From NCBI GenBank assembly GCA_035341015.1, contig DAOQUL010000007.1, positions 27,599-91,598 on the forward strand: DNA of 64,000 bases. Reading direction: 5' to 3'. This DNA comes from Anaerolineales bacterium (GTDB lineage: Bacteria > Chloroflexota > Anaerolineae > Anaerolineales > UBA4823). Below the pieces are notes generated by a model, which was not told the origin of the DNA, did no database searches, and saw only the letters and a list, made by a program, of their open reading frames with translations. Both the position numbers and the translations under genes were made by a program. This document shows, one piece after another, positions 1 to 64,000 of this stretch; position 1 is the first letter of the stretch, and each line of letters starts with the position of its first letter.

Positions 1-1
1 C

Positions 2-1057
2 TACCTGTCCATTGAAACCACCTCCATTCCGCTTTACATCCTGGCTGGCTTCATGACCCGCGATGATAAATCGGTCGAGTCGGGCTTCAAATACTTGTTG
101 TTTGGCGCGGTCACCTCTACCGTCATGCTCTATGGCTTCAGCTTGTTGTACGGCTTCTCGGGCCAGACCAATCTCTACCACCTGTCCCTGGCTTTCTATG
201 ACGCCCAATTCCCCGACCTGGCAATGCTGGCTGGACTGCTGTTGGTGCTGGTGGGTTTTGGCTTCAAGGTATCGATTGTGCCCTTCCACTTCTGGGCGCC
301 GGATGTCTATGAAGGCGCACCTACACCTGTGGCAGGCTTCCTCTCGACCGCATCCAAAGCTGCCGGGTTTGCGGTGCTGCTGCGGGTTTTGATGGCGCTT
401 TTTACCCCGGTGGCGGCTGGCTATTGGGTAACTTTGCTGGCGATCGTTTCGGTCTTGACCATGACGCTGGGCAATTTTCTGGCCCTGGCGCAGAAGAACA
501 TCAAGCGCATGCTGGCTTATTCTTCAATCGCCCATGCCGGGTATATCTTGATCGGGGTGGTTTCGCTGTCGCAGTTGGGTGGGACGAGCGTGGTTTTCTA
601 CCTGCTGGGTTACTTACTGACCAACCTGGCGGCTTTTGGCGTGGTGGTGGCCTTCTGGCAGGTGGTCGGTTCGGACGAGATCGCTTCGTATGCCGGTATG
701 AGCCGCCGCTCGCCCTGGTTGGCGTTGGCAATGTTGGTGGCCCTGCTTTCGCTGGCAGGCATGCCGCCCTTGGTGGGTTTTGTGGCCAAGGTTTTCGTCT
801 TTGCCGCTGCCGTGCAGGCCGACCTGATCTGGCTGGCGATCATCGGTGTGCTCAACTCGATCGTTGGTCTGTACTACTACCTGACGGTGCTCAAGGTGGT
901 TTATTTGTATCGCTCGCCCGATGATGACAAGCCGATCTCGGTTAGCCGCCCATACGCCATTGCTTTGCTGGTGCTCACTTTGGGCATCATTCTGGTGGGC
1001 ACCATCATGGGGCCGTGGTTTGCCTGGGCAACTACTGCCGCACAAGGGATCTTCTAA
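2..1057 (+). CDS. nuoN: NADH-quinone oxidoreductase subunit N, 5' end cut by window edge
   Basis: Frame is open from nt 2 (YLSIETTSIPLYILAGF precedes the first Met at 53). Polytopic membrane protein with ND2/NuoN motif FHFWAPDVYEGAPTPVAGFLS. Confidence 0.9.
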   Translation, partial: YLSIETTSIPLYILAGFMTRDDKSVESGFKYLLFGAVTSTVMLYGFSLLYGFSGQTNLYHLSLAFYDAQFPDLAMLAGLLLVLVGFGFKVSIVPFHFWAPDVYEGAPTPVAGFLSTASKAAGFAVLLRVLMALFTPVAAGYWVTLLAIVSVLTMTLGNFLALAQKNIKRMLAYSSIAHAGYILIGVVSLSQLGGTSVVFYLLGYLLTNLAAFGVVVAFWQVVGSDEIASYAGMSRRSPWLALAMLVALLSLAGMPPLVGFVAKVFVFAAAVQADLIWLAIIGVLNSIVGLYYYLTVLKVVYLYRSPDDDKPISVSRPYAIALLVLTLGIILVGTIMGPWFAWATTAAQGIF

Positions 1058-1089
1058 CGCATCTTGTGGGAGGATGCGCTGTAAGAATG

Positions 1090-1119
1090 TTGACATTCAT
1101 TATCAGCTTATGATAAAAT
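1090..1119 (+). promoter_or_regulatory. sigma70-type promoter of the F0 atp operon
   Basis: TTGACA (1090-1095), 17-18 nt spacer, ATAAAA/TAAAAT (1113-1119). Only 9 nt (ctgcccgct) and no Shine-Dalgarno lie before the ATG at 1129. Confidence 0.5.
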
Positions 1120-1128
1120 CTGCCCGCT

Positions 1129-1452
1129 ATGAAACAAAATAACGACTCGGCCAATCTGAACCAGGCAATGAAGGCCATGTTGAATGTTACCCCGATTGCC
1201 TTGGGGGCGCAGATTGGTTGTATTACCCTGGTCATTGTGCTTGGTGCTTTGTTTGGCGGGTTGTTGATCGATAAGTTCTTAGATACCAAGCCGATATTTA
1301 CGATCATTCTGCTGTTGGCTTCGGCGCCGTTGTCTTTGTATCTGACGTTTTACCTGGCAATGCGGGTCGTCAAGTCCATGCCACCCCCTCAGATGGGGCA
1401 GTCGGCGGCAAAGAAGGTTCAAGACGAAGAAGAGGAGGAACTCAGTGACTGA
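1129..1452 (+). CDS. atpZ: AtpZ/AtpI-family small membrane protein preceding F0 genes
   Basis: 107 aa with two hydrophobic helices and motif GALFGGLLIDKFLDTKPIFTII. Overlaps the atpB start by 8 nt. Confidence 0.75.
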   Translation: MKQNNDSANLNQAMKAMLNVTPIALGAQIGCITLVIVLGALFGGLLIDKFLDTKPIFTIILLLASAPLSLYLTFYLAMRVVKSMPPPQMGQSAAKKVQDEEEEELSD

Positions 1453-2515
1453 AGAAAAGACCAAGAGACGGTTTGGGTTCAAGCGTTGGATCGTGTTGGC
1501 CCTGGTCGCGGCAGGAATTTACTGCGCCTTCTTTGGCCCCTCGGTGTTGAAGCCGATCAGCCCAATGGTTGTCTTGCCTCCTGAGCCAACCGGGTTGAAT
1601 ATCTTTGGCTTCCAGATCACCAACTCGATCCTGGCAACTTTGATTGCCGATCTGCTGCTGATTCTGGTGGCAGTGTTGGCGTATCGTTTCAGCAAGAGTG
1701 GCAAAGAAATCCCTTCAGGTTTTTATAATGCCTTTGAAGCGCTGGTCGAATTCTTGTGGAATAATGTCCAGAATTCGGCTGGCAAATGGGCCAGGCGTGT
1801 TTTTGCCATCCCTGCCACGATCTTTTTGCTGGTCTTTGTGGCTAACATGGTCAAGTTGTTACCCGGCTTCGAAAGCATCGGCTACATGAAAGAAGCGCAC
1901 GGTGCTTACGGATACAAGGCCGTGACGTTGATCCCCGGTTTCCTTTACACCATTGATAAGGGGCATCCCATTAGCGAAGCCGGGCATGATGCCGCACCGG
2001 CCCATGCCGAAGAAGCCGGGCATGCCGAAGATGAGCATACGGTCGGCGCCACAGAGATCAGTGAAGATAAGTATTATGAAGTGGTGCCCTTCTTGCGTGG
2101 CTCAGCCACCGACATCAATTTCCCCTTTGCCCTGGCTATCATTGCCGTGGTAACCACCCAGGTCTTTGGGGTTATGTCGCAGGGCGTTGAATATTTCCAT
2201 AAGTTCTTCCCGGTGCGCGACTTAAAGAAAGGTGCTTTTGGGGTCATCAACCTTGTTGTAGGTCTGCTTGAGTTGGTGCTCGAGTTTGCAAAGATCCTTT
2301 CGTTTGGCTTCCGTCTTTTTGGTAATATCTTTGCCGGTGCGCTCTTGCTTTCGATCGTGGGCGCCCTGACGGCGGTCGTCGTTCCGGCTGGCTTGTATGG
2401 CTTCGAAATCTTCTTCGGCGTTATCCAGGCCTACATTTTCTTCCTGTTATCAGCAGTATTCATGGGCGGGGCCACTGTCAGCCATGGTGGCGAGCACGCC
2501 GAAGCACATCATTAA
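1445..2515 (+). CDS. atpB: F0F1 ATP synthase subunit a (unusually long, 356 aa)
   Basis: GTG start. Carries the conserved essential-Arg motif LSFGFRLFGNIFAG near the C-terminus and is polytopic. Has an extra His/Glu-rich loop and a His-rich tail. Confidence 0.9.
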   Translation: MTEEKTKRRFGFKRWIVLALVAAGIYCAFFGPSVLKPISPMVVLPPEPTGLNIFGFQITNSILATLIADLLLILVAVLAYRFSKSGKEIPSGFYNAFEALVEFLWNNVQNSAGKWARRVFAIPATIFLLVFVANMVKLLPGFESIGYMKEAHGAYGYKAVTLIPGFLYTIDKGHPISEAGHDAAPAHAEEAGHAEDEHTVGATEISEDKYYEVVPFLRGSATDINFPFALAIIAVVTTQVFGVMSQGVEYFHKFFPVRDLKKGAFGVINLVVGLLELVLEFAKILSFGFRLFGNIFAGALLLSIVGALTAVVVPAGLYGFEIFFGVIQAYIFFLLSAVFMGGATVSHGGEHAEAHH

Positions 2516-2555
2516 GCATACGAGTTACGTAAATTACACAAGGAGAAGCGACTAA

Positions 2556-2798
2556 ATGGAGTACAACGAATTCTTCGTGAATGGCATGAAATTGATTGGC
2601 GCTGGCCTGGCTATGTTGGGCACCTTTGGCGCTGGTTTGGGCGTTGGCTTGGCGGCTTCGGGTGGTGTACAGGCAATGGGCCGCAACCCTGATGCCGCTC
2701 CAATCATCCAAACGAACATGATCCTTGGCATGGCTTTTGCTGAAGCGGTTGCTATTTACGCTTTGGCTGTGTCGCTGATCATCATTTTCGCCGCCTGA
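2556..2798 (+). CDS. atpE: F0F1 ATP synthase subunit c
   Basis: 80-aa hairpin protein with GRNPD loop and the ion-binding Glu in GMAFAEAVAIYAL. AAGGAG RBS upstream. Confidence 0.95.
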   Translation: MEYNEFFVNGMKLIGAGLAMLGTFGAGLGVGLAASGGVQAMGRNPDAAPIIQTNMILGMAFAEAVAIYALAVSLIIIFAA

Positions 2799-2834
2799 GC
2801 CCTTGCGGAATCATTCCTCGAGGAGTCTGGATAA

Positions 2835-3572
2835 ATGGAAAAACTTGGTATCAATCTAGGTTATTTGCTCTTCCAGATCTTCAATTTCGCCATCATAGCC
2901 ATTGTTCTGTACGCTTTGGCTTATAAGCCGATCTTGAAAATGCTGGAAAACCGCAAGCGGAAAATCGCCCAGGCGATGGAAGATTCGCAGGTTGCCGCTG
3001 AAGCGCGTGCCAATGCCGAGCAAGAAGCAGGCAAGATTGTTGCTGATGCGCAGTCTAAGGCCAGTCACTTGGTACGCGAGGCCACCGAGCGGGCTGAATC
3101 GGCCAACCGCGACGTGCGCGTGGCTGCCGAAGCCGAAGCCTCTAAGATACGCGAGCAAGCCCAGGCTGAAGCTCAGGTAGAGCGCGATCGCATCTTGGGC
3201 GAGCTGCGCGGCCAGGTGGCGGCACTTTCGATCGCTGCGGCGCAGAAGTTGGTCGGCGAGGCGTTGGACGAGAAGCGCCAGCATGCCCTGATCGACGAGT
3301 TCTTCTCGGGCGTCAAATCGGGCAAGGTGACCGTGTTGGAAGGCACCGGCCTGAACGGCAGTTCGGCTGAGGTAACCAGCGCACTGCCCTTGACCCCCGC
3401 CGAGATGGAAACCGTCAAGCGGGACGTGCTTTCGAAGATCGGCAGCCAGGCCACCGTGTCTTTTCGGGTTGACCCCAATATCTTGGGCGGCCTGGTCATT
3501 CGTGCCGGTGGCAAGGTTCTGGACGCTTCTGTTTCTGGCCAGTTAGAAAGCTTACGCCAAACCCTGGCCTAA
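2835..3572 (+). CDS. atpF: ATP synthase subunit b fused to a delta/OSCP C-terminal domain
   Basis: N-terminal TM helix plus a long Ala/Glu/Arg coiled coil typical of subunit b. The last ~70 aa (VDPNILGGLVIRAGGKVLDASVSGQLESL) match the delta C-terminal domain signature. Confidence 0.8.
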   Translation: MEKLGINLGYLLFQIFNFAIIAIVLYALAYKPILKMLENRKRKIAQAMEDSQVAAEARANAEQEAGKIVADAQSKASHLVREATERAESANRDVRVAAEAEASKIREQAQAEAQVERDRILGELRGQVAALSIAAAQKLVGEALDEKRQHALIDEFFSGVKSGKVTVLEGTGLNGSSAEVTSALPLTPAEMETVKRDVLSKIGSQATVSFRVDPNILGGLVIRAGGKVLDASVSGQLESLRQTLA

Positions 3573-3587
3573 TCCCTGGTCCCTGAT

Positions 3588-3647
3588 CCGAAATTGGCTG
3601 TTTGCCGGCGTACAACCGGGATGCAGCCAATTTCGGGTTTTATTTAT
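3588..3647 (+). terminator. intrinsic terminator after the F0 genes
   Basis: 13-bp perfect stem ccgaaattggctg (3588-3600) / cagccaatttcgg (3624-3636), followed by gttttatttat. Confidence 0.6.
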
Positions 3648-3668
3648 AGAAGGGTTTGCATTATTTGT

Positions 3669-5228
3669 ATGAACACACCTGTTCGCCTGCGTGACCTGCT
3701 CAACGAATTCCCCTTTCCCTACCAACTGCTGGGTGATGATGCCCTGGTGAGTGGGGTGGTGTTCGATTCGCGCCAGGTGCAGGCTGGCAGCCTGTTCGTA
3801 GCTGCCTCTGGAGAGTTTGCCGATGGGCATCGTTTCATCCCCGATGCCATCCAGCGCGGGGCGGCGGCGGTGGTGGGCAGCCAGGATCTGCCCGGGCTGG
3901 CAGTGCCTTATGTGCGCGTTCCAGATGGGCGCCAGGCTTTACCCCACCTGGCGGCCGCGTTTTATGGTTACCCGGCCCGCAAATTGACCATGTTGGGCGT
4001 GACCGGCACGGATGGCAAGACTACCACCGTCAACCTGGTTTACCACATCATGCAGGCGGCAGGGCTAAAGGTTGGCATGATCTCAACCGTCAACGCAGTC
4101 ATCGGTCAGCAGGTGCTGGATACCGGCTTCCATGTCACCACGCCCGATGCCCCCGACGTTCAACGTTACCTGGCGCAGATGGTAGAGGCTGGCCTGACGC
4201 ATGCCGTGCTGGAGACCACTTCTCACGGTTGGGCACAGTACCGTGTGGATGCTTGCGAATTTGATGTAGGGGTGGTGACCAATATCACCCACGAGCATCT
4301 CAATTATCATGGCACGTATGAAGCTTACCGGGCGGCCAAAGGGCGTTTGTTCACCAGCCTGGCTGAGACACACCCCAAGCCGCAGGGCAACCCGCGCCTG
4401 GCTGTGCTGAATCGGGATGACTCTTCGTATGGATACTTGAGTGATACGACAGGTGTCCCTCAAGTTACCTATGGTTTCGATCCATTGGCTGATCTGCGCC
4501 CCGAGCAGGTTGAACACCAGCCAGGCAGCCTATCTTTCACCGTCTGCGGTCTGGGCTTGCGTCTGCCGCTGCGTTGCATGCTGGCGGGCGAGTTCAACGT
4601 CTCTAACTGCCTGGCGGCTGTTGGGGCTACCGTGGTGGCCCTGGAAATTGATCCCCAGGCCGCCGCCCGCGGCATTGCTGCACTGCCGGGGGTGCCGGGA
4701 CGCATGGAGCGCCTGGACCTGGGCCAGGATTTCACAGCCATTGTTGATTTTGCGCATACCCCCAATGCCCTCAAGCGCGCCCTCGAAGCCGCCCGCAAGA
4801 TGGTGGGGGCAGGGCGCCTGATTGCCGTCTTTGGTTCGGCTGGGGCGCGCGATCAACTGAAACGTATCTTGATGGCAGAGGTGTCGGCCGAGCTGGCTGA
4901 TATGACCATCTTGACCGCTGAGGACCCGCGCACCGAATCCCTGGCGGACATCTTAGCCGCCATGTCGGCTGGGGCTGAGTCGCGCGGCGGGGTAGAGGGG
5001 CAGACCTTCTGGCGCATTCCTGACCGCGGCGAAGCCATCCGCTTCGCGGTCTCTCGCGCCCGCCCGGGCGATATCGTCATAGCTTGCGGCAAGGGGCATG
5101 AGCAGTCTATGTGTTTTGGCACCACAGAATATGCCTGGGACGACCGTACCGCCATGCGGGCGGCCTTGTCTGAGCGCCTGGGGATTGATGGGCCGGGTAT
5201 GCCGTATTTGCCCACTCAAGAAGAATAG
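3669..5228 (+). CDS. murE: UDP-N-acetylmuramoyl-L-alanyl-D-glutamate--2,6-diaminopimelate ligase
   Basis: Mur ligase P-loop GVTGTDGKTTT and a DNPR-like TAEDPRTE motif. Start moved to the ATG at 3669 because the 3594 extension runs through the atp terminator. Confidence 0.9.
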   Translation: MNTPVRLRDLLNEFPFPYQLLGDDALVSGVVFDSRQVQAGSLFVAASGEFADGHRFIPDAIQRGAAAVVGSQDLPGLAVPYVRVPDGRQALPHLAAAFYGYPARKLTMLGVTGTDGKTTTVNLVYHIMQAAGLKVGMISTVNAVIGQQVLDTGFHVTTPDAPDVQRYLAQMVEAGLTHAVLETTSHGWAQYRVDACEFDVGVVTNITHEHLNYHGTYEAYRAAKGRLFTSLAETHPKPQGNPRLAVLNRDDSSYGYLSDTTGVPQVTYGFDPLADLRPEQVEHQPGSLSFTVCGLGLRLPLRCMLAGEFNVSNCLAAVGATVVALEIDPQAAARGIAALPGVPGRMERLDLGQDFTAIVDFAHTPNALKRALEAARKMVGAGRLIAVFGSAGARDQLKRILMAEVSAELADMTILTAEDPRTESLADILAAMSAGAESRGGVEGQTFWRIPDRGEAIRFAVSRARPGDIVIACGKGHEQSMCFGTTEYAWDDRTAMRAALSERLGIDGPGMPYLPTQEE

Positions 5229-5241
5229 CGTGGTTTACAGA

Positions 5242-6321
5242 TTATAGGACTTCGTTTAGATCAATATTGCGTGCCGCGGCCCGTTCTCGCCGCCAGGCCT
5301 CGCCTGTAGGCGGGGGTGCTTTCACCTGTTCCTCGGGGCGGCGCACCAGAGACATGGCGCCCTCAGGGCAAGCCAGCACGCAAACCCCACAGCCCACGCA
5401 GCGGATTTCATTTACGACCATCGTGGTTTCGATCGACAGGGCGTCAAACTGGCATTTGCTGAGGCACATGCCGCAGGTGTGGCATAACGATTCGTCCACC
5501 TGATTAACGAATGCCGAGCGTGCCACCGCGTTGGCGATTCCGGCCTCGGCAATCCCGCGTAAGATGCCGCAAGAACAGGTACAGCAATTGCAGATGTAGT
5601 CATGCCCATCTTGTTTATTGCTGAGCGAGTGCACCAGACCGGCTTCAGAAGCTCGCCGCAGGGTGGCCTTGGCTTGCTCCAGGGTCAGGGCCCGCACATC
5701 CGAAAGGCCATCAAACTCGCCCGGCTTGTCACTGAATACCATGCACACATCCAGTGGGTGCTGGCAGCCTTCTCCGATGAGCGCCTTTTGTTGGCGGCAA
5801 ATACAATCTACCACCCCCCAGGCTTTTGCCTTAGCCAGGATATCCTCGGCAGATTCGAAGGGCAAGATCTCCATGTCGTTGCGAATCGCTTCGCCAACCG
5901 GAATGACGCGGTGATAGCTGGGTTCAATTCTCAGGGTCTGGGAAAAAGAAGAACGAAAATATTCTTCAATCAGGCGCGCCAGTTCTTCGTCTAGCCGCCC
6001 GTTCTGGTTTTCGTAAAAGCCCACCACAAAAGGGATCAGACCATACCCCAGCCCGCCTTCGCAGCGCCCAGCCTTGATCAGGCCGCGGCGGGTCATATTT
6101 TTGAGCATGGTGCGCACGGGTTGTAGCTCGCCGCCTATCCGCTCGATGATTTGGGCCGGCGTCTCCAGGGTCAGGCGCAGGTTCGCCGCCAGGTCGGCTT
6201 CCTCGGGGCTGAAGAGCCGGGCCAGCAGGCGCAGCTCGGCGCCATCCGGTGCGGGTGGGAAGCCGTTTGGCAGGGCATCCAGGCGCGCCGCCAGACGCTG
6301 GTAAGCTGTGTTTTCGGTCAC
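5242..6321 (-). CDS. 4Fe-4S dicluster domain protein with a large N-terminal non-ferredoxin region
   Basis: C-terminal CHTCGMCLSKC and CVGCGVCVLACP cluster motifs plus a CNCCTCSC Cys patch. Start overlaps the add stop by 4 nt. Confidence 0.7.
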   Translation of the reverse strand: MTENTAYQRLAARLDALPNGFPPAPDGAELRLLARLFSPEEADLAANLRLTLETPAQIIERIGGELQPVRTMLKNMTRRGLIKAGRCEGGLGYGLIPFVVGFYENQNGRLDEELARLIEEYFRSSFSQTLRIEPSYHRVIPVGEAIRNDMEILPFESAEDILAKAKAWGVVDCICRQQKALIGEGCQHPLDVCMVFSDKPGEFDGLSDVRALTLEQAKATLRRASEAGLVHSLSNKQDGHDYICNCCTCSCGILRGIAEAGIANAVARSAFVNQVDESLCHTCGMCLSKCQFDALSIETTMVVNEIRCVGCGVCVLACPEGAMSLVRRPEEQVKAPPPTGEAWRRERAAARNIDLNEVL

Positions 6322-7343
6322 AGCAGGTCTCCCAGCCGGTCAAATTCAGCCTGGAATTGGGCGGTGTACCAGGCCTTTTCGGTCTGGCTTAATAAACTGG
6401 CCCGGATTGCATTCAGGCTGGCCTGTTGGAGCTCGGCCGCCGTGAAGCCAAAATGCTCCACCAAAGCCTGGTATTCCTGGTTCAGGCTGGTCTGGAACAT
6501 GGGAGGATCATCGGAATTAACGGTGATGAGCAGACCAGCATCCCATAAACGGTGCAGGGGGTGCTGCGCATAGTCACGATATACCCCCAGGCGCAGGTTG
6601 CTGGTGGGGCAGACTTCCAACGCGATCTGCCGCTGGCGCAGGTATTCGACCAGCTCGGGGTCTTCGATACAGCGTACCCCGTGGCCCAGGCGGTCGGCGT
6701 GCAGCAGCTTGATCGCCCCCCAAATGCTGTCAGGCCCGGCGGTTTCACCGGCGTGGGGTACGCTTGGCATGCCTGCCTGGCGTGCCTTCTCAAAGGTGGC
6801 GGTGAACATAGCTGGGGGGCCGTTGACTTCATCGCCGCCCAGTCCCAACGCCACCACGCCCTGGGTCCGGGCCGCCAGGGCAATCTCCAGCAGCGCGTCT
6901 TGCTCGCTGGGGTTGTTGCGCACAATATCAAAGACCCAATTCCAGCGCACGCCAAAGTCGGCGGCGGCGCGCCCCCGCCCGACATTTAAGGCTTCCAAGA
7001 TCACCTGCCAGGGCAGGCCCGTTGTGGTCATATTGGTGATCATGCTGAAGGTCACTTCGGCATAGCGAATGTTTTGCCAGGAGCATTGGCGGCCAAATTC
7101 GTAGGCGATTAGATCGTAATCCTCGGGTGTGCGCAGGCACTTGGTTACCGTGAGGTATACATCCAGGAAGTGGTCGAAATCGCGAAAGCGGTAAAATGCT
7201 TCTGATCCGCTAACATCCTGGAATGGCAGTTGAATATGATTACGCTCAGCCAGCCTGAGCAAAGTTTCGGGTCGGATCGAGCCTTCTAGATGCACGTGCA
7301 GCTCGGCCTTGGGCATTTTTTGGGCAAAATCGGCAAGAGGCAT
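6318..7343 (-). CDS. add: adenosine deaminase
   Basis: Metal-binding ELHVHLEGS motif near the N-terminus, HAGE motif, and C-terminal TVNSDDPPMF. Confidence 0.9.
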   Translation of the reverse strand: MPLADFAQKMPKAELHVHLEGSIRPETLLRLAERNHIQLPFQDVSGSEAFYRFRDFDHFLDVYLTVTKCLRTPEDYDLIAYEFGRQCSWQNIRYAEVTFSMITNMTTTGLPWQVILEALNVGRGRAAADFGVRWNWVFDIVRNNPSEQDALLEIALAARTQGVVALGLGGDEVNGPPAMFTATFEKARQAGMPSVPHAGETAGPDSIWGAIKLLHADRLGHGVRCIEDPELVEYLRQRQIALEVCPTSNLRLGVYRDYAQHPLHRLWDAGLLITVNSDDPPMFQTSLNQEYQALVEHFGFTAAELQQASLNAIRASLLSQTEKAWYTAQFQAEFDRLGDLL

Positions 7344-7398
7344 TTTTAAGCTTTCTCTGTGTACTCTCTGTGGTGAGGCTTGGATTTTTGCAACCTGA

Positions 7399-8223
7399 TT
7401 ACATCAGGTTCTGATTCATCCCGGCCTGCAGGCGGCGGTACTGCTCGCTGTTGGCATATTGGCGGATATGATTGATGCGCTTGATGATCATGGGGTGAGT
7501 AGCCAGCAGCTCGCCCAGGTTGCCCGAAAGGCTGTCGTCTTCACTTTCAATGCGCGCCAGGGCATTCTCTAAGGCAGCCTGGCTGTGAATTGCAGCCGGG
7601 CCGGCCTCGATCTTGATCAAGGCGCTGATGGCCTTGCGCGGGTTGGCACAGGCCAGCATCCCGGCCCGGTCAGCCGAATATTCGCAAGCCCGGTTCCACC
7701 AGCGGAAGGCTACTTCCATTAATAATAGTGCACCAGTCGAACTGGGGATGCCCGCCATCCCGCCCACCAGCGTGTTCAGCCAGGTATGCCCCAGGCGCAC
7801 ATGACCCATCTCGTGCCCAATGATGAACTGTAATTCGTCGCGATCCATCAATTGGAACAGGGCCGAGTGGAGCACGATGGCCTTGGGCGAGGTGATGCCG
7901 AAGGTGTATGCATTGACAACCCTGCTGGGCACGATGAAAACATCCACCGGCTCAACCTGCAGGCGTTCAGCGGCTTCTTGCAGCACCGGCCTCAATTCAG
8001 GCGCTGCCTCTTCTGCCCGCCGGGCGGTTTGCAAGAGCTGCTGGTGGTGGGCCCGGCTGGAGAAATAACCCATCACCACTCCTGCAACCACAAATACCGC
8101 GCTCAGGCAGACTGTAGCGCCGGCCGTCAAGGCGATAACGCCAAAAACCAACAGTAGGGTAACCCCTAAAATGAGGTGTTCGTTGGCATAACGGTACGAG
8201 GTGGTGTCGAAGCGGCGGGCCAT
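7399..8223 (-). CDS. M48-family (HtpX-like) membrane zinc metalloprotease
   Basis: HEMGH zinc motif with N-terminal TM helices. AAGGA RBS upstream of the ATG. Confidence 0.8.
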   Translation of the reverse strand: MARRFDTTSYRYANEHLILGVTLLLVFGVIALTAGATVCLSAVFVVAGVVMGYFSSRAHHQQLLQTARRAEEAAPELRPVLQEAAERLQVEPVDVFIVPSRVVNAYTFGITSPKAIVLHSALFQLMDRDELQFIIGHEMGHVRLGHTWLNTLVGGMAGIPSSTGALLLMEVAFRWWNRACEYSADRAGMLACANPRKAISALIKIEAGPAAIHSQAALENALARIESEDDSLSGNLGELLATHPMIIKRINHIRQYANSEQYRRLQAGMNQNLM

Positions 8224-8314
8224 AAGCGTATCCTTTTGACGATGAGCGTATAATGGCTAATTTTACTCGATTAACCTGGACCTGTAATGCGGGCTTTAAC
8301 TGCCGCCTGAGTTA

Positions 8315-8323
8315 TGGTATAAT
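8315..8323 (+). promoter_or_regulatory. extended -10 promoter element (TGgTATAAT) for the ABC-F leader
   Basis: TG at 8315-8316 and TATAAT at 8318-8323. No good -35 seen. Confidence 0.45.
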
Positions 8324-8332
8324 CCCCCCGCT

Positions 8333-8419
8333 ATGATCTACAATTTCCGTTCGGCTCAAGTGCTCGTGATTGGGGTGCGTGGGTTCATCGCCCAGGGGCT
8401 CCTCGAAACGCGCCTGTAG
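8333..8419 (+). promoter_or_regulatory. candidate leaderless 28-codon upstream ORF in the ABC-F leader
   Basis: The ATG lies 9 nt after the -10 with no SD. Encodes MIYNFRSAQVLVIGVRGFIAQGLLETRL and ends 30 nt before the terminator stem. Confidence 0.25.
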
Positions 8420-8449
8420 CCAAACTTTGCATTGCTTTGTTTGTTCTTG

Positions 8450-8484
8450 CGCCGCAGGCTTGCCCTGCGGCGTTTTCATTTCTT
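8450..8484 (+). terminator. intrinsic terminator-like hairpin inside the 5' leader of the ABC-F gene (attenuator candidate)
   Basis: Stem cgccgcagg (8450-8458) / cctgcggcg (8464-8472), then ttttcatttctt. Sits 25 nt upstream of the ABC-F ATG (8510), whose GAGGTG RBS follows. Confidence 0.55.
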
Positions 8485-8509
8485 GTAATAGATTTATCTG
8501 AGGTGTTTT

Positions 8510-10135
8510 ATGATCGCGATCCAACTTTCGAATATCAAGCTCGTCCTGGGCGCTCACACTTTGTTCGAGAACCTGGCCTGGGAAATTCAGCATGATCAAA
8601 AGGTCGGCCTGATTGGTGCCAACGGGGCGGGGAAATCCTCGCTTTTCAAGCTCATCACCGGCGAATACGCCCCTGAGCCTGGGGGCACGGTGGTGCGTGC
8701 CCGCGGTGTGACAGTAGGCTATTTGCCGCAGCAGCCAGAGTTTGATCCCGGGCAGACGGCTTTTGCCGCCGCCCTGGCGGGCAATCCCCGCCTGGCTGAT
8801 CTGCGTCGCGAATTGGAGCAGATTGAGGTCTCTCTGGGCGAGCCGGCAGTCTATAATCGGCCTTCTGCCCTGCAGCGTGCTTTGCAAACTCAAGAGCGCT
8901 TGCTAGAAGAATACCTGGCCCTGGGCGGCGACGATTACCCCCAGCGCGTGCGACAGGTATTGGCCAACCTGGGCCTGCCCGAAACTGACCTGGACAAGCC
9001 TCTGCAGGTGTTGAGCGGAGGCCAAAAGAAACTGGTGGGATTGGCGCGCCTGCTGCTGGCAAAACCGGATGTGCTGTTATTGGACGAGCCAGATAACCAC
9101 CTGGACTTGCCCGCCAAGACTTTTTTGGAACGCACCATTGCCGGTTACCCTGGGGCGGTAGTGCTCATTTCTCATGACCGCTATCTGCTGGATGCGTCTG
9201 TAACGCACATAGCCGAGATTGAAGATGGCCGCCTGACCACTTTCACCGGCGATTATTCGGCTTACATCTTGGATAAGGAAGAACGCCTGGCGCGCCAGGA
9301 AGAGTTGTTCCGCGTCCAGCAGCACGAGATTGGCCGCCTGGAAGTGGCGATCAAGCGCTATGCCTTGTGGGGTAAGATCTACGACAATGAAAAGTTTGCT
9401 GCACGCGCCAAATCGATGCAAAAACGCCTGGACAAGATGGACAAGATTGACCGCCCGGTAACCGAACGGCGGCGGATGGGCTTGCAGCTTAACGGCTGGC
9501 GCGGCTCAAACAAGGTGCTGGAATTGCAGCAGGTGAGCAAAGCATATGGCAAGCGTCGTTTATTCCATGCCCTCGAGCAGACCATCTGGCACGGCGAGCG
9601 GGTGGGCCTGATTGGGCCGAATGGATCGGGCAAATCGGTGCTCTTGCGCATGCTCTTGAGCCAAGAGCAGCCTGATGCCGGGGAAATCGTGTTGGGGCCA
9701 AGTGTGCAAGTGGGTTATTACGCCCAAGAGCATGAGACGCTTGACTTCAACCAGACCCTGGTCGATGCGGTGCGCTCGGTGGCCGCGTTGAGCGAATCCA
9801 ATGCTGTTTCCTTCCTGATTCGTTACCTGTTCACCTACAAGCAGACCACCCAGAAGATTGGTGATCTCTCGGGCGGCGAGCGCAGCCGCCTGCAGTTAGC
9901 CCTGCTGGTGCTCTCGGGCGCCAATTTCTTGCTGCTGGATGAGCCAACCAACAACCTGGATATTGCCTCGGCCGAGGTGCTGGAGCAAGCCCTGGATGTT
10001 TTTGTGGGCACGGTGCTGGTGGTTTCGCACGACCGCTATTTCTTGGATCGGACGGTTGATCGCCTGCTGGTCATCGATGGCGGGGAGGTGCGATCATACC
10101 AGGGCGGATATTCGGATTATTTATCTGCTTCATAA
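8510..10135 (+). CDS. ABC-F family ATPase (two fused ABC cassettes, no TM domain)
   Basis: Walker A GANGAGKSS and GPNGSGKSV; signatures LSGGQKK and LSGGERS. A charged ~80-aa interdomain linker separates the cassettes. Confidence 0.9.
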   Translation: MIAIQLSNIKLVLGAHTLFENLAWEIQHDQKVGLIGANGAGKSSLFKLITGEYAPEPGGTVVRARGVTVGYLPQQPEFDPGQTAFAAALAGNPRLADLRRELEQIEVSLGEPAVYNRPSALQRALQTQERLLEEYLALGGDDYPQRVRQVLANLGLPETDLDKPLQVLSGGQKKLVGLARLLLAKPDVLLLDEPDNHLDLPAKTFLERTIAGYPGAVVLISHDRYLLDASVTHIAEIEDGRLTTFTGDYSAYILDKEERLARQEELFRVQQHEIGRLEVAIKRYALWGKIYDNEKFAARAKSMQKRLDKMDKIDRPVTERRRMGLQLNGWRGSNKVLELQQVSKAYGKRRLFHALEQTIWHGERVGLIGPNGSGKSVLLRMLLSQEQPDAGEIVLGPSVQVGYYAQEHETLDFNQTLVDAVRSVAALSESNAVSFLIRYLFTYKQTTQKIGDLSGGERSRLQLALLVLSGANFLLLDEPTNNLDIASAEVLEQALDVFVGTVLVVSHDRYFLDRTVDRLLVIDGGEVRSYQGGYSDYLSAS

Positions 10136-10171
10136 TCAAAAGGAGCGGCCCATGTGAGCCGCTCCTTTTGA
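10136..10171. terminator. bidirectional terminator between convergent ABC-F and pnp
   Basis: 14-bp perfect stem tcaaaaggagcggc / gccgctccttttga with an 8-nt loop. A-tract and T-tract flank the GC core. Confidence 0.6.
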
Positions 10172-10182
10172 TTACGGTTAAT

Positions 10183-12420
10183 TTATCTTCGATCGCGTCG
10201 ATCGCGGTCGCGGTTGCCACCTGGGCGACCACCGCGGTCTCCGCCCGGACGGCCACCGGGCCGCCCACCACGGTCACCGCTTGGGCGACCACCGGTGGGG
10301 CGGTCGTGCGAGATGGCTTCTTCCAGGGTCCAGCCTTCGAGCACGGCTTGGCGCGAGAGGCGCACTTTGCCGTTCTCGTCGATGTTGGTGATCATAACGG
10401 TGATCTCATCGCCCATCCCGACCACGTCTTCGACCTTGTTGACGCGCTCGCTGTCGAGTTGCGAGATGTGCACCATACCGTCAATACCGGGCATGATTTC
10501 AACGAAGGCGCCGAAATCGGCAATGCGCACCACCTTACCGGTGTAAATGCGCCCGACCACGGGCACCTCGGTCAGCGCTTCCACCATCTCGCGGGCGCGC
10601 TGGGCGGCAGGGCCGTCGCTGGCGGCGATGAAAACGCTGCCGTCATCTTCGATGTCGATCTTGACGCCGGTCTGTTCCTGGATGCTGCGGATGATCTTGC
10701 CGCCAGGACCGATCACCGCACCAATCTTGTCAACTGGGATGTGCAAGACGGTGATGCGCGGGGCAAAAGGCTTTAGCTCGGTGCGAGGCTCAGGAATAAT
10801 CTCGAGGATCTTGCCCAGGATGAAGAGGCGTGCCTCCAAGGCCTGTGCCAGCGCTTGCGACATGATCTCGGGCGTGATTCCCTTGATCTTAATGTCCATC
10901 TGCAGGGCGGTGATGCCATCGCGTGTACCAGCGACTTTGAAGTCCATATCGCCCAGGTGATCTTCCAGGCCCTGAATATCGGTCAGCACCGCGTAGCGGT
11001 CGCCTTCTTTGATCAGGCCCATGGCAGCGCCAGCTACCGGGGCTTTGATCGGCACACCAGTATCCATCAGGGCCAGGGTTGAGCCGCAAACCGAGGCCAT
11101 GGAACTGGAGCCGTTAGAAGCCAGCACCTCAGAGACCAGGCGCAGGGTGTAGGGGAAGTCAGCTTCGGTCGGGATGACCGGCAGCAGGGCGCGCTCAGCC
11201 AGGGCGCCGTGCCCAATCTCGCGTCGAGATGAACTGCGCGCTGGGCGTACTTCACCCGTGCAGAAGGGCGGGAAGTTGTAGTGATGCATGTAACGCTTGG
11301 ATGCCATGCCGGTCAGGCTGTCAATTTCCTGAGCGTCGCGCGGGGTTCCGAGCGTAGCCAGAGTTAAGACCTGGGTTTCGCCGCGGGTGAACAGGCCAGA
11401 GCCATGGGCGCGCGGGCTGAGCCCGACCTCGCCCCAAATGGGGCGGATTTCGGTCAGGGCGCGGCCATCTGGGCGCTTGCCCTGTTCCAAAATGCGCTGG
11501 CGGACAACCTTTTTATAGGCTTCTTCAAAGGCTTCTTTGGCATTGCCGGCCAGGGTTTCGTCCTGGGCAGTTATTTCGGCCACAACTTCGTTGCGCAGTG
11601 CGTCAATGGCGGCAGCCAGTTCGGCCTTGCCATGAACACTGTCGAGGATCTCGTGCATGCGGGCGGCAGAGCGCTCGTAAACTGGCTGTTCGATGTCTGT
11701 CGAGACGGCAAAGGATGTGTAAGTACGCTTGGCTTTGCCAACCTGGCGAGCCATCTCTTCTTGTACATCGATCAAGGGCCGCAGGGCCTGGTGGCCGAAG
11801 TTCAACGCCTCGATCATCACGCTCTCAGTCACTTCTTTGGCACCGCATTCCACCATCAAGATGGCATCGCGCGTGCCCGCCAGGCGCAGATCCAGGTCAG
11901 ATGTCTCCATCTGGGCGCTGGTGGGGTTGATAACAAACTGGCCTTCAATACGGCCCACGCGCACGGCCCCTACGGGCCCGCCCCAGGGCGCGTCTGAGAT
12001 CATCATCGCGGCTGAAGCAGCGTTGATCGCAAGAACATCAATCGGGTTCTCGCCATCTACTGAGAATGAGTACATGGTGACTTGCACGTCATTGCGCAGG
12101 TCCTTGGGGAAGAGCGGGCGCAGCGGGCGGTCCGTCAGGCGGGCGATGAGAATGGCCTCTTCGGTTGGGCGGCCTTCGCGACGGAAGAAGGAACCGGGGA
12201 TGCGTCCACCGGCGTACATGCGTTCTTCGTAATCCACGGTGAGTGGGAAGAAGTCGATCCCAGGGCGCACCTCGGGACTCATGGTGGCTGCGGCGAAGAT
12301 CATGGTCTCGCCCAATTGAACGGTCACAGCGCCGCCTGCCTGGCCTGCTAACTTGCCAGTCTCAAACAGCACAGTCTTCCCGCCAACGACAGCCTGGAAT
12401 TGTTTTGCTTCGGGTTTCAT
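10183..12420 (-). CDS. pnp: polyribonucleotide nucleotidyltransferase (PNPase) with Arg/Gly-rich C-terminal tail
   Basis: Two RNase PH-like halves, KH ([20 protein letters not shown]) and S1 ([15 protein letters not shown]). AGGAGA RBS upstream. Confidence 0.95.
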
Positions 12421-12599
12421 TAAATATTTCTCCTATGTATTGGCTACCCGAGATCGAACAGGTGATACCCATATCACTTGTTTCTGCGGGTACTTATTTG
12501 GTTTTCCCCCAGGTCAGAAACTGAGAGCTGATGGCAACGGGAACCTGAAAGATTCTACGTTGTCCGCGGCCTTCAATTCCCGACCCAGGCGGTTGCTTT

Positions 12600-12635
12600 G
12601 TAGAAGGCCGTGCAGAGGTCTGCACGGCCTTCTAC
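12600..12635 (-). promoter_or_regulatory. rpsO 3' / pnp-leader stem-loop
   Basis: 17-bp perfect inverted repeat gtagaaggccgtgcaga / tctgcacggccttctac, 9 nt downstream of the rpsO stop. No U-tract follows on the transcribed strand. Confidence 0.45.
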
Positions 12636-12644
12636 TTGATCAGA

Positions 12645-12911
12645 TTATTTGCGGCGAATGTTCAACTTGTCGGTCAACGCCATGTAGCGCTGGTACTCGT
12701 TGCGGCGAACATAGGCTAGCAAGCGGCGGCGTTGACCAACCAGCTTGAGCAGGCCACGCCGAGATGATTCGTCGTGCTTGTGGGTGCGCAGGTGTTCGGT
12801 CAGTTGAGCAATACGGCTGCTCAACAGGGCGATCTGCACGTCCGGCGAACCGGTGTCGCTCGCATGGCGAGCAAAGGTGGTGATTGTTTTGGTCTTGGAT
12901 TCCTTGTCCAT
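12645..12911 (-). CDS. rpsO: 30S ribosomal protein S15
   Basis: 88 aa with signature HLRTHKHDESSRRGLLKLVGQRRRLLAYV. Confidence 0.95.
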   Translation of the reverse strand: MDKESKTKTITTFARHASDTGSPDVQIALLSSRIAQLTEHLRTHKHDESSRRGLLKLVGQRRRLLAYVRRNEYQRYMALTDKLNIRRK

Positions 12912-13050
12912 GACATCTGCTCCTTTAGTATAATATAGCCACTAGCAGGTCTCCAGGCAGGCAGCCAATGGCCGCCGGCCGGTCTAGTCAGCGGGGGGGA
13001 TTATACCACAAATTTTGGCGGAAAACGAATCTGGCCAATCAGGAGTTCTT

Positions 13051-13059
13051 TGGTATAAT
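13051..13059 (+). promoter_or_regulatory. extended -10 element (TGgTATAAT) upstream of the PDH operon
   Basis: TG at 13051-13052 and TATAAT at 13054-13059, about 75 nt upstream of the pdhA ATG. Confidence 0.4.
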
Positions 13060-13135
13060 TTGGCCGAACGATGGGTAAATTGGGAAGGGAAAACAGTATA
13101 TAAACCCCTTATTAAGTTTTCGGGAGCATCTGAGT

Positions 13136-14095
13136 ATGGATAAAGAAGAGTATTTGAAGTTGTATTACGAGATGGTGCTGATCCGCCTGGTGGAAGAGCA
13201 GGCTGCCCAGCTATATCAGCAGGGCAAGATCGGCGGCTTTCTGCACCTTTACATTGGGCAAGAGGCCGTTAGTACCGGCCTGATCTCTGCCCGCAAGCCG
13301 CAAGACCGGGTCATCACAGCTTATCGCGATCATGGTGTCGCCATCAACTGTGGTCTGTCAGCCGAGGAGGTGGTCGCCGAGCTGCTCGGCAAGGTCACGG
13401 GCTGCTCGCAGGGCAAAGGCGGCTCGATGCACATGGCAGACGTGAAGAAAAATTTCTGGGGCGGGCATGCCATTGTGGGGGCGCACCTGCCAATTGCTTC
13501 GGGCCTGGCCCTGGGTGACAAATACAAGGGCACCGATGGCGTTACCATCTGCATGTTTGGCGATGGGGCCACAAACATCGGTTACTTTCACGAAGCCCTC
13601 AACCTCTCGCAGGTTTGGAAACTGCCTGTTTTGTGGGTTTGTGAAAACAACCAGTATGGCATGGGTACGGCAGTGGAGCGCGCCTCGGCGGTTTCAGAGA
13701 TCCGCCAGAAAGCCGAAGGCTACGGCATCCCGAACGGGCGCGTGGACGGAATGAATGTGTTGGAAGTGCGCCGCGCCGCTGAAGATGCCCTGAACTACCT
13801 GCGCACCGGCCAGGGGCCTTACTTCATGGAGATCATGACCTACCGCTTCCGCGGCCATTCAATGGGCGACCCCGAACGCTACCGGCAGTCAGAAGAGGTC
13901 AAGTGCTGGCAAGAAAATGACCCAATTGGTATTTATCATAAATACCTGGTGGATGAGAAGATCGCCACCGCGGCTGAACTGCGCGCCATTGATTCGCGTG
14001 TGGCCGACGAGGTGGATGCGGCAGTCAAATTTGCCGAATCCAGCCCCGAACCCGCACCTGAAGCGCTCTTTGAACATATCTATGTAGAACAATAG
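13136..14095 (+). CDS. pdhA: pyruvate/2-oxoacid dehydrogenase E1 alpha subunit
   Basis: ThDP-binding motif GDGATNIGYFHEALNLSQVWKLPVLWVCENNQYGMGT. Confidence 0.9.
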   Translation: MDKEEYLKLYYEMVLIRLVEEQAAQLYQQGKIGGFLHLYIGQEAVSTGLISARKPQDRVITAYRDHGVAINCGLSAEEVVAELLGKVTGCSQGKGGSMHMADVKKNFWGGHAIVGAHLPIASGLALGDKYKGTDGVTICMFGDGATNIGYFHEALNLSQVWKLPVLWVCENNQYGMGTAVERASAVSEIRQKAEGYGIPNGRVDGMNVLEVRRAAEDALNYLRTGQGPYFMEIMTYRFRGHSMGDPERYRQSEEVKCWQENDPIGIYHKYLVDEKIATAAELRAIDSRVADEVDAAVKFAESSPEPAPEALFEHIYVEQ

Positions 14096-14108
14096 AAGGA
14101 ATCTACTT

Positions 14109-15080
14109 ATGGCAAGAATAACGATGCGTGAAGCGATTTCTCAAGCCTTATGGGAAGAGATGGAGCGCGATCCCAATGTCTTCATCCTGGGCGAGGAAGT
14201 AGGCGTATGGGGCGGCACTTATGCGGTTACCAAGGGTTTCTACGATCATTTTGGCGGCGATCGCGTGCGCGATACCCCCATTGCCGAAGCCGCCATTATC
14301 GGCGCTGCAATTGGCTCCGCCATGACCGGCCTGCGCCCGGTAGCAGAGTTGATGACGATCAACTTTGCTTTCTCGGCCATGGATCACATAGTTAATGAAG
14401 CTGCTAAGATGCATTACATGTTTGCCGGCCAGATGGTCTTGCCGATGGTCATCCGTGCTGTCGGCGGCGGTGGGCGTCAGTTGGGTGCTACCCATTCCCA
14501 GACACCAGACGCCATTTTTGCTCACTTCCCCGGCTTGAAAGTGGTGGCCCCTGGTACACCCGAGGATGCCAAGGGGTTGATGAAATCGGCCATTCGTTCC
14601 AACGACCCGGTGCTGTTCATCGAACATGCCACGCTTTACCAGGTGCGCGGCGAAGTGCCCGATGGCGATTACAGCACCCCGATCGGTGTTTCTAAGGTGC
14701 AGCGTCCTGGCAAGGATGTGACCATCGTTACTTACAGCAAAATGCTAGAAATCTCCACCAAAGCTGCCGACCAATTGGCGCGCGAGGGGATCGATGTTGA
14801 GATTGTTGATCTGCGCTCGCTGCGTCCTTTGGATATGGGGCCGGTGCTTGAGTCCTTCAAAAAGACCAACCGCGCTGTGATCGTAGAAGAGGGCTGGCGT
14901 TCTTACGGCGTTGGCTCTGAAGTGGCCGCTCGCATCTACGAAGAAGCGTTTGATTACGTCGACGCGCCCATCCGCCGCGTGGCGCAAAAAGAAGTTCCTC
15001 TACCTTATAATCGCACATTAGAGCAGATGGCCCTGCCGCAAGTAGAAGATGTGATCCAGGCGGTCAAGGAGGTGCTGTAA
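14109..15080 (+). CDS. pdhB: pyruvate/2-oxoacid dehydrogenase E1 beta subunit
   Basis: Transketolase-like pyrimidine-binding and C-terminal domains (DTPIAEAAIIGAAIG; IVDLRSLRPLD). Confidence 0.9.
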   Translation: MARITMREAISQALWEEMERDPNVFILGEEVGVWGGTYAVTKGFYDHFGGDRVRDTPIAEAAIIGAAIGSAMTGLRPVAELMTINFAFSAMDHIVNEAAKMHYMFAGQMVLPMVIRAVGGGGRQLGATHSQTPDAIFAHFPGLKVVAPGTPEDAKGLMKSAIRSNDPVLFIEHATLYQVRGEVPDGDYSTPIGVSKVQRPGKDVTIVTYSKMLEISTKAADQLAREGIDVEIVDLRSLRPLDMGPVLESFKKTNRAVIVEEGWRSYGVGSEVAARIYEEAFDYVDAPIRRVAQKEVPLPYNRTLEQMALPQVEDVIQAVKEVL

Positions 15081-16357
15081 TGGCTGAATTGGTTACCATG
15101 CCCAAGCTGGGCTTTGATATGGCTGAAGGCACCCTGGTGCGTTGGGTCATTGGCGAAGGCCAGCCCGTCAGCAAGGGGGCTGTATTGGCTGAGATTGAAA
15201 CAGACAAGGCCACGGTGGAAGTCGAATCGGCTTATGATGGCTTTGTGTTGAAACACCTGGTGCCGCAAGGCGAAAGTGTGCCGGTCAACACCCCCATTGC
15301 CGTGGTAGGCGCTGAGGGTGAGAGTGTTGATGTCCCCGGTACAGCCGGGCCCTCCGAGCCGGCTTCTAAGCCGGCTGAAAAAGCCGCCGCGCCTGCCGTA
15401 GCGGCAGCCAGCCAGTCCCCCGCAGCGGTTGCCTCGCCTGTCCAGCCTGCCGAGCCCGGATTGCCAGGCGGACGGCGCGCTTCTCCATTGGCGCGGCGAG
15501 TTGCGGCTGAGAAAAACCTGGATTTGAATACTATCCAGGGCAGCGGTCCAGGCGGACGGATCACCAAGCGCGATGTTGAAGCCTACCTGGCCCATCCTCC
15601 AGCAGTTTCTGCCCCCGCGGCGGCTCTGCCTGCCCCGGGAACCCCGGCGGTTTTGCCGCCCGCTCTCGAGACGCGCCGCATCCCGCTCAGCCGCTTGCGC
15701 TCTGCCATTGCGCGCCGCATGGTTGAAGCCACTACCCAGGCGCCGCATTTTTATGTCACTCGCGATATCGACATGGCGGCCGCAATGGGCTTGAGAAAAC
15801 AGATCAACGACTTCCTGCCAGAAGAAGAGAAGATTTCCGTCAACGATTTCATCGTCAAGGCGGCGGCTCTGGCTCTGCGCGAGATGCCAAATTTGAACGC
15901 CTCCATTGACCTCGCCAAAGAAGAGATCATCCAACATGGCGCGGTGAACATGGGGGTGGCTGTGGCATTGGAGAGCGGTCTAATGACCGTCGTTTGCCGG
16001 GATGCAGATCGCAAGGCCCTGCGCCAGGTGGCTGCTGAATTGCGCGCTGTGGTCAACCGGGCCCGTGATGGCAAGGTGCGCCCTGAAGACATTGAGGGCT
16101 CTACGTTTACCATCAGCAACCTGGGCATGTTCGACGTGGAGCATTTCACCGCCATCATCAACCCGCCTGAGGCGGGTATCCTGGCGGTTGGATCTGTGCG
16201 CCAGGTGCCTGTGGTGGCCAACGGTGAGCTTGCGATCGGCACGCGCATGAAGGTGACCCTTTCGGTGGATCATCGCGTCAGCGATGGGGCTGAGGGGGCC
16301 CGTTTCTTGCAGGTGTTAGCCAGGTACCTTGAGGCCCCCGTGCGTTTATTGCTTTGA
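15080..16357 (+). CDS. pdhC: dihydrolipoamide acyltransferase E2
   Basis: Lipoyl motif EIETDKATVEVES, Ala/Pro linker, E3-binding SPLARRVAAEKNLDL, catalytic DHRVSDGA. No E3 gene follows. Confidence 0.9.
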   Translation: MAELVTMPKLGFDMAEGTLVRWVIGEGQPVSKGAVLAEIETDKATVEVESAYDGFVLKHLVPQGESVPVNTPIAVVGAEGESVDVPGTAGPSEPASKPAEKAAAPAVAAASQSPAAVASPVQPAEPGLPGGRRASPLARRVAAEKNLDLNTIQGSGPGGRITKRDVEAYLAHPPAVSAPAAALPAPGTPAVLPPALETRRIPLSRLRSAIARRMVEATTQAPHFYVTRDIDMAAAMGLRKQINDFLPEEEKISVNDFIVKAAALALREMPNLNASIDLAKEEIIQHGAVNMGVAVALESGLMTVVCRDADRKALRQVAAELRAVVNRARDGKVRPEDIEGSTFTISNLGMFDVEHFTAIINPPEAGILAVGSVRQVPVVANGELAIGTRMKVTLSVDHRVSDGAEGARFLQVLARYLEAPVRLLL

Positions 16358-16431
16358 CCATTAACCGCGCCCTGCATTACAAATTTGCAAACGAGTCCTT
16401 AGGCGAATGTGACTTGTGAAGACAAACACAA

Positions 16432-16439
16432 GGTATAAT
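16432..16439 (+). promoter_or_regulatory. -10 element GGTATAAT upstream of the REC gene
   Basis: TATAAT at 16434-16439. A GGGGAGGG SD lies between it and the ATG at 16460. Confidence 0.35.
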
Positions 16440-16459
16440 CATATGGGGAGGGTAAACCC

Positions 16460-16861
16460 ATGATTTCACGCACATTCACGCCGCGCATCCTGGTTGTCGA
16501 TGACGACCTGGATACATTGGGCTTGATCCGAATGGTTTTAAAGCGTGCTGGTTACGATGTGACAACCGCATCCCGCTGGGAGGAAGTGACCGATCGATTG
16601 GAGATGTCGAAAGAAGCCAATACTCCCTTCGACCTGGTTATCTTGGATATTATGATGCCGGGCCATTCCGGTTATGATGTGTTCAGGGCCATGGAAGTTG
16701 TTCTACGCAAAATGCCGCCGGTTATTTTCCTCTCGGCCAAGAACACCGTAGACGCCATGGTCACAGCCAGTGAATTGGGGGCGGCCAAATACTTGACCAA
16801 GCCAACCACCCCCGAAAAGCTCTTGGATGCGGTGCGCAACGTGTTGAATCGCGCCCGCTGA
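16460..16861 (+). CDS. stand-alone response-regulator receiver protein
   Basis: 133 aa with ILVVDDD and the phospho-acceptor context DLVILDIMMPG, plus a conserved Lys in YLTKP. Confidence 0.85.
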   Translation: MISRTFTPRILVVDDDLDTLGLIRMVLKRAGYDVTTASRWEEVTDRLEMSKEANTPFDLVILDIMMPGHSGYDVFRAMEVVLRKMPPVIFLSAKNTVDAMVTASELGAAKYLTKPTTPEKLLDAVRNVLNRAR

Positions 16862-16874
16862 TTGCGAAATAAGC

Positions 16875-17441
16875 ATGGCCTCGCCCGATTACGAGCTGCG
16901 TTACTTCCAGGCTGCATCAGCCAGCCTGGAAGATTACCTGCTCTCCAAAGAATTATACTGGATGCTGCACCTCACGGTGCCTATTGGCAGCCCGCCTTAC
17001 CCTCCCCTGACCCTGGACGGGCTGTTATTGGCTCGGGCGCGTTTGCATGGATACGCCCTTTCTGGCATCCAACTATCTCGCTTTCAGAACATTTGTGCCC
17101 AGATGGATGCGCTGCGCAGCCGCTGGCGGGTGGCTTGGGAGCAAAAGGCGGTCCGCAGCTTCCGCTCCAGGTTAAATCTTTGGCGAGACTTCATCGATGA
17201 ATATGGCGCCAATCCCAGCGAGCATGCTGATCGTTATCCATATGAGATCCGCCTGCGCGTCATGCTCCAGCTATTGGAGTATGATGCCCATCCCATGATC
17301 CATGCCGAGCTGGAATTGTTGGAACATCTTGACGGCCTGTTAAAATCTCGCCTGGCACCGGGCGGATTCATTTGGGATGCCGAGCTGGAAAAAGCTTTCC
17401 CAGCAGATGTATATTGGTACTTGTACGGCCTGCTGCCATAG
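16875..17441 (+). CDS. hypothetical protein (188 aa) between two receiver genes
   Basis: Intact ORF spaced 13 nt after the REC gene and 44 nt before REC-GGDEF. I recognise no motif. Confidence 0.55.
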   Translation: MASPDYELRYFQAASASLEDYLLSKELYWMLHLTVPIGSPPYPPLTLDGLLLARARLHGYALSGIQLSRFQNICAQMDALRSRWRVAWEQKAVRSFRSRLNLWRDFIDEYGANPSEHADRYPYEIRLRVMLQLLEYDAHPMIHAELELLEHLDGLLKSRLAPGGFIWDAELEKAFPADVYWYLYGLLP

Positions 17442-17485
17442 TCTTCATTAAATCCTCTGATCAGAAATGTCTGCTTTGATTTGAT

Positions 17486-18403
17486 ATGAAAGCATTGATT
17501 GTTGACGACGACGAGAATTATCGCCGTCTCTTGTCTACGCTCTTGGTAGGTGGGGGGTACGAGGTCGTTGAGGCTGTAGATGGCAGCCAAGCCTGGCAGA
17601 TGTTACAAGCCGAGCCCATTCCGTTGGTGCTGACGGATTGGATGATGCCCGAGATGGACGGGCTGGATTTGATCCAGGCCATTCGTTCTGCGAACTTCCC
17701 TTACTATACCTATATTATCTTGTTGACTGCTCGCCAGCGGCGCGGTGACGTGATCAGTGGATTAGAATCTGGCACCGATGACTACGTGATCAAGCCGTTT
17801 GACCTGGCAGAGTTGAAGGCCCGCCTGGGGATCGCTGAGCGCATCCTCTCGCTCGAGACGCGCCTGCGCGAAGCGCTGGAGAAAGCGTCTTACTACGCGA
17901 CCCGCGACAGCCTGACTGGTGCGCTTAACCGCCGCGCTTTGTACGAATGGGCCGAACAGGTCATTGCCGGCGCAGCCGCTGGGCAGTCTTTTCTGACCGT
18001 CATTATGTTGGATATTGATCATTTCAAGCGCATCAACGACCAGTATGGACACTTAGTGGGCGACGAGGCCCTGCGTTTGATCGTTGAGACGATTGCGCTC
18101 AAAAAACGAGCGAGTGACCAGATGGGGCGTTGGGGTGGAGAGGAATTCTTGCTGGTACTGCCAGATTCTACCCTTGAATCTGGCCGGCAGATGGCTGAAC
18201 GTCTGCGCAAGGCGATTGAAGAGGCTTCTTTGCCGTTGGCTGGCGGCGGTTCGTTTTCTGTGCAGGCCAGCTTTGGCGTGGCTGGGGCACAGGTATCTGG
18301 CGAAGGGTTGGCCCAGCTAGACCGCCTGATCTTACAAGCCGATACGGCGCTCTACCGGGCCAAGCAAGCGGGCCGAAACCAGGTGTGTGTACACGAGGCC
18401 TGA
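17486..18403 (+). CDS. response regulator-diguanylate cyclase (REC-GGDEF)
   Basis: REC motif LVLTDWMMPEMDG and an active-site GGEEF in RWGGEEFLLVL. Confidence 0.9.
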   Translation: MKALIVDDDENYRRLLSTLLVGGGYEVVEAVDGSQAWQMLQAEPIPLVLTDWMMPEMDGLDLIQAIRSANFPYYTYIILLTARQRRGDVISGLESGTDDYVIKPFDLAELKARLGIAERILSLETRLREALEKASYYATRDSLTGALNRRALYEWAEQVIAGAAAGQSFLTVIMLDIDHFKRINDQYGHLVGDEALRLIVETIALKKRASDQMGRWGGEEFLLVLPDSTLESGRQMAERLRKAIEEASLPLAGGGSFSVQASFGVAGAQVSGEGLAQLDRLILQADTALYRAKQAGRNQVCVHEA

Positions 18404-18442
18404 GCCTGGCACCGGCTGGAGAATCGCCTCAGGACGCCTTGC

Positions 18443-19210
18443 TCATTCTTGCCCCTGGCTGCAAAGCAAAAGTTCTCGAATTAAGTCGCCTGGTTCTCTG
18501 GTGGTCAACGCCAGGATGGGCATTGCCATTTGGTCGGCCAGGGACTCGTCCAATTGGATGGTGTGAATGAGTGCAGCCTGGTCATTGGCGCCTGGCTGCA
18601 GCCAGGCTGCGGGCAGGTACCCAATGGCGTTTGCACTGCCGGCAACCGCCTCTAACATGACCTGTGGGTCTGCCGCCAGTAAAACCCGCCCGCTGCTTGC
18701 CGCCGTTCCCATGACTGCGCTTTCGAACACGCCGCGTGGCCCTTCTTGGGATGTATACGTCCAGGCCCGGATCTCAGTATCCGGGCGGTTTGTTTGCCAG
18801 GTGCTGGTTTCTGCGCTGTAAATAGCTTGCAGCTCTTGGCCTGTCATGCGTGCCACCAGGTTGTTGGCATTCACAATCACCACCAGGCGCTCTTCTCCTA
18901 GCAGTGTGGCCGTGTAGGATGTTTCTTGCAGCCCATCATCGCCCAAGGTCAGGATAATGTCTGCTTTGATCTCTGCCAGGGGGCGCACATTGGGTTGGGC
19001 ATACAGTGCAATGGACGGCTCATTAGCGCCACAAGCTTGCAGGCGCGCCAGCATGGGTTGCACTGCCGGCCTGTAGGCCACCAGGATCGGCTGTGGAGCG
19101 GCTGGCGCATCTACGGTGGGGACCGGACCGCAAGCTGCCCCAAGCAGGCAGGCGAGGCACAGCAAGATGCCTAGCCGCGGATAACCGCCACGAGAAGTGT
19201 GACCACGCAT
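18443..19210 (-). CDS. PstS-like periplasmic-binding-fold lipoprotein
   Basis: Signal peptide with Cys (LLGAAC) and an NAIGYLP motif typical of PBP-like domains. Overlaps the uppP 3' end by 40 nt. Confidence 0.55.
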   Translation of the reverse strand: MRGHTSRGGYPRLGILLCLACLLGAACGPVPTVDAPAAPQPILVAYRPAVQPMLARLQACGANEPSIALYAQPNVRPLAEIKADIILTLGDDGLQETSYTATLLGEERLVVIVNANNLVARMTGQELQAIYSAETSTWQTNRPDTEIRAWTYTSQEGPRGVFESAVMGTAASSGRVLLAADPQVMLEAVAGSANAIGYLPAAWLQPGANDQAALIHTIQLDESLADQMAMPILALTTREPGDLIRELLLCSQGQE

Positions 19211-19995
19211 AATCCCACGCAGTAGATGGCAAACCCATATAAGGGGCGGCGGGTGAGGTAGCGCAGCAGCCAGCGGATCGACAGGTACCCAACAATCGCC
19301 GCAGTGACAAAGCCTGTCGCCAGAGACGGGATGCGGCTGGCGAAGCCTGGTATTTCGGTCAGGTCGAGCACTGCCAGAACGCCCGCTCCCAACATCACCG
19401 GAACCGACATCAAGAAGGAGAAACGCGCCGCGCTGCTGCGATCCAGGTTGCGGATCATACCGCCGGCGATCGTAGACCCCGAGCGTGAAACGCCTGGAAA
19501 AACCGAAAGTAGCTGGAAAGCTCCCATCACCAGGGCGTCCACCCAGGTCATTTTCTCCATCCCACGGTCGCGCCGTCCAACACGTTCAGCAGTGACCAAC
19601 AAGGCCGCAGTAACCAATAGAAATAAAGCGGTTGCCACCGGGCTGCCGAAGGCAGACTCTACCAGGTCCTTGATCAACAAACCACCCAGCACAGCCGGTA
19701 TGGTCGCCAGGACAATGTACCAACCCTGGAGTGCCAGGGTATCTCCAAAGGGCTGCCTGCGCCACAGCGCGCTGAAAAACGCCCTTACAATTCCCCACAG
19801 GTGATCCCAAAAATAAACGATCACCGCCAACAAAGTGCCTAGCTGAACCAGTACATCAAAAACAAAGGCGTCGTCGGCAGGTATCTCCCAGCCAAGCAAG
19901 TAGGGGGTAAGTACCAGGTGGGCTGAGCTGGAGATGGGGAGAAACTCGGTCAAGCCCTGGATGATCCCCAGGATGATGGATTGTAAAATGGTCAT
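19171..19995 (-). CDS. uppP: undecaprenyl-diphosphate phosphatase
   Basis: BacA signature LTEFLPISSSAHL; eight-TM-type protein. Confidence 0.9.
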   Translation of the reverse strand: MTILQSIILGIIQGLTEFLPISSSAHLVLTPYLLGWEIPADDAFVFDVLVQLGTLLAVIVYFWDHLWGIVRAFFSALWRRQPFGDTLALQGWYIVLATIPAVLGGLLIKDLVESAFGSPVATALFLLVTAALLVTAERVGRRDRGMEKMTWVDALVMGAFQLLSVFPGVSRSGSTIAGGMIRNLDRSSAARFSFLMSVPVMLGAGVLAVLDLTEIPGFASRIPSLATGFVTAAIVGYLSIRWLLRYLTRRPLYGFAIYCVGLCVVTLLVAVIRG

Positions 19996-21107
19996 TTTTT
20001 CCCTTGTCGTTGCGCAAAAAAATCTGCCGCAAAGGCTTCCATGCGGCCTGCCAGGATTGCCTGGCGGATTTCACGCATCAGTTGAAGTAAAGTATGCAGG
20101 TTGTGGATGGTTAACAGGGTTGATGCCAGCATCTCTTTGGCCACCACCAGGTGGCGCAAGTAAGCGCGTGAGAAGTGCTGGCAGGTATAGCATGTGCAAT
20201 CGGTAGCAATCGGGTTCTCATCCGCCGCATGGATGGCGTTGACCAGGTTCAATCGCCCGGTGCGGGTGATGGCGGCGTGATGGCGGGCCAGGCGGGTTGG
20301 TAAGACGCAGTCGAAAATGTCAATTCCGCGCAGCACACCGTTCACCAGATCCTCAGGGGCGCCCACACCCATCAGGTAGCGTGGGCGGTCTTCGGGCAAG
20401 ATGGCGTTGACCACTTCGATCGATGCGTGCATTTCTTCTTTCGTTTCGCCAACCGATAAGCCGCCAATGGCATGCCCCGGAAAGCCCAGCCCGGCGATAT
20501 ATTCTGCCGAACGTTGGCGCAGCTCTGGGTAGATGCCGCCCTGCACAATGCCAAATAAGGCCTGGTCGTTGCGCTGGTGCGCCCGCAAACAGCGCTCGGC
20601 CCAGGCATGGGTGCGCGCCATGGCGCGCTCGTTGTAGGCCAGGTCATATGGAGGGGCGCATTCATCAAAGGCCATGATGATATCGGCCCCCAGGTTTTCT
20701 TGGATGGCAATCGATTTCTCGGGTGTCAGACGGTGGGTCGAGCCATCGATATGGCTCTTAAAGGTCACGCCGTCATCGTCGATCTTGCGGCTGGCAGAGA
20801 GCGAGAATACCTGGAATCCGCCCGAATCGGTCAGCATTGGGTGAGGCCACTGCATGAAACGATGTAGACCACCCATCTGTGCCACCAGGGCGTCTCCTGG
20901 GCGCAAGTACAGGTGGTACGTGTTGGCCAAAACCAGGCTGGCCCCCAATTCTTCTAGCTGAGCAGGGGTAGCCGCTTTGACCGTGGCTTGTGTCCCCACG
21001 GGAGCGAAGAGCGGCGTGAGCAGGTCGCCATGCGGGGTATGGAAAACCCCCGCACGGGCTCGACCGTCACGTGAATAGATGTCATATGAAAAGAGGCCGT
21101 TTGTCAC
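19992..21107 (-). CDS. tgt: tRNA-guanine transglycosylase
   Basis: Catalytic LTDSGGFQV and zinc site CTCYTCQHFSRAYLRHL. GTG start. Confidence 0.92.
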   Translation of the reverse strand: MTNGLFSYDIYSRDGRARAGVFHTPHGDLLTPLFAPVGTQATVKAATPAQLEELGASLVLANTYHLYLRPGDALVAQMGGLHRFMQWPHPMLTDSGGFQVFSLSASRKIDDDGVTFKSHIDGSTHRLTPEKSIAIQENLGADIIMAFDECAPPYDLAYNERAMARTHAWAERCLRAHQRNDQALFGIVQGGIYPELRQRSAEYIAGLGFPGHAIGGLSVGETKEEMHASIEVVNAILPEDRPRYLMGVGAPEDLVNGVLRGIDIFDCVLPTRLARHHAAITRTGRLNLVNAIHAADENPIATDCTCYTCQHFSRAYLRHLVVAKEMLASTLLTIHNLHTLLQLMREIRQAILAGRMEAFAADFFAQRQGKK

Positions 21108-21112
21108 GAAGC

Positions 21113-21142
21113 TTGATTATAACCTAAAAGCATTGATATAAT
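21113..21142 (+). promoter_or_regulatory. sigma70-type promoter of the aminotransferase gene, overlapped by a 23-bp palindrome
   Basis: TTGATT (21113-21118), 18-nt spacer, TGaTATAAT (21134-21142). Palindrome aaaagcatt-gatat-aatgctttt at 21126-21148. The opposite strand shows TATAAT at 21116-21121, 8 nt before the tgt GTG. Confidence 0.45.
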
Positions 21143-21266
21143 GCTTTTACCCGGGACTATTTGATAACCATCCTGTAGGAAGGACACATCACCGGAGTTT
21201 GTCCAGCGGCGAAAGTGCAACGTTCCCGTTCCCAGGTTCCTGCAGGCATAAGACAGGAGAGAATCT

Positions 21267-22586
21267 ATGCAAATCTATAACCTTCCAGGGCCCAAGGCCA
21301 AATCAATCATTGAGCGCGACCAGGCTGTGATTTCACCATCCTACGCACGTTCATACCCCTTTGTGATGGATCGTGGTAACGGCAGCGTAGTTTGGGATGT
21401 GGATGGTAACCGTTTCTTGGATTTTGCAGCCGGCATTGCCGTCAATTCCACCGGTCACAGCCACCCGAAAGTTGTTGAAGCGATCAAGAAACAGACCGAC
21501 AAGTTCCTGCATATCTCGTCAGATTTCTACCACGAGAATTGGGTTGAGTTGGGCGAACGTTTGGATCAAATAGCTCCTTTTAAAGAAGATGCCGTATCGT
21601 TCATGACCAATTCAGGCACCGAAAGCGTTGAGGCCGCCATCAAGCTGGCTCGCTATCACACCGGCGCAACGCAATTTATTGGCTTTTTGGGTGCTTTTCA
21701 TGGGCGCACATTGGGCTCGCTGAGTTTCACCGCCAGCAAGCCGCTCTATCACGAGGGTTTTTATCCTTTAATGAATGGGGTTGTGCACGCCCCGTATCCC
21801 AATCCATACCGTCCGCTTCTGCTTTCAAAGCCGGGCGAGGATTATGGTGTTACAGTTGTTCGTTACCTGGAAGAACAAGTTTTGGGCAAGCTGCTGCCGG
21901 CCGAGGATGTGGCGGGCATCTTGATTGAGCCGATCCAGGGCGAGGGTGGTTATGTGGTTCCTACGCCGGGCTTCTTCCCTGCCTTGCGTGATTTGTGTGA
22001 CCGGCACGACATCTTGCTGATTGCAGATGAAGTCCAGTCTGGCATGGGCCGTACCGGCAAGTGGTGGGCCATCGAGCACTTTGGCGTTGAGCCAGATATC
22101 GTTTGTTCGGGCAAGGGTATTGCTTCGGGCTTGCCCCTGGGCGCCATTATTGCTCGTAAGAGCATTGTCACCTGGCCCCTGGGTTCGCACGGCAATACCT
22201 ATGGTGGCAATCCCATTGCCTGCGCCGCCGCTTTAGCGACCATCGATTTGATCCAGAATGGGTACATGCAGAACGCCACAGAAGTGGGCGGGTACGCCCT
22301 GGATGCTTTGAATGAGATCGCAGCCCGGCACACCAGCATTGGTGAGGTGCGCGGCAGGGGTCTGATGATCGGCGTGGAGTTTGTCAAGGATCACCAGACG
22401 CGCGAGCCAGATCATGATCTGCGCGAGCGTGTGGTGCATCACGCTTTTGAACGTGGTTTGCTGACCCTGGGCTGCGGCCGTAACACCATCCGTATCTCAC
22501 CGCCCCTGAACATGACGCGCGACGAGATGGATTCTGGGTTAGAGATCTTCGAAGAGGCCATTTCTCTGGCCGAGAAGGAAAACTAA
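21267..22586 (+). CDS. class-III PLP aminotransferase (acetylornithine/GABA aminotransferase family)
   Basis: DEVQSGMGRTGKWWA and the Schiff-base Lys context CSGKGIASG. Confidence 0.85.
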   Translation: MQIYNLPGPKAKSIIERDQAVISPSYARSYPFVMDRGNGSVVWDVDGNRFLDFAAGIAVNSTGHSHPKVVEAIKKQTDKFLHISSDFYHENWVELGERLDQIAPFKEDAVSFMTNSGTESVEAAIKLARYHTGATQFIGFLGAFHGRTLGSLSFTASKPLYHEGFYPLMNGVVHAPYPNPYRPLLLSKPGEDYGVTVVRYLEEQVLGKLLPAEDVAGILIEPIQGEGGYVVPTPGFFPALRDLCDRHDILLIADEVQSGMGRTGKWWAIEHFGVEPDIVCSGKGIASGLPLGAIIARKSIVTWPLGSHGNTYGGNPIACAAALATIDLIQNGYMQNATEVGGYALDALNEIAARHTSIGEVRGRGLMIGVEFVKDHQTREPDHDLRERVVHHAFERGLLTLGCGRNTIRISPPLNMTRDEMDSGLEIFEEAISLAEKEN

Positions 22587-22593
22587 AACACGA

Positions 22594-24147
22594 ATGTTGC
22601 CTGATTTTCGGGTCCGCCAGCGCGACTACCTGCTGGAAATCAGCCGGGCGCTGACCCAAGAGCTAGACCTCGACAAGCTCTTGGAACGCATCCTCTACAT
22701 TGCCGCAGAGATGCTGGCGGGCCAGGCAGGTTTAATTGCACTGCGTTCGAAGCCAGGGGGGTGGACCGTGGCAGCATCCCACGGTTTCCCCCCTGCTTTG
22801 GCGCGCTATTTGGAACCATTGTTGGCTGGCGTCTCAGATTATGAAGATCCGGCCCGATTTGAGTTGCCAGAGATCAACCGCTTGCTGCAAGAGTTGGCCC
22901 GTTCGGTCAGCCTGGGTTTGTTAACCGGGGTGGGCTTGCCCCTCATCGCTCGCCAGCATGTGATCGGTGTCATCTTCATTTTTCGCAATTATCGGGGTGT
23001 ATTTTCAACCAATGACCGGGCTTTGTTGGCCAGCTTTGCCGACCAGGCTGCCATTGCCGTTCAGAATGCTCAACTTTACAAGCAAATCAGCCATGAAAAA
23101 CAGCGCATGGATGCCCTGCTTGATTCGGCTGCTGATGGCATCCTGATCCTTTCCTCAGATCACAGCATCACTCGCAGTAACCCTGCCTTTGCTCGCATGT
23201 TGGGCGAACCGCTAGAAGCCATCCTGGGCAAGCAGCACAGCGCTGTTGTTCACCTGGCTCGCCGTGAAGATGGCCAAACCCTAGAACAAGCCGCTGCCAA
23301 TGGTTGGCCGCTGCGGCCTGACGTATCCTTATATGTCGAAGGCGACCTGAAACGCTCGAATGGTGCGCCTTTGCCGGTTGGCATTACGTATGCACCTCTG
23401 ATGACGCAAGATGGGTCTTTGCAAAGCATCATCGCCACCGTGCGGGATATTACGCACTTCCGCGAGGCTGAGGAGATCAAGAGCACTTTTATCTCGGTCA
23501 TCAGCCACGAGTTGAAGACCCCGGTTGCATTGATCAAAGGTTATGTGGGTACACTGCGCCGCGAAGATGTGCATTGGGAGCGCGAAATTGTCCAAGACAG
23601 CCTGCAGGTCATTGAAGAAGAAGCCGATCGCCTGGCAGGCATGATTGAAAATTTGCTGGATGCATCGCGTTTGCAGGTGGGTGGCCTGACTCTCAAATTG
23701 GCCGACCTGGATCTGCCAGCCCTGGCAAAGCGCATGGCTGAGCGGTTCCGCACCCAAAGCTCTATTCATACGATTACAGTAGATTTTCCGCCCAATTTTC
23801 CTGTTCTTATGGGCGATGACGCCCGCCTGGAACAGGTGTTTTCAAACCTGCTGTCTAATGCGATTAAATATGCCGTTCAGGGTGGAGAGATCCAGATTTC
23901 TGGGCAGGTGCAGCCTGATCAGGTGATGATCTGCGTGAGTGACCACGGACCTGGGCTGTCACCGGATGATATCCCGTTCATTTTTGATAGTTTTTACCGT
24001 TCCACCGATGCAAAACGCACTACCAAGGGGGCCGGCCTGGGCCTTTACCTGGCGCGTGCGGTGGTTGAAGCACACGGTGGGCATATCTGGGCTGATCCCA
24101 ACCCAGGCGGCGGCGCCCGCATCTGTTTTACACTGCCGCGCTCATAA
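22594..24147 (+). CDS. GAF-PAS sensor histidine kinase (soluble)
   Basis: H-box SVISHELKTP, N-box LLSNAIKY, G-boxes DHGPGL and GAGLGLYLA. No TM segments. Confidence 0.9.
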   Translation: MLPDFRVRQRDYLLEISRALTQELDLDKLLERILYIAAEMLAGQAGLIALRSKPGGWTVAASHGFPPALARYLEPLLAGVSDYEDPARFELPEINRLLQELARSVSLGLLTGVGLPLIARQHVIGVIFIFRNYRGVFSTNDRALLASFADQAAIAVQNAQLYKQISHEKQRMDALLDSAADGILILSSDHSITRSNPAFARMLGEPLEAILGKQHSAVVHLARREDGQTLEQAAANGWPLRPDVSLYVEGDLKRSNGAPLPVGITYAPLMTQDGSLQSIIATVRDITHFREAEEIKSTFISVISHELKTPVALIKGYVGTLRREDVHWEREIVQDSLQVIEEEADRLAGMIENLLDASRLQVGGLTLKLADLDLPALAKRMAERFRTQSSIHTITVDFPPNFPVLMGDDARLEQVFSNLLSNAIKYAVQGGEIQISGQVQPDQVMICVSDHGPGLSPDDIPFIFDSFYRSTDAKRTTKGAGLGLYLARAVVEAHGGHIWADPNPGGGARICFTLPRS

Positions 24148-24168
24148 ATCCATCTTTAGGAGAATTTC

Positions 24169-25506
24169 ATGTCCAAGACCCGTATTAACTGCCCCAACTG
24201 CCGCCAGCCGATCATGGCCGACGTGGAACAACTTTTCGATGTCGGGGCTGAACCTTCTCTCAAGCAGACCTTCTTGTCGGGGGCTTTTAATATCGCCCAG
24301 TGCCCGCATTGCGGTTACCAGGGCATGCTGACCACGCCTCTCGTGTATCACGATCCTGAAAAAGAGCTGCTGTTGACCTATTTCCCGGCCGAGCTTGGGC
24401 TGCCGGTGACAGAACAGGAGCGGGTCATTGGTCCAATGATCACTCGTATCACCAACGCTTTGCCCCAAGAGAAGCGCAAAGCGTATTTACTGCGCCCTCA
24501 AACCATGTTTACGCTTCAGGGCATGTTGGAACGCATCTTGGAAGCCGATGGTATTACGCGCGAGATGATCCAGGCTCAACAGCAGCGCTTGGCCCTCTTG
24601 CAGCGATTGCTGGGCGCATCAGACGAGATGATCGCCCAGATTGCGGCTCAAGAGGATGCCACGCTGGATGCCGAGTTCTACGGCTTGTTATCCCGTTTGC
24701 TCGAGACCTCGATGATGAGCGGTGATCAAGAATCGGCCCAGCGCCTGGGAGAATTACAGAAAAAGTTGATGCCTTTAACCACCTTTGGCCGCAAGATACA
24801 AGAGCAGTCTAAGGAAGTAGAAGCCGCGGTCAATGAGTTGCGCTCAGCCGGGCAGAACCTGACGCGCGAGAAGTTATTGGAATTGGTAGTGAATGCCCCC
24901 AATGACATCCGTTTGAGCGCCTACGTGAGCATGGCACGCCAGGGTATGGATTATGCCTTCTTCCAACTGTTTAGCGAACGCATTGAGCACGCTGCAGGTG
25001 CCGAGCAGACGCGCCTGGCTGAGCTGCGTGAGCGGGTGTTGGAGATGACGCGTGCAATCGATCAGCAGATCGGGGACCAGGTGCAGCGCGCCCGGCAGTT
25101 GTTGAACACGGTCTTAACTGCCCCCAACATCAAAGAAGCGACGGCTCAAAACCTGCCTGCGATCGACGAGTTCTTCTTGCAAGCGTTGGAGGAAGAGATG
25201 GATGCGGCCCGGAAAAAGGGTGACCTGGAGCACATCGCCAAGTGCAAGCAGGTTGAAGAAGTGTTGCGAGAAGCCAGCGCCCCGCCGCCTGAATTGGCCC
25301 TGGTCGAAGAATTGCTTGGGGCTCCTGATGAGCAAACTTTGAAGGCCAAGCTGGAAGAACACCGCAAAGAGCTGACCCCTGAATTTATGGAAGTGCTGAC
25401 AGCACTCATCGCCCGCACCCAATCGGGTGAAGAGCAAGGCATCAACCAGCGCCTGCAGACGATCTATGGCCTGGCGCTGCGCATGGCAATGCAAGCCAAC
25501 CTGTAG
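24169..25506 (+). CDS. CpXC-domain protein with long helical C-terminal extension
   Basis: Two zinc-ribbon pairs, CPNCRQP and CPHCGY, in the first 55 aa. The remaining ~390 aa are Glu/Leu/Gln-rich helical sequence. Confidence 0.65.
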   Translation: MSKTRINCPNCRQPIMADVEQLFDVGAEPSLKQTFLSGAFNIAQCPHCGYQGMLTTPLVYHDPEKELLLTYFPAELGLPVTEQERVIGPMITRITNALPQEKRKAYLLRPQTMFTLQGMLERILEADGITREMIQAQQQRLALLQRLLGASDEMIAQIAAQEDATLDAEFYGLLSRLLETSMMSGDQESAQRLGELQKKLMPLTTFGRKIQEQSKEVEAAVNELRSAGQNLTREKLLELVVNAPNDIRLSAYVSMARQGMDYAFFQLFSERIEHAAGAEQTRLAELRERVLEMTRAIDQQIGDQVQRARQLLNTVLTAPNIKEATAQNLPAIDEFFLQALEEEMDAARKKGDLEHIAKCKQVEEVLREASAPPPELALVEELLGAPDEQTLKAKLEEHRKELTPEFMEVLTALIARTQSGEEQGINQRLQTIYGLALRMAMQANL

Positions 25507-25514
25507 TAATGGTT

Positions 25515-25558
25515 ATAAACGAAAAGATGCGGCTTTTTTGCCGCATCTTTTCGTTTAT
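25515..25558. terminator. bidirectional terminator between the convergent CpXC and FHA genes
   Basis: 19-bp perfect stem ataaacgaaaagatgcggc / gccgcatcttttcgtttat around a tttttt loop. Confidence 0.65.
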
Positions 25559-26241
25559 TTGATCAGGGGGTTTTCTAGCCGCAGGCCGTGCCCGCGCACT
25601 GTCACCAGGTAATTCTCCGTGGGGTCTAAAGCCGCCAGGCGGTCTCGTAAACGCCGGACGAGTGCATCCAGCGCCTGTTCGGTAACGCCGGCTGCCTCTT
25701 CTTCGCTCCAGACACATTGGACCAATGCTTCGCGGGTCACTACCTCTCCCTGGCTGTCGTACAAGATTTCGAGCAGTTGAAATTGCGATACAGACAGAGG
25801 CGGCAGAAGCTCTTTGCCTTTGATCCACACCCGGCGCGAACGTTTGTCTAGGTGCAGGTGCCGCATCTGGGGGAGAAAATCGGCTGGTTCGGGCAAATTG
25901 GCATCCAGGGGCAGGGTGGCATCAGAGCTCAAGTATATGAACTGTTGGGCTAGGGCTATTTGGATGATATCGCCATCTTGCAGGATCACTGGATCGCTAA
26001 TTGCATGCCCGTTGCAGTGGGTGCCGTTCTTGCTGCCCATATCTTCCAACTGCGTGCCGTCTGGTGTGATCGTAAAGCGTGCATGGTAGCGCGAAACCTG
26101 CCGGTCAGAAACCATCACGTCGCAAGTCTGGTCACGCCCAATGACCAGGCTCTCTTTTAGCGTCCAACGCTGCCCATTTAACGGGCCGGCTTGTGCTACG
26201 ATGGTTGGCAGGTCTTCATTGTTCTTCAGCATGGCATTCAT
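25555..26241 (-). CDS. FHA domain fused to OmpR/PhoB-type winged-helix DNA-binding domain
   Basis: FHA signature GRDQTCDVMVSDRQVSRYHARF...GSKNGTHCNG. C-terminal LSVSQFQLLEILY...ALDALVRRLRDRL...YLVTVRGHGLRL resembles Trans_reg_C. No receiver domain. Confidence 0.8.
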   Translation of the reverse strand: MNAMLKNNEDLPTIVAQAGPLNGQRWTLKESLVIGRDQTCDVMVSDRQVSRYHARFTITPDGTQLEDMGSKNGTHCNGHAISDPVILQDGDIIQIALAQQFIYLSSDATLPLDANLPEPADFLPQMRHLHLDKRSRRVWIKGKELLPPLSVSQFQLLEILYDSQGEVVTREALVQCVWSEEEAAGVTEQALDALVRRLRDRLAALDPTENYLVTVRGHGLRLENPLIK

Positions 26242-26249
26242 CTTTGGCG

Positions 26250-26257
26250 ATTATACC
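26250..26257 (-). promoter_or_regulatory. -10 element GGTATAAT 8 nt upstream of the FHA-wHTH ATG (leaderless arrangement)
   Basis: The minus strand reads ggtataat-cgccaaag-ATG. No SD is possible in 8 nt. Confidence 0.45.
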
Positions 26258-26353
26258 TTATCCACGGGCTGCATCCAATAGAGATTAAGCCAGAATAAAG
26301 CTTTTGCCTGTTATAATAAGTGTGCAATCCCGCAACGCCAGCGGAGATAACTT

Positions 26354-27346
26354 ATGCCTACGCCCTTACGCTCTGGAGAAGTCCTCAGAAGTCGCTATAA
26401 GGTCCGCAGGATCATTGGGCATGGTGGTATGGGGAGCATTTACCTGGCTGACGACCTTCGCCTGGAGGGCCGTCAGTGTGCTCTGAAAGAAGTGGAGCAT
26501 GATCGCAGCCTGCCGCCCGAAATTGTACAACAGGCCCGTGAGCAGTTCTTGCGTGAAGCGACTGTTTTGGCGCGCCTGGACCACCCCAATTTGCCCAAAG
26601 TATCTGATTACTTCTCGATGGGGGTGCGTGATTACCTGGTGATGGATTTTGTGCCAGGCGAAGACTTGCGCATCATGATGATGGAAGCGCGCCAAGGCAA
26701 TACTTTCTTGCCCGAAAGTGATGTGTTGGTATGGGCGGGGCAGTTGGCCGATGCCCTGGCTTACTTGCACAGCCAGACGCCTCCCATCTTGCACCGGGAT
26801 ATCAAACCTAGCAACTTAAAGGTTACCCCAAGTGGGTTGTTGAAGCTGGTGGACTTTGGGTTGGTGAAGATTTTGTCGTCGGATGATGTTACGGTCACGG
26901 TTTTACAGGGGCGGGGAACGGCGCTGTACACCCCCCTGGAGCAATATGGCGGCGATTCGGGCCATACAGATGCGCGCAGCGATATCTATGCCTTTGGCGC
27001 TACCCTATACCATTTATTGACCAATACGCCCCCCGCAGAAGCGCGCGAAAGGTTTTTACACCCCGAAAACTTAGCCCCTCCCCGGCAAATCAACTCGAGC
27101 CTGAACCCACGCACTGAGAAGGCCATCTTATGGGCCATGAGTTTGCATCCTGACGAGCGTCCACAGAGTGTGGATGCCTTCCGTGAAGCCTTGCTCGGCG
27201 AAAACTGGACCCCGCCGCCGCGCCTTACGCGTAAACCTGCTGCCCCTTCTTTGTGGTCTATCCTCACTGCCCGGCGCGAACAGCCGCTGATTTGGATCAC
27301 AGCCGGCTTATTGATCTTGAGCTTGTTGTTTACGGTACTTCGTTAG
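26354..27346 (+). CDS. Hanks-type Ser/Thr protein kinase, C-terminal tail anchor
   Basis: Motifs HRDIKPSNLKV, DFGL and CALKEV. A single C-terminal TM (LIWITAGLLILSLLFTVL) with essentially no ectodomain. TATAAT at 26312-26317 and a GGAG SD upstream. Confidence 0.9.
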   Translation: MPTPLRSGEVLRSRYKVRRIIGHGGMGSIYLADDLRLEGRQCALKEVEHDRSLPPEIVQQAREQFLREATVLARLDHPNLPKVSDYFSMGVRDYLVMDFVPGEDLRIMMMEARQGNTFLPESDVLVWAGQLADALAYLHSQTPPILHRDIKPSNLKVTPSGLLKLVDFGLVKILSSDDVTVTVLQGRGTALYTPLEQYGGDSGHTDARSDIYAFGATLYHLLTNTPPAEARERFLHPENLAPPRQINSSLNPRTEKAILWAMSLHPDERPQSVDAFREALLGENWTPPPRLTRKPAAPSLWSILTARREQPLIWITAGLLILSLLFTVLR

Positions 27347-27350
27347 GCGA

Positions 27351-30176
27351 TCAGGCAGTGCTTTGCTGCCGCGTCTTCCAGAGTTGCCAGGCCCAGGCTG
27401 CGCTGGCCCCTATGGCGGCCCCTAATGCGGCTACCACAAGCACCCCAAATATACCGGCGTTTTCAATCAATATTTTGCTTCCCGGAAGATCTAACGCCAG
27501 GTAAATATAAGCCAAGAGCCCGCACGCCAGTGTGATCAGCCCTCCTCGCACCCCCCATAACAGGCCGCGTTTTTGACTGATCAGCCAATAATTGGCCCCG
27601 CCAATCAGGCTGGCTACCAGGAATGATCCAAGCCAATCACCCAGGTTAACCTGCCCGCGCGGCCCCACAACGATCGGGGTGGGGGTTGGAGAAGGTGTGT
27701 TGGTCGGCGTTTCAGTTGGCACCTCGGTGGCAGTGGGCGAAGGCGTGGGTGTAGAGGTGGGGGGAGGTGGGGTTGAGGTAATGTTCTCGAACGGAATTTC
27801 GTAGGTGAGCAGTTCTGAGAGTGTGGCTGGGTCACTTTGGGCACGAATCGAGATTGTCCCCGACCGGTCAACGCGCAGTGAGGCACGGGCAATGCCCTGG
27901 ATGGTTTGGGCCTCGCTTTGTTGAGACGGTACCGCATCTCCATTATGGACCAGTATAAATTGTACTGGCGTCCCATCGGGCACAATATGCCCATTATGAT
28001 CCAGGATGACGCCCGTGCGTACGGGAATCATATCGCCAACGCGAAAGATTGGCCCCAATGTGGGGTCGGGGGCTGGTGTGCCGCTACCCGTTGATGCAGA
28101 GAGATCGAGGAAAAGGGCAATCGTCTGATCTGGGCCGGGAAATGTGGCCGTATTGAGATCGTACCCTGCCCCTTCAACAGTAACCGGCAGTGCGCCTTCG
28201 GGCTGCAGCTCTTGGAAGAGCAATTTGGCTGCCACTTCAATAAACTTACTTGATCGGCCGAACAATCCATAGTAGGCAGTAAGCTTCGAGATATCGGTGG
28301 CATCTAAGTAATAAGGCGCATTGAGCGCAAAAGCGATGATGTTCTTCCCTTGCAGCAAGTCGGGGCGTTGGTCAAGAAACTGCCTGAAGGCCAGCGAGGA
28401 AGGGATAGATGGTGTTGTGTTCAGCATTGCCACCACAATCCAATCTGCCTGGCGTAAATCGTTCTCAATCTGCAAAGAACCTGTCCCCGCTATCAACATA
28501 TCTTGAAGATCTTGGAACGAGTACGACTGGAGATTGCCAGGCAAGATCTGCCCAGAACCGCTGTAAAGGCGCGTTACAGCCGCTTCTAGAGCGTCTGGAT
28601 TGAGCACAAGCTCCTGCCTGCATAGGCTGCACTGCTGGAAAATGCGCGCGTCGCTGATGAAAACAATGCGGTCGTTTCGCTGGGGAGGATCAGGGATGGC
28701 ATCATCCAGCTCGTCGAGCGACGGGCTGATCAACGTAGCAGCCTGCCGGGCCACATCAAAAGTTACCTGGGTTGAGCTGCCCAACTGGGCAATCCCGCTT
28801 TGATCTGGCAGGGTATCGGTTAATGAGAAAGTGTTTCCATATAGGCGGTATTTCAAGGTCAAGATGCGTAGTACCGACTCGTCAACGCGTTGTGCAAATG
28901 CCGCATCTTCACGATATTTTTGAGCAAAGAAATCAAGTGTGAGAATGACCGTTGTGTACGTGTCGGGGTCAGCGCTGGCGCGAAAATCTCCCAGGTATAA
29001 GAGATCGTTGCCTGCCAGGAAGGCATCGCGCGCAACCAAACGGCTGTTAAAAGTTTGTCCTGTCGGATCGTAGAACCGTCGAACGGCACGGCTGCCGAGA
29101 TCATCGCTGATCATAATGCCGCCGTCTTGCCGCCATGTAGAGAACGGTGTCAGGTTCATGAGCTGCGAGAAAGCCTGGGTATCAAAACTAACCGGTTTGG
29201 TGGTGGCCCGGATATTGCCCTGGAAACCCTGGTAACGGATATGTGAAGTCAGTAAGGCGTCGGCGGTTGTAATTTGGTCTGGGGCATTGCCGGTGACCGA
29301 GAAGAATGGCGCCAGCTCAATTTGCTTCAACTGTTCCAAAGACTTACGCACCGTGGCAACTTCTTCTTCAGGCAGGCGATCTGAACCCCCAAAACCTGGG
29401 AAGTGCTTGGCGACTACCGCGATTTGATTATTGCTGCCCTGGTGGATGCCGGCGATGTAAGATTGGCCCATTCGCCCAACCCAATAGGGATCACCCCCAA
29501 AGGTTCGGATCCCCAGGTCGCTGCCGCTTTCGGTATTAGGGCTTTCGATCACATCCAATGATGGGCCAATCAGCAGGTTAAAGCCCAGAGCAGCCAATTC
29601 CTTCCCGAGCACATCGCCAACTTGATAGGCCAGGTTGGTGTTCCAGGTGGCGCCAATGGCCATTGGGCTGGGTAGGGGGGTCATACCGCTTAATATTTGA
29701 TCGTATGGATAACCATCCCCCTCTTGTGAGATGCCGATAAAGAGTGGGACGTAAGCCGGGCGAAAGCTCTCTTTGGTGACGGGGTTGGTCTGCAAAGATT
29801 GCGAAGCCGCATATTCGTTTCGCTGAAGTTGACCGGTCAGGCTCTCGGCCAGGGCAATCGTCTGGTCAACCCCTACAAAATTGTCGTTGGTTGCCGAGAG
29901 CATTACGCCGCCGATATGGTGGTTGACAATCAGGTCATAGATTTGGTTGCCGGTGGGCGAACCGGCACCTGCCTCGGGGCCTTTGAAACTGATCAGGAAC
30001 AGTTGGCCGACCCGCTCCTCCGGCGTGAGCATTGCCAACAGATCGGCGGCGTGGCTTTCGGGGCTGATGGCTGGCTCTTCTGCGCGCACAAAGGGCGCAG
30101 CCTGGCCGATGGTCGTGGGGGTTACCCAAACGATCAACAGCAGAGTATAGAAGAGGCGAAGCGGCAGGCTTTTCAT
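27351..30176 (-). CDS. membrane-anchored glycoside hydrolase family 3 (NagZ-like) protein, 941 aa
   Basis: Signal peptide, GH3 motif KHFPGFGGSD, Pro/Thr linker (TSTPPPPTSTPTPSPTATEVPTETPTNTPSPTPTP) and three C-terminal TM helices. Confidence 0.8.
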   Translation of the reverse strand: MKSLPLRLFYTLLLIVWVTPTTIGQAAPFVRAEEPAISPESHAADLLAMLTPEERVGQLFLISFKGPEAGAGSPTGNQIYDLIVNHHIGGVMLSATNDNFVGVDQTIALAESLTGQLQRNEYAASQSLQTNPVTKESFRPAYVPLFIGISQEGDGYPYDQILSGMTPLPSPMAIGATWNTNLAYQVGDVLGKELAALGFNLLIGPSLDVIESPNTESGSDLGIRTFGGDPYWVGRMGQSYIAGIHQGSNNQIAVVAKHFPGFGGSDRLPEEEVATVRKSLEQLKQIELAPFFSVTGNAPDQITTADALLTSHIRYQGFQGNIRATTKPVSFDTQAFSQLMNLTPFSTWRQDGGIMISDDLGSRAVRRFYDPTGQTFNSRLVARDAFLAGNDLLYLGDFRASADPDTYTTVILTLDFFAQKYREDAAFAQRVDESVLRILTLKYRLYGNTFSLTDTLPDQSGIAQLGSSTQVTFDVARQAATLISPSLDELDDAIPDPPQRNDRIVFISDARIFQQCSLCRQELVLNPDALEAAVTRLYSGSGQILPGNLQSYSFQDLQDMLIAGTGSLQIENDLRQADWIVVAMLNTTPSIPSSLAFRQFLDQRPDLLQGKNIIAFALNAPYYLDATDISKLTAYYGLFGRSSKFIEVAAKLLFQELQPEGALPVTVEGAGYDLNTATFPGPDQTIALFLDLSASTGSGTPAPDPTLGPIFRVGDMIPVRTGVILDHNGHIVPDGTPVQFILVHNGDAVPSQQSEAQTIQGIARASLRVDRSGTISIRAQSDPATLSELLTYEIPFENITSTPPPPTSTPTPSPTATEVPTETPTNTPSPTPTPIVVGPRGQVNLGDWLGSFLVASLIGGANYWLISQKRGLLWGVRGGLITLACGLLAYIYLALDLPGSKILIENAGIFGVLVVAALGAAIGASAAWAWQLWKTRQQSTA

Positions 30177-31051
30177 TGCGCGGTCGCCCTCGAAGCAGAT
30201 GCTTCTGCCTGGGTTAACTGCTGGGCTTCTTGGGTCAGGATACCGTGTAGCAGATCGCGGCGCGATGCCCCGCTCAAAGATTCAAGGTGGCGTATGCCCA
30301 ATGGGTCGATTTCTTCTCGCAGAAGGCGCAGCTCTTCGCCTGAAGGCAAAGGGGTTTCTTGGATATCATCGGCCAACTCCAGCTCGAAGCCAGTGTGAGC
30401 TTGGATACTGGAGATGCTCACGCCAGGGTGATAAGAGGTCAGCCGCAGGCGGCCATTGGCAAAATCAAACTGCCCCAAGTCTGAGATCAGGTAGCTTGGG
30501 CCCGCCCCCTGTGTTCTCAGTGGGTTGTTCCCCAGCCCTGAACAAAAGTCGATCTGCTTGACAAAGGTGGCGCGAGAGTGGCGCGGTACATACAGGTACA
30601 CATCTTGAGCAAACACGGTCACATCTGGTATTCCACCGGCGCCTGGCATGCGCAGGCGTGGGCGCCGGTAGTCTTTGCCAAAGGCGATATTGTTGAAATT
30701 CCCAAAGCAATCTACTTGCGCTGGTCGGAAGAATTCCTTTAGATGCAGGCTGGTCAAAATCTCTACCGAGGCGCGCACAAAGCCAATGCTGCTCAATGCC
30801 CGGTCTAGCCACAGCGTTTCAATGCTGCGGATGCTGAGCGGTGCAGGGTAGCGGCACATGCCTTGCCCGATGGCTGAAGCAAAATACAAATCTGGCGCGT
30901 GGGTATAACGTGCCAGCATGTAAGCGGCGGTTGCCAATGGGGTTGCCAAACCCTGGACCACTGCATCGCCAGCACGAATCTGGCGCGCCATGCAGGTCAC
31001 CATGATATCATCGATGCTGGGGGTTTCTGATGGGCGTACGGCGTGTTCCAT
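30173..31051 (-). CDS. CoA-transferase beta-subunit-like protein (orphan, no alpha subunit adjacent)
   Basis: Resembles glutaconate/3-oxoacid CoA-transferase subunit B (GIPDVTVF, ISDLGQFDF). Its stop overlaps the GH3 start by 4 nt. Confidence 0.6.
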   Translation of the reverse strand: MEHAVRPSETPSIDDIMVTCMARQIRAGDAVVQGLATPLATAAYMLARYTHAPDLYFASAIGQGMCRYPAPLSIRSIETLWLDRALSSIGFVRASVEILTSLHLKEFFRPAQVDCFGNFNNIAFGKDYRRPRLRMPGAGGIPDVTVFAQDVYLYVPRHSRATFVKQIDFCSGLGNNPLRTQGAGPSYLISDLGQFDFANGRLRLTSYHPGVSISSIQAHTGFELELADDIQETPLPSGEELRLLREEIDPLGIRHLESLSGASRRDLLHGILTQEAQQLTQAEASASRATAQ

Positions 31052-31057
31052 AATTCC

Positions 31058-31831
31058 TTACCCGGTTGAGGGCACCTTAAGCCCAGCCAGTGCCTGTTGG
31101 GCCAATGGCGGATCGTCGGTGAACACACCATCGATGCCAATTGTAAAAAGATGCTCAAGGTCAGAACGTAAATTGACCGTATACACATTGACCCGTTTGC
31201 CCTGCTTGTGTGCGCCTTGGATCAAGGCGGGGGTGGCGTCGCCTTTTTCGGGATGCAGGGCCTGGTAAGGCACCAGCAGCTTACCAAGCCAGCCGCGTGC
31301 CCAGGTTCCAGATTTCCCCGCCACGGTTAGCAGCCCGAGGGGAATTTCTGGAAGCTGGCGGTGGGCGCGTCGCAGGGCCAGTGGATTGAACGATGAGAAC
31401 ATAACGCTTTGCGTCAATCCAAACTTCTTCACCAGCTCGGTTACCTTTTCGGGCAGCTTGTCGGTCATCGAGGCGTAATTGGCAATCTCGATGTTAATGA
31501 AGATCTTTCTACCCACTGTCTCGAAAACCTCATCTAGGGTTGGCAGTTTTTCGCCTTTGAATGCGGCATCGAAATGCGAGCCGGCCTCTAGCTCGCGCAG
31601 TGCTGCCAGGGGGGTTTGGATCACAATTCCCTGGCCGTTGGTAGTCCGCTCTAGCGTTTGATCGTGGATGACGATCACGTGCCCATCTGCCGTGAGCTTG
31701 GTGTCCAGTTCGATGGCATCAGCTTTTTGTTCCACTGCCAGGCGAAAGGCCGCCAAGGTGTTTTCGGGGGCATAAGCACTTGCGCCGCGGTGCGCAAAGA
31801 TGGTCGGTCGCGGTAAGCTTTCAAAAGCCAT
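31058..31831 (-). CDS. glycerophosphodiester phosphodiesterase
   Basis: GDPD motifs FAHRGASAYAPENT and ELDTKLTADGHVIVIHD. Confidence 0.85.
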   Translation of the reverse strand: MAFESLPRPTIFAHRGASAYAPENTLAAFRLAVEQKADAIELDTKLTADGHVIVIHDQTLERTTNGQGIVIQTPLAALRELEAGSHFDAAFKGEKLPTLDEVFETVGRKIFINIEIANYASMTDKLPEKVTELVKKFGLTQSVMFSSFNPLALRRAHRQLPEIPLGLLTVAGKSGTWARGWLGKLLVPYQALHPEKGDATPALIQGAHKQGKRVNVYTVNLRSDLEHLFTIGIDGVFTDDPPLAQQALAGLKVPSTG

Positions 31832-31854
31832 AAATATACCAGCCAGATCCAGAT

Positions 31855-33192
31855 TTATAGTTCAACGAAATAAGCGGTGGCAGAACGGTCGATCAGGTCA
31901 CGCGTCATGGCTGGTTCAACTGTCAGGTAGCGGCTGATATCGATGATCTGGTCGCATAGATCGCGGGGATGAGATGCGCGCAGCTTGCGGGCCCGCTTGA
32001 TATACCATTCCTGGAGCAAATACGCCAGGCCCTGGTCGCTGTACTGTACACCCTTGGCGTTGGCCACACGTTTGAAAATCTCGCGATATTCCTCGTAGGT
32101 AGGGTCGCCAACCTCGATCTTGTGGCGCAAGCGGCGTAGGAAGGCCTCGTCAACCAGATCGCGCGGCGGCAGGTTGGTTGAGAAAACAACCAGCACGTCA
32201 AAAGGAATCTCAATTTTGCGGCCGGTGTGCAAGGTCAGGAAGTCGGTGCGATTTTCCAGCGGCACAATCCAGCGGTTGAGCAGATCGCGAGGCCGAACCA
32301 GTTGACGGCCAAAGTCATCGATCAACAAAATGCCGCCGTTCGCCTTGACCTGGAAAGGGGCCTCGTAAAATTTGTGTGTATCATCAAATACCAGGTCAAG
32401 TCCAGCCAGGGTCAATTCACCGCCCACAACGATGAACGGACGGCGAATGCGTATCCAACGCGGGTCGCGGCGCACCGTGCTTGTGCGCAGTGCCCCGGTG
32501 CCGGGTAGATTGGCGTTGGATTCTTCGGCCAGTTGGTGGTTGACCGAATCGTACAGCTTGACCACCTGTCCATCGACATAAATGGCATAGGGGATGTACA
32601 TGCTTTCGCGCAAGATCATATTGCCCACAGCCCGTGCCACGCTGGTCTTGCCATTCCCCGGAGGCCCGTACAAGAAGATAGATGTGCCCGAGTTGACAGC
32701 CGGCCCAATGCGCTGGAAGGTTGACTCAGATAAAACCAGGTGCGAAAGCGCTTGCCGGATGCTGCGGTGGGTAATGGTGGGGCGCGCCTGCCCCTGGCGG
32801 AGAACCGACTCGTTGTAAACCTGGATTGGCACGGGTGCGGGCCCGGCATATTGGCTGCGCTCTAAAGCCTCGCGCGCTCTGCTCATGCCTGCGCTGGTAA
32901 TTGCATACAAATAGGCGCCTTCACCCAGCCCTATCTGCGATGATTTTACCTCAATGAATTTTTCTCGCTTCAGTGCCTCTAAGATCTGGTCAACCAGCCC
33001 GGTGAAGGGCAGTGCCATTTCTTCAGCAATCTTGAAGCCGCTCAAGTAGCCCTGGAAATATAAAATCTTCAAAGCCAGGTCTTGCAGCCAAAGCTGCGAA
33101 AGCCCAGTGTCCTCGATTTTGGTGAGGTTGGGCGGGGTAAACGCACCGCTGGGGGCGCTTGTAGCAGCAGGTCGGGAGCGCGCATTATCCAT
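31855..33192 (-). CDS. classical-clade AAA+ ATPase with N-terminal wHTH-like region
   Basis: Walker A GPPGNGKT, Walker B ILLIDDFGRQ, sensor-1 VVFSTN, DEAFLRRLRHKIEV. A ~100-aa insert lies between Walker A and B. TATAAT (33227-33232, minus strand) and a GGAGG SD upstream. Confidence 0.75.
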   Translation of the reverse strand: MDNARSRPAATSAPSGAFTPPNLTKIEDTGLSQLWLQDLALKILYFQGYLSGFKIAEEMALPFTGLVDQILEALKREKFIEVKSSQIGLGEGAYLYAITSAGMSRAREALERSQYAGPAPVPIQVYNESVLRQGQARPTITHRSIRQALSHLVLSESTFQRIGPAVNSGTSIFLYGPPGNGKTSVARAVGNMILRESMYIPYAIYVDGQVVKLYDSVNHQLAEESNANLPGTGALRTSTVRRDPRWIRIRRPFIVVGGELTLAGLDLVFDDTHKFYEAPFQVKANGGILLIDDFGRQLVRPRDLLNRWIVPLENRTDFLTLHTGRKIEIPFDVLVVFSTNLPPRDLVDEAFLRRLRHKIEVGDPTYEEYREIFKRVANAKGVQYSDQGLAYLLQEWYIKRARKLRASHPRDLCDQIIDISRYLTVEPAMTRDLIDRSATAYFVEL

Positions 33193-33292
33193 ACAATCCT
33201 CCTGAACTCATTGGGATGATACGATGATTATAGCACGGCATTTGCCATCTGTTGCCAAAAGGGCATAAAAAATCGTGCAAAGAAGAAACCCT

Positions 33293-33301
33293 TGATATAA
33301 T
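33293..33301 (+). promoter_or_regulatory. extended -10 (TGaTATAAT) 7 nt upstream of the GT2 ATG (leaderless arrangement)
   Basis: TG at 33293-33294, TATAAT at 33296-33301, tgtgccc, then the ATG at 33309. Confidence 0.45.
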
Positions 33302-33308
33302 TGTGCCC

Positions 33309-33992
33309 ATGAAATTAACAGTCGTGATCCCAGTCTACAATGAAGAGAAAACCATTCGCGAGATCATCCATCGGGTGCAGGCGACAGGCCTGGTGGACGA
33401 GATTCTGGTAGTCGATGATGGCTCTGTGGATGGCAGCCGGGCTATTTTGGCCGAGTTGGATGGAACCGGAACAGTACGCGTCATACTCCACGACCGCAAC
33501 CAGGGCAAAGGGGCTGCGGTGCGGACGGGCATCCGGAATGCCAATGGCGAGTTGATCCTGATCCAGGATGCAGATTTAGAATATGATCCACGCGATTATC
33601 CGGCTTTGCTCAGACCGATCGACGAGGACATCGCAGACGTAGTGTATGGCTCGCGCTTCTTGGGGGCTGCCAGGCGGCCAATTTTGTTTTGGAATATGGT
33701 GGCCAATAAAATCTTGACCCTGATCACCAATGTCCTCTACAATAATATTTTGACGGATATGGAAACAGGGTATAAGCTCTTCCGGCGCGAAATTGTGCAG
33801 GATATGCCCCTGCATGCCCGAGGTTTTGAATTTGAGCCTGAGTTCACTGCCAAGATCTTGAAGCGCAAAGCACGTATCTTTGAGGTGCCCATCACCTTCA
33901 ACCCGCGCAATTATACCGAGGGCAAGAAGATCAAAGCCAGCGATGCTTTTGTTGCTATATGGACGTTGTTCAAATACCGGTTTATTGATTGA
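33309..33992 (+). CDS. family-2 glycosyltransferase (polyprenol-phosphate sugar synthase-like)
   Basis: VVIPVYNEE, VVDDGSVDGS and DADLEYDP motifs. Start set at the ATG at 33309, not the TTG at 33252. Confidence 0.85.
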   Translation: MKLTVVIPVYNEEKTIREIIHRVQATGLVDEILVVDDGSVDGSRAILAELDGTGTVRVILHDRNQGKGAAVRTGIRNANGELILIQDADLEYDPRDYPALLRPIDEDIADVVYGSRFLGAARRPILFWNMVANKILTLITNVLYNNILTDMETGYKLFRREIVQDMPLHARGFEFEPEFTAKILKRKARIFEVPITFNPRNYTEGKKIKASDAFVAIWTLFKYRFID

Positions 33993-35717
33993 TCAGTCGC
34001 TTGGGCGCAGGTCGCGCACGTTGAGCTGTAAAGAAACCCGCCCGTTGAACTCGTTCTTCTCAAAAGTATATAACAAGTCAATTGCCGCCGGCATTCTACC
34101 AACCCAATGACCCAGCCGGAAGGCGATCGCGTCATACGTAATGCGGCCATCGGTAACAGCCAATTTCAGGTGGCTGCTGTCTTTGCCGACGGCTTGCTGG
34201 CGCGTCACACGCAAGCCGCGCGAGATAAATGCTGCCTGGCGGTTGCCATACCCGGTCGGCTGAAGCCAATCCAGGTGCGTTAACAGCTCGGGCTTTAATT
34301 CGGATAGGGGAATCTCAACATCTGCGTGCAGCACGGGACGTAAATCCAGTTCGGCCAGTTGGGTCGTGGCGATTGCTTGTAGGCGCTCTACCAACGCGGG
34401 CAGGTTTTCGTTGCGTACTGTGAATCCAGCCGCCGCCGCGTGCCCGCCATGATGCTCCAGCAGATCGGCGCACTCATCCAACGCTTTGGTAATGTGAAAT
34501 TCAGGTATGCTGCGGCAAGAACCGACCGTAAATTCTTCGCCGTGGTGCGCCACGATAACAGGTCGGTAGAATAATTCAGTTAAGCGAGATGCCGCCAGGC
34601 CAACCACACCCGGATTAAAACTGGGGTCGTCGGCAAAGATCAAGAAGTCACTTTCTGCCCGGGCCTGCGCCATCTGCTGGGCCTGCTCTTGGATCTGGTG
34701 GGTTACCTTTTGGCGTTCGCGGTTCTGGTTGTCCAATTCTTGCGCCAGGCGAGCCGCTTCTTGAACATCTTGGGTCGTCAGCAGATGGAATGCTGCCAGG
34801 GCCGAATCCAGCCGCCCGGCAGCGTTCAGGCGCGGCCCCAGCGTAAAGCCAATGTCGGTGGCGGTGATGCGGGTGGGGGTTAGGCCCGCTACCCCGATCA
34901 AAGACATGATCCCCTGGCGGCTGGGCCGGCGGATACTGCGCAGCCCGCGGCGTACCAGGGCGCGGTTTTCTCCTACCAGTGGGGCCAGGTCTGCCACAGT
35001 TCCAATCGCCACCAGATCCAGGAGACTCTCGACGCTGAAGTCTGTCTTGCCGGCCTGTTGGAGCAGCCCATCGGCCAGCTTATAGGCCAATCCAACGCCT
35101 GCCAGATCTTTGTCGGGGTATGTATCATCTGGCAGCTTGGGATTGATGATCGCCAGGGAGCTGGGGATCTCATCGCCTGGGTGGTGATGGTCGGTGATGA
35201 TCAAATCCAGGCCCAGTTGTTGCGCATAGTCAGCTTCGGCCAATGAACGGATGCCGCAGTCTACGGTGATCACCAGGCGAACGCCCTCGGCATGCAAGGT
35301 GCTCAATGCCTCGAAATTCAACCCATACCCCTCATCAAAGCGGTTGGGAATATAAGGGCGCACATCTGCCCCAAGCATTTGGAATACCTGGATCAGCAGG
35401 GCGGTAGCAGTGACGCCGTCGGCGTCATAATCGCCATAGATGGCGATCGGCTCGTGTTTGTGGATGGCGTGCCAGATTCGCTCGGCTGCCGCAGAAAACC
35501 CTGACAGGTTGCCGGGTTCGGTGCCTTCTGGGGGTTGAGCTTCAAGAAATTGACGAGCCGTTTCTGGCGTGGTGTATCCGCGGTTAAATAGAATCTGCCG
35601 CAGAACGGGTGGGAAGTTTTGCAGCCCACGGTCAATATCTGGAGAAATCGGCGCCGCGACTTCCCATTGCTTTTCAAGAGGGGTGATCATTTGCTGTTTG
35701 CCATCAGGCCGGCTCAA
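33993..35717 (-). CDS. recJ: single-stranded-DNA-specific exonuclease RecJ
   Basis: DHH motifs (YGDYDADGVT, ITVDCG, ITDHHH) and DHHA1 HGGHAAAAGFT. Confidence 0.92.
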   Translation of the reverse strand: MSRPDGKQQMITPLEKQWEVAAPISPDIDRGLQNFPPVLRQILFNRGYTTPETARQFLEAQPPEGTEPGNLSGFSAAAERIWHAIHKHEPIAIYGDYDADGVTATALLIQVFQMLGADVRPYIPNRFDEGYGLNFEALSTLHAEGVRLVITVDCGIRSLAEADYAQQLGLDLIITDHHHPGDEIPSSLAIINPKLPDDTYPDKDLAGVGLAYKLADGLLQQAGKTDFSVESLLDLVAIGTVADLAPLVGENRALVRRGLRSIRRPSRQGIMSLIGVAGLTPTRITATDIGFTLGPRLNAAGRLDSALAAFHLLTTQDVQEAARLAQELDNQNRERQKVTHQIQEQAQQMAQARAESDFLIFADDPSFNPGVVGLAASRLTELFYRPVIVAHHGEEFTVGSCRSIPEFHITKALDECADLLEHHGGHAAAAGFTVRNENLPALVERLQAIATTQLAELDLRPVLHADVEIPLSELKPELLTHLDWLQPTGYGNRQAAFISRGLRVTRQQAVGKDSSHLKLAVTDGRITYDAIAFRLGHWVGRMPAAIDLLYTFEKNEFNGRVSLQLNVRDLRPSD

Positions 35718-36645
35718 AGGTTTGCGCCAGGGCCAGGGCTCCTTTTAACCCCACATCATCACCAAGTGCAGCGGTCGCCAAGGTCAGGTTGTCAAGGTAC
35801 TGCGCCGATAACACGTGCTCGTGTAACGCAACGCGCAGGGGGTCGAGCAGGTATTGGCCGCTTTGGACAACGCCGCCGCCGATGATGACGGCTGATGGAT
35901 TGAAGATGTGCAGCCAATCTGCAATTGCTACACCCAGGTAATTGCCGGCCCTTGCCAGGGCTGCTGCCGCCAGCTTGTCACCGCGCTGGGCAGCCACAGA
36001 AACATCCTTGGCGCTGATCTTCTTGTTTTCAGATAAAATGGATGGCACGCCTTTGCCAATCTCTTCTCGCACCCATCTTGCAATCGACGGGCCTGAGGCA
36101 ATTGCTTCCAGATGCCCAGGTTGACCACAGCCGCAGCGAGGCCCGTTTGGAACGACCGTCACATGCCCCAATTCGGCCGCCAGGCCGCGCACACCCAGCA
36201 GCAGCTTGTCGTTGATGATCACGCCTCCGCCGATGCCTGTGCTGACGGTAATATAGATCAGGTGGTGATGCCCTTGCCCGGCTCCGAAGCGCCACTCACC
36301 CAGGGCAGCCAGGTTGGCATCATTGCCAATCGCCGTGGGCACATGAAAGCGGTCTTCAATGTGCTTGCGAAGCGGCATATTATTCCAACCCGGGATATTG
36401 GGGGCCTCATAAAGAATACCCGTGTATGGGTCTGATGGGCCAGGGGCTGCTACGGTGATGGCCTTGATTGTTTCTCCGGGTGGGCTGATTGATTCTAATA
36501 GAAGAAGGAATCGCTCCAGAGAGGTGCCGGAATCGCCTTGGGTAGCTATTTTTTCGACGCGGACAGGCTTTGGGCTTGCAACCGGGAAGCAAGCTGCCCG
36601 CATTTGTGTACCGCCGATGTCTGCAACAAGATAGTATTCTGCCAT
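35704..36645 (-). CDS. glk: ROK-family glucokinase
   Basis: ADIGGTQMR ATP-binding start and ROK zinc motif CGCGQPGHLEA. Start set at the ATG at 36645, which sits 7 nt after a TATACT box. Confidence 0.85.
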   Translation of the reverse strand: MAEYYLVADIGGTQMRAACFPVASPKPVRVEKIATQGDSGTSLERFLLLLESISPPGETIKAITVAAPGPSDPYTGILYEAPNIPGWNNMPLRKHIEDRFHVPTAIGNDANLAALGEWRFGAGQGHHHLIYITVSTGIGGGVIINDKLLLGVRGLAAELGHVTVVPNGPRCGCGQPGHLEAIASGPSIARWVREEIGKGVPSILSENKKISAKDVSVAAQRGDKLAAAALARAGNYLGVAIADWLHIFNPSAVIIGGGVVQSGQYLLDPLRVALHEHVLSAQYLDNLTLATAALGDDVGLKGALALAQTFEPA

Positions 36646-36652
36646 GTTCAAA

Positions 36653-36681
36653 AGTATAGCATAAAAGCATTTTTCCGACAA
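36653..36681 (-). promoter_or_regulatory. glk promoter (leaderless arrangement)
   Basis: The minus strand reads TTGTCG, 17 nt, TATACT, tttgaac, ATG. Confidence 0.5.
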
Positions 36682-36690
36682 AAATTAGCG

Positions 36691-36719
36691 TTGACGAGTT
36701 TGTCAAACACTGCTATCAT
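36691..36719 (+). promoter_or_regulatory. yvcK promoter (near-leaderless arrangement)
   Basis: TTGACG (36691-36696), 17-nt spacer, TATCAT (36714-36719), with the ATG 11 nt later at 36731. Back-to-back with the glk promoter. Confidence 0.55.
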
Positions 36720-36730
36720 CAAGATTTGGT

Positions 36731-38065
36731 ATGAACAATCAGAAGGCCTCACGTTTTCAGCGTGTGTGGAACAGCATCCGGCAGCCCCTGCGCTGGTTGA
36801 TCCCCGGCTTGGGGATCAAACGGTGGTTGTTGCCTATCTTGCTCGGGATGACCCTCTTGGGGGTTGGTTTTGCAATCCTGATCTTGGATATATACCGTAA
36901 TGTACCCGAAACGTGGTGGCTGCCTTTGATATCGGCGGCCTCGTTGCGCGCCCTTGAACGCCCAACCCGTGTGCTGATCTTCGGCGGGCTGGGGGTGGGG
37001 CTGGTCTTGTTCGGTATCTGGGGCTTAAATCGCTCGATCCTGGCGCCGTTTCGCCGGCCCGGAAAAGGCTTTCTAGATGAATTGGCGGGTCACCGCCGGC
37101 GAGAACGCGGCCCGCGCATCGTTGCCATCGGGGGTGGGCATGGGCAGGCGACATTGCTGCGTGGGCTGAAGCGCTACAGCTATAATATCACCGCTGTCGT
37201 GACGGTTGCCGATGACGGAGGATCTTCGGGTCGGCTGCGGCGTTCATTGGGTATACTGCCTCCAGGGGATATCCGGAACTGCCTGGCTGCGCTTTCAAAC
37301 GACGAGGCTTTGATGGCGCAGTTGTTTCAATATCGTTTTCCCGATGGCGACCATGGCCTGGAGGGCCATTCTTTTGGCAATTTGTTCATCAGCACGTTGA
37401 CGGAGATCACCGGTAGTTTTGAAGAAGCCGTTGCCGAATCTGGGCGTATCCTGGCCGTCCATGGTCGCGTGCTTCCCGCCACCTTGCGAGATGTGCGCCT
37501 GGTGGCCGATGTGGCCCTGCCGCATGTGGCAGGTGAGGTGCGGGTAGAGGGCGAAAGCCGCATACCGGGCTTCCCGGGCGCTGTCCGCCGGGTATGGCTG
37601 GAACCTAGCAATCCGGCAGCTTACCCGCAGGTCATCCAGGCCATCCTGGCAGCAGATTTGATTGTGGTTGGACCGGGCAGCCTGTATACCAGCATCTTGC
37701 CCAATTTGCTGGTGCCAGATATTGCCGCCGCAGTGCGGGCCAGCCGGGCGATGAAGATATTTGTGTGCAATTTAGTAACTGACCCTGGTGAAACAGAAGG
37801 TTTTTCGGTTGGCGATCACGTGCGCGTGATTGAAGAGCATATCAATGATATATCCTTTGATGTGATCTTAGGTAACTCGTGTTTTGAGGGCAGCTTGCCC
37901 GAAGGCATAAGTTGGGTCAAGCCGGCCCCCGACCTGGAGGTCGATTACGCTGTTCACCAGGCTGACCTGGTCGATCCGGATAACCCTGGTAAACACAGCA
38001 CAGAAAAATTGGCCCAAGTGATCATCGATTTGTTCCAAGAACGTACCGGGCCTCTGGTAGAATAG
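36731..38065 (+). CDS. yvcK: YvcK/CofD-like gluconeogenesis-morphogenesis factor with N-terminal TM extension
   Basis: UPF0052 motif IVAIGGGHGQATLLRGLK and VVTVADDGGSSGRLR. About 100 N-terminal residues carry TM helices. Confidence 0.85.
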   Translation: MNNQKASRFQRVWNSIRQPLRWLIPGLGIKRWLLPILLGMTLLGVGFAILILDIYRNVPETWWLPLISAASLRALERPTRVLIFGGLGVGLVLFGIWGLNRSILAPFRRPGKGFLDELAGHRRRERGPRIVAIGGGHGQATLLRGLKRYSYNITAVVTVADDGGSSGRLRRSLGILPPGDIRNCLAALSNDEALMAQLFQYRFPDGDHGLEGHSFGNLFISTLTEITGSFEEAVAESGRILAVHGRVLPATLRDVRLVADVALPHVAGEVRVEGESRIPGFPGAVRRVWLEPSNPAAYPQVIQAILAADLIVVGPGSLYTSILPNLLVPDIAAAVRASRAMKIFVCNLVTDPGETEGFSVGDHVRVIEEHINDISFDVILGNSCFEGSLPEGISWVKPAPDLEVDYAVHQADLVDPDNPGKHSTEKLAQVIIDLFQERTGPLVE

Positions 38066-38159
38066 AGGTTTGGAATGTATTTCCTAAAGTATCGATCGCA
38101 GCGGTTGGGTAATACGATCGCTGTTAAAAACATCTCACTTCAAGTTATGGAGGATTACA

Positions 38160-39215
38160 ATGACAGTTAAAGTAGGTATTAACGGCTTTGGTCGCATTGG
38201 CCGGCAAGTTCTTAAGGCCATCCGGGATTACCATCCTGACACGTTGGAAGTTGTCGCTTTCAATGACATCGGTGACCTGCCTACCATGGCGCACCTGCTG
38301 AAATATGACAGCAACTACGGTCGCTTCGACGGTACGGTTGAAGTGAAGGATGACGGCTTTATGATTGACGGCAAAGCTGTCAAGGCTTTCAAAGAGACCG
38401 ACCCGGCAAACATTCCCTGGGGCAGCCTGGGTGTGGATATCGTGATCGAAAGCACGGGCATCTTCACCATCAAGGATGACGGCGTGAACAAGAAGGGCAA
38501 AACCGTCAAGGGCGCTGCCAACCACATCACCAAAGGTGGCGCTAAGAAGGTCATTATCTCGGCCCCATCTGAGGGTGAAGACCTGACCATCGTCTTGGGC
38601 GTCAACGACGACAAGTACGATTCTGCCAAGCACCACGTGGTCTCCAATGCCTCCTGCACCACCAACGGCCTGGCTCCCGCAGTCAAGGTTGTCAACGACC
38701 TGTTCACGGTCAAGCGCGGCTTTATGGTCACGGTGCATGCCTATACCAATGATCAGAAGATCTTGGACCTGCCCCATAGCGACCTGCGCCGGGCACGTGC
38801 AGCAGCCATGAGCATCATCCCCACCACCACCGGGGCTGCCAAGGCTGTCAAGCTGGTCATCCCCGAACTGGCTGGCAAGCTGGATGGGTACGCGCTGCGC
38901 GTCCCCACCTCGACCGTGTCGGTGATCGACCTGACCGTCGAGCTGGAAAAATCCACCACCACCGACGAACTGCGCCAGTCCTTCCGCGATGCGGCGGCTG
39001 GCCCGCTCAAGGGCATTTTGCAGGCTGTGGACGAACCGCTGGTCAGCATCGACTTCAAGGGCGATCCGCACAGCTCCTCTGTCGACCTGGGCTTCACCTC
39101 GGTGCTTGGCAAGGAAAAGAACAACTTTGCTAAGATCGTTGCCTGGTACGACAATGAATGGGGTTACTCGGTCCGCACGGCTGACCTGGCTGCCCTGATG
39201 GCGAAGTCTTTGTAA
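38160..39215 (+). CDS. gap: glyceraldehyde-3-phosphate dehydrogenase
   Basis: INGFGRIGR and active-site [16 protein letters not shown] upstream. Confidence 0.95.
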
Positions 39216-39232
39216 GATTTCTCAATTTCAAA

Positions 39233-39275
39233 CGCAAAGCGTAATGCCCAGAACGAGAGGGTGTTACGCTTTGCG
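39233..39275 (+). promoter_or_regulatory. gap-pgk intercistronic stem-loop
   Basis: 12-bp perfect stem cgcaaagcgtaa / ttacgctttgcg with a 19-nt loop and no T-tract. Confidence 0.35.
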
Positions 39276-39290
39276 CCATGCGGAGGCATT

Positions 39291-40466
39291 ATGTTCAACA
39301 AAAAATCTGTTCGAGATATCGATGTAAAAGGCAAGCGTGTTTTGGTGCGCGTGGATTACAACGTGCCTGTCAAAGAAGGTAAAGTGGGCGATGATACCCG
39401 CATTCGCGCTGCCATGCCTACCCTGGATTACCTGCTGGAGCATGGTGCAGCCGTGATCCTCTGCTCGCACCTGGGGCGACCCAAAGGCGGCCCCGATCCC
39501 AAGTATTCTCTGCGCCCGGTGGCCGAATACCTGGGCCAGTTGATGGGCAAGCCGGTGGCCTTTGCTGAGGATTGCATTGGGCCCGCCGCCGAAGCTGCTG
39601 CCAAAGCCCTCCAACCGGGCAATGTCTTGCTGCTTGAGAACACCCGCTTCCATCCGGGAGAAGAGAAAAACGACCTGGAGCTGGCCAAGCAAATGGCCTC
39701 TTTGGCTGATATCTACGTCAATGATGCCTTTGGAACGGCGCACCGTGCCCACTCATCGACCGAGGGCGTGGCGCGCTTCTTGCCGGCCGTGGCGGGCTTT
39801 TTGCTTGAGAAAGAAATCAAGTATTTGGGCCAGGCCATTGCTGATCCCAAGCGTCCCTTCGTCGCCATCCTGGGCGGCGCTAAGATCAGTGATAAGATCG
39901 GTGTGATCAAAAACTTGCTGGCCAAAGCCGACCATGTGTTGGTTGGCGGCGGCATGGCCAATACCTTTTTCAAGGCTCAGGGTTATCCAGTGGGTGATTC
40001 GCTGGTAGAGGATGAAGCCCTGGAGACGGCTCGTGAACTGCTCCAGATTGGCGGTACGAAACTGCATTTGCCGGTCGACATGGTGCTGGCTGATAAGTTC
40101 GATGCAGAAGCCCAGAGCAAAACCCTGCCTGCCGGGCCTGTGGCGGACGGCTGGCGTATCTTGGATATCGGCCCAGAGACGGTAGCGAGCTACAGCAAAG
40201 TGATTGCTGAGGCTGGCACCGTGGTTTGGAACGGCCCAATGGGTGTATTCGAATTGGCGCCTTTTGCTGTGGGTACGTTTGGCGTTGCCAAAGCGGTTGC
40301 CAACAGCAGTGCAGTATCCATCATCGGCGGCGGCGAGTCTGTGGCTGCCATCCAGCAGTCGGGGTTGGCAGATAAGATCACCCACATCTCTACTGGCGGC
40401 GGCGCCTCCTTAGAAATGCTGGAAGGCCTGGTTCTGCCCGGCCTGGCTGCCCTGCAGGATAAGTAA
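39291..40466 (+). CDS. pgk: phosphoglycerate kinase
   Basis: RVDYNVP and [11 protein letters not shown] motifs. Start at the ATG at 39291, preceded by GGAGG. Confidence 0.95.
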
Positions 40467-40476
40467 ACAAAAACCC

Positions 40477-40519
40477 AATCAGCATGATGGGGCTGATCAC
40501 CGGCTCCATCATGCTGATT
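40477..40519 (+). promoter_or_regulatory. pgk-kinase intercistronic stem-loop
   Basis: 14-bp perfect stem aatcagcatgatgg / ccatcatgctgatt with a 15-nt loop and no T-tract. Confidence 0.35.
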
Positions 40520-40554
40520 GATTGCCTGTTTGGCAAAGAACAGGAGCTTGGTAA

Positions 40555-42417
40555 ATGCCGTTTGTTGTAGGCGAGACGATTGGTCCCTACCAGGTGCTGG
40601 AACAACTGGGCCAGGGTGGCATGGCTACGGTCTTCAAGGCCTATCACCCCTCGCTTGATCGTTACGTGGCGATCAAGGCTTTGCATCCAGCCTTCATGGA
40701 AGACCCAAATTTTCTGGCGCGTTTCCAGCGCGAGGCGCGCGTGGTTGCCAGGCTGGAACATCCGCATATTGTCCCGATTTACGACTTTGCTGAACACCAG
40801 GGCCGGCCCTACCTGGTGATGAAATACGTGGAAGGCGAAACCCTGAAAGCCCGTCTGAGCCGGGGAAAGCTCGACTGGGCTGAGGTGGTGCGCGTGACCG
40901 AGTCTGTGGGGGCTGCCTTGTCTTACGCCCACCGTGCCGGCATCTTGCACCGCGACATCAAACCGTCCAATGTGCTGCTCACCAAAGATGGTCAAATTTA
41001 CCTGGCAGATTTCGGTCTGGCGCGCATCGCTGCCGCCGGCGAATCTACGTTATCTTCAGATATGTTGGTGGGCACGCCTCAATATATCTCGCCAGAGCAA
41101 GCCAGGGGCAACCGCAACCTGGATGAGGGCACTGACATTTATTCTTTTGGCGTGTTGTTGTATGAGCTGGTGGTAGGCCGTGTGCCCTTTACAGCCGATA
41201 CGCCTTATTCCATCATTCATGATCATATCTACTCGCCTTTGCCCCCGCCTCGCTCCGTCAATCCGAACGTGCCCCAGGCCGTCGAGCGTGTCTTGCTTAA
41301 GGCCTTAGCCAAAGAACGTTCGGATCGGTTTGACACGGTTGCGACTTTGGTCGAATCTTTCAGCGGTGCGCTGACTGCCGAGTTGAGTGCTGCCGATACG
41401 GCTGCTATCCCTCCGACAAAGCCTGTTGTGAGGGCTGTGGTGGACCGTCCAATCTCCATCTCTACCAGTGAAACGCTGACCGTCGGTGCGCTACAGAAGC
41501 CGATCCCTTATCCTCAGGTTGATTCGGCTGCCGTACAACCTCCGCCTCTTCAACCGCTTCCCTTGCCGGTTGCACCCCAACCCGAAGCCCCCTTGCCGCC
41601 GCTCCAATCGCCCGTTCTCCCAGATGCCGCCTCATCCCCCGCCGCACCAGTTGTTTCACAGCGCAGGCGGCGGCGCGGCTGGTGGAAAGTGGCCTTACCG
41701 GCGGCTTTAGCACTCTTTTGCTTATGCGTCTTTATGGCCATCTGGGCGGATAGTTCTGGCGAAGTGGTGGTCGGCGTAGAACTGCCACCGCCGCCAGAGC
41801 TCAACGCGGTGGACGCGGCCCGCCAGTTTGTTGACTTGAATCCGCAAGACCCACAAGCCCATTACAATTTGGCGATGGCCCTTGCAGATGATGGGCAGGA
41901 TGTCGCTGCCATGGGGGAGTACCAGCAGGCACTTGACCTGGCTGGCGATCATTACGACTTCTACATGAACGTGGGCCGCGACCTATCTGGTCGTGGGCTT
42001 TGGCCCCAGGCCGCTATGGCGTATTTGCGCCTGGCCCAGCTTCATCCGGCCCCATTGCCCCCAGAGATGGGGAATGCCCTGCACGAAAGCTTATACGAGG
42101 CTGCTGCCTCCCCAGATTTCTTGAACATCATTTCGTTAGATGAGCTTACCGCCTATGACAACACCCTGGGCGGTGTCATGCGCGCCCGCTACGACCTGTT
42201 CAACGAAGGACCGGTTCGAGCCCAGGGGCGCATTGGTGTGATCCTGGAGCGCAACTCAGAAAACCTGGATGCGCGCCTGGTCCAGGCAGAGATTTTTATC
42301 CATACGGGTGCCATCGACCGGGCCCGGGCAGTCTTGGATGGCTTGCTGCGTGAAGAGACCCTGCCCGATTGGATCCGCGTGCGTGCCCAATCCTTTTTTG
42401 ATCAAACTCAACCTTGA
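40555..42417 (+). CDS. Hanks-type Ser/Thr protein kinase with TM helix and extracytoplasmic TPR-like domain
   Basis: VAIKAL, HRDIKPSNVLL and DFGLAR motifs. Pro/Gln-rich linker, TM WWKVALPAALALFCLCVFMAIWA, and C-terminal TPR-like repeats. Confidence 0.9.
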   Translation: MPFVVGETIGPYQVLEQLGQGGMATVFKAYHPSLDRYVAIKALHPAFMEDPNFLARFQREARVVARLEHPHIVPIYDFAEHQGRPYLVMKYVEGETLKARLSRGKLDWAEVVRVTESVGAALSYAHRAGILHRDIKPSNVLLTKDGQIYLADFGLARIAAAGESTLSSDMLVGTPQYISPEQARGNRNLDEGTDIYSFGVLLYELVVGRVPFTADTPYSIIHDHIYSPLPPPRSVNPNVPQAVERVLLKALAKERSDRFDTVATLVESFSGALTAELSAADTAAIPPTKPVVRAVVDRPISISTSETLTVGALQKPIPYPQVDSAAVQPPPLQPLPLPVAPQPEAPLPPLQSPVLPDAASSPAAPVVSQRRRRRGWWKVALPAALALFCLCVFMAIWADSSGEVVVGVELPPPPELNAVDAARQFVDLNPQDPQAHYNLAMALADDGQDVAAMGEYQQALDLAGDHYDFYMNVGRDLSGRGLWPQAAMAYLRLAQLHPAPLPPEMGNALHESLYEAAASPDFLNIISLDELTAYDNTLGGVMRARYDLFNEGPVRAQGRIGVILERNSENLDARLVQAEIFIHTGAIDRARAVLDGLLREETLPDWIRVRAQSFFDQTQP

Positions 42418-42425
42418 GGTGTATT

Positions 42426-43184
<759 letters not shown>

Positions 43185-43223
43185 CGGCGCCATAGCGAGG
43201 TAAACATTCCTCCGCTGGATGGC

Positions 43224-43961
43224 TTGCTCTGGCTGCTGCTCTTGTTGTGGCCGCTGCTCTTTTTACAGCGTGCCCTGCACCGAGAGATCCAGATCGTCTT
43301 CTTGCTGTTCACCCGGCAGGCTGAAATTGCCATTGCTTTGTTCTCGGTTTTGTTCTTGCCGGGCGTCTTGCTGCACGAGCTCAGCCATTACCTCATGGCG
43401 CTCTTGTTGAACGTGCCCATTGGCCGTTTTTCGCTCATCCCGCAGACCATGGACGATGGCCGTTTGCAGCTAGGCTTCATCGAGACCGCCCCAACCGACT
43501 TCTTCCGCGATGCCCTCATCGGCGCGGCACCTTTGTTGGCTGGCGGCGGGTTTGTGGCTTATGCGGGCCTGGCTCGCCTGGGGCTGGGCTCGCTGTGGGA
43601 GGCCCTGGTAAGCGGCAGCCTGGAAGCCTTTGGCGCTGCCCTGGGCAGCCTGCCCGATCAGCCTGACTTTTGGCTGTGGTTTTACCTGGCCTTTGCCGTC
43701 GGCAGCACCATGCTGCCTTCCGAATCTGACCGGCGGGCCTGGAGACCGGTCGGATTGGTGCTTGCAGGTTTGTTGGTCATCAGCCTGCTCTCGGGCCTGG
43801 GTCCGTGGATGCTCGAGAACCTGGCTGCTCCCTTGAACAGCGGCTTGCGCACGGTGGATGTGGTGCTGGGCATCAATGCCCTGCTGCACCTGGTGCTCTT
43901 GCCGCCCACATGGCTCTTGCATCGTTTGCTGAACCGCCTGACAGGCTTTGATGCTGCCTGA
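43224..43961 (+). CDS. polytopic membrane protein with HExxH motif (site-2-protease/M50-like)
   Basis: HELSHYL lies within or next to a TM helix, with 5-6 hydrophobic segments. TTG start at 43224 (CTG at 43215 also possible). Confidence 0.55.
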   Translation: MLWLLLLLWPLLFLQRALHREIQIVFLLFTRQAEIAIALFSVLFLPGVLLHELSHYLMALLLNVPIGRFSLIPQTMDDGRLQLGFIETAPTDFFRDALIGAAPLLAGGGFVAYAGLARLGLGSLWEALVSGSLEAFGAALGSLPDQPDFWLWFYLAFAVGSTMLPSESDRRAWRPVGLVLAGLLVISLLSGLGPWMLENLAAPLNSGLRTVDVVLGINALLHLVLLPPTWLLHRLLNRLTGFDAA

Positions 43962-44021
43962 CACACTCCCTGGCCGCGCCTGGGTTGGGACATGAATGGG
44001 ACAATTTTCGTTCCGCGTTTG

Positions 44022-44030
44022 TGATAGAAT
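44022..44030 (+). promoter_or_regulatory. extended -10 (TGaTAGAAT) heading the glycan locus
   Basis: TG at 44022-44023 and TAGAAT at 44025-44030. About 100 nt of leader precede the ATG at 44139, including a weak A/U-rich hairpin (44092-44116) followed by ttt. Confidence 0.35.
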
Positions 44031-44138
44031 GCTCATGTTGTTGTGAAATAACCGCGAAACGAATACTTCTGTATAGCTTTTCGGAGAGGTGAGAAAACCC
44101 ACGAGAAGGTTTTTCTTTAACCTCAACCAGGAGAAAAA

Positions 44139-44376
44139 CATGAGCGACCACCGGATCATTCCCGGCACCTCCGTGCCAGGCAGCGACCTGCCTGAAACAC
44201 GCTTCCTCACCCCTCGCCAGGTCGCGATGATCGATGAAGCCCTCAGCTCGCTGGGCGATTTTGGCGAGCTGCGCCTGATGGTCGAAAAGGGCCGCCTGCG
44301 CTTTTTGGTGACCCATCAAAGCTTTGACGCCCTGAAATGGCAGCCGGGCGCTATCAGCGGAAGTAAAGCCAAATAG
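44139..44376 (+). CDS. small YezD/DUF2292-like protein
   Basis: 78 aa. IDEALSSLGDFGELRLMVEKGRLRFLV resembles the YezD pattern. AGGAG RBS 6 nt upstream of the ATG at 44139. Confidence 0.45.
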
Positions 44377-44384
44377 GATTCATC

Positions 44385-44897
44385 ATGCCCTTGCAGTGGT
44401 ACGCGCTGCGCAGTAAACCCCGTAAAGAGAACGTGCTCTGGCGTCAAGCCCAAGAGCATGGCTTTGAAGTCTTTTACCCCCGCCTGCGCGTCAACCCGGT
44501 CAACCCTCGTTCCCAAAAGATCAAGCCTTACTTCCCCGGCTACATGTTCGTGCGCGCCGATGTCGAATCTGCCGGCCTTTCCACCTTCCAATGGATGCCG
44601 CATTCCACTGGCCTGGTCTGTTTTGGCGGCGAACCCTCCGTGGTGCCCGAGAACCTCATCCACGCCATCCGCCGCCGGGTCGAAGAGATTGCCCAGGCCG
44701 GGGGCGAGGTGTTCGACGGCTTGAAGCCCGGCGATGTCATCCAGATCAGTTACGGCCCCTTCGAGGGCTACGAAGCAATTTTTGATGCCCGCCTGCCCGG
44801 CAGCGCCCGGGTGCGCGTCTTGTTACAGTTGTTGAGCGAGCGGCGCGTGCCGCTCGAGCTGGATGTCTCGCACATCCAGCAGAAAAAGCGTCCCTGA
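44385..44897 (+). CDS. NusG-paralog transcription antiterminator (RfaH/UpxY/LoaP-like)
   Basis: NGN start WYALRSKPRKE...YFPGYMFV and a KOW-like GDVIQISYGPFEGYEAIF. Positioned at the head of a polysaccharide locus. Confidence 0.8.
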   Translation: MPLQWYALRSKPRKENVLWRQAQEHGFEVFYPRLRVNPVNPRSQKIKPYFPGYMFVRADVESAGLSTFQWMPHSTGLVCFGGEPSVVPENLIHAIRRRVEEIAQAGGEVFDGLKPGDVIQISYGPFEGYEAIFDARLPGSARVRVLLQLLSERRVPLELDVSHIQQKKRP

Positions 44898-45008
44898 TTT
44901 GGCACGGCGAGTGTGAATTTTGGGGCGCGACATAGTTGTTCCTCCTGTCCGATGGCTTGATCCTGTCGGAAGGGCGGAGCACACCCGCTTTCCGAAAGTA
45001 GCCCCTCG

Positions 45009-46193
45009 TTGGATATCCCCATTGCCCAGCGGTCAGCCCCGCACATCTTAAGCAGCCTGTGCCAGGCATTGTTGGCCCGGGCCGGCAGCCCCATCCCGCC
45101 CCTTTGCCCCAAAGACTGGGCTGCCGCCGTGCACCTGGCCCAGGCTGAGCGCGTGGCCCCCCTCCTGTACTGGTCTTGCCAGCAGGCCGGCTGGCCCGCA
45201 GAGTTCCCCGCCGATGCCCGCCAGGAGCTGACCCGGCAGTATTACGCCACCGCCGCCCGCAATGCCCTGCTCTTCCAAGAGCTGGAGCGCATCCTGGCCG
45301 CCTTCTCAGAGACCGCCATCCCCGTCATCGTGCTCAAAGGCGCCGCCCTCGCCACCACCCTTTACCCCAGCATCGGCCTGCGCCCCATGGCTGACCTGGA
45401 CCTGCTGGTCCCACAGGCGGATATGGAAAGGGCGCTGCAGATCGCCAGAGAGCGGCTCGGTTACCGGGAGCCTCGCATGGACGAAGCCCCGCACTTGAAC
45501 CGCCTGGTGGATTATCACGTCCACCTGGTGAGCGGGGCAGCGCAGCCCCTGGTATTGGAACTGCACTGGAACCTGGTCGCCAGCCACGCAAGCTGGTACG
45601 CCGCCCCGGTGGAGTGGTTCTGGCAGCACAGCCAGCCCCTGCCCGCCGCCCCCCAGGCCCGCATGCTGGCCCCCGAGGCCCAACTGCTCTACCTCGCCGC
45701 CCACGCCGTCCTCCAGCACGGCGCCAGCGAGACCCGCCTGCTGTGGATCTACGACATCCACGCCCTGGCCGGCCAGCCCGGCCTGGATTGGGATGGCTTG
45801 CTGGAGCAGGCGCGGGCCTTGCGTTGGTCGGCCGTGCTCCTGCAAGCCTTGAAGCAGGCCCAAGCTTGCTTCGCCACGCCCCTGCCAGGTGGCCTGCTGG
45901 AGCGCCTGGAGGCCCAATCCGAAGCCCGCCTGGCGCGCGTGGTGGCCCTCAAGACCAAATTCCCCCCCGTGCGCCTGCTGTATAACTGGTACACCCTCGC
46001 CGCCCTCAATGGGCCCGCCCGCCTGCGCTTTATCGGCGCGCTGCTCTTCCCCAGCCAGGCTTATATCGCCTGGCGCTACCGCCCGCACCCCGCCTGGACC
46101 TGGCCCCTCTATTACCCCTACCGCTGGGTCATCATGATTTGGGAAAGCCTGCTCACCCTGGGCCAGGGCCTGAAACGCCTCATTACCTCATGA
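45009..46193 (+). CDS. NTP_transf_5-type uncharacterised nucleotidyltransferase-family protein
   Basis: MADLDLLV and LELHWNL motifs. Uncertain TTG start. Its stop overlaps the next ATG (ATGA). Confidence 0.65.
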   Translation: MDIPIAQRSAPHILSSLCQALLARAGSPIPPLCPKDWAAAVHLAQAERVAPLLYWSCQQAGWPAEFPADARQELTRQYYATAARNALLFQELERILAAFSETAIPVIVLKGAALATTLYPSIGLRPMADLDLLVPQADMERALQIARERLGYREPRMDEAPHLNRLVDYHVHLVSGAAQPLVLELHWNLVASHASWYAAPVEWFWQHSQPLPAAPQARMLAPEAQLLYLAAHAVLQHGASETRLLWIYDIHALAGQPGLDWDGLLEQARALRWSAVLLQALKQAQACFATPLPGGLLERLEAQSEARLARVVALKTKFPPVRLLYNWYTLAALNGPARLRFIGALLFPSQAYIAWRYRPHPAWTWPLYYPYRWVIMIWESLLTLGQGLKRLITS

Positions 46194-48043
46194 AACGACT
46201 GATCTGGCTCGAATGGGCCCTGCTCCTGGCTGCCCTGGCCGCCTTCACCATCACCGAGCAGTACCGGCCTTACGTCACGGTCGGGTTGGGGTTGCTGGCG
46301 GCCTCCTTTGGGCTGCGCTGGCTGCGCACTGGCAAATTTGTCCCCCGCTCTGGTCTTGAGCTTTCGGCCATCCTGTTCATCGCCAGCGCCGCCCTCGCCA
46401 CCTGGATCGCCGTGGACCGGCCCACCGCCATGCTGCAAATGGCCCGCATCCTGGCCGCCGCGGCCCTGTTCTACGCCATCGTCAGCCTCGAACGGGCCTG
46501 GCTGCCCTGGCTGGCCGCCGGCCTTGTGGCTGCTGCCGCCTTCCTGGCCCTCTATTGGCCCCTCCAGCATGACTTTGCCGCCGAGACGGCCAAGTTCGCT
46601 TTCATTACCAATCTCGGCCTGTGGCTCAACGCCCATTTCCCCGCCCTCCCCGGCCCATCCATCCATGCCAACGTGGCGGCGGGGACCCTGGCCCTGGCGC
46701 TGCCCTTTGACCTGGCCCTGGCCTGGCAGGCCTGGCAGGCGGGGCGCAAACCCCTGGCCCTGCTGGCCGCCGCTGCCGGCCTGCTCATCGCCGCCGGCCT
46801 GCTAATGACCAGCAGCCGCGGCGCCTGGGTGGGGCTGGCGGGTATGCTGGGATTAGCGCTGATGGCCTGGCTGCAGCGGCGGCGTTTCGCAACTTCGAAG
46901 CGCCAGGCTTTCTTCTGGGGGCTGTCGGCTATCGCCGGGTTGGGCCTGGCGGCTGCCCTGGCCGCCACCGGCTGGCTGGAGCGCCTGCTCGGCCAACTGC
47001 CTGACCCCACCGGCAGCATGACCGGCCGGACGCACCTGTGGCTCCAGGGCCTGCCCCTGATCCGCGATTACCTCTTCACCGGCAGCGGCCTGATGGGCTT
47101 CCGCATCTTGTTTGGCATTTACGGCCTGCTCATCCATTCCCCCTACCAGGATCATTTGCACAACACCTACCTGGAAGTCTGGCTCGAGCAGGGGCTGCTG
47201 GGCTTCATTGGCTTTGCCCTGGGCGCGCTGGTGATTGCCGGGTGGGCCTGGAAAGTCCTCGCCCGCCGCCAGATTTCTATTTGGGGCTGGGCCGGGTTGG
47301 CCGCCCTGGCCGTGGCCGGGCTGCACGGCATCTTCGACGTGGTCTTTTACGTGACGCGCACCTTGCCCCTCATCGGCCTGGTCGGCGGCTTTGCCTGGTG
47401 GCTGCTGGAGCAGGGGCAGGGCCAGCCGGAGGCAAAGCCTACCTTGCGCACCGTCAAGTCTTCTTCGACTGTATGCCTCCTTAAGCTCGCCGCTGCCGGC
47501 GCCCTCCTGCTCCTGGCGCTCATCTTCCACCGCCCTCTGCTCTCCGCCTTCTACGCTAACCTGGGCGCCCTCTCCCAAACCCGCACTGAGATGACCGCCC
47601 TCGGGGTGGATAACTTCGACAACCCCACCTTAGACGAGATCCGCCAACGCAGCGATCTGGGCCAGGCCGAAGCCTATTTCCACCAGGCCCTGCGCTGGAA
47701 CCCGGCCAACCTCACCGCCCTCCAGCGCCTCTCCGCCATCGCCCTCAGCCGGGGGCAGCCTGACCAGGCCCTGGCCTGGATGCAGACTGCCTGGGAGGCC
47801 GGCAGCCGGGAGGAGATCACCCGCCTGCTCCTCGGCGATGCCCTGGCCGCCCTCGGGCAGACCCAATCTGCCGCCGAGACCGTGCGCGGCCTCACCTGGG
47901 CTGAGGGCCGCCTGATGTTCCAGGCCTGGTACCGCTACGAGCGCCAGGGTGATCTTGACCGCGCCGCACTGGCCTGGCAGGCCGTCCTGGCCCTCAACCC
48001 CCACAACCAGCAGGCCCTGGATTGGCTGGCGGCCCATCCTTAG
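46190..48043 (+). CDS. Wzy_C/O-antigen-ligase-family polytopic membrane protein with C-terminal TPR domain
   Basis: About 10-12 TM helices, an MTSSRGAW motif, a large loop, and C-terminal TPR-like repeats (YFHQALRWNPANLTALQRL...). Confidence 0.75.
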   Translation: MKRLIWLEWALLLAALAAFTITEQYRPYVTVGLGLLAASFGLRWLRTGKFVPRSGLELSAILFIASAALATWIAVDRPTAMLQMARILAAAALFYAIVSLERAWLPWLAAGLVAAAAFLALYWPLQHDFAAETAKFAFITNLGLWLNAHFPALPGPSIHANVAAGTLALALPFDLALAWQAWQAGRKPLALLAAAAGLLIAAGLLMTSSRGAWVGLAGMLGLALMAWLQRRRFATSKRQAFFWGLSAIAGLGLAAALAATGWLERLLGQLPDPTGSMTGRTHLWLQGLPLIRDYLFTGSGLMGFRILFGIYGLLIHSPYQDHLHNTYLEVWLEQGLLGFIGFALGALVIAGWAWKVLARRQISIWGWAGLAALAVAGLHGIFDVVFYVTRTLPLIGLVGGFAWWLLEQGQGQPEAKPTLRTVKSSSTVCLLKLAAAGALLLLALIFHRPLLSAFYANLGALSQTRTEMTALGVDNFDNPTLDEIRQRSDLGQAEAYFHQALRWNPANLTALQRLSAIALSRGQPDQALAWMQTAWEAGSREEITRLLLGDALAALGQTQSAAETVRGLTWAEGRLMFQAWYRYERQGDLDRAALAWQAVLALNPHNQQALDWLAAHP

Positions 48044-48076
48044 AACTTATCGCTGTCTCAAACCGATCATTCCTCC

Positions 48077-50899
48077 ATGAAACCCCTCCCTCGTCTTCTT
48101 CTATTCCTCCTTCTCTTTTCCTTTGCCGCGCCATTGGCCCTTGGCCCCGCCCGCGCCCAGTCCTCCGATCCCTTCTGGAGCGAGCCCGCCAACCTCTCCC
48201 AATCCGGCGCCGCCTCCCAGCCCCGCCTGCTGGCCGCCCCCGATGGCCGCCTGCAGGCCTTCTGGTGGGACCGCTTCGACGGCCTGACCAGCGCCCTCTA
48301 CGACGGCAGCGCCTGGGGCGAGCCCTTCGCCGCCCCCCTGCCTGGCACCCAGTCTGCCCCCCAACTCCTGCTCGCCCTCTCCTCTCCCTCTCCCCTCTCC
48401 ACTCCAGCGGAGTGGAGAGGGGCCGGGGGTGAGGTGGGCTCCGGGGGTGAGGTGGGTGAGGTGGGTGATGTAGGCACCGTCCACGCCCTATGGCTGGATG
48501 GCGGCGCCTTGCTGCACAGCACCACCCCCTTCGGCCAGGCCGCCTGGAGCCGCCCCGCCAACCTGGCTGACCCCGCCATGGCTTACCAGGCCGCCCTGGC
48601 CCCCGATGGCGCTCTCTCGGTCGCCTACCTGCGCACCCTCCAGGACGAGACCGCCGCCGCCGGCCTCTATTACCTGCGCTTGCCCGCCGGCCAACTCTCC
48701 TGGACCGCCGCCGTCCCCGTCCACACCTCGCGCTACTACCGCCTGCTCACCGCCGAAACCGCCTACCTCTCCCTGCTCGACCTCTCCTCCCCCCTCTCCA
48801 CCACAACGGAGGGGGTAGGGGCCGGGGGTGAGGTAGGGGCCGCGGTCTTCCTGGCCTGGCACGAGCCCCAGACCGGCGCCGCCCTCTACGCTGCCTCGGC
48901 CGCCAGCGCTGCCTGGAGCGCCCCCCAGCCTCTCAGCGATGACCAGGCCCTGGCCCCCGCCCGCCCCCGCCTGGCCGCCCAGCCGGATGGCGCCCCCCTG
49001 CTCATCTGGCAGGATGCCTCCCGCAGCGCCTGCACCCTGTACCAGCAGGCCTGGTCCCCCACCAGCGGGTCGGATGGCGATTGGGCCGCCCCTGCCCCCA
49101 TCCTGGATGGACTGGCCGCCTGCCCCGCCGCCGGACAGTTCTACAATCAAGGTGGCTTGCTTTACTGGCTCTGGAGCTCGGCCGGTGGCGGCCTGGCCCT
49201 GGCCGCCTGGGACCCTCAGACCAAAGGCTGGTCTGAGGCGCAGACTCTATCCGCCAGCCTCTCCGCCGCCCCCACGGCCGCCGAGAGCCCCCTCTCCGAT
49301 CCCCTCCTGGCCTTCGACGCCTCCTCCGCCGGCCTGCTCTTGCTCGGCCAGGACGAGCAGGGGGATATCTGGTTTGCCCGCAGCTCCGCCGCCGCCCTGC
49401 AATTGGTCTACCCAACCCCCTCCCCCTGGAGCCTTTCCCAGCCCCTCTCAAGCGCCGGCCTGGCCGCCGCCGACCCCGCCCTGGCCCTTGACGACCAGAA
49501 CCGCATCCACGTGGTGTGGAGCGAGGGCCAGCCTGGCGCCCCCGCCTCCCAGATCCTCTACGCCCGCTCCGCCGATGGTCAACCCGGCGCCGACGGGCTG
49601 CCCGTCGCCATCTCCTTCTCCCGCCCTGCTGCCGTGGTCAGCGCGGCGGCCGGTGAAGTGGCCCGCCAGCCCGCCCTGCTGCTGCAAGAGGGCTGGCTGC
49701 ACCTGGCCTGGAGCGGCGGGAGCGAGGGCGAGATCCTTTACAGCCGTGCCGCCCTCGACCAGGCCGCCTCGGCCGCTGCCTGGTCGCCCGCCCAATACAT
49801 TTCCAACGGCCTGCCGGGGGCCTGGCCCCTGCTGGCCGCCGACCAATCTGGCGGGCTCTACCTGCTTTACGTGCTGCCTGCCAACGAAGGGCGCGGTGTG
49901 TACCTGGCCCGCTCGCAAGATGGCGGCAGCACCTGGACGGCCCCTGAGATGGTCTTCGATGCCGGCGCCGCCGGCTGGCGCATGGTGGGGCCGACCGCCC
50001 TGGCCCTGACCCCCTCCCTGCGCCTGGCCGGGCTGACCGAGCTGCACGTGGTCATCACCCGCCAGGCCTTGCCCGGCACCCTGCCCGCCCAGGGCCTGGT
50101 GTACACCCGCGCCGCCCTCTCTGCCGCCTCCCTCCAACCCCTGGCCTGGAGCGAGCCCTTCGAGGCCGCGGCGGCCGCCTACAGTGCCCCGCGCCTGGCC
50201 GCCTCGGCTGGCCGCCTGCACCTGTTCTCGGTGGATGCGGCGGGGGCCTTGTGGCAGCGCAGCCTGCCCCTCGACGCCCCCTTTGAGGACGTGGCCGCCT
50301 GGGGCACCCCGCAGCGGGTGAGTGGCTGGGTGAACCTCAGCGGCTGGGTGAACCTCAGCGGCTGGGATAACCTGACCGGCGGCCTGCCTTACGGCCTGGC
50401 TGCCGCCGGCGGCCTGCTGGATGGCAACCTGTACCTGGCCGGGCCCGCCTACCAGGTTAACACCGACCCGGCCTTCATCCTGCGTTTCAGCGCCTGGCAA
50501 GATGCCCGCTGGACCGCCTCCGAGGCCTACGATCCGATCCATATGCCTGCCGGTGAGGTGCTGGCTGCCGCTGCCGCCGCCCGCCCTGAGGGCGCCCGCC
50601 TGGCCCTGGCCTGGGTCTCTTTGGATGCCGACGGCCTGCCGGCCCTGCGCCTGGCCTGGCGCCCCCTGCCAGAATTCACCCTGCCGCCCCTGCCCACCCC
50701 CCAGCCCACATCCACCCTGCCGCCCCAGCCCACCCTGGCCCCCACGATTGCCCCCAGCCCCACGCCGGACCTGAACCGCACTGCCCCTGCTTCAACCAGC
50801 CTGCCCGACCCGCGCCTGCTGGGCGGCGGCCTGGCGGCCCTGATCGTAGTTGGAGTGATCGTGGTGGTAAGATTGGGCTGGTTCCGCAAGCCGTCTTAA
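48077..50899 (+). CDS. secreted BNR/Asp-box beta-propeller-like surface protein, C-terminally anchored (940 aa)
   Basis: Signal peptide, Asp-box SQDGGSTW, repeated W-S-x-P...h-h-W blade pattern, PTPQPTSTLPPQPT linker, and a TM helix followed by FRKPS at the C-terminus. Confidence 0.7.
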   Translation: MKPLPRLLLFLLLFSFAAPLALGPARAQSSDPFWSEPANLSQSGAASQPRLLAAPDGRLQAFWWDRFDGLTSALYDGSAWGEPFAAPLPGTQSAPQLLLALSSPSPLSTPAEWRGAGGEVGSGGEVGEVGDVGTVHALWLDGGALLHSTTPFGQAAWSRPANLADPAMAYQAALAPDGALSVAYLRTLQDETAAAGLYYLRLPAGQLSWTAAVPVHTSRYYRLLTAETAYLSLLDLSSPLSTTTEGVGAGGEVGAAVFLAWHEPQTGAALYAASAASAAWSAPQPLSDDQALAPARPRLAAQPDGAPLLIWQDASRSACTLYQQAWSPTSGSDGDWAAPAPILDGLAACPAAGQFYNQGGLLYWLWSSAGGGLALAAWDPQTKGWSEAQTLSASLSAAPTAAESPLSDPLLAFDASSAGLLLLGQDEQGDIWFARSSAAALQLVYPTPSPWSLSQPLSSAGLAAADPALALDDQNRIHVVWSEGQPGAPASQILYARSADGQPGADGLPVAISFSRPAAVVSAAAGEVARQPALLLQEGWLHLAWSGGSEGEILYSRAALDQAASAAAWSPAQYISNGLPGAWPLLAADQSGGLYLLYVLPANEGRGVYLARSQDGGSTWTAPEMVFDAGAAGWRMVGPTALALTPSLRLAGLTELHVVITRQALPGTLPAQGLVYTRAALSAASLQPLAWSEPFEAAAAAYSAPRLAASAGRLHLFSVDAAGALWQRSLPLDAPFEDVAAWGTPQRVSGWVNLSGWVNLSGWDNLTGGLPYGLAAAGGLLDGNLYLAGPAYQVNTDPAFILRFSAWQDARWTASEAYDPIHMPAGEVLAAAAAARPEGARLALAWVSLDADGLPALRLAWRPLPEFTLPPLPTPQPTSTLPPQPTLAPTIAPSPTPDLNRTAPASTSLPDPRLLGGGLAALIVVGVIVVVRLGWFRKPS
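48392..48470 (+). repeat. GC-rich palindromic element plus in-frame (GGTGAGGTG)n-type microsatellite inside the BNR gene, copy 1
   Basis: 14-bp perfect stem cccctctccactcc (48392-48405) / ggagtggagagggg (48409-48422), then ccgggggtgaggtggg twice and gtgaggtgg repeats. Translated as PLSTPAEWRGAGGEVGSGGEVGEVGDVG. Confidence 0.8.
48791..48839 (+). repeat. degenerate second copy of the same element inside the BNR gene
   Basis: cccctctccaccacaacggagggggtaggggccgggggtgaggtagggg aligns with copy 1. The stem is imperfect. Translated as PLSTTTEGVGAGGEVG. Confidence 0.7.
50324..50377 (+). repeat. 18-nt coding tandem repeat, about 3 units
   Basis: ggctgggtgaacctcagc twice, then the degenerate unit ggctgggataacctgacc. 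Encodes GWVNLSGWVNLSGWDNLT. Confidence 0.85.
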
Positions 50900-51054
50900 A
50901 AAAGGAACGACTCAAACGACGAGGAACGACTGCGGCGGGGAAGGGCGAAAAACTTTTGGGGCGGGGACTCTATACATAGGATAGCAGAATTTTTGGGCGG
51001 CACAAGAGGAAATTGGACGGATGCAGTCCGCCCCTACAGATTTTATAGGAAACT

Positions 51055-51222
51055 ATGGCAGAAGAACTCTCTACCCAACACCAAGTCATCATCGAGCCCT
51101 CGCGCGGCTGGCTGGACCTGCAGTTGCGCGCCCTGTGGCAGTACCGCGATCTGCTGGGCTTTTTGGTGTGGCGCGCCGTGAAGGTGCGTTATGAATCACA
51201 GCAAAAAGGTTTGGAGGTTTGA
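51055..51222 (+). pseudogene. wzm: 5' stump of a high-GC Wzm-type ABC-2 polysaccharide-export permease gene
   Basis: Hand-translated 55-codon ORF MAEELSTQHQVIIEPSRGWLDLQLRALWQYRDLLGFLVWRAVKVRYESQQKGLEV*. YRDLLGFLVWRAVKVRY aligns with YRELIINWAIRDIRSRY of the intact wzm 100 nt downstream. Similarity and high GC both end near 51190. Confidence 0.65.
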
Positions 51223-51297
51223 GTATGGACCTTGATGTGGCCGGGATGTTAAAGTCAGAATATTTTAGGCGAATTGATAGCTCAAGATTTCAAAACT

Positions 51298-52116
51298 ATG
51301 GATAAACAACTTTCAATAGGTCAAAAGAACACACTTGTACAAAAGGTGAAAATACTTGTCCATTATCGGGAATTAATCATAAATTGGGCCATACGTGATA
51401 TTCGTTCTCGCTATCGCCAGTCTTTTATGGGCATGGGATGGCTATTAATCCAGCCTGTCTTTCAAATAATTATCGTTAGCGTGATTTTTGGCTATTTTAT
51501 CAAAGTGCCCAGTGAGGGAATGCCTTACCCAATTTTTTATTTTGCTGCCATGATGCCTTGGATGCTATTCCAGGGGATGATTTCTAGCGCCGTGCCAAGC
51601 GTGCTTAATAACATGGCTTTGGTTAGTAAAATCTATTTTCCTCGCGAAATTCTTCCTCTGGCTTCTATTCTGGCACGTTTTTTTGATTTTCTGATTTCAT
51701 TGGGTATTTATTTTGTTCTAATGATGGTATATAAGGTTCCATTGCAAATTACGTTGGTTCTAATTCCTGTTTTGCTAATATTACAAACAATTTTAGCCCT
51801 GGGAATAAGTCTCCTGGGCGCTGCCGTTAGCGTCTTTGTCCGGGATATTTCGTTTGCAATCCCTTTAGTGATGCAACTCTGGATGTATGCCACGCCAGTG
51901 ATCTATCCACTCGATCTGGTGCCAGAACAATGGCGTTGGCTTTACCTGCTCAATCCAATGGCGGGTGTTATCGACTCTTACCGGCGGATACTACTGTATG
52001 GCGAATGGCCAGACTTGATTTATCTGGCAAGTGCTGCATTCACATCATTGGTATTATGCCTGTTTGGTTACTGGTATTTTAAGAAACTCGAAATTACTAT
52101 GGCGGATGTACTGTGA
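51298..52116 (+). CDS. wzm: ABC-2 type polysaccharide-export permease
   Basis: Six hydrophobic segments and an N-terminal YRELIINWAIRDIRSRYRQSFMGMGWLLIQP motif. ATG at 51298 (TTG at 51274 also open). Confidence 0.85.
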   Translation: MDKQLSIGQKNTLVQKVKILVHYRELIINWAIRDIRSRYRQSFMGMGWLLIQPVFQIIIVSVIFGYFIKVPSEGMPYPIFYFAAMMPWMLFQGMISSAVPSVLNNMALVSKIYFPREILPLASILARFFDFLISLGIYFVLMMVYKVPLQITLVLIPVLLILQTILALGISLLGAAVSVFVRDISFAIPLVMQLWMYATPVIYPLDLVPEQWRWLYLLNPMAGVIDSYRRILLYGEWPDLIYLASAAFTSLVLCLFGYWYFKKLEITMADVL

Positions 52117-53363
52117 TGAATACCCAGCCCAGTATTGTTTTTGAGAAAGTTTCGAAGCGTTACTACATTGGCAAGCGGCATGTATTTGCCCAGCAATTGT
52201 TGCCTGAATTTATCCAACGCAGACTGGCCCAACGTTCCACTGTTGATGAATTGTGGGCATTGCAAGATGTATCATTAGAAGTTCACCCCGGTGAGGCGCT
52301 TGGGCTAATCGGTTCGAACGGTTCGGGCAAAACTACTACCCTTTCTATCTTGGCAGGCATCACGGCTGTCACACATGGGAGCGTGGCGGTGAGCGGCCGC
52401 GTTGGAGCGCTGATTCAACTCGGTGCAGGTTTCCATCCTGAACTAACTGGGCGCGAAAATATTTACCTCAATGCATCGATCTTGGGTCTGAAACGTGCTG
52501 AAGTCGATCGAATCTATGATGAGATTGTTGAATTTGCTGAACTAGAGAAGTTTATGGATACTCCGGTAAAGCGTTATTCTTCTGGCATGTATGCTCGTCT
52601 GGGATTCAGCGTAGCAATCCATATCAAGCCTGATATCTTGTTGGTAGACGAGGTATTGAGCGTTGGGGATATGAACTTTCAGAGTAAATGTCAACAGCGC
52701 ATGCGCAAGATGATGAGTGACAGGATAGCGGTTGTTTTCGTCTCTCACAATTTGCCTTCTGTTCAAGGCTTATGTGATAGGGTGGTTTGGCTTGATAGAG
52801 GCAAAATACGCGCATCAGGTAAAACCTCTGACGTTGTTGCGCAATACATGGATGCAATGAATGATCGGGCCCTCTCCACGCGCAATTCTGATTATTTTGG
52901 CACCCGCTGGGGTTCTGGAGATGTTACTTTAACAAAAGTTGATTTGATCGATCAAAACAATCAAATAACTAAAAAACTGAACTATCGCGATACAGCAACT
53001 GTCAGAATCGAATATCAGATTAACAAGTCGCTTCCAGGGGTTATATTTCGTCTCTGGATACAAGATGTTACTACAGGTGTAATCGTTACCTCGGCCGATT
53101 CAATCCGCGGTGAGAAGATTGGCGATTTTGGAAAACGAGGTGTGGTTGAATTTATTTTCCCAAATCTTCCCCTGAGACCGAGAAATTATTCTTTGTCGGT
53201 GGTTGCTGTCAGTACAGACTTATTGATACCCTATGATCGCTGGGGAAGTGTAATTACTTTCACTGTGTCTTCCAGCAACATCGAACGCGAAAGTGGCTAT
53301 GTTCATGGACAGCAAGACTTGGTCGAGATTCCCTACCAAGTTAGGACTTACCGATGTGATTGA
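52113..53363 (+). CDS. wzt: polysaccharide-export ABC ATPase with C-terminal glycan-binding (Wzt_C-like) domain
   Basis: Walker A GSNGSGKTT, signature YSSGMYARL, Walker B ILLVDEVLS. A ~165-aa beta-rich C-terminal extension. Overlaps wzm by 4 nt. Confidence 0.85.
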   Translation: MMNTQPSIVFEKVSKRYYIGKRHVFAQQLLPEFIQRRLAQRSTVDELWALQDVSLEVHPGEALGLIGSNGSGKTTTLSILAGITAVTHGSVAVSGRVGALIQLGAGFHPELTGRENIYLNASILGLKRAEVDRIYDEIVEFAELEKFMDTPVKRYSSGMYARLGFSVAIHIKPDILLVDEVLSVGDMNFQSKCQQRMRKMMSDRIAVVFVSHNLPSVQGLCDRVVWLDRGKIRASGKTSDVVAQYMDAMNDRALSTRNSDYFGTRWGSGDVTLTKVDLIDQNNQITKKLNYRDTATVRIEYQINKSLPGVIFRLWIQDVTTGVIVTSADSIRGEKIGDFGKRGVVEFIFPNLPLRPRNYSLSVVAVSTDLLIPYDRWGSVITFTVSSSNIERESGYVHGQQDLVEIPYQVRTYRCD

Positions 53364-53455
53364 GCAGCTAAAAAAGACAAGTATGATCGGATGGAAATAT
53401 TAGTGTTAGCGATAACAACTTTCCTTCCCACTATAATTTTTGAGGTAATTTTGTG

Positions 53456-54385
53456 ATGGATGAATTATTTGACAACGTAACGTACTACGGAATTAACAAA
53501 ATTATTCGGAATTATTGTCATTTTCCATCATCTTTACCTCTACCCGTATCAATTCAACATGGCTGGAGTTTTGTGCCATCCCTTCATGATGCTAGGGTAG
53601 GTGCATCTGAAAACTGGTATTGGTCTGATGCCATGGCAAAGGCTTACAAAGCTAAGTATCCTGAAATAAAAACACGGGCTGTAGGAGCACCATTCTTATA
53701 TTTTTTAAAAGTTATCTCTTATGAAGTTATGCCTGAAGAAACTAGAAAAGGATCGATTGTTTTTCCTTCGCACTCTTCTAGTTTAGCAAGAATATCTTGC
53801 GATTACAATCAGTATGCTGAAATGCTCTCTTATTTACCAGATATATATAAACCGGTCACGATTTGTATGTATCATATCGACTTTGAAAGAGGAATGGGAT
53901 CACCATTTGCCTCCAGAGGTTTTAAAATTGTAAGCAATGGTGATAGTTTGTATGAAGAAAATTTTCTTCTTAATTTCGTGAACAACTCGAGAGATAAGCT
54001 TTATGCTTTTTCCAACCAAATGACTTCGGCATTGCTTTTTGCATCTGCTATGGACCTTAAAGCATTTTATTACGGACCGCCTTTTCAGTTTGATAGTCAG
54101 GACCCCAATTTTACCAATATAGCAGACTATGATCAACGCTATAAGCAGTGGGAGATAAATAGTTCGAATTATTTCCAATTCCCTGACGTTAACATTTTGG
54201 ATCAACAGAAATTCTCTAGAGAAACATTAGGCGAAGAAAATCTTCTTTCGCCAATTGAAATGTTTTTCCTTTTATCAAAATTGGCTGTTAAAAAACAATA
54301 CCTCAGACAGGTATTACCCGATGATCACCTTGCCAAGAAAGTGTTCCGATTAATTAAACGAGCACTGATAAAAATCCTTGGGTAG
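53456..54385 (+). CDS. hypothetical protein (309 aa), low-GC island
   Basis: Intact ORF with a GAGG RBS. No motif recognised. Sits between wzt and the first glycosyltransferase. Confidence 0.55.
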   Translation: MDELFDNVTYYGINKIIRNYCHFPSSLPLPVSIQHGWSFVPSLHDARVGASENWYWSDAMAKAYKAKYPEIKTRAVGAPFLYFLKVISYEVMPEETRKGSIVFPSHSSSLARISCDYNQYAEMLSYLPDIYKPVTICMYHIDFERGMGSPFASRGFKIVSNGDSLYEENFLLNFVNNSRDKLYAFSNQMTSALLFASAMDLKAFYYGPPFQFDSQDPNFTNIADYDQRYKQWEINSSNYFQFPDVNILDQQKFSRETLGEENLLSPIEMFFLLSKLAVKKQYLRQVLPDDHLAKKVFRLIKRALIKILG

Positions 54386-54523
54386 CCATACCTTTGCCAA
54401 AAACAGACTGAGTTGGGATGTTTTTTTGTAGCGAAGTTGTGTCGCCTCCCATTCGGCAGAAATAAGGTGGCATAGGTGAATGTTAAGGTGGTTGACCAGG
54501 CAGTGCCAAGATCTAACTTCTAG

Positions 54524-55885
54524 ATGAAAATATTGCAAATAAATACATCTGATATATCTGGCGGTGCAGAGAGAGTTGCCTGGAATCTTCACAACGCTTA
54601 TCAATTGCATGAACATTGTTCTTGGTTGGTTGTGGGTAATAAGCGTTCTGCCGATCCTCTGGTATTTGAAATCTCGCGTTCACATCCACCAAAAATTTGG
54701 TCGCGTATATGTTGGGCTGTACATGGCAGTTTAGAGTATTATGAAAATCGCTTTAGCCTGGCACGTTGGCTGAGGTACTGCTTGAAAGTATTAGCTCAAG
54801 GGGTCCCAGGCATGGAGCGTGAGGTGGGTTGTGAAGATTTTTTTTATCCGGGTAGTCATAGGTTGTTAGCGCAGTTACCCGAAAAGCCCGATTTGATCCA
54901 TGCCCACAATTTACATGGCGGGTATTTCGACTTGCGTTACCTGGCCCATTTGAGCCAGCGCATTCCCACAATGGTTACACTGCATGATCAGTGGCTGCTA
55001 ACCGGCCACTGTGCATACTCGCTTGGTTGCACGCGTTGGAAAGTGGGGTGCGGGCGCTGCCCTGATTTATCTTTATATCCTTCATTAAATCGTGATGGCA
55101 CCGCACAAAACTGGCGGCGAAAGCAAGCGATATACCGTCGGAGTAAGTTGTATGTAGCTACCCCCAGCCAATGGTTGATGGATTGTGTGCAGCAATCCAT
55201 GTTAAATCCGGTAGAAAGCCGGGTAATCCCGAACGGGGTGGATCAGGCGATCTTTCATCCTGGAGATAAAGTGGCGGCCCGCCGCCGGCTAAACTTGCCG
55301 GAGAATGCAGCCATCTTGCTCAGCCTTGCAGCCGGTGGGCGGAATAACCCTTATAAAGATTATGGCACGATACTTCAGGCGTTTGCCAGTCTTCCTAGAG
55401 TAGATCATCTCAAATATCCCCTGGTTTTGCTTCAGGTTGGCGGAGATGAACAGCGGATGGAGGATTTGGGCGACCGCATGATTTATCACTGGCCTTATCA
55501 AAAAGAAGCCCAGCAGTTAGCGCTTATCTACAGCGCATCCGATTTGTTTTTACATGCCGCACGAGCAGATACTTTCCCAACAACAATTTTAGAGGCTTTT
55601 TCCTGTGGCATTCCAGTTGTTGCAACCGCGGTTGGCGGTATCCCTGAGCAGGTAAAAGATGGACATAATGGATTTCTTGTTTCGCCAGGTAATGTTCAAG
55701 AAATGAGCAAGAAAATCGATCAATTGCTCACTGTCTCTGATTTGATGCTGCAAATGGGACAGTTTGCTTTGCGTGATGCTAGAGAGCGATTTGATCTTCG
55801 TCAGCAGGTGAAAGAATATTTAAGCTGGTATCAGGAGATTATTGCTCAACGGCAAGCCTCACAGGCTATTGGAAGAAGAATGTGA
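54524..55885 (+). CDS. family-4 (GT-B) glycosyltransferase
   Basis: C-terminal EAFSCGIPVVATAVGGIPEQV (E-x7-E type) motif and an N-terminal SGGAERV region. Confidence 0.85.
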   Translation: MKILQINTSDISGGAERVAWNLHNAYQLHEHCSWLVVGNKRSADPLVFEISRSHPPKIWSRICWAVHGSLEYYENRFSLARWLRYCLKVLAQGVPGMEREVGCEDFFYPGSHRLLAQLPEKPDLIHAHNLHGGYFDLRYLAHLSQRIPTMVTLHDQWLLTGHCAYSLGCTRWKVGCGRCPDLSLYPSLNRDGTAQNWRRKQAIYRRSKLYVATPSQWLMDCVQQSMLNPVESRVIPNGVDQAIFHPGDKVAARRRLNLPENAAILLSLAAGGRNNPYKDYGTILQAFASLPRVDHLKYPLVLLQVGGDEQRMEDLGDRMIYHWPYQKEAQQLALIYSASDLFLHAARADTFPTTILEAFSCGIPVVATAVGGIPEQVKDGHNGFLVSPGNVQEMSKKIDQLLTVSDLMLQMGQFALRDARERFDLRQQVKEYLSWYQEIIAQRQASQAIGRRM

Positions 55886-57315
55886 TGAAATCATTTGATA
55901 TGAGGCTGCGTGTGATTATTGGCGTGTGTTCTATTGTGGGAATAATTTTTGGCGCTTTTCCTGCAAAAAGCATGCTGGCTTTTGGCTGGTCGGCTCCTCT
56001 TTCTTTGTCGGGTTCAAATCCGGCCTGGTTTCCAAAGATGGTCGCAGATAAGGCGGGATATGTTCACGTAATGTGGGGAGAGTGGGTTGGCTCGGGCTTG
56101 CCTTCTGTGCAAGCGGCTAATACGATATTTTACCGGTACTGGGATGGATTCAATTGGTCCGAGCCTATTGACACTTTTGCTTCCTCTACTACCATTTATC
56201 TTGATGATCTCGAGGTAACTGAAGATGGTCAGCTTGTTGCGGCGTGGGGAGATGATTTATATTTTTACTTAAGCTATGTATCGATTGGTGATGCAGCGCG
56301 TGTAACTGCTTGGAAAACCACAAAATATTTACCAGATACCTCGGTAGTCAATGCTAAAATTGCAATTTCTCCAGTGAACAATCGTATTTATCTTTCTTAT
56401 GGGGCTCTTAATAAAATTTTTCTGACCTCAACTTTGGATGGATTGACTTGGGAACCGGTTCAAACGATTTGGACTTCGACAAATTCTAGTATAGCAGTAA
56501 CCAACGGGGATATTATGGTTAACGAAGATGGGCGCGTGAAGCTCTCTTTCACAGAAAATAGCGTAGGAAAGTCTTGGGGGGGAGCGGCAATTTGGTATAC
56601 AGATTTTGATCCGTTAACTGGTAATACACAGATGCGCGAGATTTTGCGGTTAGACAGCCCATCAAGCCCTACGCTGGGATGGCCCAGGCTGGCATCTAAT
56701 CAGATGGGCCAGGAGATGATGTTTTGGAATAATGGTGTTGGCAGCTTAACGGGACGTTTTTTCCAAATATCCGATGATGATGGGCAGAATTGGGGAACGG
56801 TGCGAAATGCCTTCGTAGGCGAATTGAGCGGACAAACAGGCTTTCCTGCCCTGGCGGCGGATAGCTTGGGGCGTTTTCATCTTATCACTTCTGCGCAAAC
56901 CCCTTCTGGCATTACTCAATTGTGTTATGCGGTTTGGGATGGAAGAGAGTGGTCCAGTTATACCCCGCTTTGGCCTGAGCTGCGCGGCGAACATCCGGCT
57001 CTGGTGGTAACAGGGGGTAATCTTTTGCATGTGGTCTGGAATTCTTATGCAGATGCCAGTATTCGGTATAGCTCCTTGTTGTTAGATACCCCATATTTAC
57101 CCCCTGGTTCTTATCAATCGCCTTCCGTTCTGGAAATTACATCAACCCCACCGCCAATGACAGCATCGCCTACTCCAACGCCGTTGCTTCTACTTTCAGA
57201 TTCGGCCCCAGTAATCTTGGGGGCCGAAGCGCAAATGGCGATTTTGTTGTGGGGAGGTTTGCCAGTCGTTGTTCTGATTGGTATTTTGATGATTGCCTAC
57301 CTCAGAAAAAGATAA
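55885..57315 (+). CDS. BNR/Asp-box beta-propeller-like surface protein, C-terminally anchored (476 aa)
   Basis: N-terminal hydrophobic signal; Asp-boxes STLDGLTW and SDDDGQNW. The N-terminal WSAPLSLSGS...YVHVMWGEW aligns with WSEPANLSQS...LQAFWWDR of the 940-aa protein. TPPPMTASPTPTP linker, TM helix and LRKR tail. Confidence 0.7.
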   Translation: MKSFDMRLRVIIGVCSIVGIIFGAFPAKSMLAFGWSAPLSLSGSNPAWFPKMVADKAGYVHVMWGEWVGSGLPSVQAANTIFYRYWDGFNWSEPIDTFASSTTIYLDDLEVTEDGQLVAAWGDDLYFYLSYVSIGDAARVTAWKTTKYLPDTSVVNAKIAISPVNNRIYLSYGALNKIFLTSTLDGLTWEPVQTIWTSTNSSIAVTNGDIMVNEDGRVKLSFTENSVGKSWGGAAIWYTDFDPLTGNTQMREILRLDSPSSPTLGWPRLASNQMGQEMMFWNNGVGSLTGRFFQISDDDGQNWGTVRNAFVGELSGQTGFPALAADSLGRFHLITSAQTPSGITQLCYAVWDGREWSSYTPLWPELRGEHPALVVTGGNLLHVVWNSYADASIRYSSLLLDTPYLPPGSYQSPSVLEITSTPPPMTASPTPTPLLLLSDSAPVILGAEAQMAILLWGGLPVVVLIGILMIAYLRKR

Positions 57316-58466
57316 TGTCAACCTTGCCGCTGGTTACAGTAATTACCCCCTCCTATCAACAGGTTGAATATATCGAGCGTACGATTCAGAGTGTTTTGGG
57401 GCAGGAGTATCCCAACTTAGAATATTGGGTTATCGATGGTGGGTCGACAGATGGAACTGTTGATATCCTAAAACGTTATGATGGGCGACTCAATTGGGTT
57501 TCTGAGGCCGATCGAGGGCAATCAGATGCTCTGAATAAAGGTTTTAGACGAGCCAGGGGAGCAATCCTTGGTTGGTTAAATGCAGATGACACCTATAATC
57601 CGGAGGCTATTCGGCAGGCTGTTGCTGCGATGGAAGAATATCCTGATGTTGGCATGGTGTATAGTCACTGTAACTTCATTGATATTTGTGACAATGTTGT
57701 GTTTCGCCAGGTAGCTCCAGCATTTAGCCTTGCGCGGGAGGTTCTTGATCATAATCTCCCTCAGCCAACAGCTTTTTATCGTTCCGATGTTCTTAGAACG
57801 GTGGGTTATCTTAATCCTGAATTGCATTTTGTAATGGATTGGGATCTTTTTTTGCGAATCGGTGTGCAATTCCCGATTCAGCAAGTTGATGCAGTATGGG
57901 CAAACTTTCGTGAGGTAAACGGTACGAAAACATGCTCGCACCCAGAAAAATTTTGGGATGAGATGGTTGGGGTGTTCGAGAGTTTCTTCTCTATCTCCGA
58001 ATTGCCCGCGGAAGTGCGAGGTTTGCGGGAGCAGGCTTTAGCGCGAGTTCATTGGGCAGCTGGTGTGATATATCAGTTGGATTCTGATTTTACAACCAGA
58101 CTCCTGGGTCAACAAAGTTGTCAAAAGGCACTAGATCTCTACCCTTTGTTGGAACAAGATTATCAGTTTGCATCTGCTCAGATTGTGGATTGGGCTGTGC
58201 GTAGATTGCCGTTAGCTGAACGCAAGGCGTTTGTGGATACTATTTTTTCGTCTTTATCTATAACTGATTCTGTTCGCAGGAGTATGGTACGGCAGATTTC
58301 TGGAAACGTATTTGCCAGCAGCGTGCTCATGCAGGGAGACTATCGGTATAATTTACCTGTTTTTTCTTATCGCCAGACTCTTTGCCTGGTTTTTCAAGCG
58401 GTTCGACAAGATTTTCGTTGGATATTTAACCGGGGCATTTTATCTCGATTATTGCGTTGTTCATAG
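57315..58466 (+). CDS. family-2 glycosyltransferase
   Basis: VTVITPSYQQ, VIDGGSTDGT and NADD motifs. The ATG overlaps the upstream stop (TAATG). Confidence 0.85.
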   Translation: MSTLPLVTVITPSYQQVEYIERTIQSVLGQEYPNLEYWVIDGGSTDGTVDILKRYDGRLNWVSEADRGQSDALNKGFRRARGAILGWLNADDTYNPEAIRQAVAAMEEYPDVGMVYSHCNFIDICDNVVFRQVAPAFSLAREVLDHNLPQPTAFYRSDVLRTVGYLNPELHFVMDWDLFLRIGVQFPIQQVDAVWANFREVNGTKTCSHPEKFWDEMVGVFESFFSISELPAEVRGLREQALARVHWAAGVIYQLDSDFTTRLLGQQSCQKALDLYPLLEQDYQFASAQIVDWAVRRLPLAERKAFVDTIFSSLSITDSVRRSMVRQISGNVFASSVLMQGDYRYNLPVFSYRQTLCLVFQAVRQDFRWIFNRGILSRLLRCS

Positions 58467-58495
58467 TCCTCAGTGGTTCAATAATGTATTTAGAG

Positions 58496-59701
58496 ATGGC
58501 CAATATACTCGTCAGTGTTGTAATCCCATGTTATAACCAGGGGCATTTTGCTCTGAGAGCAATTCAATCGGTTTTAGATCAAGGGTTGGATGAGTGTGAG
58601 ATAATTCTTATTGACGATGGTTCCCAGGATGATACGGGTGAATTGCTTGGTAGTATTACAGACTCCCGTTTGCGGTATCATTACCAACCTAACCAGGGCT
58701 TGGCAGCGGCACGTAACAAGGGTTTGCATCTCGCCAAGGGGGAATTTATCGTTTTTTTGGATGCAGATGACGAGCTTGCCCCCTCATTTTTTGCAAAAAC
58801 ATTGCCTGTACTCCGATCAAATTCCGAGTGGGCTGGTGTATATACTCTAAGTGTTTATATTGATCCTGACGAAAAGATTTTGCCGGGGCCGGTTGTTGGC
58901 AGAATTGTTCCGCCCGATCAACTATATTCTGAATTGCTCCAGGGCGGTTTTCTCCCCATTATGGCGGCAGTGGTTAAGCGCAAAGCGGTTCTATCTATTC
59001 GTGGGTTTGAAAGTTCATTATCGGGAACAGCCGATTGGGATTATTGGCTACGCCTGGCGAAGGAGAATTTGCTTGTCGGGATTCCCGAGCCCCTGGCGTA
59101 TTACCGGGTTTATCCAGGGAGTATGTCTACCAATGCAGAATTAATGAATAGAGACCGATTACAGGTATTGAAGAAGCATTTTGGCACTCCAGATGATCAT
59201 CCATCTAGCTGGTCTGATCAAAAGCGAGTGGCGTATGCTATGGGGTACCGCGCCAATGCTTTAGCTTTGATGGAGCAGGGCAATTTCTTCCAGGCTTATA
59301 GCTGGGTGCGAAAAGCGCTCCTAATAAAGCCAGAAATTTTCACTCGGTTAGATACATATTATGAATTAGCTTGTTGTCGTCAATCTAAAGGACAGCGTGG
59401 AAGGGCTGAACTGTTAGATTTTGCTCAATCAGAATTAGATGTTCTAGGGGTTCTTGAAGTAATTGAGCGTTCTGATGCGGGGGAGAATTTTAAACGCCAA
59501 GCTGCATCCAGGGCGTACCAAGCCCTGGGATCATTAGCTGACGTGTCGGGAGAGTGGGCATTGGCAAGAAAGTATTTCAGCCGGTCAGTTTTCTTTATGC
59601 CAACTATAATCCTAGAGCCCGGTTTTTTGCGCCGGTATTTCAAGCTATTTCTTGGAAAACGAGTGGTAGAACGCTTGCGAAAAGGTATTCTGTCGGGCTA
59701 G
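58496..59701 (+). CDS. family-2 glycosyltransferase with helical-repeat C-terminal domain
   Basis: VSVVIPCYNQ, LIDDGSQD and LDADD motifs. The C-terminal ~180 aa are TPR-like. Start could also be 58484. Confidence 0.8.
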   Translation: MANILVSVVIPCYNQGHFALRAIQSVLDQGLDECEIILIDDGSQDDTGELLGSITDSRLRYHYQPNQGLAAARNKGLHLAKGEFIVFLDADDELAPSFFAKTLPVLRSNSEWAGVYTLSVYIDPDEKILPGPVVGRIVPPDQLYSELLQGGFLPIMAAVVKRKAVLSIRGFESSLSGTADWDYWLRLAKENLLVGIPEPLAYYRVYPGSMSTNAELMNRDRLQVLKKHFGTPDDHPSSWSDQKRVAYAMGYRANALALMEQGNFFQAYSWVRKALLIKPEIFTRLDTYYELACCRQSKGQRGRAELLDFAQSELDVLGVLEVIERSDAGENFKRQAASRAYQALGSLADVSGEWALARKYFSRSVFFMPTIILEPGFLRRYFKLFLGKRVVERLRKGILSG

Positions 59702-59706
59702 TAAAA

Positions 59707-60648
59707 ATGGAGCTATCTGTAGTTATCGTTAACTATAATGCTGGCCCAGCGCTAGCAAAATGTTTATCCTGTCTGATGAGCCAGACCTTGCAGGATATTG
59801 AAATAATTGTGGTGGATAACAATTCTCAAGACGGTTCTTTGGCTATATTGGATGATTATCCTCGGGTTTCCATAATACGAAATATGGCCAATCTTGGTTT
59901 TGCTGCAGGGCAAAACCAGGGTTTCCGATTGGCCCGTGGTCAATACATCATGGCTTTGAATTATGATCTGTACATGCCTCCCCAATTTTTGGAAAGTCTA
60001 TTAATCGGATTAAAGTCGGACAATCAAGCTGGATGGGCTTGTGGAAAGTTGCTAAATATGAGTCCAGATGGGAAAATGGAGAAAACAATTTATGCCGTTG
60101 GTCATACATTGCCATTGAACAGGTTTCCAAAACTGCGTGGTAACGGTGATGTTGATTGTGGACAGTATGATCAGCGGGAATATGTATTCGGCGCTCCGGG
60201 GGCGGCAGTCATATATCGTAGGGAATTTATAGATCACATTTCGTTCGACGATCAGTTCTTTGATGAAAGTTTTTTTACCTGGTATGAAGATGTAGATGTT
60301 GATTGGCGAGGAAATAACTGCGGCTGGAAATGTATTTATATTCCAGATGCACAGGCTTACCACCAGGGCCATGTAGGAGAACGCTATGTCGACCCCTTTT
60401 TATCCTTTTTTGTTGAATTGACAGTGCGTAATCGTTGGTTAATGGTTTTGGCCAATGAACTTGAGTTGAAACATAATTTTTCATTAAGCATCATGCAATA
60501 TGAATTTGCTTTGTTGCGGTATGTGCTAAGAGAAAGACTATTAAAAGCTTACGTGCGAGCGATATACGGGGTGTACACGCGAGTCGCATTGATCCAGCAT
60601 AAAAGGAAATCTATTTTAAAAAAATCATTAGAGAAGGGTTGCTTTTGA
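59707..60648 (+). CDS. family-2 glycosyltransferase
   Basis: SVVIVNYNAG and VVDNNSQDGS motifs. ATG at 59707, 5 nt after the upstream stop. Confidence 0.85.
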   Translation: MELSVVIVNYNAGPALAKCLSCLMSQTLQDIEIIVVDNNSQDGSLAILDDYPRVSIIRNMANLGFAAGQNQGFRLARGQYIMALNYDLYMPPQFLESLLIGLKSDNQAGWACGKLLNMSPDGKMEKTIYAVGHTLPLNRFPKLRGNGDVDCGQYDQREYVFGAPGAAVIYRREFIDHISFDDQFFDESFFTWYEDVDVDWRGNNCGWKCIYIPDAQAYHQGHVGERYVDPFLSFFVELTVRNRWLMVLANELELKHNFSLSIMQYEFALLRYVLRERLLKAYVRAIYGVYTRVALIQHKRKSILKKSLEKGCF

Positions 60649-60698
60649 ATACTAGACGTTTAACCTTGTGTTTTTCTTGTGAATGATCTGAAAACATA

Positions 60699-61661
60699 AT
60701 GGATGACAGCCGGATGTTTCCTTACGTTATTGTACTGATTTTGAATTGGAATAATCCACAGGACACAATTGTTTGTTTGGAATCCGTAACAAAATCGGAT
60801 TATCCCAACTTTTCTGTGGTGGTTATCGACAATGGCTCAACAGATAATTCTGTTACAATGCTTCGTCAGTCTTTCCCGAATTTAGATATTCAGGAACTTC
60901 ATTCGAATTTCGGCTATGCAGAGGGAAATAATATTGGAATGCGCTATGCCTTATCTAAGAGGGCCGACTACTTATTGATTTTAAATAATGATACTTGGGT
61001 AGCACAAGATATGTTAAATGAGCTTGTTAAATATGCTGTTGCTCATCCAGCAGCCGGCATGGTTGGCCCAAAAGTTTTGTGTGGGATGGGTAAGGATATT
61101 TTATTTGCCTCCGGTAGTTTTATTAACTGGCATAAAGGCGAAATCATGCATCGCGGGATGTTTCAAGTGGAAGATCAACCCTCTCTAAGCAATCCTGAGG
61201 ATGTGGATTTTATAATAGGCTGCGGTGTGTTGGTAAGCAAAGCTCTAGTTACTTCAGTAGGGATGTTAGATGCAAGGTATTATTTAAACTTTGAAGATGT
61301 TGAATGGTCGATTCGTGCAAAGAGGGAAGGGTTTGCAGTAGTATATGTTCCTAAGGCAAAAATGTGGCATAAAGTTTCGGCAAGTCTGGGACTGGCATCG
61401 CCTATGAATACTTACTACATGACTCGCAACGCGCTTTTATTCTTCGGATCGCAATCTTCGGGAGTATGGAAAATAATTTCTATATTATCCATTTTGGTAC
61501 GCACCTTGCGTACTGTCGCTGCATGGACATTCAAACAAGAATATAAAACGAAAGACTATAATGGCCGGCGTATTGCTAATTTATACGCGCTGCGCGACTA
61601 TTTTTTAGGACGTTTTGGCCAAATGGGATCGGATGTTCGCAAGGCGTGCTTAGATCTATAA
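60699..61661 (+). CDS. family-2 glycosyltransferase
   Basis: VIVLILNWNN, VVIDNGSTDNS and LNNDT motifs. Confidence 0.85.
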   Translation: MDDSRMFPYVIVLILNWNNPQDTIVCLESVTKSDYPNFSVVVIDNGSTDNSVTMLRQSFPNLDIQELHSNFGYAEGNNIGMRYALSKRADYLLILNNDTWVAQDMLNELVKYAVAHPAAGMVGPKVLCGMGKDILFASGSFINWHKGEIMHRGMFQVEDQPSLSNPEDVDFIIGCGVLVSKALVTSVGMLDARYYLNFEDVEWSIRAKREGFAVVYVPKAKMWHKVSASLGLASPMNTYYMTRNALLFFGSQSSGVWKIISILSILVRTLRTVAAWTFKQEYKTKDYNGRRIANLYALRDYFLGRFGQMGSDVRKACLDL

Positions 61662-61666
61662 GGAAT

Positions 61667-62656
61667 ATGGCTATGGCGCAGTTGGATGCATCCATCATTA
61701 TCCCAACATATAATCGAAAAGATTCGCTCTTATTAACCTTGAATTCCTTACGCAGCCAAACCTGGCCTCATAACCTTTTTGAGGTAATTGTGGTTGATGA
61801 TGGTTCAGTTGAAAACTTAGACAGTGTGGAAGAAGAAGACTTTCCTTTCCCGTTCCGAATGATTCATCAAATTAATCAGGGTTCGGCTGCAGCCCGCAAT
61901 ACTGGTGCTCAAAATTCCAATGGTCAACTACTGATTTTTATTGATGACGATATCTTGCTAGAGCCCGGATATATTGAGGGCTTGATAAAAGAACATTGGG
62001 CCTATAAAAATATAGTTGGAATGGGTATATGTTTACCCTATATAACCTCTCGTTCCACTTGCTTTGAGAGGATATATCTTGCAAATTTGTTTACTCTAGA
62101 GCTAGTAAGCAAAGAAGTACAATTCACTGAGTGCGTCACCAATAACTTGTCGGTAATGCGCGGAGATTTTGAACAGGTTGGTGAGATGCAGGATATTGCG
62201 GGTGATGGTCCAACTTGGTGGGGAGATGTGGATTTCGGATATAGGGCATGGAAAATCGGTATGCATTTTCGTCGTAGTGGCTCGGCAATCTGCTATCATG
62301 TCGACTATTCGACCCAAAGTCTTGCGTCTGTGAGCCAGCGGGCCTATAAAATATCCCAAATGGCTGTTGTGCTTTTGCGCAAATATCCTGATATTCTGTC
62401 ATATCTTCCAATGTTTGCAGACAAGACCCCATTACAACCATTACAGGAACCTATTCGTTTGACTGTGCGCAAGATCTTGCGCTCCTTTTCGGCTGGCACC
62501 CTGCCTGTCAATGTGCTTGAATTCAGCGCGAGAGTATTGGAGATGTCAATGCCAATTCCATTCGTCCTAACTCCCATATATCGTTGGATTATAGGCGCAT
62601 ATATTTACCGCGGTTTTAGAGACGGATTTCTTAGATATCAAAGCCCAACGATCTGA
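61667..62656 (+). CDS. family-2 glycosyltransferase
   Basis: ASIIIPTYNR, VVDDGS and IDDD motifs. ATG at 61667 preceded by AAGGA. Confidence 0.8.
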   Translation: MAMAQLDASIIIPTYNRKDSLLLTLNSLRSQTWPHNLFEVIVVDDGSVENLDSVEEEDFPFPFRMIHQINQGSAAARNTGAQNSNGQLLIFIDDDILLEPGYIEGLIKEHWAYKNIVGMGICLPYITSRSTCFERIYLANLFTLELVSKEVQFTECVTNNLSVMRGDFEQVGEMQDIAGDGPTWWGDVDFGYRAWKIGMHFRRSGSAICYHVDYSTQSLASVSQRAYKISQMAVVLLRKYPDILSYLPMFADKTPLQPLQEPIRLTVRKILRSFSAGTLPVNVLEFSARVLEMSMPIPFVLTPIYRWIIGAYIYRGFRDGFLRYQSPTI

Positions 62657-62668
62657 GATTAACATTGC

Positions 62669-63577
62669 ATGAACCAGCCGTTTCACCTTTCAGTCATCAT
62701 TGTCAATTGGAATACGCGTGGTTTGCTACAGGGTTGTCTCGAATCGCTTTATAATAATTTGCCAGATGGCGAATTAGAAATTATTGTGGTCGATAACGCA
62801 TCTACAGATGGCAGCCTTGAGATGTTGCATAAGCACTTTCCACAGGTGAAGGTGATCGCCAATTCTCAGAATTTGGGTTTTGCGCGGGCAAATAACCAGG
62901 CAATCCAGATATCCAGAGGTGACGTTATTCTCTTGCTAAATAGTGATACACTGATCTTGCCGGGTAGCTTATCAAACTTGTTTCAGTGTCTTGAGGCTTA
63001 TCCGGATGCTGGTATATTTGGGGGTAAGTTACTAAACAAAGATGGTTCTTTTCAGTCATCTTACAATGATTTTCCTAATCTTATATCTGAATTATTGTTA
63101 ATGGCAGGCCTGGCACGCCGGGTTTACACGAATTATTATCCTAGCTATCCAGCCGAACGTAGTCTCACGACATGTTATTGCGATTGGGTGGGGGGCGCAT
63201 TTTTGTTAGTCCGCCGCGCTGTTTGTGAGCAGGTGGGGTTGTTGGATGAGAACTATTTCATGTATGCCGAAGAAGTTGATTGGTGCTATAGGGCACACCA
63301 AGCAGGCTGGAGGGTAGTATATTGTGCGGATGCTCCGATCATCCACTTTGGTGGGCAAAGTGCCAGCAGGTCTTCTTACCGGCAGCAGTTGTTACTATAT
63401 CGAAGTAAAGCCCGCTATTTTTTGATCCATCATGGACGTTTATGTGCTCAGGTTTTTGGGTTCGTTGTGAAAGTCGCGGCTTTATTAAAGGCTATTTACT
63501 GGGCGGCCACCAGCCTGGTCTGGCCCGAGCGACGCGAAAATGCCGCAGTGGCTTGGGATTTAGCCAGGACCTTCTGA
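62669..63577 (+). CDS. family-2 glycosyltransferase
   Basis: LSVIIVNWNT, VVDNASTDGS and LNSDT motifs. Confidence 0.85.
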   Translation: MNQPFHLSVIIVNWNTRGLLQGCLESLYNNLPDGELEIIVVDNASTDGSLEMLHKHFPQVKVIANSQNLGFARANNQAIQISRGDVILLLNSDTLILPGSLSNLFQCLEAYPDAGIFGGKLLNKDGSFQSSYNDFPNLISELLLMAGLARRVYTNYYPSYPAERSLTTCYCDWVGGAFLLVRRAVCEQVGLLDENYFMYAEEVDWCYRAHQAGWRVVYCADAPIIHFGGQSASRSSYRQQLLLYRSKARYFLIHHGRLCAQVFGFVVKVAALLKAIYWAATSLVWPERRENAAVAWDLARTF

Positions 63578-63999
63578 TGATGTCTGTGAACGGTAAGGCC
63601 ATGCGCATAGGGATTGATATTCGAGCAATTTCACACCCCCAGCCTGGAGGATTTAAAAGTTATACTTCTGGATTGGTGAGTGGTTTGGCTTCGGTGGATC
63701 ATGAAGATCAGTTTGTTCTCTACGCAGATCGTTCTTGCCAACTGCCATCTATAGCAGATCGCCTTAATTTTTCAATCGTTACGCTAAAGTCGCCAGAACA
63801 TTTAATGGGAATGGGGGCGATGGTTCGTGAGCAGGTATTTTTACCTCGGGCGGCTTGGCAAGAGGATTTTGATATATTTCATTTTCCTTGTGCAACCGGT
63901 CCGCTCTTGTTTCCTCGTACAAAGGTGGTTACGATCCATGACGCCATTGAGTTTATCGAAAAGCCACCATTGTTTGTGAATCGTAGTATCAGGCGGTGG
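63577..63999 (+). CDS. family-4 glycosyltransferase, N-terminal part (3' end beyond window)
   Basis: Hand-translated open frame MMSVNGKAMRIGIDIRAIS...FDIFHFPCATGP...VVTIHDAIEF, a typical GT4 N-domain. The ATG overlaps the upstream TGA. Alternative start at 63601. Confidence 0.7.
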   Translation, partial: MMSVNGKAMRIGIDIRAISHPQPGGFKSYTSGLVSGLASVDHEDQFVLYADRSCQLPSIADRLNFSIVTLKSPEHLMGMGAMVREQVFLPRAAWQEDFDIFHFPCATGPLLFPRTKVVTIHDAIEFIEKPPLFVNRSIRRW

Positions 64000-64000
64000 T

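Follow-up and report, generated by a model that had tools for sequence, protein, structure and literature searches.

Conserved control elements and a NusG paralog at the head of a putative non-LPS surface-glycan operon in Anaerolineaceae

Introduction

Long glycan operons of E. coli start with one of a few short ops sites (GGCGGTAGCGTG; PMC5995543) that serve a single NusG paralog, RfaH, which reads the flipped-out T6 of the element. In Bacteroides, the NusG paralog UpxY and the small accessory protein UpxZ are encoded at the head of polysaccharide operons, one paralog per operon; the opsX site (YGCGNAGCR) lies 5' of the paralog gene, has a nascent-RNA hairpin just 5' of it and comes in cognate paralog/site variants inside one genome, and the capsule operons undergo promoter inversions (Saba et al. 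2024, PMC11685472). LoaP of Bacillus velezensis controls a long biosynthetic operon whose leader combines an intrinsic terminator with a small RNA hairpin that is conserved (PMC12691694).

As to the enzymes, the S-layer protein O-glycosylation (slg) clusters of Geobacillus stearothermophilus (WsaB, wzm/wzt) and Paenibacillus alvei (WsfB) encode a Wzy_C-family transferase near a large surface protein; the transferase either carries a C-terminal TPR domain (WsfB), an architecture also described for PglL, or is accompanied by an adjacent TPR protein (WsaA/WsaB) (PMC2943079). Genes for O-oligosaccharyltransferases (O-OTases) commonly adjoin those of their targets (PMC3643930). Control by a dedicated NusG paralog and ops-like sites has not been described for slg clusters.

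Here we analyse a 64,000-nt stretch of DNA (the window) from an Anaerolineaceae genome (Chloroflexota, 93% complete). On balance, and with modest confidence, we read the locus as a long operon, 24 kb or more, that serves a non-LPS surface glycan, with a two-layer transcription-elongation cassette in control and transfer of the glycan to propeller proteins. Both control signals that head the operon are conserved and previously undescribed.

Results and discussion

All of the genes named in the preliminary description of the locus were found, on the same strand and in the order first given. Its end had been placed wrongly at 51222: the co-oriented run reaches the contig end, at ~68.4 kb in window coordinates, and the stretch beyond 51222 includes a second Wzy_C gene and further GT4 genes. 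The control region comprises the following features:

44022..44030, + strand: promoter-like extended -10 (TGaTAGAAT) 5' of the leader, read from sequence
44077..44117, + strand: conserved, terminator-like leader hairpin with a near-invariant apical part (consensus AGAGGTGAAAAATCCCAC), then a U-tract; defined by a covariance model
44140..44376, + strand: 78-aa small ORF, faintly DUF2292/YezD-like, conserved core QVxMIDEALxSLGEYGEVRLIVEKGRLRFLVTQKSFDALKWQPG
44385..44897, + strand: specialised NusG paralog (NGN + KOW), RfaH-like, outside all curated subfamilies
44964..44980, + strand: ops/opsX-like element TGTCGGAAGGGCGGAGC (17 nt), core GCG-G-AGC, candidate non-template-strand hairpin

The NusG paralog heading this long glycan operon is genuine: it matches the Pfam NusG/NGN family (E=3e-14), and its HMMER alignment with E. 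coli RfaH spans residues 25-148 and covers the KOW domain. Its closest models and structures are those of RfaH, but it scores under every curated cut-off, with 78.6 versus 144.5 bits for RfaH, 52.6 versus 100 for UpxY and, as the weakest match, 26 versus 125 for LoaP. The same alignment suggests that the pocket residues of RfaH may not be conserved. Exactly two NusG-family genes are present in the host genome, the other adjoining secE elsewhere as the housekeeping secE-nusG pair. Across the family, the paralog occurs in 86/101 genomes, with its gene at a constant place 3' of pgk-tpiA-g245.

The leader and the 44898-45008 spacer, proposed earlier as places to search for shared elements, each hold one: the hairpin and the ops/opsX-like element, respectively. 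Hairpin and U-tract together span 41 nt (covariance model R1, 54.6 bits at 44077-44117) and match no Rfam family. The hairpin was found in 36/101 family genomes, nearly always as a single copy, with the small ORF directly 3' of it at 19 of 20 fetched sites, and TGnTAnAAT recurs 5' of it in related loci. Pairing reaches 93% in the outer helix, where three of five pairs show compensatory changes; this covariation is modest, and the apical part shows no variation at all. A GGAG Shine-Dalgarno sequence stands before the small ORF, which stops 8 nt 5' of the NusG-paralog ATG. The description of this ORF as YezD-like fits faintly: the window protein has no Pfam match, and DUF2292 is matched by 5/19 homologs, with a best E-value of 0.045.

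Since the hairpin and U-tract lie 116 nt past the stop of the preceding gene (43224-43961), they could be that gene's plain intrinsic terminator, the small ORF being an unrelated hypothetical gene. We consider this very unlikely: ordinary terminators would not keep 18 apical nt nearly unchanged from genus to genus, as seen here; the hairpin lies 3' of a conserved promoter-like -10; it accompanies the small ORF despite a different upstream gene in related loci L105-L110; and the same upstream gene is found in most relatives without the hairpin. We favour a regulatory leader. As in the LoaP system, a small conserved RNA hairpin with a terminator-like structure leads a long operon with a NusG paralog, although here the conserved hairpin is itself terminator-like and tracks the small ORF more closely than the paralog. 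As in Bacteroides, a NusG paralog and a small accessory gene stand together at the operon head; unlike UpxZ, however, the small partner is DUF2292-like, is encoded before the paralog and is tied to its own hairpin. A search for UpxZ homologs in the Anaerolineaceae system found none, and no promoter inversions were seen there.

The second control signal lies in the spacer just 3' of the paralog gene; its 5' half could pair over 8 bp with a complement at 44946-44953, 5' of the element, and so give a hairpin. The core GCGGAGC fits opsX (YGCGNAGCR, against gGCGGAGCR in the window locus) and resembles E. coli GCGGTAGC (PMC11685472, PMC5995543); relative to E. coli ops, GGCGGAGCGYG is without T6, the base read by RfaH, and carries one substitution. 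Stems of at least 6 bp that use the 5' half of the element were found in 21/45 instances versus 6.8 +/- 2.4 in shuffles, in keeping with the hairpin just 5' of opsX. The site lies 3' of the paralog gene, not 5' as in Bacteroides, and, unlike in E. coli, the factor gene stands in cis just 5' of a site.

The element is present in 91/101 family genomes (exact 17-mers in dozens of these) and in 12/33 other genomes of the order, and is near background elsewhere in the phylum. Usually a genome has one paralog, which would serve 1-7 sites, in contrast to the one paralog per operon of Bacteroides; as with RfaH, a single factor would thus have few short sites, standing where long glycan operons, and possibly also mobile-element operons, begin. 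Among the 45 loci in which glycan genes come after the paralog gene, 22 have the element, 56-270 nt 3' of that gene, whereas it was found in none of the 26 loci in which housekeeping-type genes follow; about half of the paralog loci with glycan genes next have no element within 600 nt. In at least 24 genomes, the element lies 1.5-11 kb 5' of a propeller gene on the same strand. The second copy in the host genome precedes the ssb gene, not glycan genes. Divergent second paralogs (40-45% identity) directly precede variant elements (TGTCGGT...) in four genomes (G022, G025, G012 and G072), which hints at cognate paralog/site pairs like those of UpxY. Exact elements also occur in several genomes in which the paralog was not detected, and in genus g54 (G094, 96% complete; G080) the hairpin, the small ORF and 3-4 ops-like copies are found, yet only the housekeeping NusG is detectable.

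Because the element starts with NTG and in some instances shares the reading frame of the first cargo gene, a role in translation start is conceivable. The 17 nt might accordingly serve translation initiation or a leader peptide (NTG-TCG-GAA-GGG-CGG-AGC, 'MSEGRS'), or bind another factor, with the nearness to the paralog reflecting shared operon structure only. A possible start codon (ATG, GTG, TTG or CTG) begins 44 of 45 instances, ~10 instances are in frame with the first cargo gene, and both the persistence of the element in genus g54 and the copy 5' of ssb fit such a signal. Nevertheless, we think it improbable. Across the 45 distinct instances, synonymous codon positions are invariant and the changes that do occur, in two variable codons, are non-synonymous, which therefore points to selection on the nucleic acid; the downstream frame runs for 8 to >33 codons, and hence there is no conserved peptide. 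Moreover, the core agrees with the non-template hairpin GCG..AGC known from ops/opsX (PMC11685472), hairpins are enriched just 5' of the element, where known ops-type pauses have them too, and variant elements accompany divergent paralogs. An ops/opsX-like recruitment site is thus the reading that we retain.

The first cargo genes and a second propeller gene further downstream are:

45009..46193, + strand: NTP_transf_5 protein, an uncharacterised nucleotidyltransferase (E=1e-56), translationally coupled to the next gene
46190..48043, + strand: Wzy_C membrane enzyme, WaaL-like in fold, with an additional TM helix (the 13th) and a C-terminal TPR domain predicted to be extracytoplasmic; candidate glycan ligase or O-oligosaccharyltransferase
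48077..50899, + strand: large BNR/Asp-box tandem beta-propeller protein, 940 aa, with signal peptide, Pro/Thr linker (~residues 865-912) and C-terminal TM anchor
55882..57315, + strand: small BNR propeller (477 aa), a paralog of the large one that likewise has a signal peptide, a Pro/Thr linker and a C-terminal anchor

The NTP_transf_5 family assignment made earlier is borne out, and the true ATG of the Wzy_C-TPR gene overlaps the NTP_transf_5 stop codon. The two genes adjoin also in loci L101 and L103 and share an operon in L102. Both domains first described for the Wzy_C-TPR protein are present. Its structural model (pLDDT 91) has 12 TM helices, a cytoplasmic linker, TM13 and then the TPR domain of ~170 residues, which, owing to the 13th helix, is therefore predicted to lie outside the cell. 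The only strong PDB fold match is WaaL of Cupriavidus metallidurans (7TPG; E=1e-4, 455 aligned columns, 20% identity), and the PglL_A model did not match the protein. In the outside loop, R210, R280 and H322/H324 are invariant or near-invariant, which may be compared with R215/R288/H338 of WaaL (PMC3643930). Unlike WaaL, the enzyme has the additional helix and the external TPR domain.

Together with this WaaL-like fold and Wzy_C domain, the presence of wzm/wzt and glycosyltransferases would suit an ordinary LPS O-antigen locus with WaaL as its ligase. However, LpxC was found neither in the host genome nor in any of 61 sampled family genomes, while control genomes were positive; the lineage is without lipid A, as had been suspected. 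The locus is therefore not an LPS O-antigen locus, a reading that we regard as scarcely credible, and with no lipid A-core acceptor in the lineage the Wzy_C enzyme cannot be a classical WaaL.

The 940-aa protein is a secreted propeller, as claimed, with a signal peptide, Asp-boxes and the linker; its Pfam BNR_2 match is weak (1e-4), its AlphaFold model consists of tandem beta-propellers, and no known C-terminal sorting domain reaches the cut-off. In many genomes, the large propeller comes with a partner of ~500 aa. Wzy_C-TPR and the large propeller, often with the small propeller and wzm/wzt, occur together in L101, L102, L103 and L105. This linkage repeats in several distant genomes (28-56% identity), and a functional partnership between Wzy_C-TPR and the Pro/Thr-linker propeller is therefore likely. 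In many relatives, no linkage exists between the regulatory cassette and the propeller system.

We propose the following course of events. Transcription would start at the extended -10 promoter near 44025, and polymerase would meet the hairpin and U-tract at 44077-44117, probably an intrinsic terminator whose activity is regulated in connection with the small DUF2292-like protein whose gene comes next. Read-through would express the small protein and the NusG paralog, which probably loads on RNA polymerase paused at the ops/opsX-like element 44964-44980 with the short hairpin ahead, as modelled on RfaH at ops and UpxY at opsX; the loaded polymerase would become termination-resistant across the cargo genes. 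GT2/GT4 enzymes would then assemble the glycan in the cytoplasm, with a polyprenol as its carrier, for export by Wzm/Wzt, and the WaaL-fold Wzy_C enzyme with its external TPR domain would pass the exported glycan on to something other than lipid A. Most likely, the co-conserved, C-terminally anchored propellers would receive it on their Pro/Thr stalk, in a manner resembling S-layer protein O-glycosylation (WsaB/WsfB).

Under the same regulation, Wzy_C-TPR might instead use an acceptor that is not a protein and join the polymer to a glycolipid anchor in the membrane, to peptidoglycan or to another polymer of the wall, the propellers being lectin- or hydrolase-like partners in assembly or remodelling. 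The sole solved fold relative is indeed a lipid-acceptor ligase and the PglL_A model is unmatched; the closest folds to the 940-aa propeller are carbohydrate-binding propeller lectins, GH74 and sialidases, so that it could be a glycan-binding or glycan-processing partner instead of a substrate; and three LCP ligases encoded elsewhere in the host genome, which could attach polymers to the cell wall, point to wall polymer attachment by this organism. Against this stand the missing lipid A, the fusion of the enzyme to an extracytoplasmic TPR, a protein-protein interaction module, as in WsfB and PglL (PMC2943079), the Pro/Thr stalk conserved beside the membrane anchor in both propeller paralogs, and the typical adjacency of O-OTase genes to their targets (PMC3643930). 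A non-protein acceptor thus seems to us a real but less probable alternative, and protein O-glycosylation with the propellers as candidate targets is plausible.

The first interpretation of the locus, as an slg-like system led by a NusG paralog, holds in part. By architecture, the locus shares with slg clusters a monoderm-type cell without LPS, ABC-transporter-dependent glycan assembly, a Wzy_C-family transferase with TPR and a large surface-protein gene nearby (PMC2943079); the NusG paralog, the missing lipid A, the propeller linkage and the conserved elements agree with it too. The unmatched PglL_A model, the WaaL fold, the foreign wzm/wzt/GT cassette and the frequent unlinking do not speak for it. 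Moreover, the candidate acceptors are C-terminally membrane-anchored beta-propellers rather than known S-layer proteins, and their glycosylation is putative.

The wzm/wzt and glycosyltransferase genes announced in the preliminary description were found as wzm, wzt (with Wzt_C), one GT4 and six GT2 genes within the following stretch:

51055..51222, + strand: truncated native wzm, 55 codons, at a compositional breakpoint
51274..53363, + strand: low-GC wzm and wzt, ABC transporter; Wzt with a C-terminal glycan-binding domain (Wzt_C)
53453..54385, + strand: 310-aa ORF, which gave no match in family searches
54524..55885, + strand: GT4 glycosyltransferase
57249..63577, + strand: six GT2 glycosyltransferases, one with a TPR repeat
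63442..64000, + strand: start of a GT4 gene; past the window follow the second Wzy_C gene and two more GT4-like genes, to the contig end

At the truncated wzm, GC content falls from 57-72% to 40-46%. A low-GC foreign cassette has recently replaced the native continuation of the locus from ~51.2 kb on, with the truncated wzm, whose N-terminus matches Wzm of L105, as the junction.

Organisation of the operon

The co-oriented gene string that the preliminary description had read as an slg-like protein O-glycosylation locus, and not as an LPS O-antigen locus, is present in the ORF list and in the Pfam and NCBIfam results. The source assembly comprises 4.44 Mb with 57.8% GC, and the window corresponds to C7:27599-91598. 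The operon reaches the contig end, with another GT4 gene, a second Wzy_C gene and two GT4-like genes past the window.

Features of the operon (window coordinates; genes co-oriented)
44022-44030, promoter-like TGaTAGAAT
44077-44117, leader hairpin, ~45 nt 3' of the promoter-like sequence
44140-44376, small ORF, 78 aa
44385-44897, NusG paralog, NGN + KOW
44964-44980, ops/opsX-like element
45009-46193, NTP_transf_5 protein
46190-48043, Wzy_C + TPR protein (Wzy_C-TPR), its ATG overlapping the NTP_transf_5 stop codon
48077-50899, 940-aa secreted Asp-box protein (large propeller), Pro/Thr linker and C-terminal TM helix
51055-51222, wzm stump
51274-52116, wzm
52113-53363, wzt with Wzt_C
53453-54385, 310-aa ORF of no detectable family, directly 3' of wzt
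54524-55885, GT4
55882-57315, 477-aa ORF (small propeller)
57249-63577, six GT2 genes

A lineage-specific NusG paralog precedes hypervariable gene sets

To our knowledge, an understanding of specialised NusG paralogs and of the sites where they load is limited to three lineages, those of RfaH, UpxY and LoaP. The NusG identity of the 44385-44897 product holds up: Pfam places an NGN domain above cut-off (PF02357, E=3e-14, residues 4-96), and the KOW domain, for which the Pfam KOW model reported no match, is recovered by alignment to E. coli RfaH residues 25-148, KOW motif included. The alignment to NusG extends through residue 179 and takes in PGDxVxIxxGPFxGxxAIF. The best-scoring curated models are those of RfaH, and every curated cut-off is missed by a wide margin. 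The paralog scores 78.6 bits against 144.5 and 62.5 against 124 for the RfaH equivalogs TIGR01955 and NF006534, 52.6 against 100 for UpxY (NF033644), 26.3 against 125 for LoaP (NF033641) and 41.8 against 135.7 for the NusG model. The source genome encodes exactly two NusG-family proteins, the other being the housekeeping copy adjoining secE.

The paralog is present in 86 of 101 sampled genomes of the family Anaerolineaceae, and its 119 relatives all come from Anaerolineales/Anaerolineaceae MAGs plus Bellilinea; no paper found in our literature search describes a NusG paralog of Chloroflexota. In ~50 loci it occupies the same site, 3' of pgk-tpiA and a gene for a 245-aa membrane protein, and is followed by hypervariable gene sets: an LMW phosphatase-sigma factor-DegV block directly in 17 loci, a GAF histidine kinase in nine, and variable glycan genes in the remainder (Gmd, NTP_transf_5, NeuABC-like, dehydrogenases, wzm/wzt, glycosyltransferases).

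A conserved 17-mer resembles ops and opsX

Inspection of the 44898-45008 spacer, where the preliminary description had suggested looking for a recruitment element, uncovered a conserved element that is shared with related loci. When the spacer was aligned to that of a locus with proteins 47-74% identical, a single 18-nt block was identical. The element, TGTCGGAAGGGCGGAGC, lies 56-270 nt 3' of the paralog stop in a large share of related loci, and after the small ORF in loci that have no paralog in cis. Its occurrence within 600 nt varies with the genes that follow the paralog: 0/17 loci with the LMW phosphatase, 0/9 with the GAF histidine kinase and 22/45 with other, mostly glycan, genes.

The 45 distinct instances show essentially no variation in TGTCG and GGCGGAGC, even at positions that would be synonymous, and none in GCGGAGC. 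Since, in addition, the two variable triplets alter the encoded amino acid and the reading frame from the element's NTG ranges from 8 to >33 codons, the constraint falls on the nucleic acid. The predicted fold of 44895-45012 is not more stable than shuffles (z=-1.4); the spacer signal is the conserved 17-mer, not the overall fold. A hairpin test in a 45-nt window was uninformative (6.3 vs 5.5 bp), and restriction of the loop to <=12 nt gave clear enrichment: in 21 of the 45 instances the element's 5' half can serve as the 3' arm of a stem of >=6 bp, against 6.8 +/- 2.4 expected from shuffles. The window copy has an upstream stem of 8 bp, and stem pairs partly co-vary (e.g. TCGACAA with TTGTCGA).

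With <=2 mismatches the element is found in 91/101 family genomes at 1-7 copies, many of them exact, while a reversed-pattern control gives about 0.7 per genome. Of 33 further genomes in the order, 12 have it with <=1 mismatch, and elsewhere in the phylum it is near the control rate. In at least 24 genomes a same-strand copy lies 1.5-11 kb 5' of the gene for the large propeller, the distance in the source genome being 3.1 kb. Neither the element nor the leader hairpin matched a curated Rfam family, and the 13-mer GGAAGGGCGGAGC is mentioned in no paper found.

In Bacteroides the non-template hairpin of opsX, the UpxY site, is 5'-YGCGNAGCR, and the E. coli counterpart is 5'-GCGGTAGC (PMC11685472). 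The element core, GCG-G-AGC followed by R, fits the former and resembles the latter; together with the stem enrichment, the invariant GCG-N-AGC makes it a candidate site of the UpxY/opsX type. It is not a canonical RfaH ops: ops12 reads GGCGGTAGCGTG (PMC5995543), and the element, GGCGGAGC(G/A)(C/T)G without T6, does not match ops GGCGGTAGnnTG, so that the two are related and not identical.

Three observations count against the element being a loading site of the paralog. Two genomes of genus g54 (G094, G080; loci L108, L110) carry the hairpin, the small ORF, 3-4 element copies and a propeller operon, and only the housekeeping NusG is detectable in them. Some other genomes have exact elements and no detected paralog. 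Finally, the only other copy in the source genome, C6:98634-98650, lies 45 nt 5' of an ssb gene; it adjoins an HTH/excisionase-like ORF near a contig end, and may belong to a mobile element that borrows a host antitermination site.

Four family genomes (G022, G025, G012, G072) encode second, divergent paralogs of 40-45% identity. These stand directly 5' of a variant of the element that has T at position 7 (TGTCGGT...) and precedes a propeller operon; in these genomes the exact element comes after the primary paralogs. Though the sample is small, this co-occurrence suggests that second paralogs and variant elements may be cognate pairs.

Second paralogs with variant elements
G022:C8:346237-346790
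G025:C12:82146-82701
G012:C14:100403-101000
G072:C1:927040-927632

For the regulatory half of the locus as a whole, the best explanation would be processive antitermination of the RfaH/UpxY kind at a site not recognised before, preceded by an upstream gate formed by a hairpin and a small protein.

A conserved leader hairpin accompanies the small ORF

The leader, likewise singled out beforehand as a place to search, contains a conserved hairpin at 44077-44117, 22 nt 5' of the Shine-Dalgarno sequence of the small ORF. All loci with the small ORF have, upstream of it, a 5-7-bp stem with a near-invariant apical part (AGAGGTGAAAAATCCCAC), then 5-8 consecutive T; the apical loop is AGAGGUGAAAAAUCCCA. 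A covariance model detects the hairpin in 36/101 family genomes, almost all of which have just one copy, and a second copy that could indicate a trans regulon was looked for elsewhere in the source genome and not found. At 19 of 20 newly fetched sites a small-ORF homolog follows immediately, and at only 12 of the 20 is the paralog next. The outer helix is 93% paired among 29 distinct sequences, with compensatory changes in 3/5 pairs; the apical part does not vary in this set and so speaks neither for nor against a structure. A simple terminator/promoter scan returned chance-level matches and missed the hairpin because its loop is large, and Rfam cmscan of 43900-45100 (E<=10) gave nothing relevant, only a chance Mu-gpT-DE match.

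A core of 50 residues is very conserved in the small protein, for which the PDB has no relative. Its initial label, YezD-like, is faintly supported: the sole recurrent family hint is DUF2292 (PF10055), which 5/19 homologs match weakly (best E=0.045) and the window protein does not match. Because the invariant loop is tightly paired with an invariant small protein, conservation suggests that the two may be a cis-RNA and its binding protein.

The order of modules is not fixed, since in two loci (L094/L109, position 236; L084/L107, position 241) the element lies ~65 nt 5' of the leader hairpin and not 3' of the paralog. In that layout the terminator-like hairpin would lie in the path of a loaded polymerase. 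Separately, L026/L086 (11775-11936 and 2422-2583, respectively) carry a second small DUF2292-like ORF ~1.8 kb 3' of the first in the same operon.

A WaaL-fold enzyme without lipid A adjoins anchored propeller proteins

The Wzy_C-TPR protein belongs to the Wzy_C/O-antigen ligase superfamily (PF04932, E=2.5e-20), with a predicted GT-C-like, WaaL-like membrane fold, in a family of >100 clusters of ~620 aa whose source names are Chloroflexota. Its AlphaFold model (pLDDT 91, pTM 0.90; 36-sequence alignment) has 12 TM helices, a disordered cytoplasmic linker (411-424), TM13 (425-445) and then TPR to the C-terminus; the model topology and the positive-inside pattern place the TPR domain outside the predicted membrane, on the side of the catalytic loop. 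WaaL (7TPG, E=1e-4) is the only PDB fold match by Foldseek at E<1e-3; a PDB sequence search with the membrane part gave no match, and TPR proteins dominated the results of the profile search. R210, R280 and H322/H324 vary little or not at all and, mapped by position only, recall R215/R288/H338 of E. coli WaaL and the PglL equivalents (PMC3643930).

The preliminary description had suggested a check for lpx genes. LpxC is absent from the source genome (93% complete) and from all 61 sampled family genomes, where absences are soft because the relatives are mostly fragmented MAGs; the four control genomes gave positive scores. The enzyme therefore cannot be a classical WaaL, which needs a lipid A-core acceptor. 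A PglL-type O-oligosaccharyltransferase (O-OTase) is not indicated either, as the motif that marks this class, PglL_A (PF15864; PMC3643930), is absent among Pfam matches at E<=0.01. There is a likeness to S-layer O-OTase systems of the WsaB/WsfB type, with which the locus, as known from its genes and the model, shares Wzy_C with TPR, wzm/wzt export and the lack of LPS. The cargo half is a glycan pathway that depends on an ABC transporter and ends in a transferase for which the cell offers no lipid A. The source genome has six Wzy_C genes, as well as three LCP-family genes elsewhere than in the operon.

Half of the family genomes have a WaaL-fold enzyme with external TPR adjoining anchored Pro/Thr-stalk propellers. 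The large propeller family occurs in 51/101 genomes, usually with the ~500-aa small paralog nearby; as the homolog search returned 7 proteins only (low-complexity composition), it was supplemented with proteins from related loci. All members have a signal peptide, Asp-boxes and a Pro/Thr linker, with a WSxPxNLSxSG motif conserved at the N-terminus and a PLILGGGLAA-TM-basic tail. None of the C-terminal sorting signals sought (PEP-CTERM, GlyGly-CTERM, LPXTG and others) reaches cut-off, and we treat the C-terminus as a plain TM anchor. The large propeller has SxDxGxTW boxes, with a weak BNR_2 match, and is modelled as all-beta tandem propellers (pLDDT 77). Its Gly/Glu/Val-rich inserts (48386-48463 and 48791-48835; residues 104-129 and 239-253) are modelled as disordered loops (pLDDT below 50) and are missing from most homologs.

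Gene order in related propeller loci
L101 (56% identity): hairpin, small ORF, paralog, element, NTP_transf_5, Wzy_C-TPR, 869-aa propeller, 545-aa propeller, wzm
L102: NTP_transf_5, several other genes, Wzy_C-TPR, epimerase, 916-aa propeller
L105, 5' part: hairpin, small ORF, element, acetyltransferase, GT2, Wzy_C-TPR; no paralog in cis
L105, 3' part after Wzy_C-TPR: epimerase, sulfotransferase, 922-aa propeller, wzm, wzt, 516-aa propeller

Which acceptor would the enzyme serve? The slg-like idea is favoured by the architecture, since WsfB and PglL are also reported to combine Wzy_C with TPR (PMC2943079), by the conserved adjacency to anchored Pro/Thr-stalk proteins, and by the precedent of O-OTase genes that sit beside their targets (PMC3643930). 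This much supports the initial proposal in part; none of the three arguments identifies the acceptor. A serious rival is that the enzyme serves a lipid or wall acceptor and that the propellers are lectin-like partners; the fold matches of the large propeller include propeller lectins alongside GH74 and sialidases, all generic at 9-16% identity.

Discussion

We tentatively propose, while considering it rather doubtful in its entirety, that the locus represents a hitherto undescribed three-part elongation-control system in Anaerolineales with propeller O-glycosylation as its main cargo. First, the small DUF2292-like protein would gate expression of the operon, recognising its own leader hairpin-terminator at the invariant apical loop. 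Second, the RfaH/UpxY-like paralog would load at an opsX-type site (hairpin + GCGGAGC) 3' of its own gene and at the same site at 1-7 other operon heads per genome, with divergent paralogs reading variant sites. Third, as the main cargo, the WaaL-fold, TPR-bearing enzyme would act as an O-OTase on the Pro/Thr stalks of the two anchored propellers. Were this true, the glycosylated propellers could form a glycoprotein surface layer of filamentous, lipid-A-less bacteria.

The locus would add a Chloroflexota lineage to the known specialised NusG paralog systems, and the GCG..AGC core common to the element, ops and opsX would support an ancient shared mode of boarding RNA polymerase. With 1-7 sites per genome the regulon is easily mapped, natural paralog/site variants occur within single genomes, and an extra hairpin and small-protein layer stands ahead of the paralog/element layer. 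The Anaerolineae cell envelope is poorly known; in a phylum that lacks lipid A, the enzyme and the propellers are a concrete, testable candidate system for the O-glycosylation of surface proteins, and the enzyme may be a new O-OTase class, of interest for glycoengineering.

The base composition is mosaic. GC content is 63-72% at 44-50 kb and 40-46% at 52-64 kb, and the 55-codon, high-GC wzm stump at 51055-51222, a typical Wzm N-terminus, sits exactly at the drop, which argues that a low-GC wzm/wzt/glycosyltransferase cassette replaced the native continuation of the operon. The 310-aa product encoded after wzt (Wzt_C) could supply the function of chain termination or capping, which is otherwise missing. 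The second Wzy_C gene, 3' of the low-GC cassette in the same operon (64758-66173; C7:92356-93771), is of high GC and encodes a 471-aa protein without a TPR domain. On the 5' side, a Hanks-type Ser/Thr kinase with TPR repeats (40555-42417) is inserted between pgk and tpiA, an insertion common to only ~5/80 related loci.

Follow-up and report, generated by a model that had tools for sequence, protein, structure and literature searches.

It is well established that, where polysaccharide gene clusters have been exchanged, remnants of genes can be left at the junctions. Such remnants are among the anomalies reported for 178 E. coli serogroup clusters, where an anomaly usually reflects a relatively recent event (Liu et al. 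2019, PMC7685785). At O-antigen and capsule junctions of the Enterobacteriaceae (E. coli, Salmonella and Shigella), a truncated cluster gene lies at the edge of the exchanged block, and the variable genes of the O-antigen clusters have an atypical, usually lower, GC content; both traits recur in the locus described here, which was found in a stretch of 64,000 nucleotides (the window) from an Anaerolineales bacterium. The enterobacterial clusters are exchanged at conserved housekeeping flanks such as galF and gnd, whereas the exchange point here is internal, after a 5' module, and the host is an uncultured Anaerolineae-type member of the Chloroflexota rather than a proteobacterium. The wzm/wzt LPS clusters of Xanthomonas also have a GC content below that of the genome, and only wzm and wzt, at low identity, are common to their very different cassettes (PMC2585010). 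In Xanthomonas the whole cluster between fixed flanks varies and insertion sequences (IS) lie at the junctions (PMC2585010), in contrast to the truncated exporter gene without an IS that we find here. A further parallel is provided by the RfaH/ops, Bacteroides UpxY and LoaP operons, in which, as in this locus, a specialised NusG paralogue comes first in a long, single-strand polysaccharide locus of lineage-variable content; here, however, no ops-like element was matched above chance, and a comparable role for the paralogue is suggested by its position alone. The mechanism thus adds nothing new to what is known of O-antigen and capsule loci; the novelty lies in the host lineage and in an architecture that places the exchange point within the locus, behind a conserved 5' module headed by a NusG paralogue.

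The best explanation of our data, and one that we consider probable, is that a low-GC cassette was joined to codon 46 of a resident wzm, the remainder of which was replaced. The remnant of that gene is base-level evidence of cassette replacement at a surface-glycan locus in the Chloroflexota (Anaerolineae), a group in which the polymers of the envelope, and how they vary, have received almost no study. The remnant is contained in an open reading frame (ORF) of 55 codons on the + strand (51055-51222; ATG at 51055, TGA at 51220-51222) with the product MAEELSTQHQVIIEPSRGWLDLQLRALWQYRDLLGFLVWRAVKVRYESQQKGLEV. Codons 1-46 (51055-51192), delimited by phmmer matches and by identity to the wzm of a related contig (L009), are those of the resident Wzm and encode MAEELSTQHQVIIEPSRGWLDLQLRALWQYRDLLGFLVWRAVKVRY; they end with the Tyr of a conserved 'RY' (codon 46, TAT, 51190-51192). 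The nine codons that follow, ESQQKGLEV, and the TGA (51193-51222) are out of context and are read from the incoming low-GC DNA. The initial annotation, made from the sequence alone, had read a 55-codon frame from 51055 that runs nine codons past RY to a stop at 51220-51222, and all of these coordinates are confirmed.

The same annotation had called the peptide a typical Wzm N-terminus, a reading to be abandoned if the peptide showed no similarity to the N-termini of ABC-2 permeases. A phmmer search of 1.84 billion representatives returned 1589 matches at E<=1e-3 library-wide, the best with an E of 5.5e-12 and 57-71% identity over stump residues ~10-50. Aligned with these matches, the stump always falls at the N-terminus of its homologues, and six of the ten longer matches tested passed the Pfam cut-off for PF01061, so that the similarity is indeed to the N-termini of PF01061 proteins. 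The consensus of the homologues at the stump is IEPSRGWxxLxLRDLWEYRELLYFLVWRDVKVRYKQTVLG, and the stump is significantly similar to family members over the N-terminal interface helix of Wzm/ABC-2 permeases, the helix that carries the W-R-D/E-x-K-x-R-Y pattern. Judged by sequence, it is a genuine N-terminal piece of such a permease, with a likeness far above chance. It does not have the full ABC2_membrane domain or the six transmembrane helices of the family, since only 46 homologous codons are present compared to ~256-285 in full-length relatives; it is a remnant of the Wzm family rather than a member, and a pseudogene fragment rather than a transporter. Searches of Pfam, NCBIfam and PDB with the stump alone gave no match, as expected for models that begin past this region or for so short a query. 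In a word-indexed protein search the stump matched nothing but itself, such that the exhaustive phmmer search was needed.

The full-length wzm product of another relative, L019, matches the Wzm of Aquifex aeolicus (6m96, 6oih; E ~3e-19) and TarG (6jbh), and its segment LLYFLVWRDVKVRY aligns with Aquifex Wzm residues 5-18. Mapped through L019, the stump covers about the same residues, 5-18, and ends at about residue 18. We take this segment to be the N-terminal interface helix preceding TM1, so that the stump stops short of any transmembrane helix and, encoding the interface helix only, is unable to form a transporter. In common with Aquifex Wzm-Wzt (6m96, 6oih) and TarGH (6jbh), the L019 gene and the incoming gene encode ABC-2 permeases with a Wzt_C ATPase, whereas the stump has neither transmembrane helices nor a partner ATPase of its own. 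Residues at and after the motif were counted in the 140 of the top 149 phmmer matches that show it. KQT follows RY in 113 of the 140, compared to ESQ in the stump, and position 41, which is Ala in the stump, is D in 125, E in 11, N in three, G in one and never Ala. Replacement of this nearly invariant D/E by A41 would fit, if weakly, with relaxed constraint.

The loss of homology and the change in composition coincide, placing the recombination breakpoint at 51189-51193. The stump is 66% identical over 44 aa to the product of the syntenic wzm of L009, and nucleotide identity to that gene is 78% before 51192 and 26%, the random level, after it. A two-segment maximum-likelihood fit over 51085-51420 places the GC change point at 51189 (2-log-unit support interval 51178-51194), where GC drops from 0.67 to 0.37, and the collapse of GC right after RY, as first described, is therefore real. 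Codons 1-46 have a GC content of 0.61 (GC3 0.78), the nine-codon tail 0.40 and the downstream wzm 0.41. A truncated gene of the locus is thus found exactly at a break in both composition and homology, as expected of a gene remnant. A low-GC spacer of 75 nt (51223-51297; GC 0.39), the 5' flank of the incoming gene, leads to the complete low-GC wzm at 51298, again as annotated.

Such a break could also be a chimeric link at 51190 between two genomes of a metagenome, and the bacterium comes from anaerobic-digester-type metagenomes. Contigs from other samples break in the high-GC block with overlaps of ~130 nt to their neighbours, the signature of assembly-graph branch points, and the comparison available is one of assemblies at contig level, with several of the samples possibly from one study. 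The join is nonetheless 100% identical (571/571 nt) in four further contigs (JGI 3300025861, 3300009690 and 3300025859, and Logan SRR5007133), which are also identical over their whole lengths, were produced by different pipelines (JGI, Logan) and each carry the join well inside. The exact 55-aa product is recorded on nine contigs. Contigs from JGI 3300010356 and from ENA ERZ27257434 and ERZ27257442 match the window without a difference in the interior of the cassette and continue into the right flank, and two contigs of ~96 kb run from the backbone through the right flank. There is, moreover, no common sequence at the join to mislead an assembler, and both sides make up one functional locus on one strand. 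Since the join is identical across independent assemblies, a one-off chimera is very unlikely, and we regard an assembly artefact as a very improbable source of the junction. The ends and ~130-nt overlaps of the other-sample contigs lie at about 45555, 48835-48964 and 50665-50794; these branch points may result from different strain versions of the locus occurring together, or from DNA of 72-76% GC being poorly covered.

The left neighbour of the stump is a gene for a secreted, anchored, BNR-like protein of 940 aa (48077-50899, +; weak BNR_2 match), homologues of which are 28-47% identical. Relatives of the locus were collected by scanning genome and metagenome collections with this protein, and a second set was collected via the NusG paralogue. 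The scans with the 940-aa protein returned homologues of 28-37% identity on MAGs and metagenome contigs of Anaerolineae/Chloroflexota. A full-length wzm of the stump type lies 60-440 nt after the 940-aa homologue in L009, L017, L019 and L021, that is, in all of the closer loci with downstream sequence. These relatives are distant: their 940-aa proteins are 35-37% (L009, L017 and L019) or 30% (L021) identical to that of the window, and the closest syntenic wzm, in L009, has a 940-aa neighbour of 35% identity. A comparison with related strains, proposed earlier as a way to recover the intact gene, shows what stands at this place in relatives but yields no intact allele at high identity, none of the relatives in these scans exceeding 37%. 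The contigs of the sister strains (L036-L041) all end earlier than the stump, that of L036 at window-equivalent 50819. In L012 and L024 the genes downstream of the 940-aa homologue include homologues of the right-flank genes, which indicates that the two flanks are parts of one type of locus.

Of the old gene, nothing else was recovered. In a tblastn search of 68.7 kb with a full-length stump-type Wzm, the stump and the new wzm were the sole matches; five-sixths of the old wzm, on the 3' side, has been lost, and the event was therefore a replacement or deletion rather than a simple insertion. The earlier proposal that an export gene had been cut and the locus behind it swapped is borne out in this respect, by the stump at the break, the full wzm at this place in relatives and the missing 3' part; that the lost gene was native is not. 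Simple insertion into wzm is ruled out, given that no 3' half of the gene exists within the 68.7 kb, as is an in-register homologous crossover within wzm, from which a chimeric wzm would be expected instead of a stump, a spacer and a complete wzm. Signatures of an integrase- or IS-mobilised genomic island were also looked for, and none was found: the two junctions have no repeat of at least 10 nt in common, the window contains no tRNA, and no cassette ORF of at least 120 aa matched the mobility gene families (integrase, IS, transposase).

The window comprises three composition regimes: a backbone (1-44 kb) with a GC content of 0.573 +/- 0.026 (34 ORFs, including the housekeeping genes for GAPDH, PGK and TIM), a high-GC block that ends in the stump (45009-51192), and the region from 51193 to 64000, with a GC content of 0.36-0.47 (z -3.8 to -8 against the backbone). 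The first full gene of the low-GC region is the complete wzm (51298-52116, +; 272 aa, GC 0.41, z=-6.2), which matches PF01061 with an E of 4.2e-17 over profile positions 8-210 of 211 and encodes the homologous motif HYRELIINWAIRDIRSRY. With a full ABC2_membrane domain and an adjoining wzt ATPase gene, it qualifies as a Wzm/ABC-2 permease. BLASTP of the stump against this Wzm gave an E of 0.12 and about 26% identity over the short region that can be aligned, a degree of divergence reminiscent of the Xanthomonas exporters. The start of wzt (52113-53363, +; 416 aa; PF00005 6.5e-20, PF14524 Wzt_C 6.2e-19) overlaps the stop of wzm. The remainder of the cassette in the window (53453-64000, +) encodes a 310-aa protein, a GT4, a 477-aa protein, six GT2 and part of another GT4, so that the contents in all are wzm, wzt with Wzt_C, two GT4, six GT2 and two genes without assigned function.

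The right-hand junction, the location of which had been left to a comparison with related strains, lies beyond the window on contig L005, which adds 4.7 kb (L005 position x = window x+52668). Here one more low-GC GT4 is followed by a Wzy_C ORF of 471 aa and by two GT4 with a GC content of 0.63-0.65. GC3 rises from 0.40 to above 0.8 across composite positions 64758-65030, inside the Wzy_C ORF, and the transition is gradual, over ~270 nt, with no sharp break. The low-GC block is thus ~13.6-13.8 kb long, ends ~0.8-1.0 kb past the window and has higher-GC glycan genes on both sides. Further to the right, at L005 15668-16032 (composite about 68336-68700), an ORF of 78 aa whose N-terminus resembles a zinc ribbon breaks off abruptly, with DNA of lower GC behind it. 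The ends of three contigs, from different assemblies, fall within 40 nt of each other at this point, which probably represents a repeat or another strain-variable junction at the right-hand edge of the locus.

Where the cassette came from is a separate matter. A search of the island genes for a donor, also proposed at the outset, produced none: with Wzt, no non-self relative exceeded 51% identity, the named relatives at or below this value range from Caldilineaceae and other Chloroflexi to Bacillaceae, and the two genomic contexts of Wzt relatives that were inspected are unrelated loci. The description of the block as an imported cassette holds insofar as it carries its own wzm and wzt and is set apart in composition; the word foreign, which draws on composition and stands beside a best Wzt relative of 51% identity, is not supported as written. 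Variable glycan genes commonly fall below the GC content of the genome that carries them, as documented for Xanthomonas (PMC2585010) and E. coli (PMC7685785), and a low-GC donor genome is therefore not required. Two cassette genes deserve separate mention. The 310-aa ORF directly after wzt (53453-54385) has the lowest GC content of the locus, 0.36, and no match in Pfam or NCBIfam; given the Wzt_C domain of Wzt, one could speculate that it is a candidate chain-terminating or capping enzyme. The 477-aa protein (55882-57315) is distantly paralogous, at 24-27% identity, to the C-terminal half of the 940-aa BNR-like family, and the cassette therefore supplies its own version of that domain.

The block to the left of the breakpoint is itself atypical. 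Between 45009 and 51192 the GC content is 0.68-0.73 (z +4 to +6), which makes it as deviant as the low-GC block, whereas the homologous modules of relatives do not differ in GC content from the DNA around them; the locus is accordingly a mosaic of several layers and not native DNA with one island. The initial annotation had equated high GC with native, an equation that a block 4 to 6 standard deviations above the backbone makes doubtful. Because the block was already present before a sister strain of 98.3% identity diverged, we prefer to call it resident, an earlier layer of a mosaic locus whose native status is doubtful. It starts with an NTP_transf_5 gene (45009-46193, +; PF14907 E 1e-56; GC 0.68, z=+4.2), kept after the NusG paralogue in L036 and L044, and continues with a gene for an O-antigen ligase/polymerase-like Wzy_C membrane protein with TPR (46139-48043, +; PF04932 E 2.5e-20) and the 940-aa gene; the last two form a pair that is widely conserved in many Anaerolineae-like contigs.

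The first gene of the glycan locus is the NusG paralogue (44385-44897, +), and from 44385 to the end of the window all genes are on the + strand. The initial annotation had described an upstream NusG paralogue promoter region as retained and as a possible driver of the newcomer; the paralogue is 6.2 kb and three genes upstream, and not adjacent to the stump. It is RfaH/UpxY-like (TIGR01955, RfaH, E 5e-22; UpxY, 4.9e-14; PF02357), with scores below the NCBIfam cut-offs for the RfaH, UpxY and LoaP families, and it has the NGN + KOW architecture and the position at the 5' end of a polysaccharide operon that are expected of such proteins. PF02357 is present in all relatives of the paralogue. A search for the ops-like element GGCGGTAGNNTG with at most one mismatch gave six matches compared to 4.0 expected, none of them on the + strand in the locus, although a lineage-specific element would escape such a search. 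The paralogue is 70-99% identical in more than 100 Anaerolineales contigs, always after TIM and a 245-aa membrane protein. What comes next is completely different from lineage to lineage: the window and L044 have a glycan locus, L043 has LPG_synthase and WecG, and L047 has LMWPc and a sigma factor.

In the sister strain L036, nucleotide identity is 98.3% through the backbone, NTP_transf_5 and Wzy_C-TPR, up to 48032. With the related species L043, whose NusG paralogue is 95% identical, homology ends at 44911 and entirely different genes follow. L044, also a related species, with 81% identity in the NusG paralogue and 47% in the 940-aa protein, has the order NusG paralogue, NTP_transf_5, Wzy_C-TPR, an 868-aa BNR-like protein, AsnB, wzm, wzt and methyltransferase; immediately behind the 868-aa gene its GC content drops from 0.56 to 0.45, and its wzm is not of the stump type and is 40% identical to the new wzm of the window. 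Together, these comparisons indicate that the region behind the NusG paralogue is lineage-variable and that the point after the 940-aa gene is one at which gene content and composition switch. It is conceivable, though we hold the idea only tentatively, that this point is a recurrent swap site for ABC-transporter glycan cassettes of Anaerolineales behind a NusG-led module, in a form of serotype switching by digester Chloroflexota of which the stump would be the first direct scar; in the same scheme, the stump and a small ORF described below might couple translation. The outline that emerges is of a conserved, NusG-led 5' module with a swappable transporter/glycosyltransferase cassette, and switching of surface glycans is likely relevant to phage and predator pressure in digester communities.

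The history that we propose starts from a locus in which the NusG paralogue was followed by the conserved 5' module (NTP_transf_5, Wzy_C-TPR and the 940-aa BNR-like gene) and then by a wzm of the type kept at this place in relatives. Illegitimate recombination would have joined the low-GC cassette of ~13.6 kb to codon 46 of this resident wzm, with deletion of the rest of the gene and presumably of its wzt and glycosyltransferase genes; the right end of the exchange would lie in or just before the Wzy-like gene. What was left would be a pseudogene stump of 46 codons that runs nine codons into the new DNA before it stops, and export would now be carried out by the incoming Wzm/Wzt, possibly with a change in the glycan made.

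Given the atypical composition of the stump-bearing block, which of the two blocks arrived last has to be weighed. The low-GC cassette could be the older, with the high-GC left block, or only the 940-aa gene and the wzm fragment, as later arrivals bearing a wzm already cut at its end, or the whole mosaic, with the stump, could have formed in another Anaerolineae lineage and been imported in one piece. This polarity would account for a left block 4 to 6 standard deviations above the backbone when the same genes of relatives match their flanks. It would also fit the 940-aa gene, which is a mosaic relative to L036 (13600-16594), with 58-98% nucleotide identity in 150-nt windows between strains otherwise 98.3% identical, pointing to recent recombination immediately left of the stump, and the interruption of between-strain homology at 48032. 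On the other hand, NTP_transf_5 and Wzy_C-TPR are as similar between the sister strains as the backbone is (98.3%), which dates most of the high-GC block to before the strains diverged. In addition, higher-GC glycan genes lie on both sides of the cassette and homologues of both flanks co-occur in L012, for which one insertion into an uninterrupted locus is more parsimonious than two flanking ones. We thus regard a reversed or multi-step order as unlikely and infer that the low-GC cassette was the last to arrive. Within the 940-aa gene, identity to L036 is 94-98% in parts and 58-77% around 49750-50500, a pattern that suggests recombination or diversifying selection.

Incoming wzm and wzt would probably be transcribed by read-through from the conserved 5' module. 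Prediction in the 155-nt intergenic region upstream of the stump (50900-51054) found no sigma-70-like promoter on the + strand near the stump and no + strand terminator; because the genes share one strand and no terminator is predicted on it, read-through from the upstream genes into the new wzm is plausible.

The junction contains a further open frame (51195-51305; ATGGATAA), which extends to a TAA at 51303-51305 and so overlaps the ATG of the new wzm at 51298. The TGA that bounds it on the left (51192-51194) is a product of the join, and the frame holds an ATG at 51225, 2 nt past the stop of the stump, with GGAGG ahead of it at 51213-51217. It has no Pfam match and could be the 3' stub of a gene upstream in the donor, a small coupling ORF or a chance occurrence.

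This arrangement bears on the question of whether the 55-aa ORF is itself a functional small gene, such as one for a leader or regulatory peptide or a relay for translational coupling into the new wzm, instead of an inert remnant. It retains its start codon and an unbroken frame through 46 codons, its stop (51220-51222) is followed after 2 nt by the ATG at 51225 with the preceding GGAGG, and the frame from that ATG ends in the TAA that overlaps the wzm start. Against this, the peptide represents only the interface helix of a six-helix permease, and its nearly invariant acidic residue (D125/E11/N3/G1 in the homologues) has become Ala. An open frame of 37 codons is not unusual in DNA of 40% GC, and all copies of the ORF are identical, so that conservation is uninformative. 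A functional role for the ORF is, in our view, extremely improbable, and we retain the reading of a pseudogene stump.

Two palindromic elements of ~55-60 nt, 82% identical to each other, lie in frame inside the 940-aa ORF (48387-48446 and 48786-48845) and recall in-frame palindromic elements such as the RPEs of Rickettsia. Both are insertions, of 21 and 15 aa, when the 940-aa protein is aligned with its three nearest homologues. Rfam searches gave only sub-threshold 'miRNA' matches, which are the hairpins of the palindromic repeat, and the hairpin of the first element (48387-48446) has a predicted energy of -46.5 kcal/mol. A different palindrome is present in the intergenic region between the Wzy_C-TPR and 940-aa genes of sister strains, at the breaks of their contigs.
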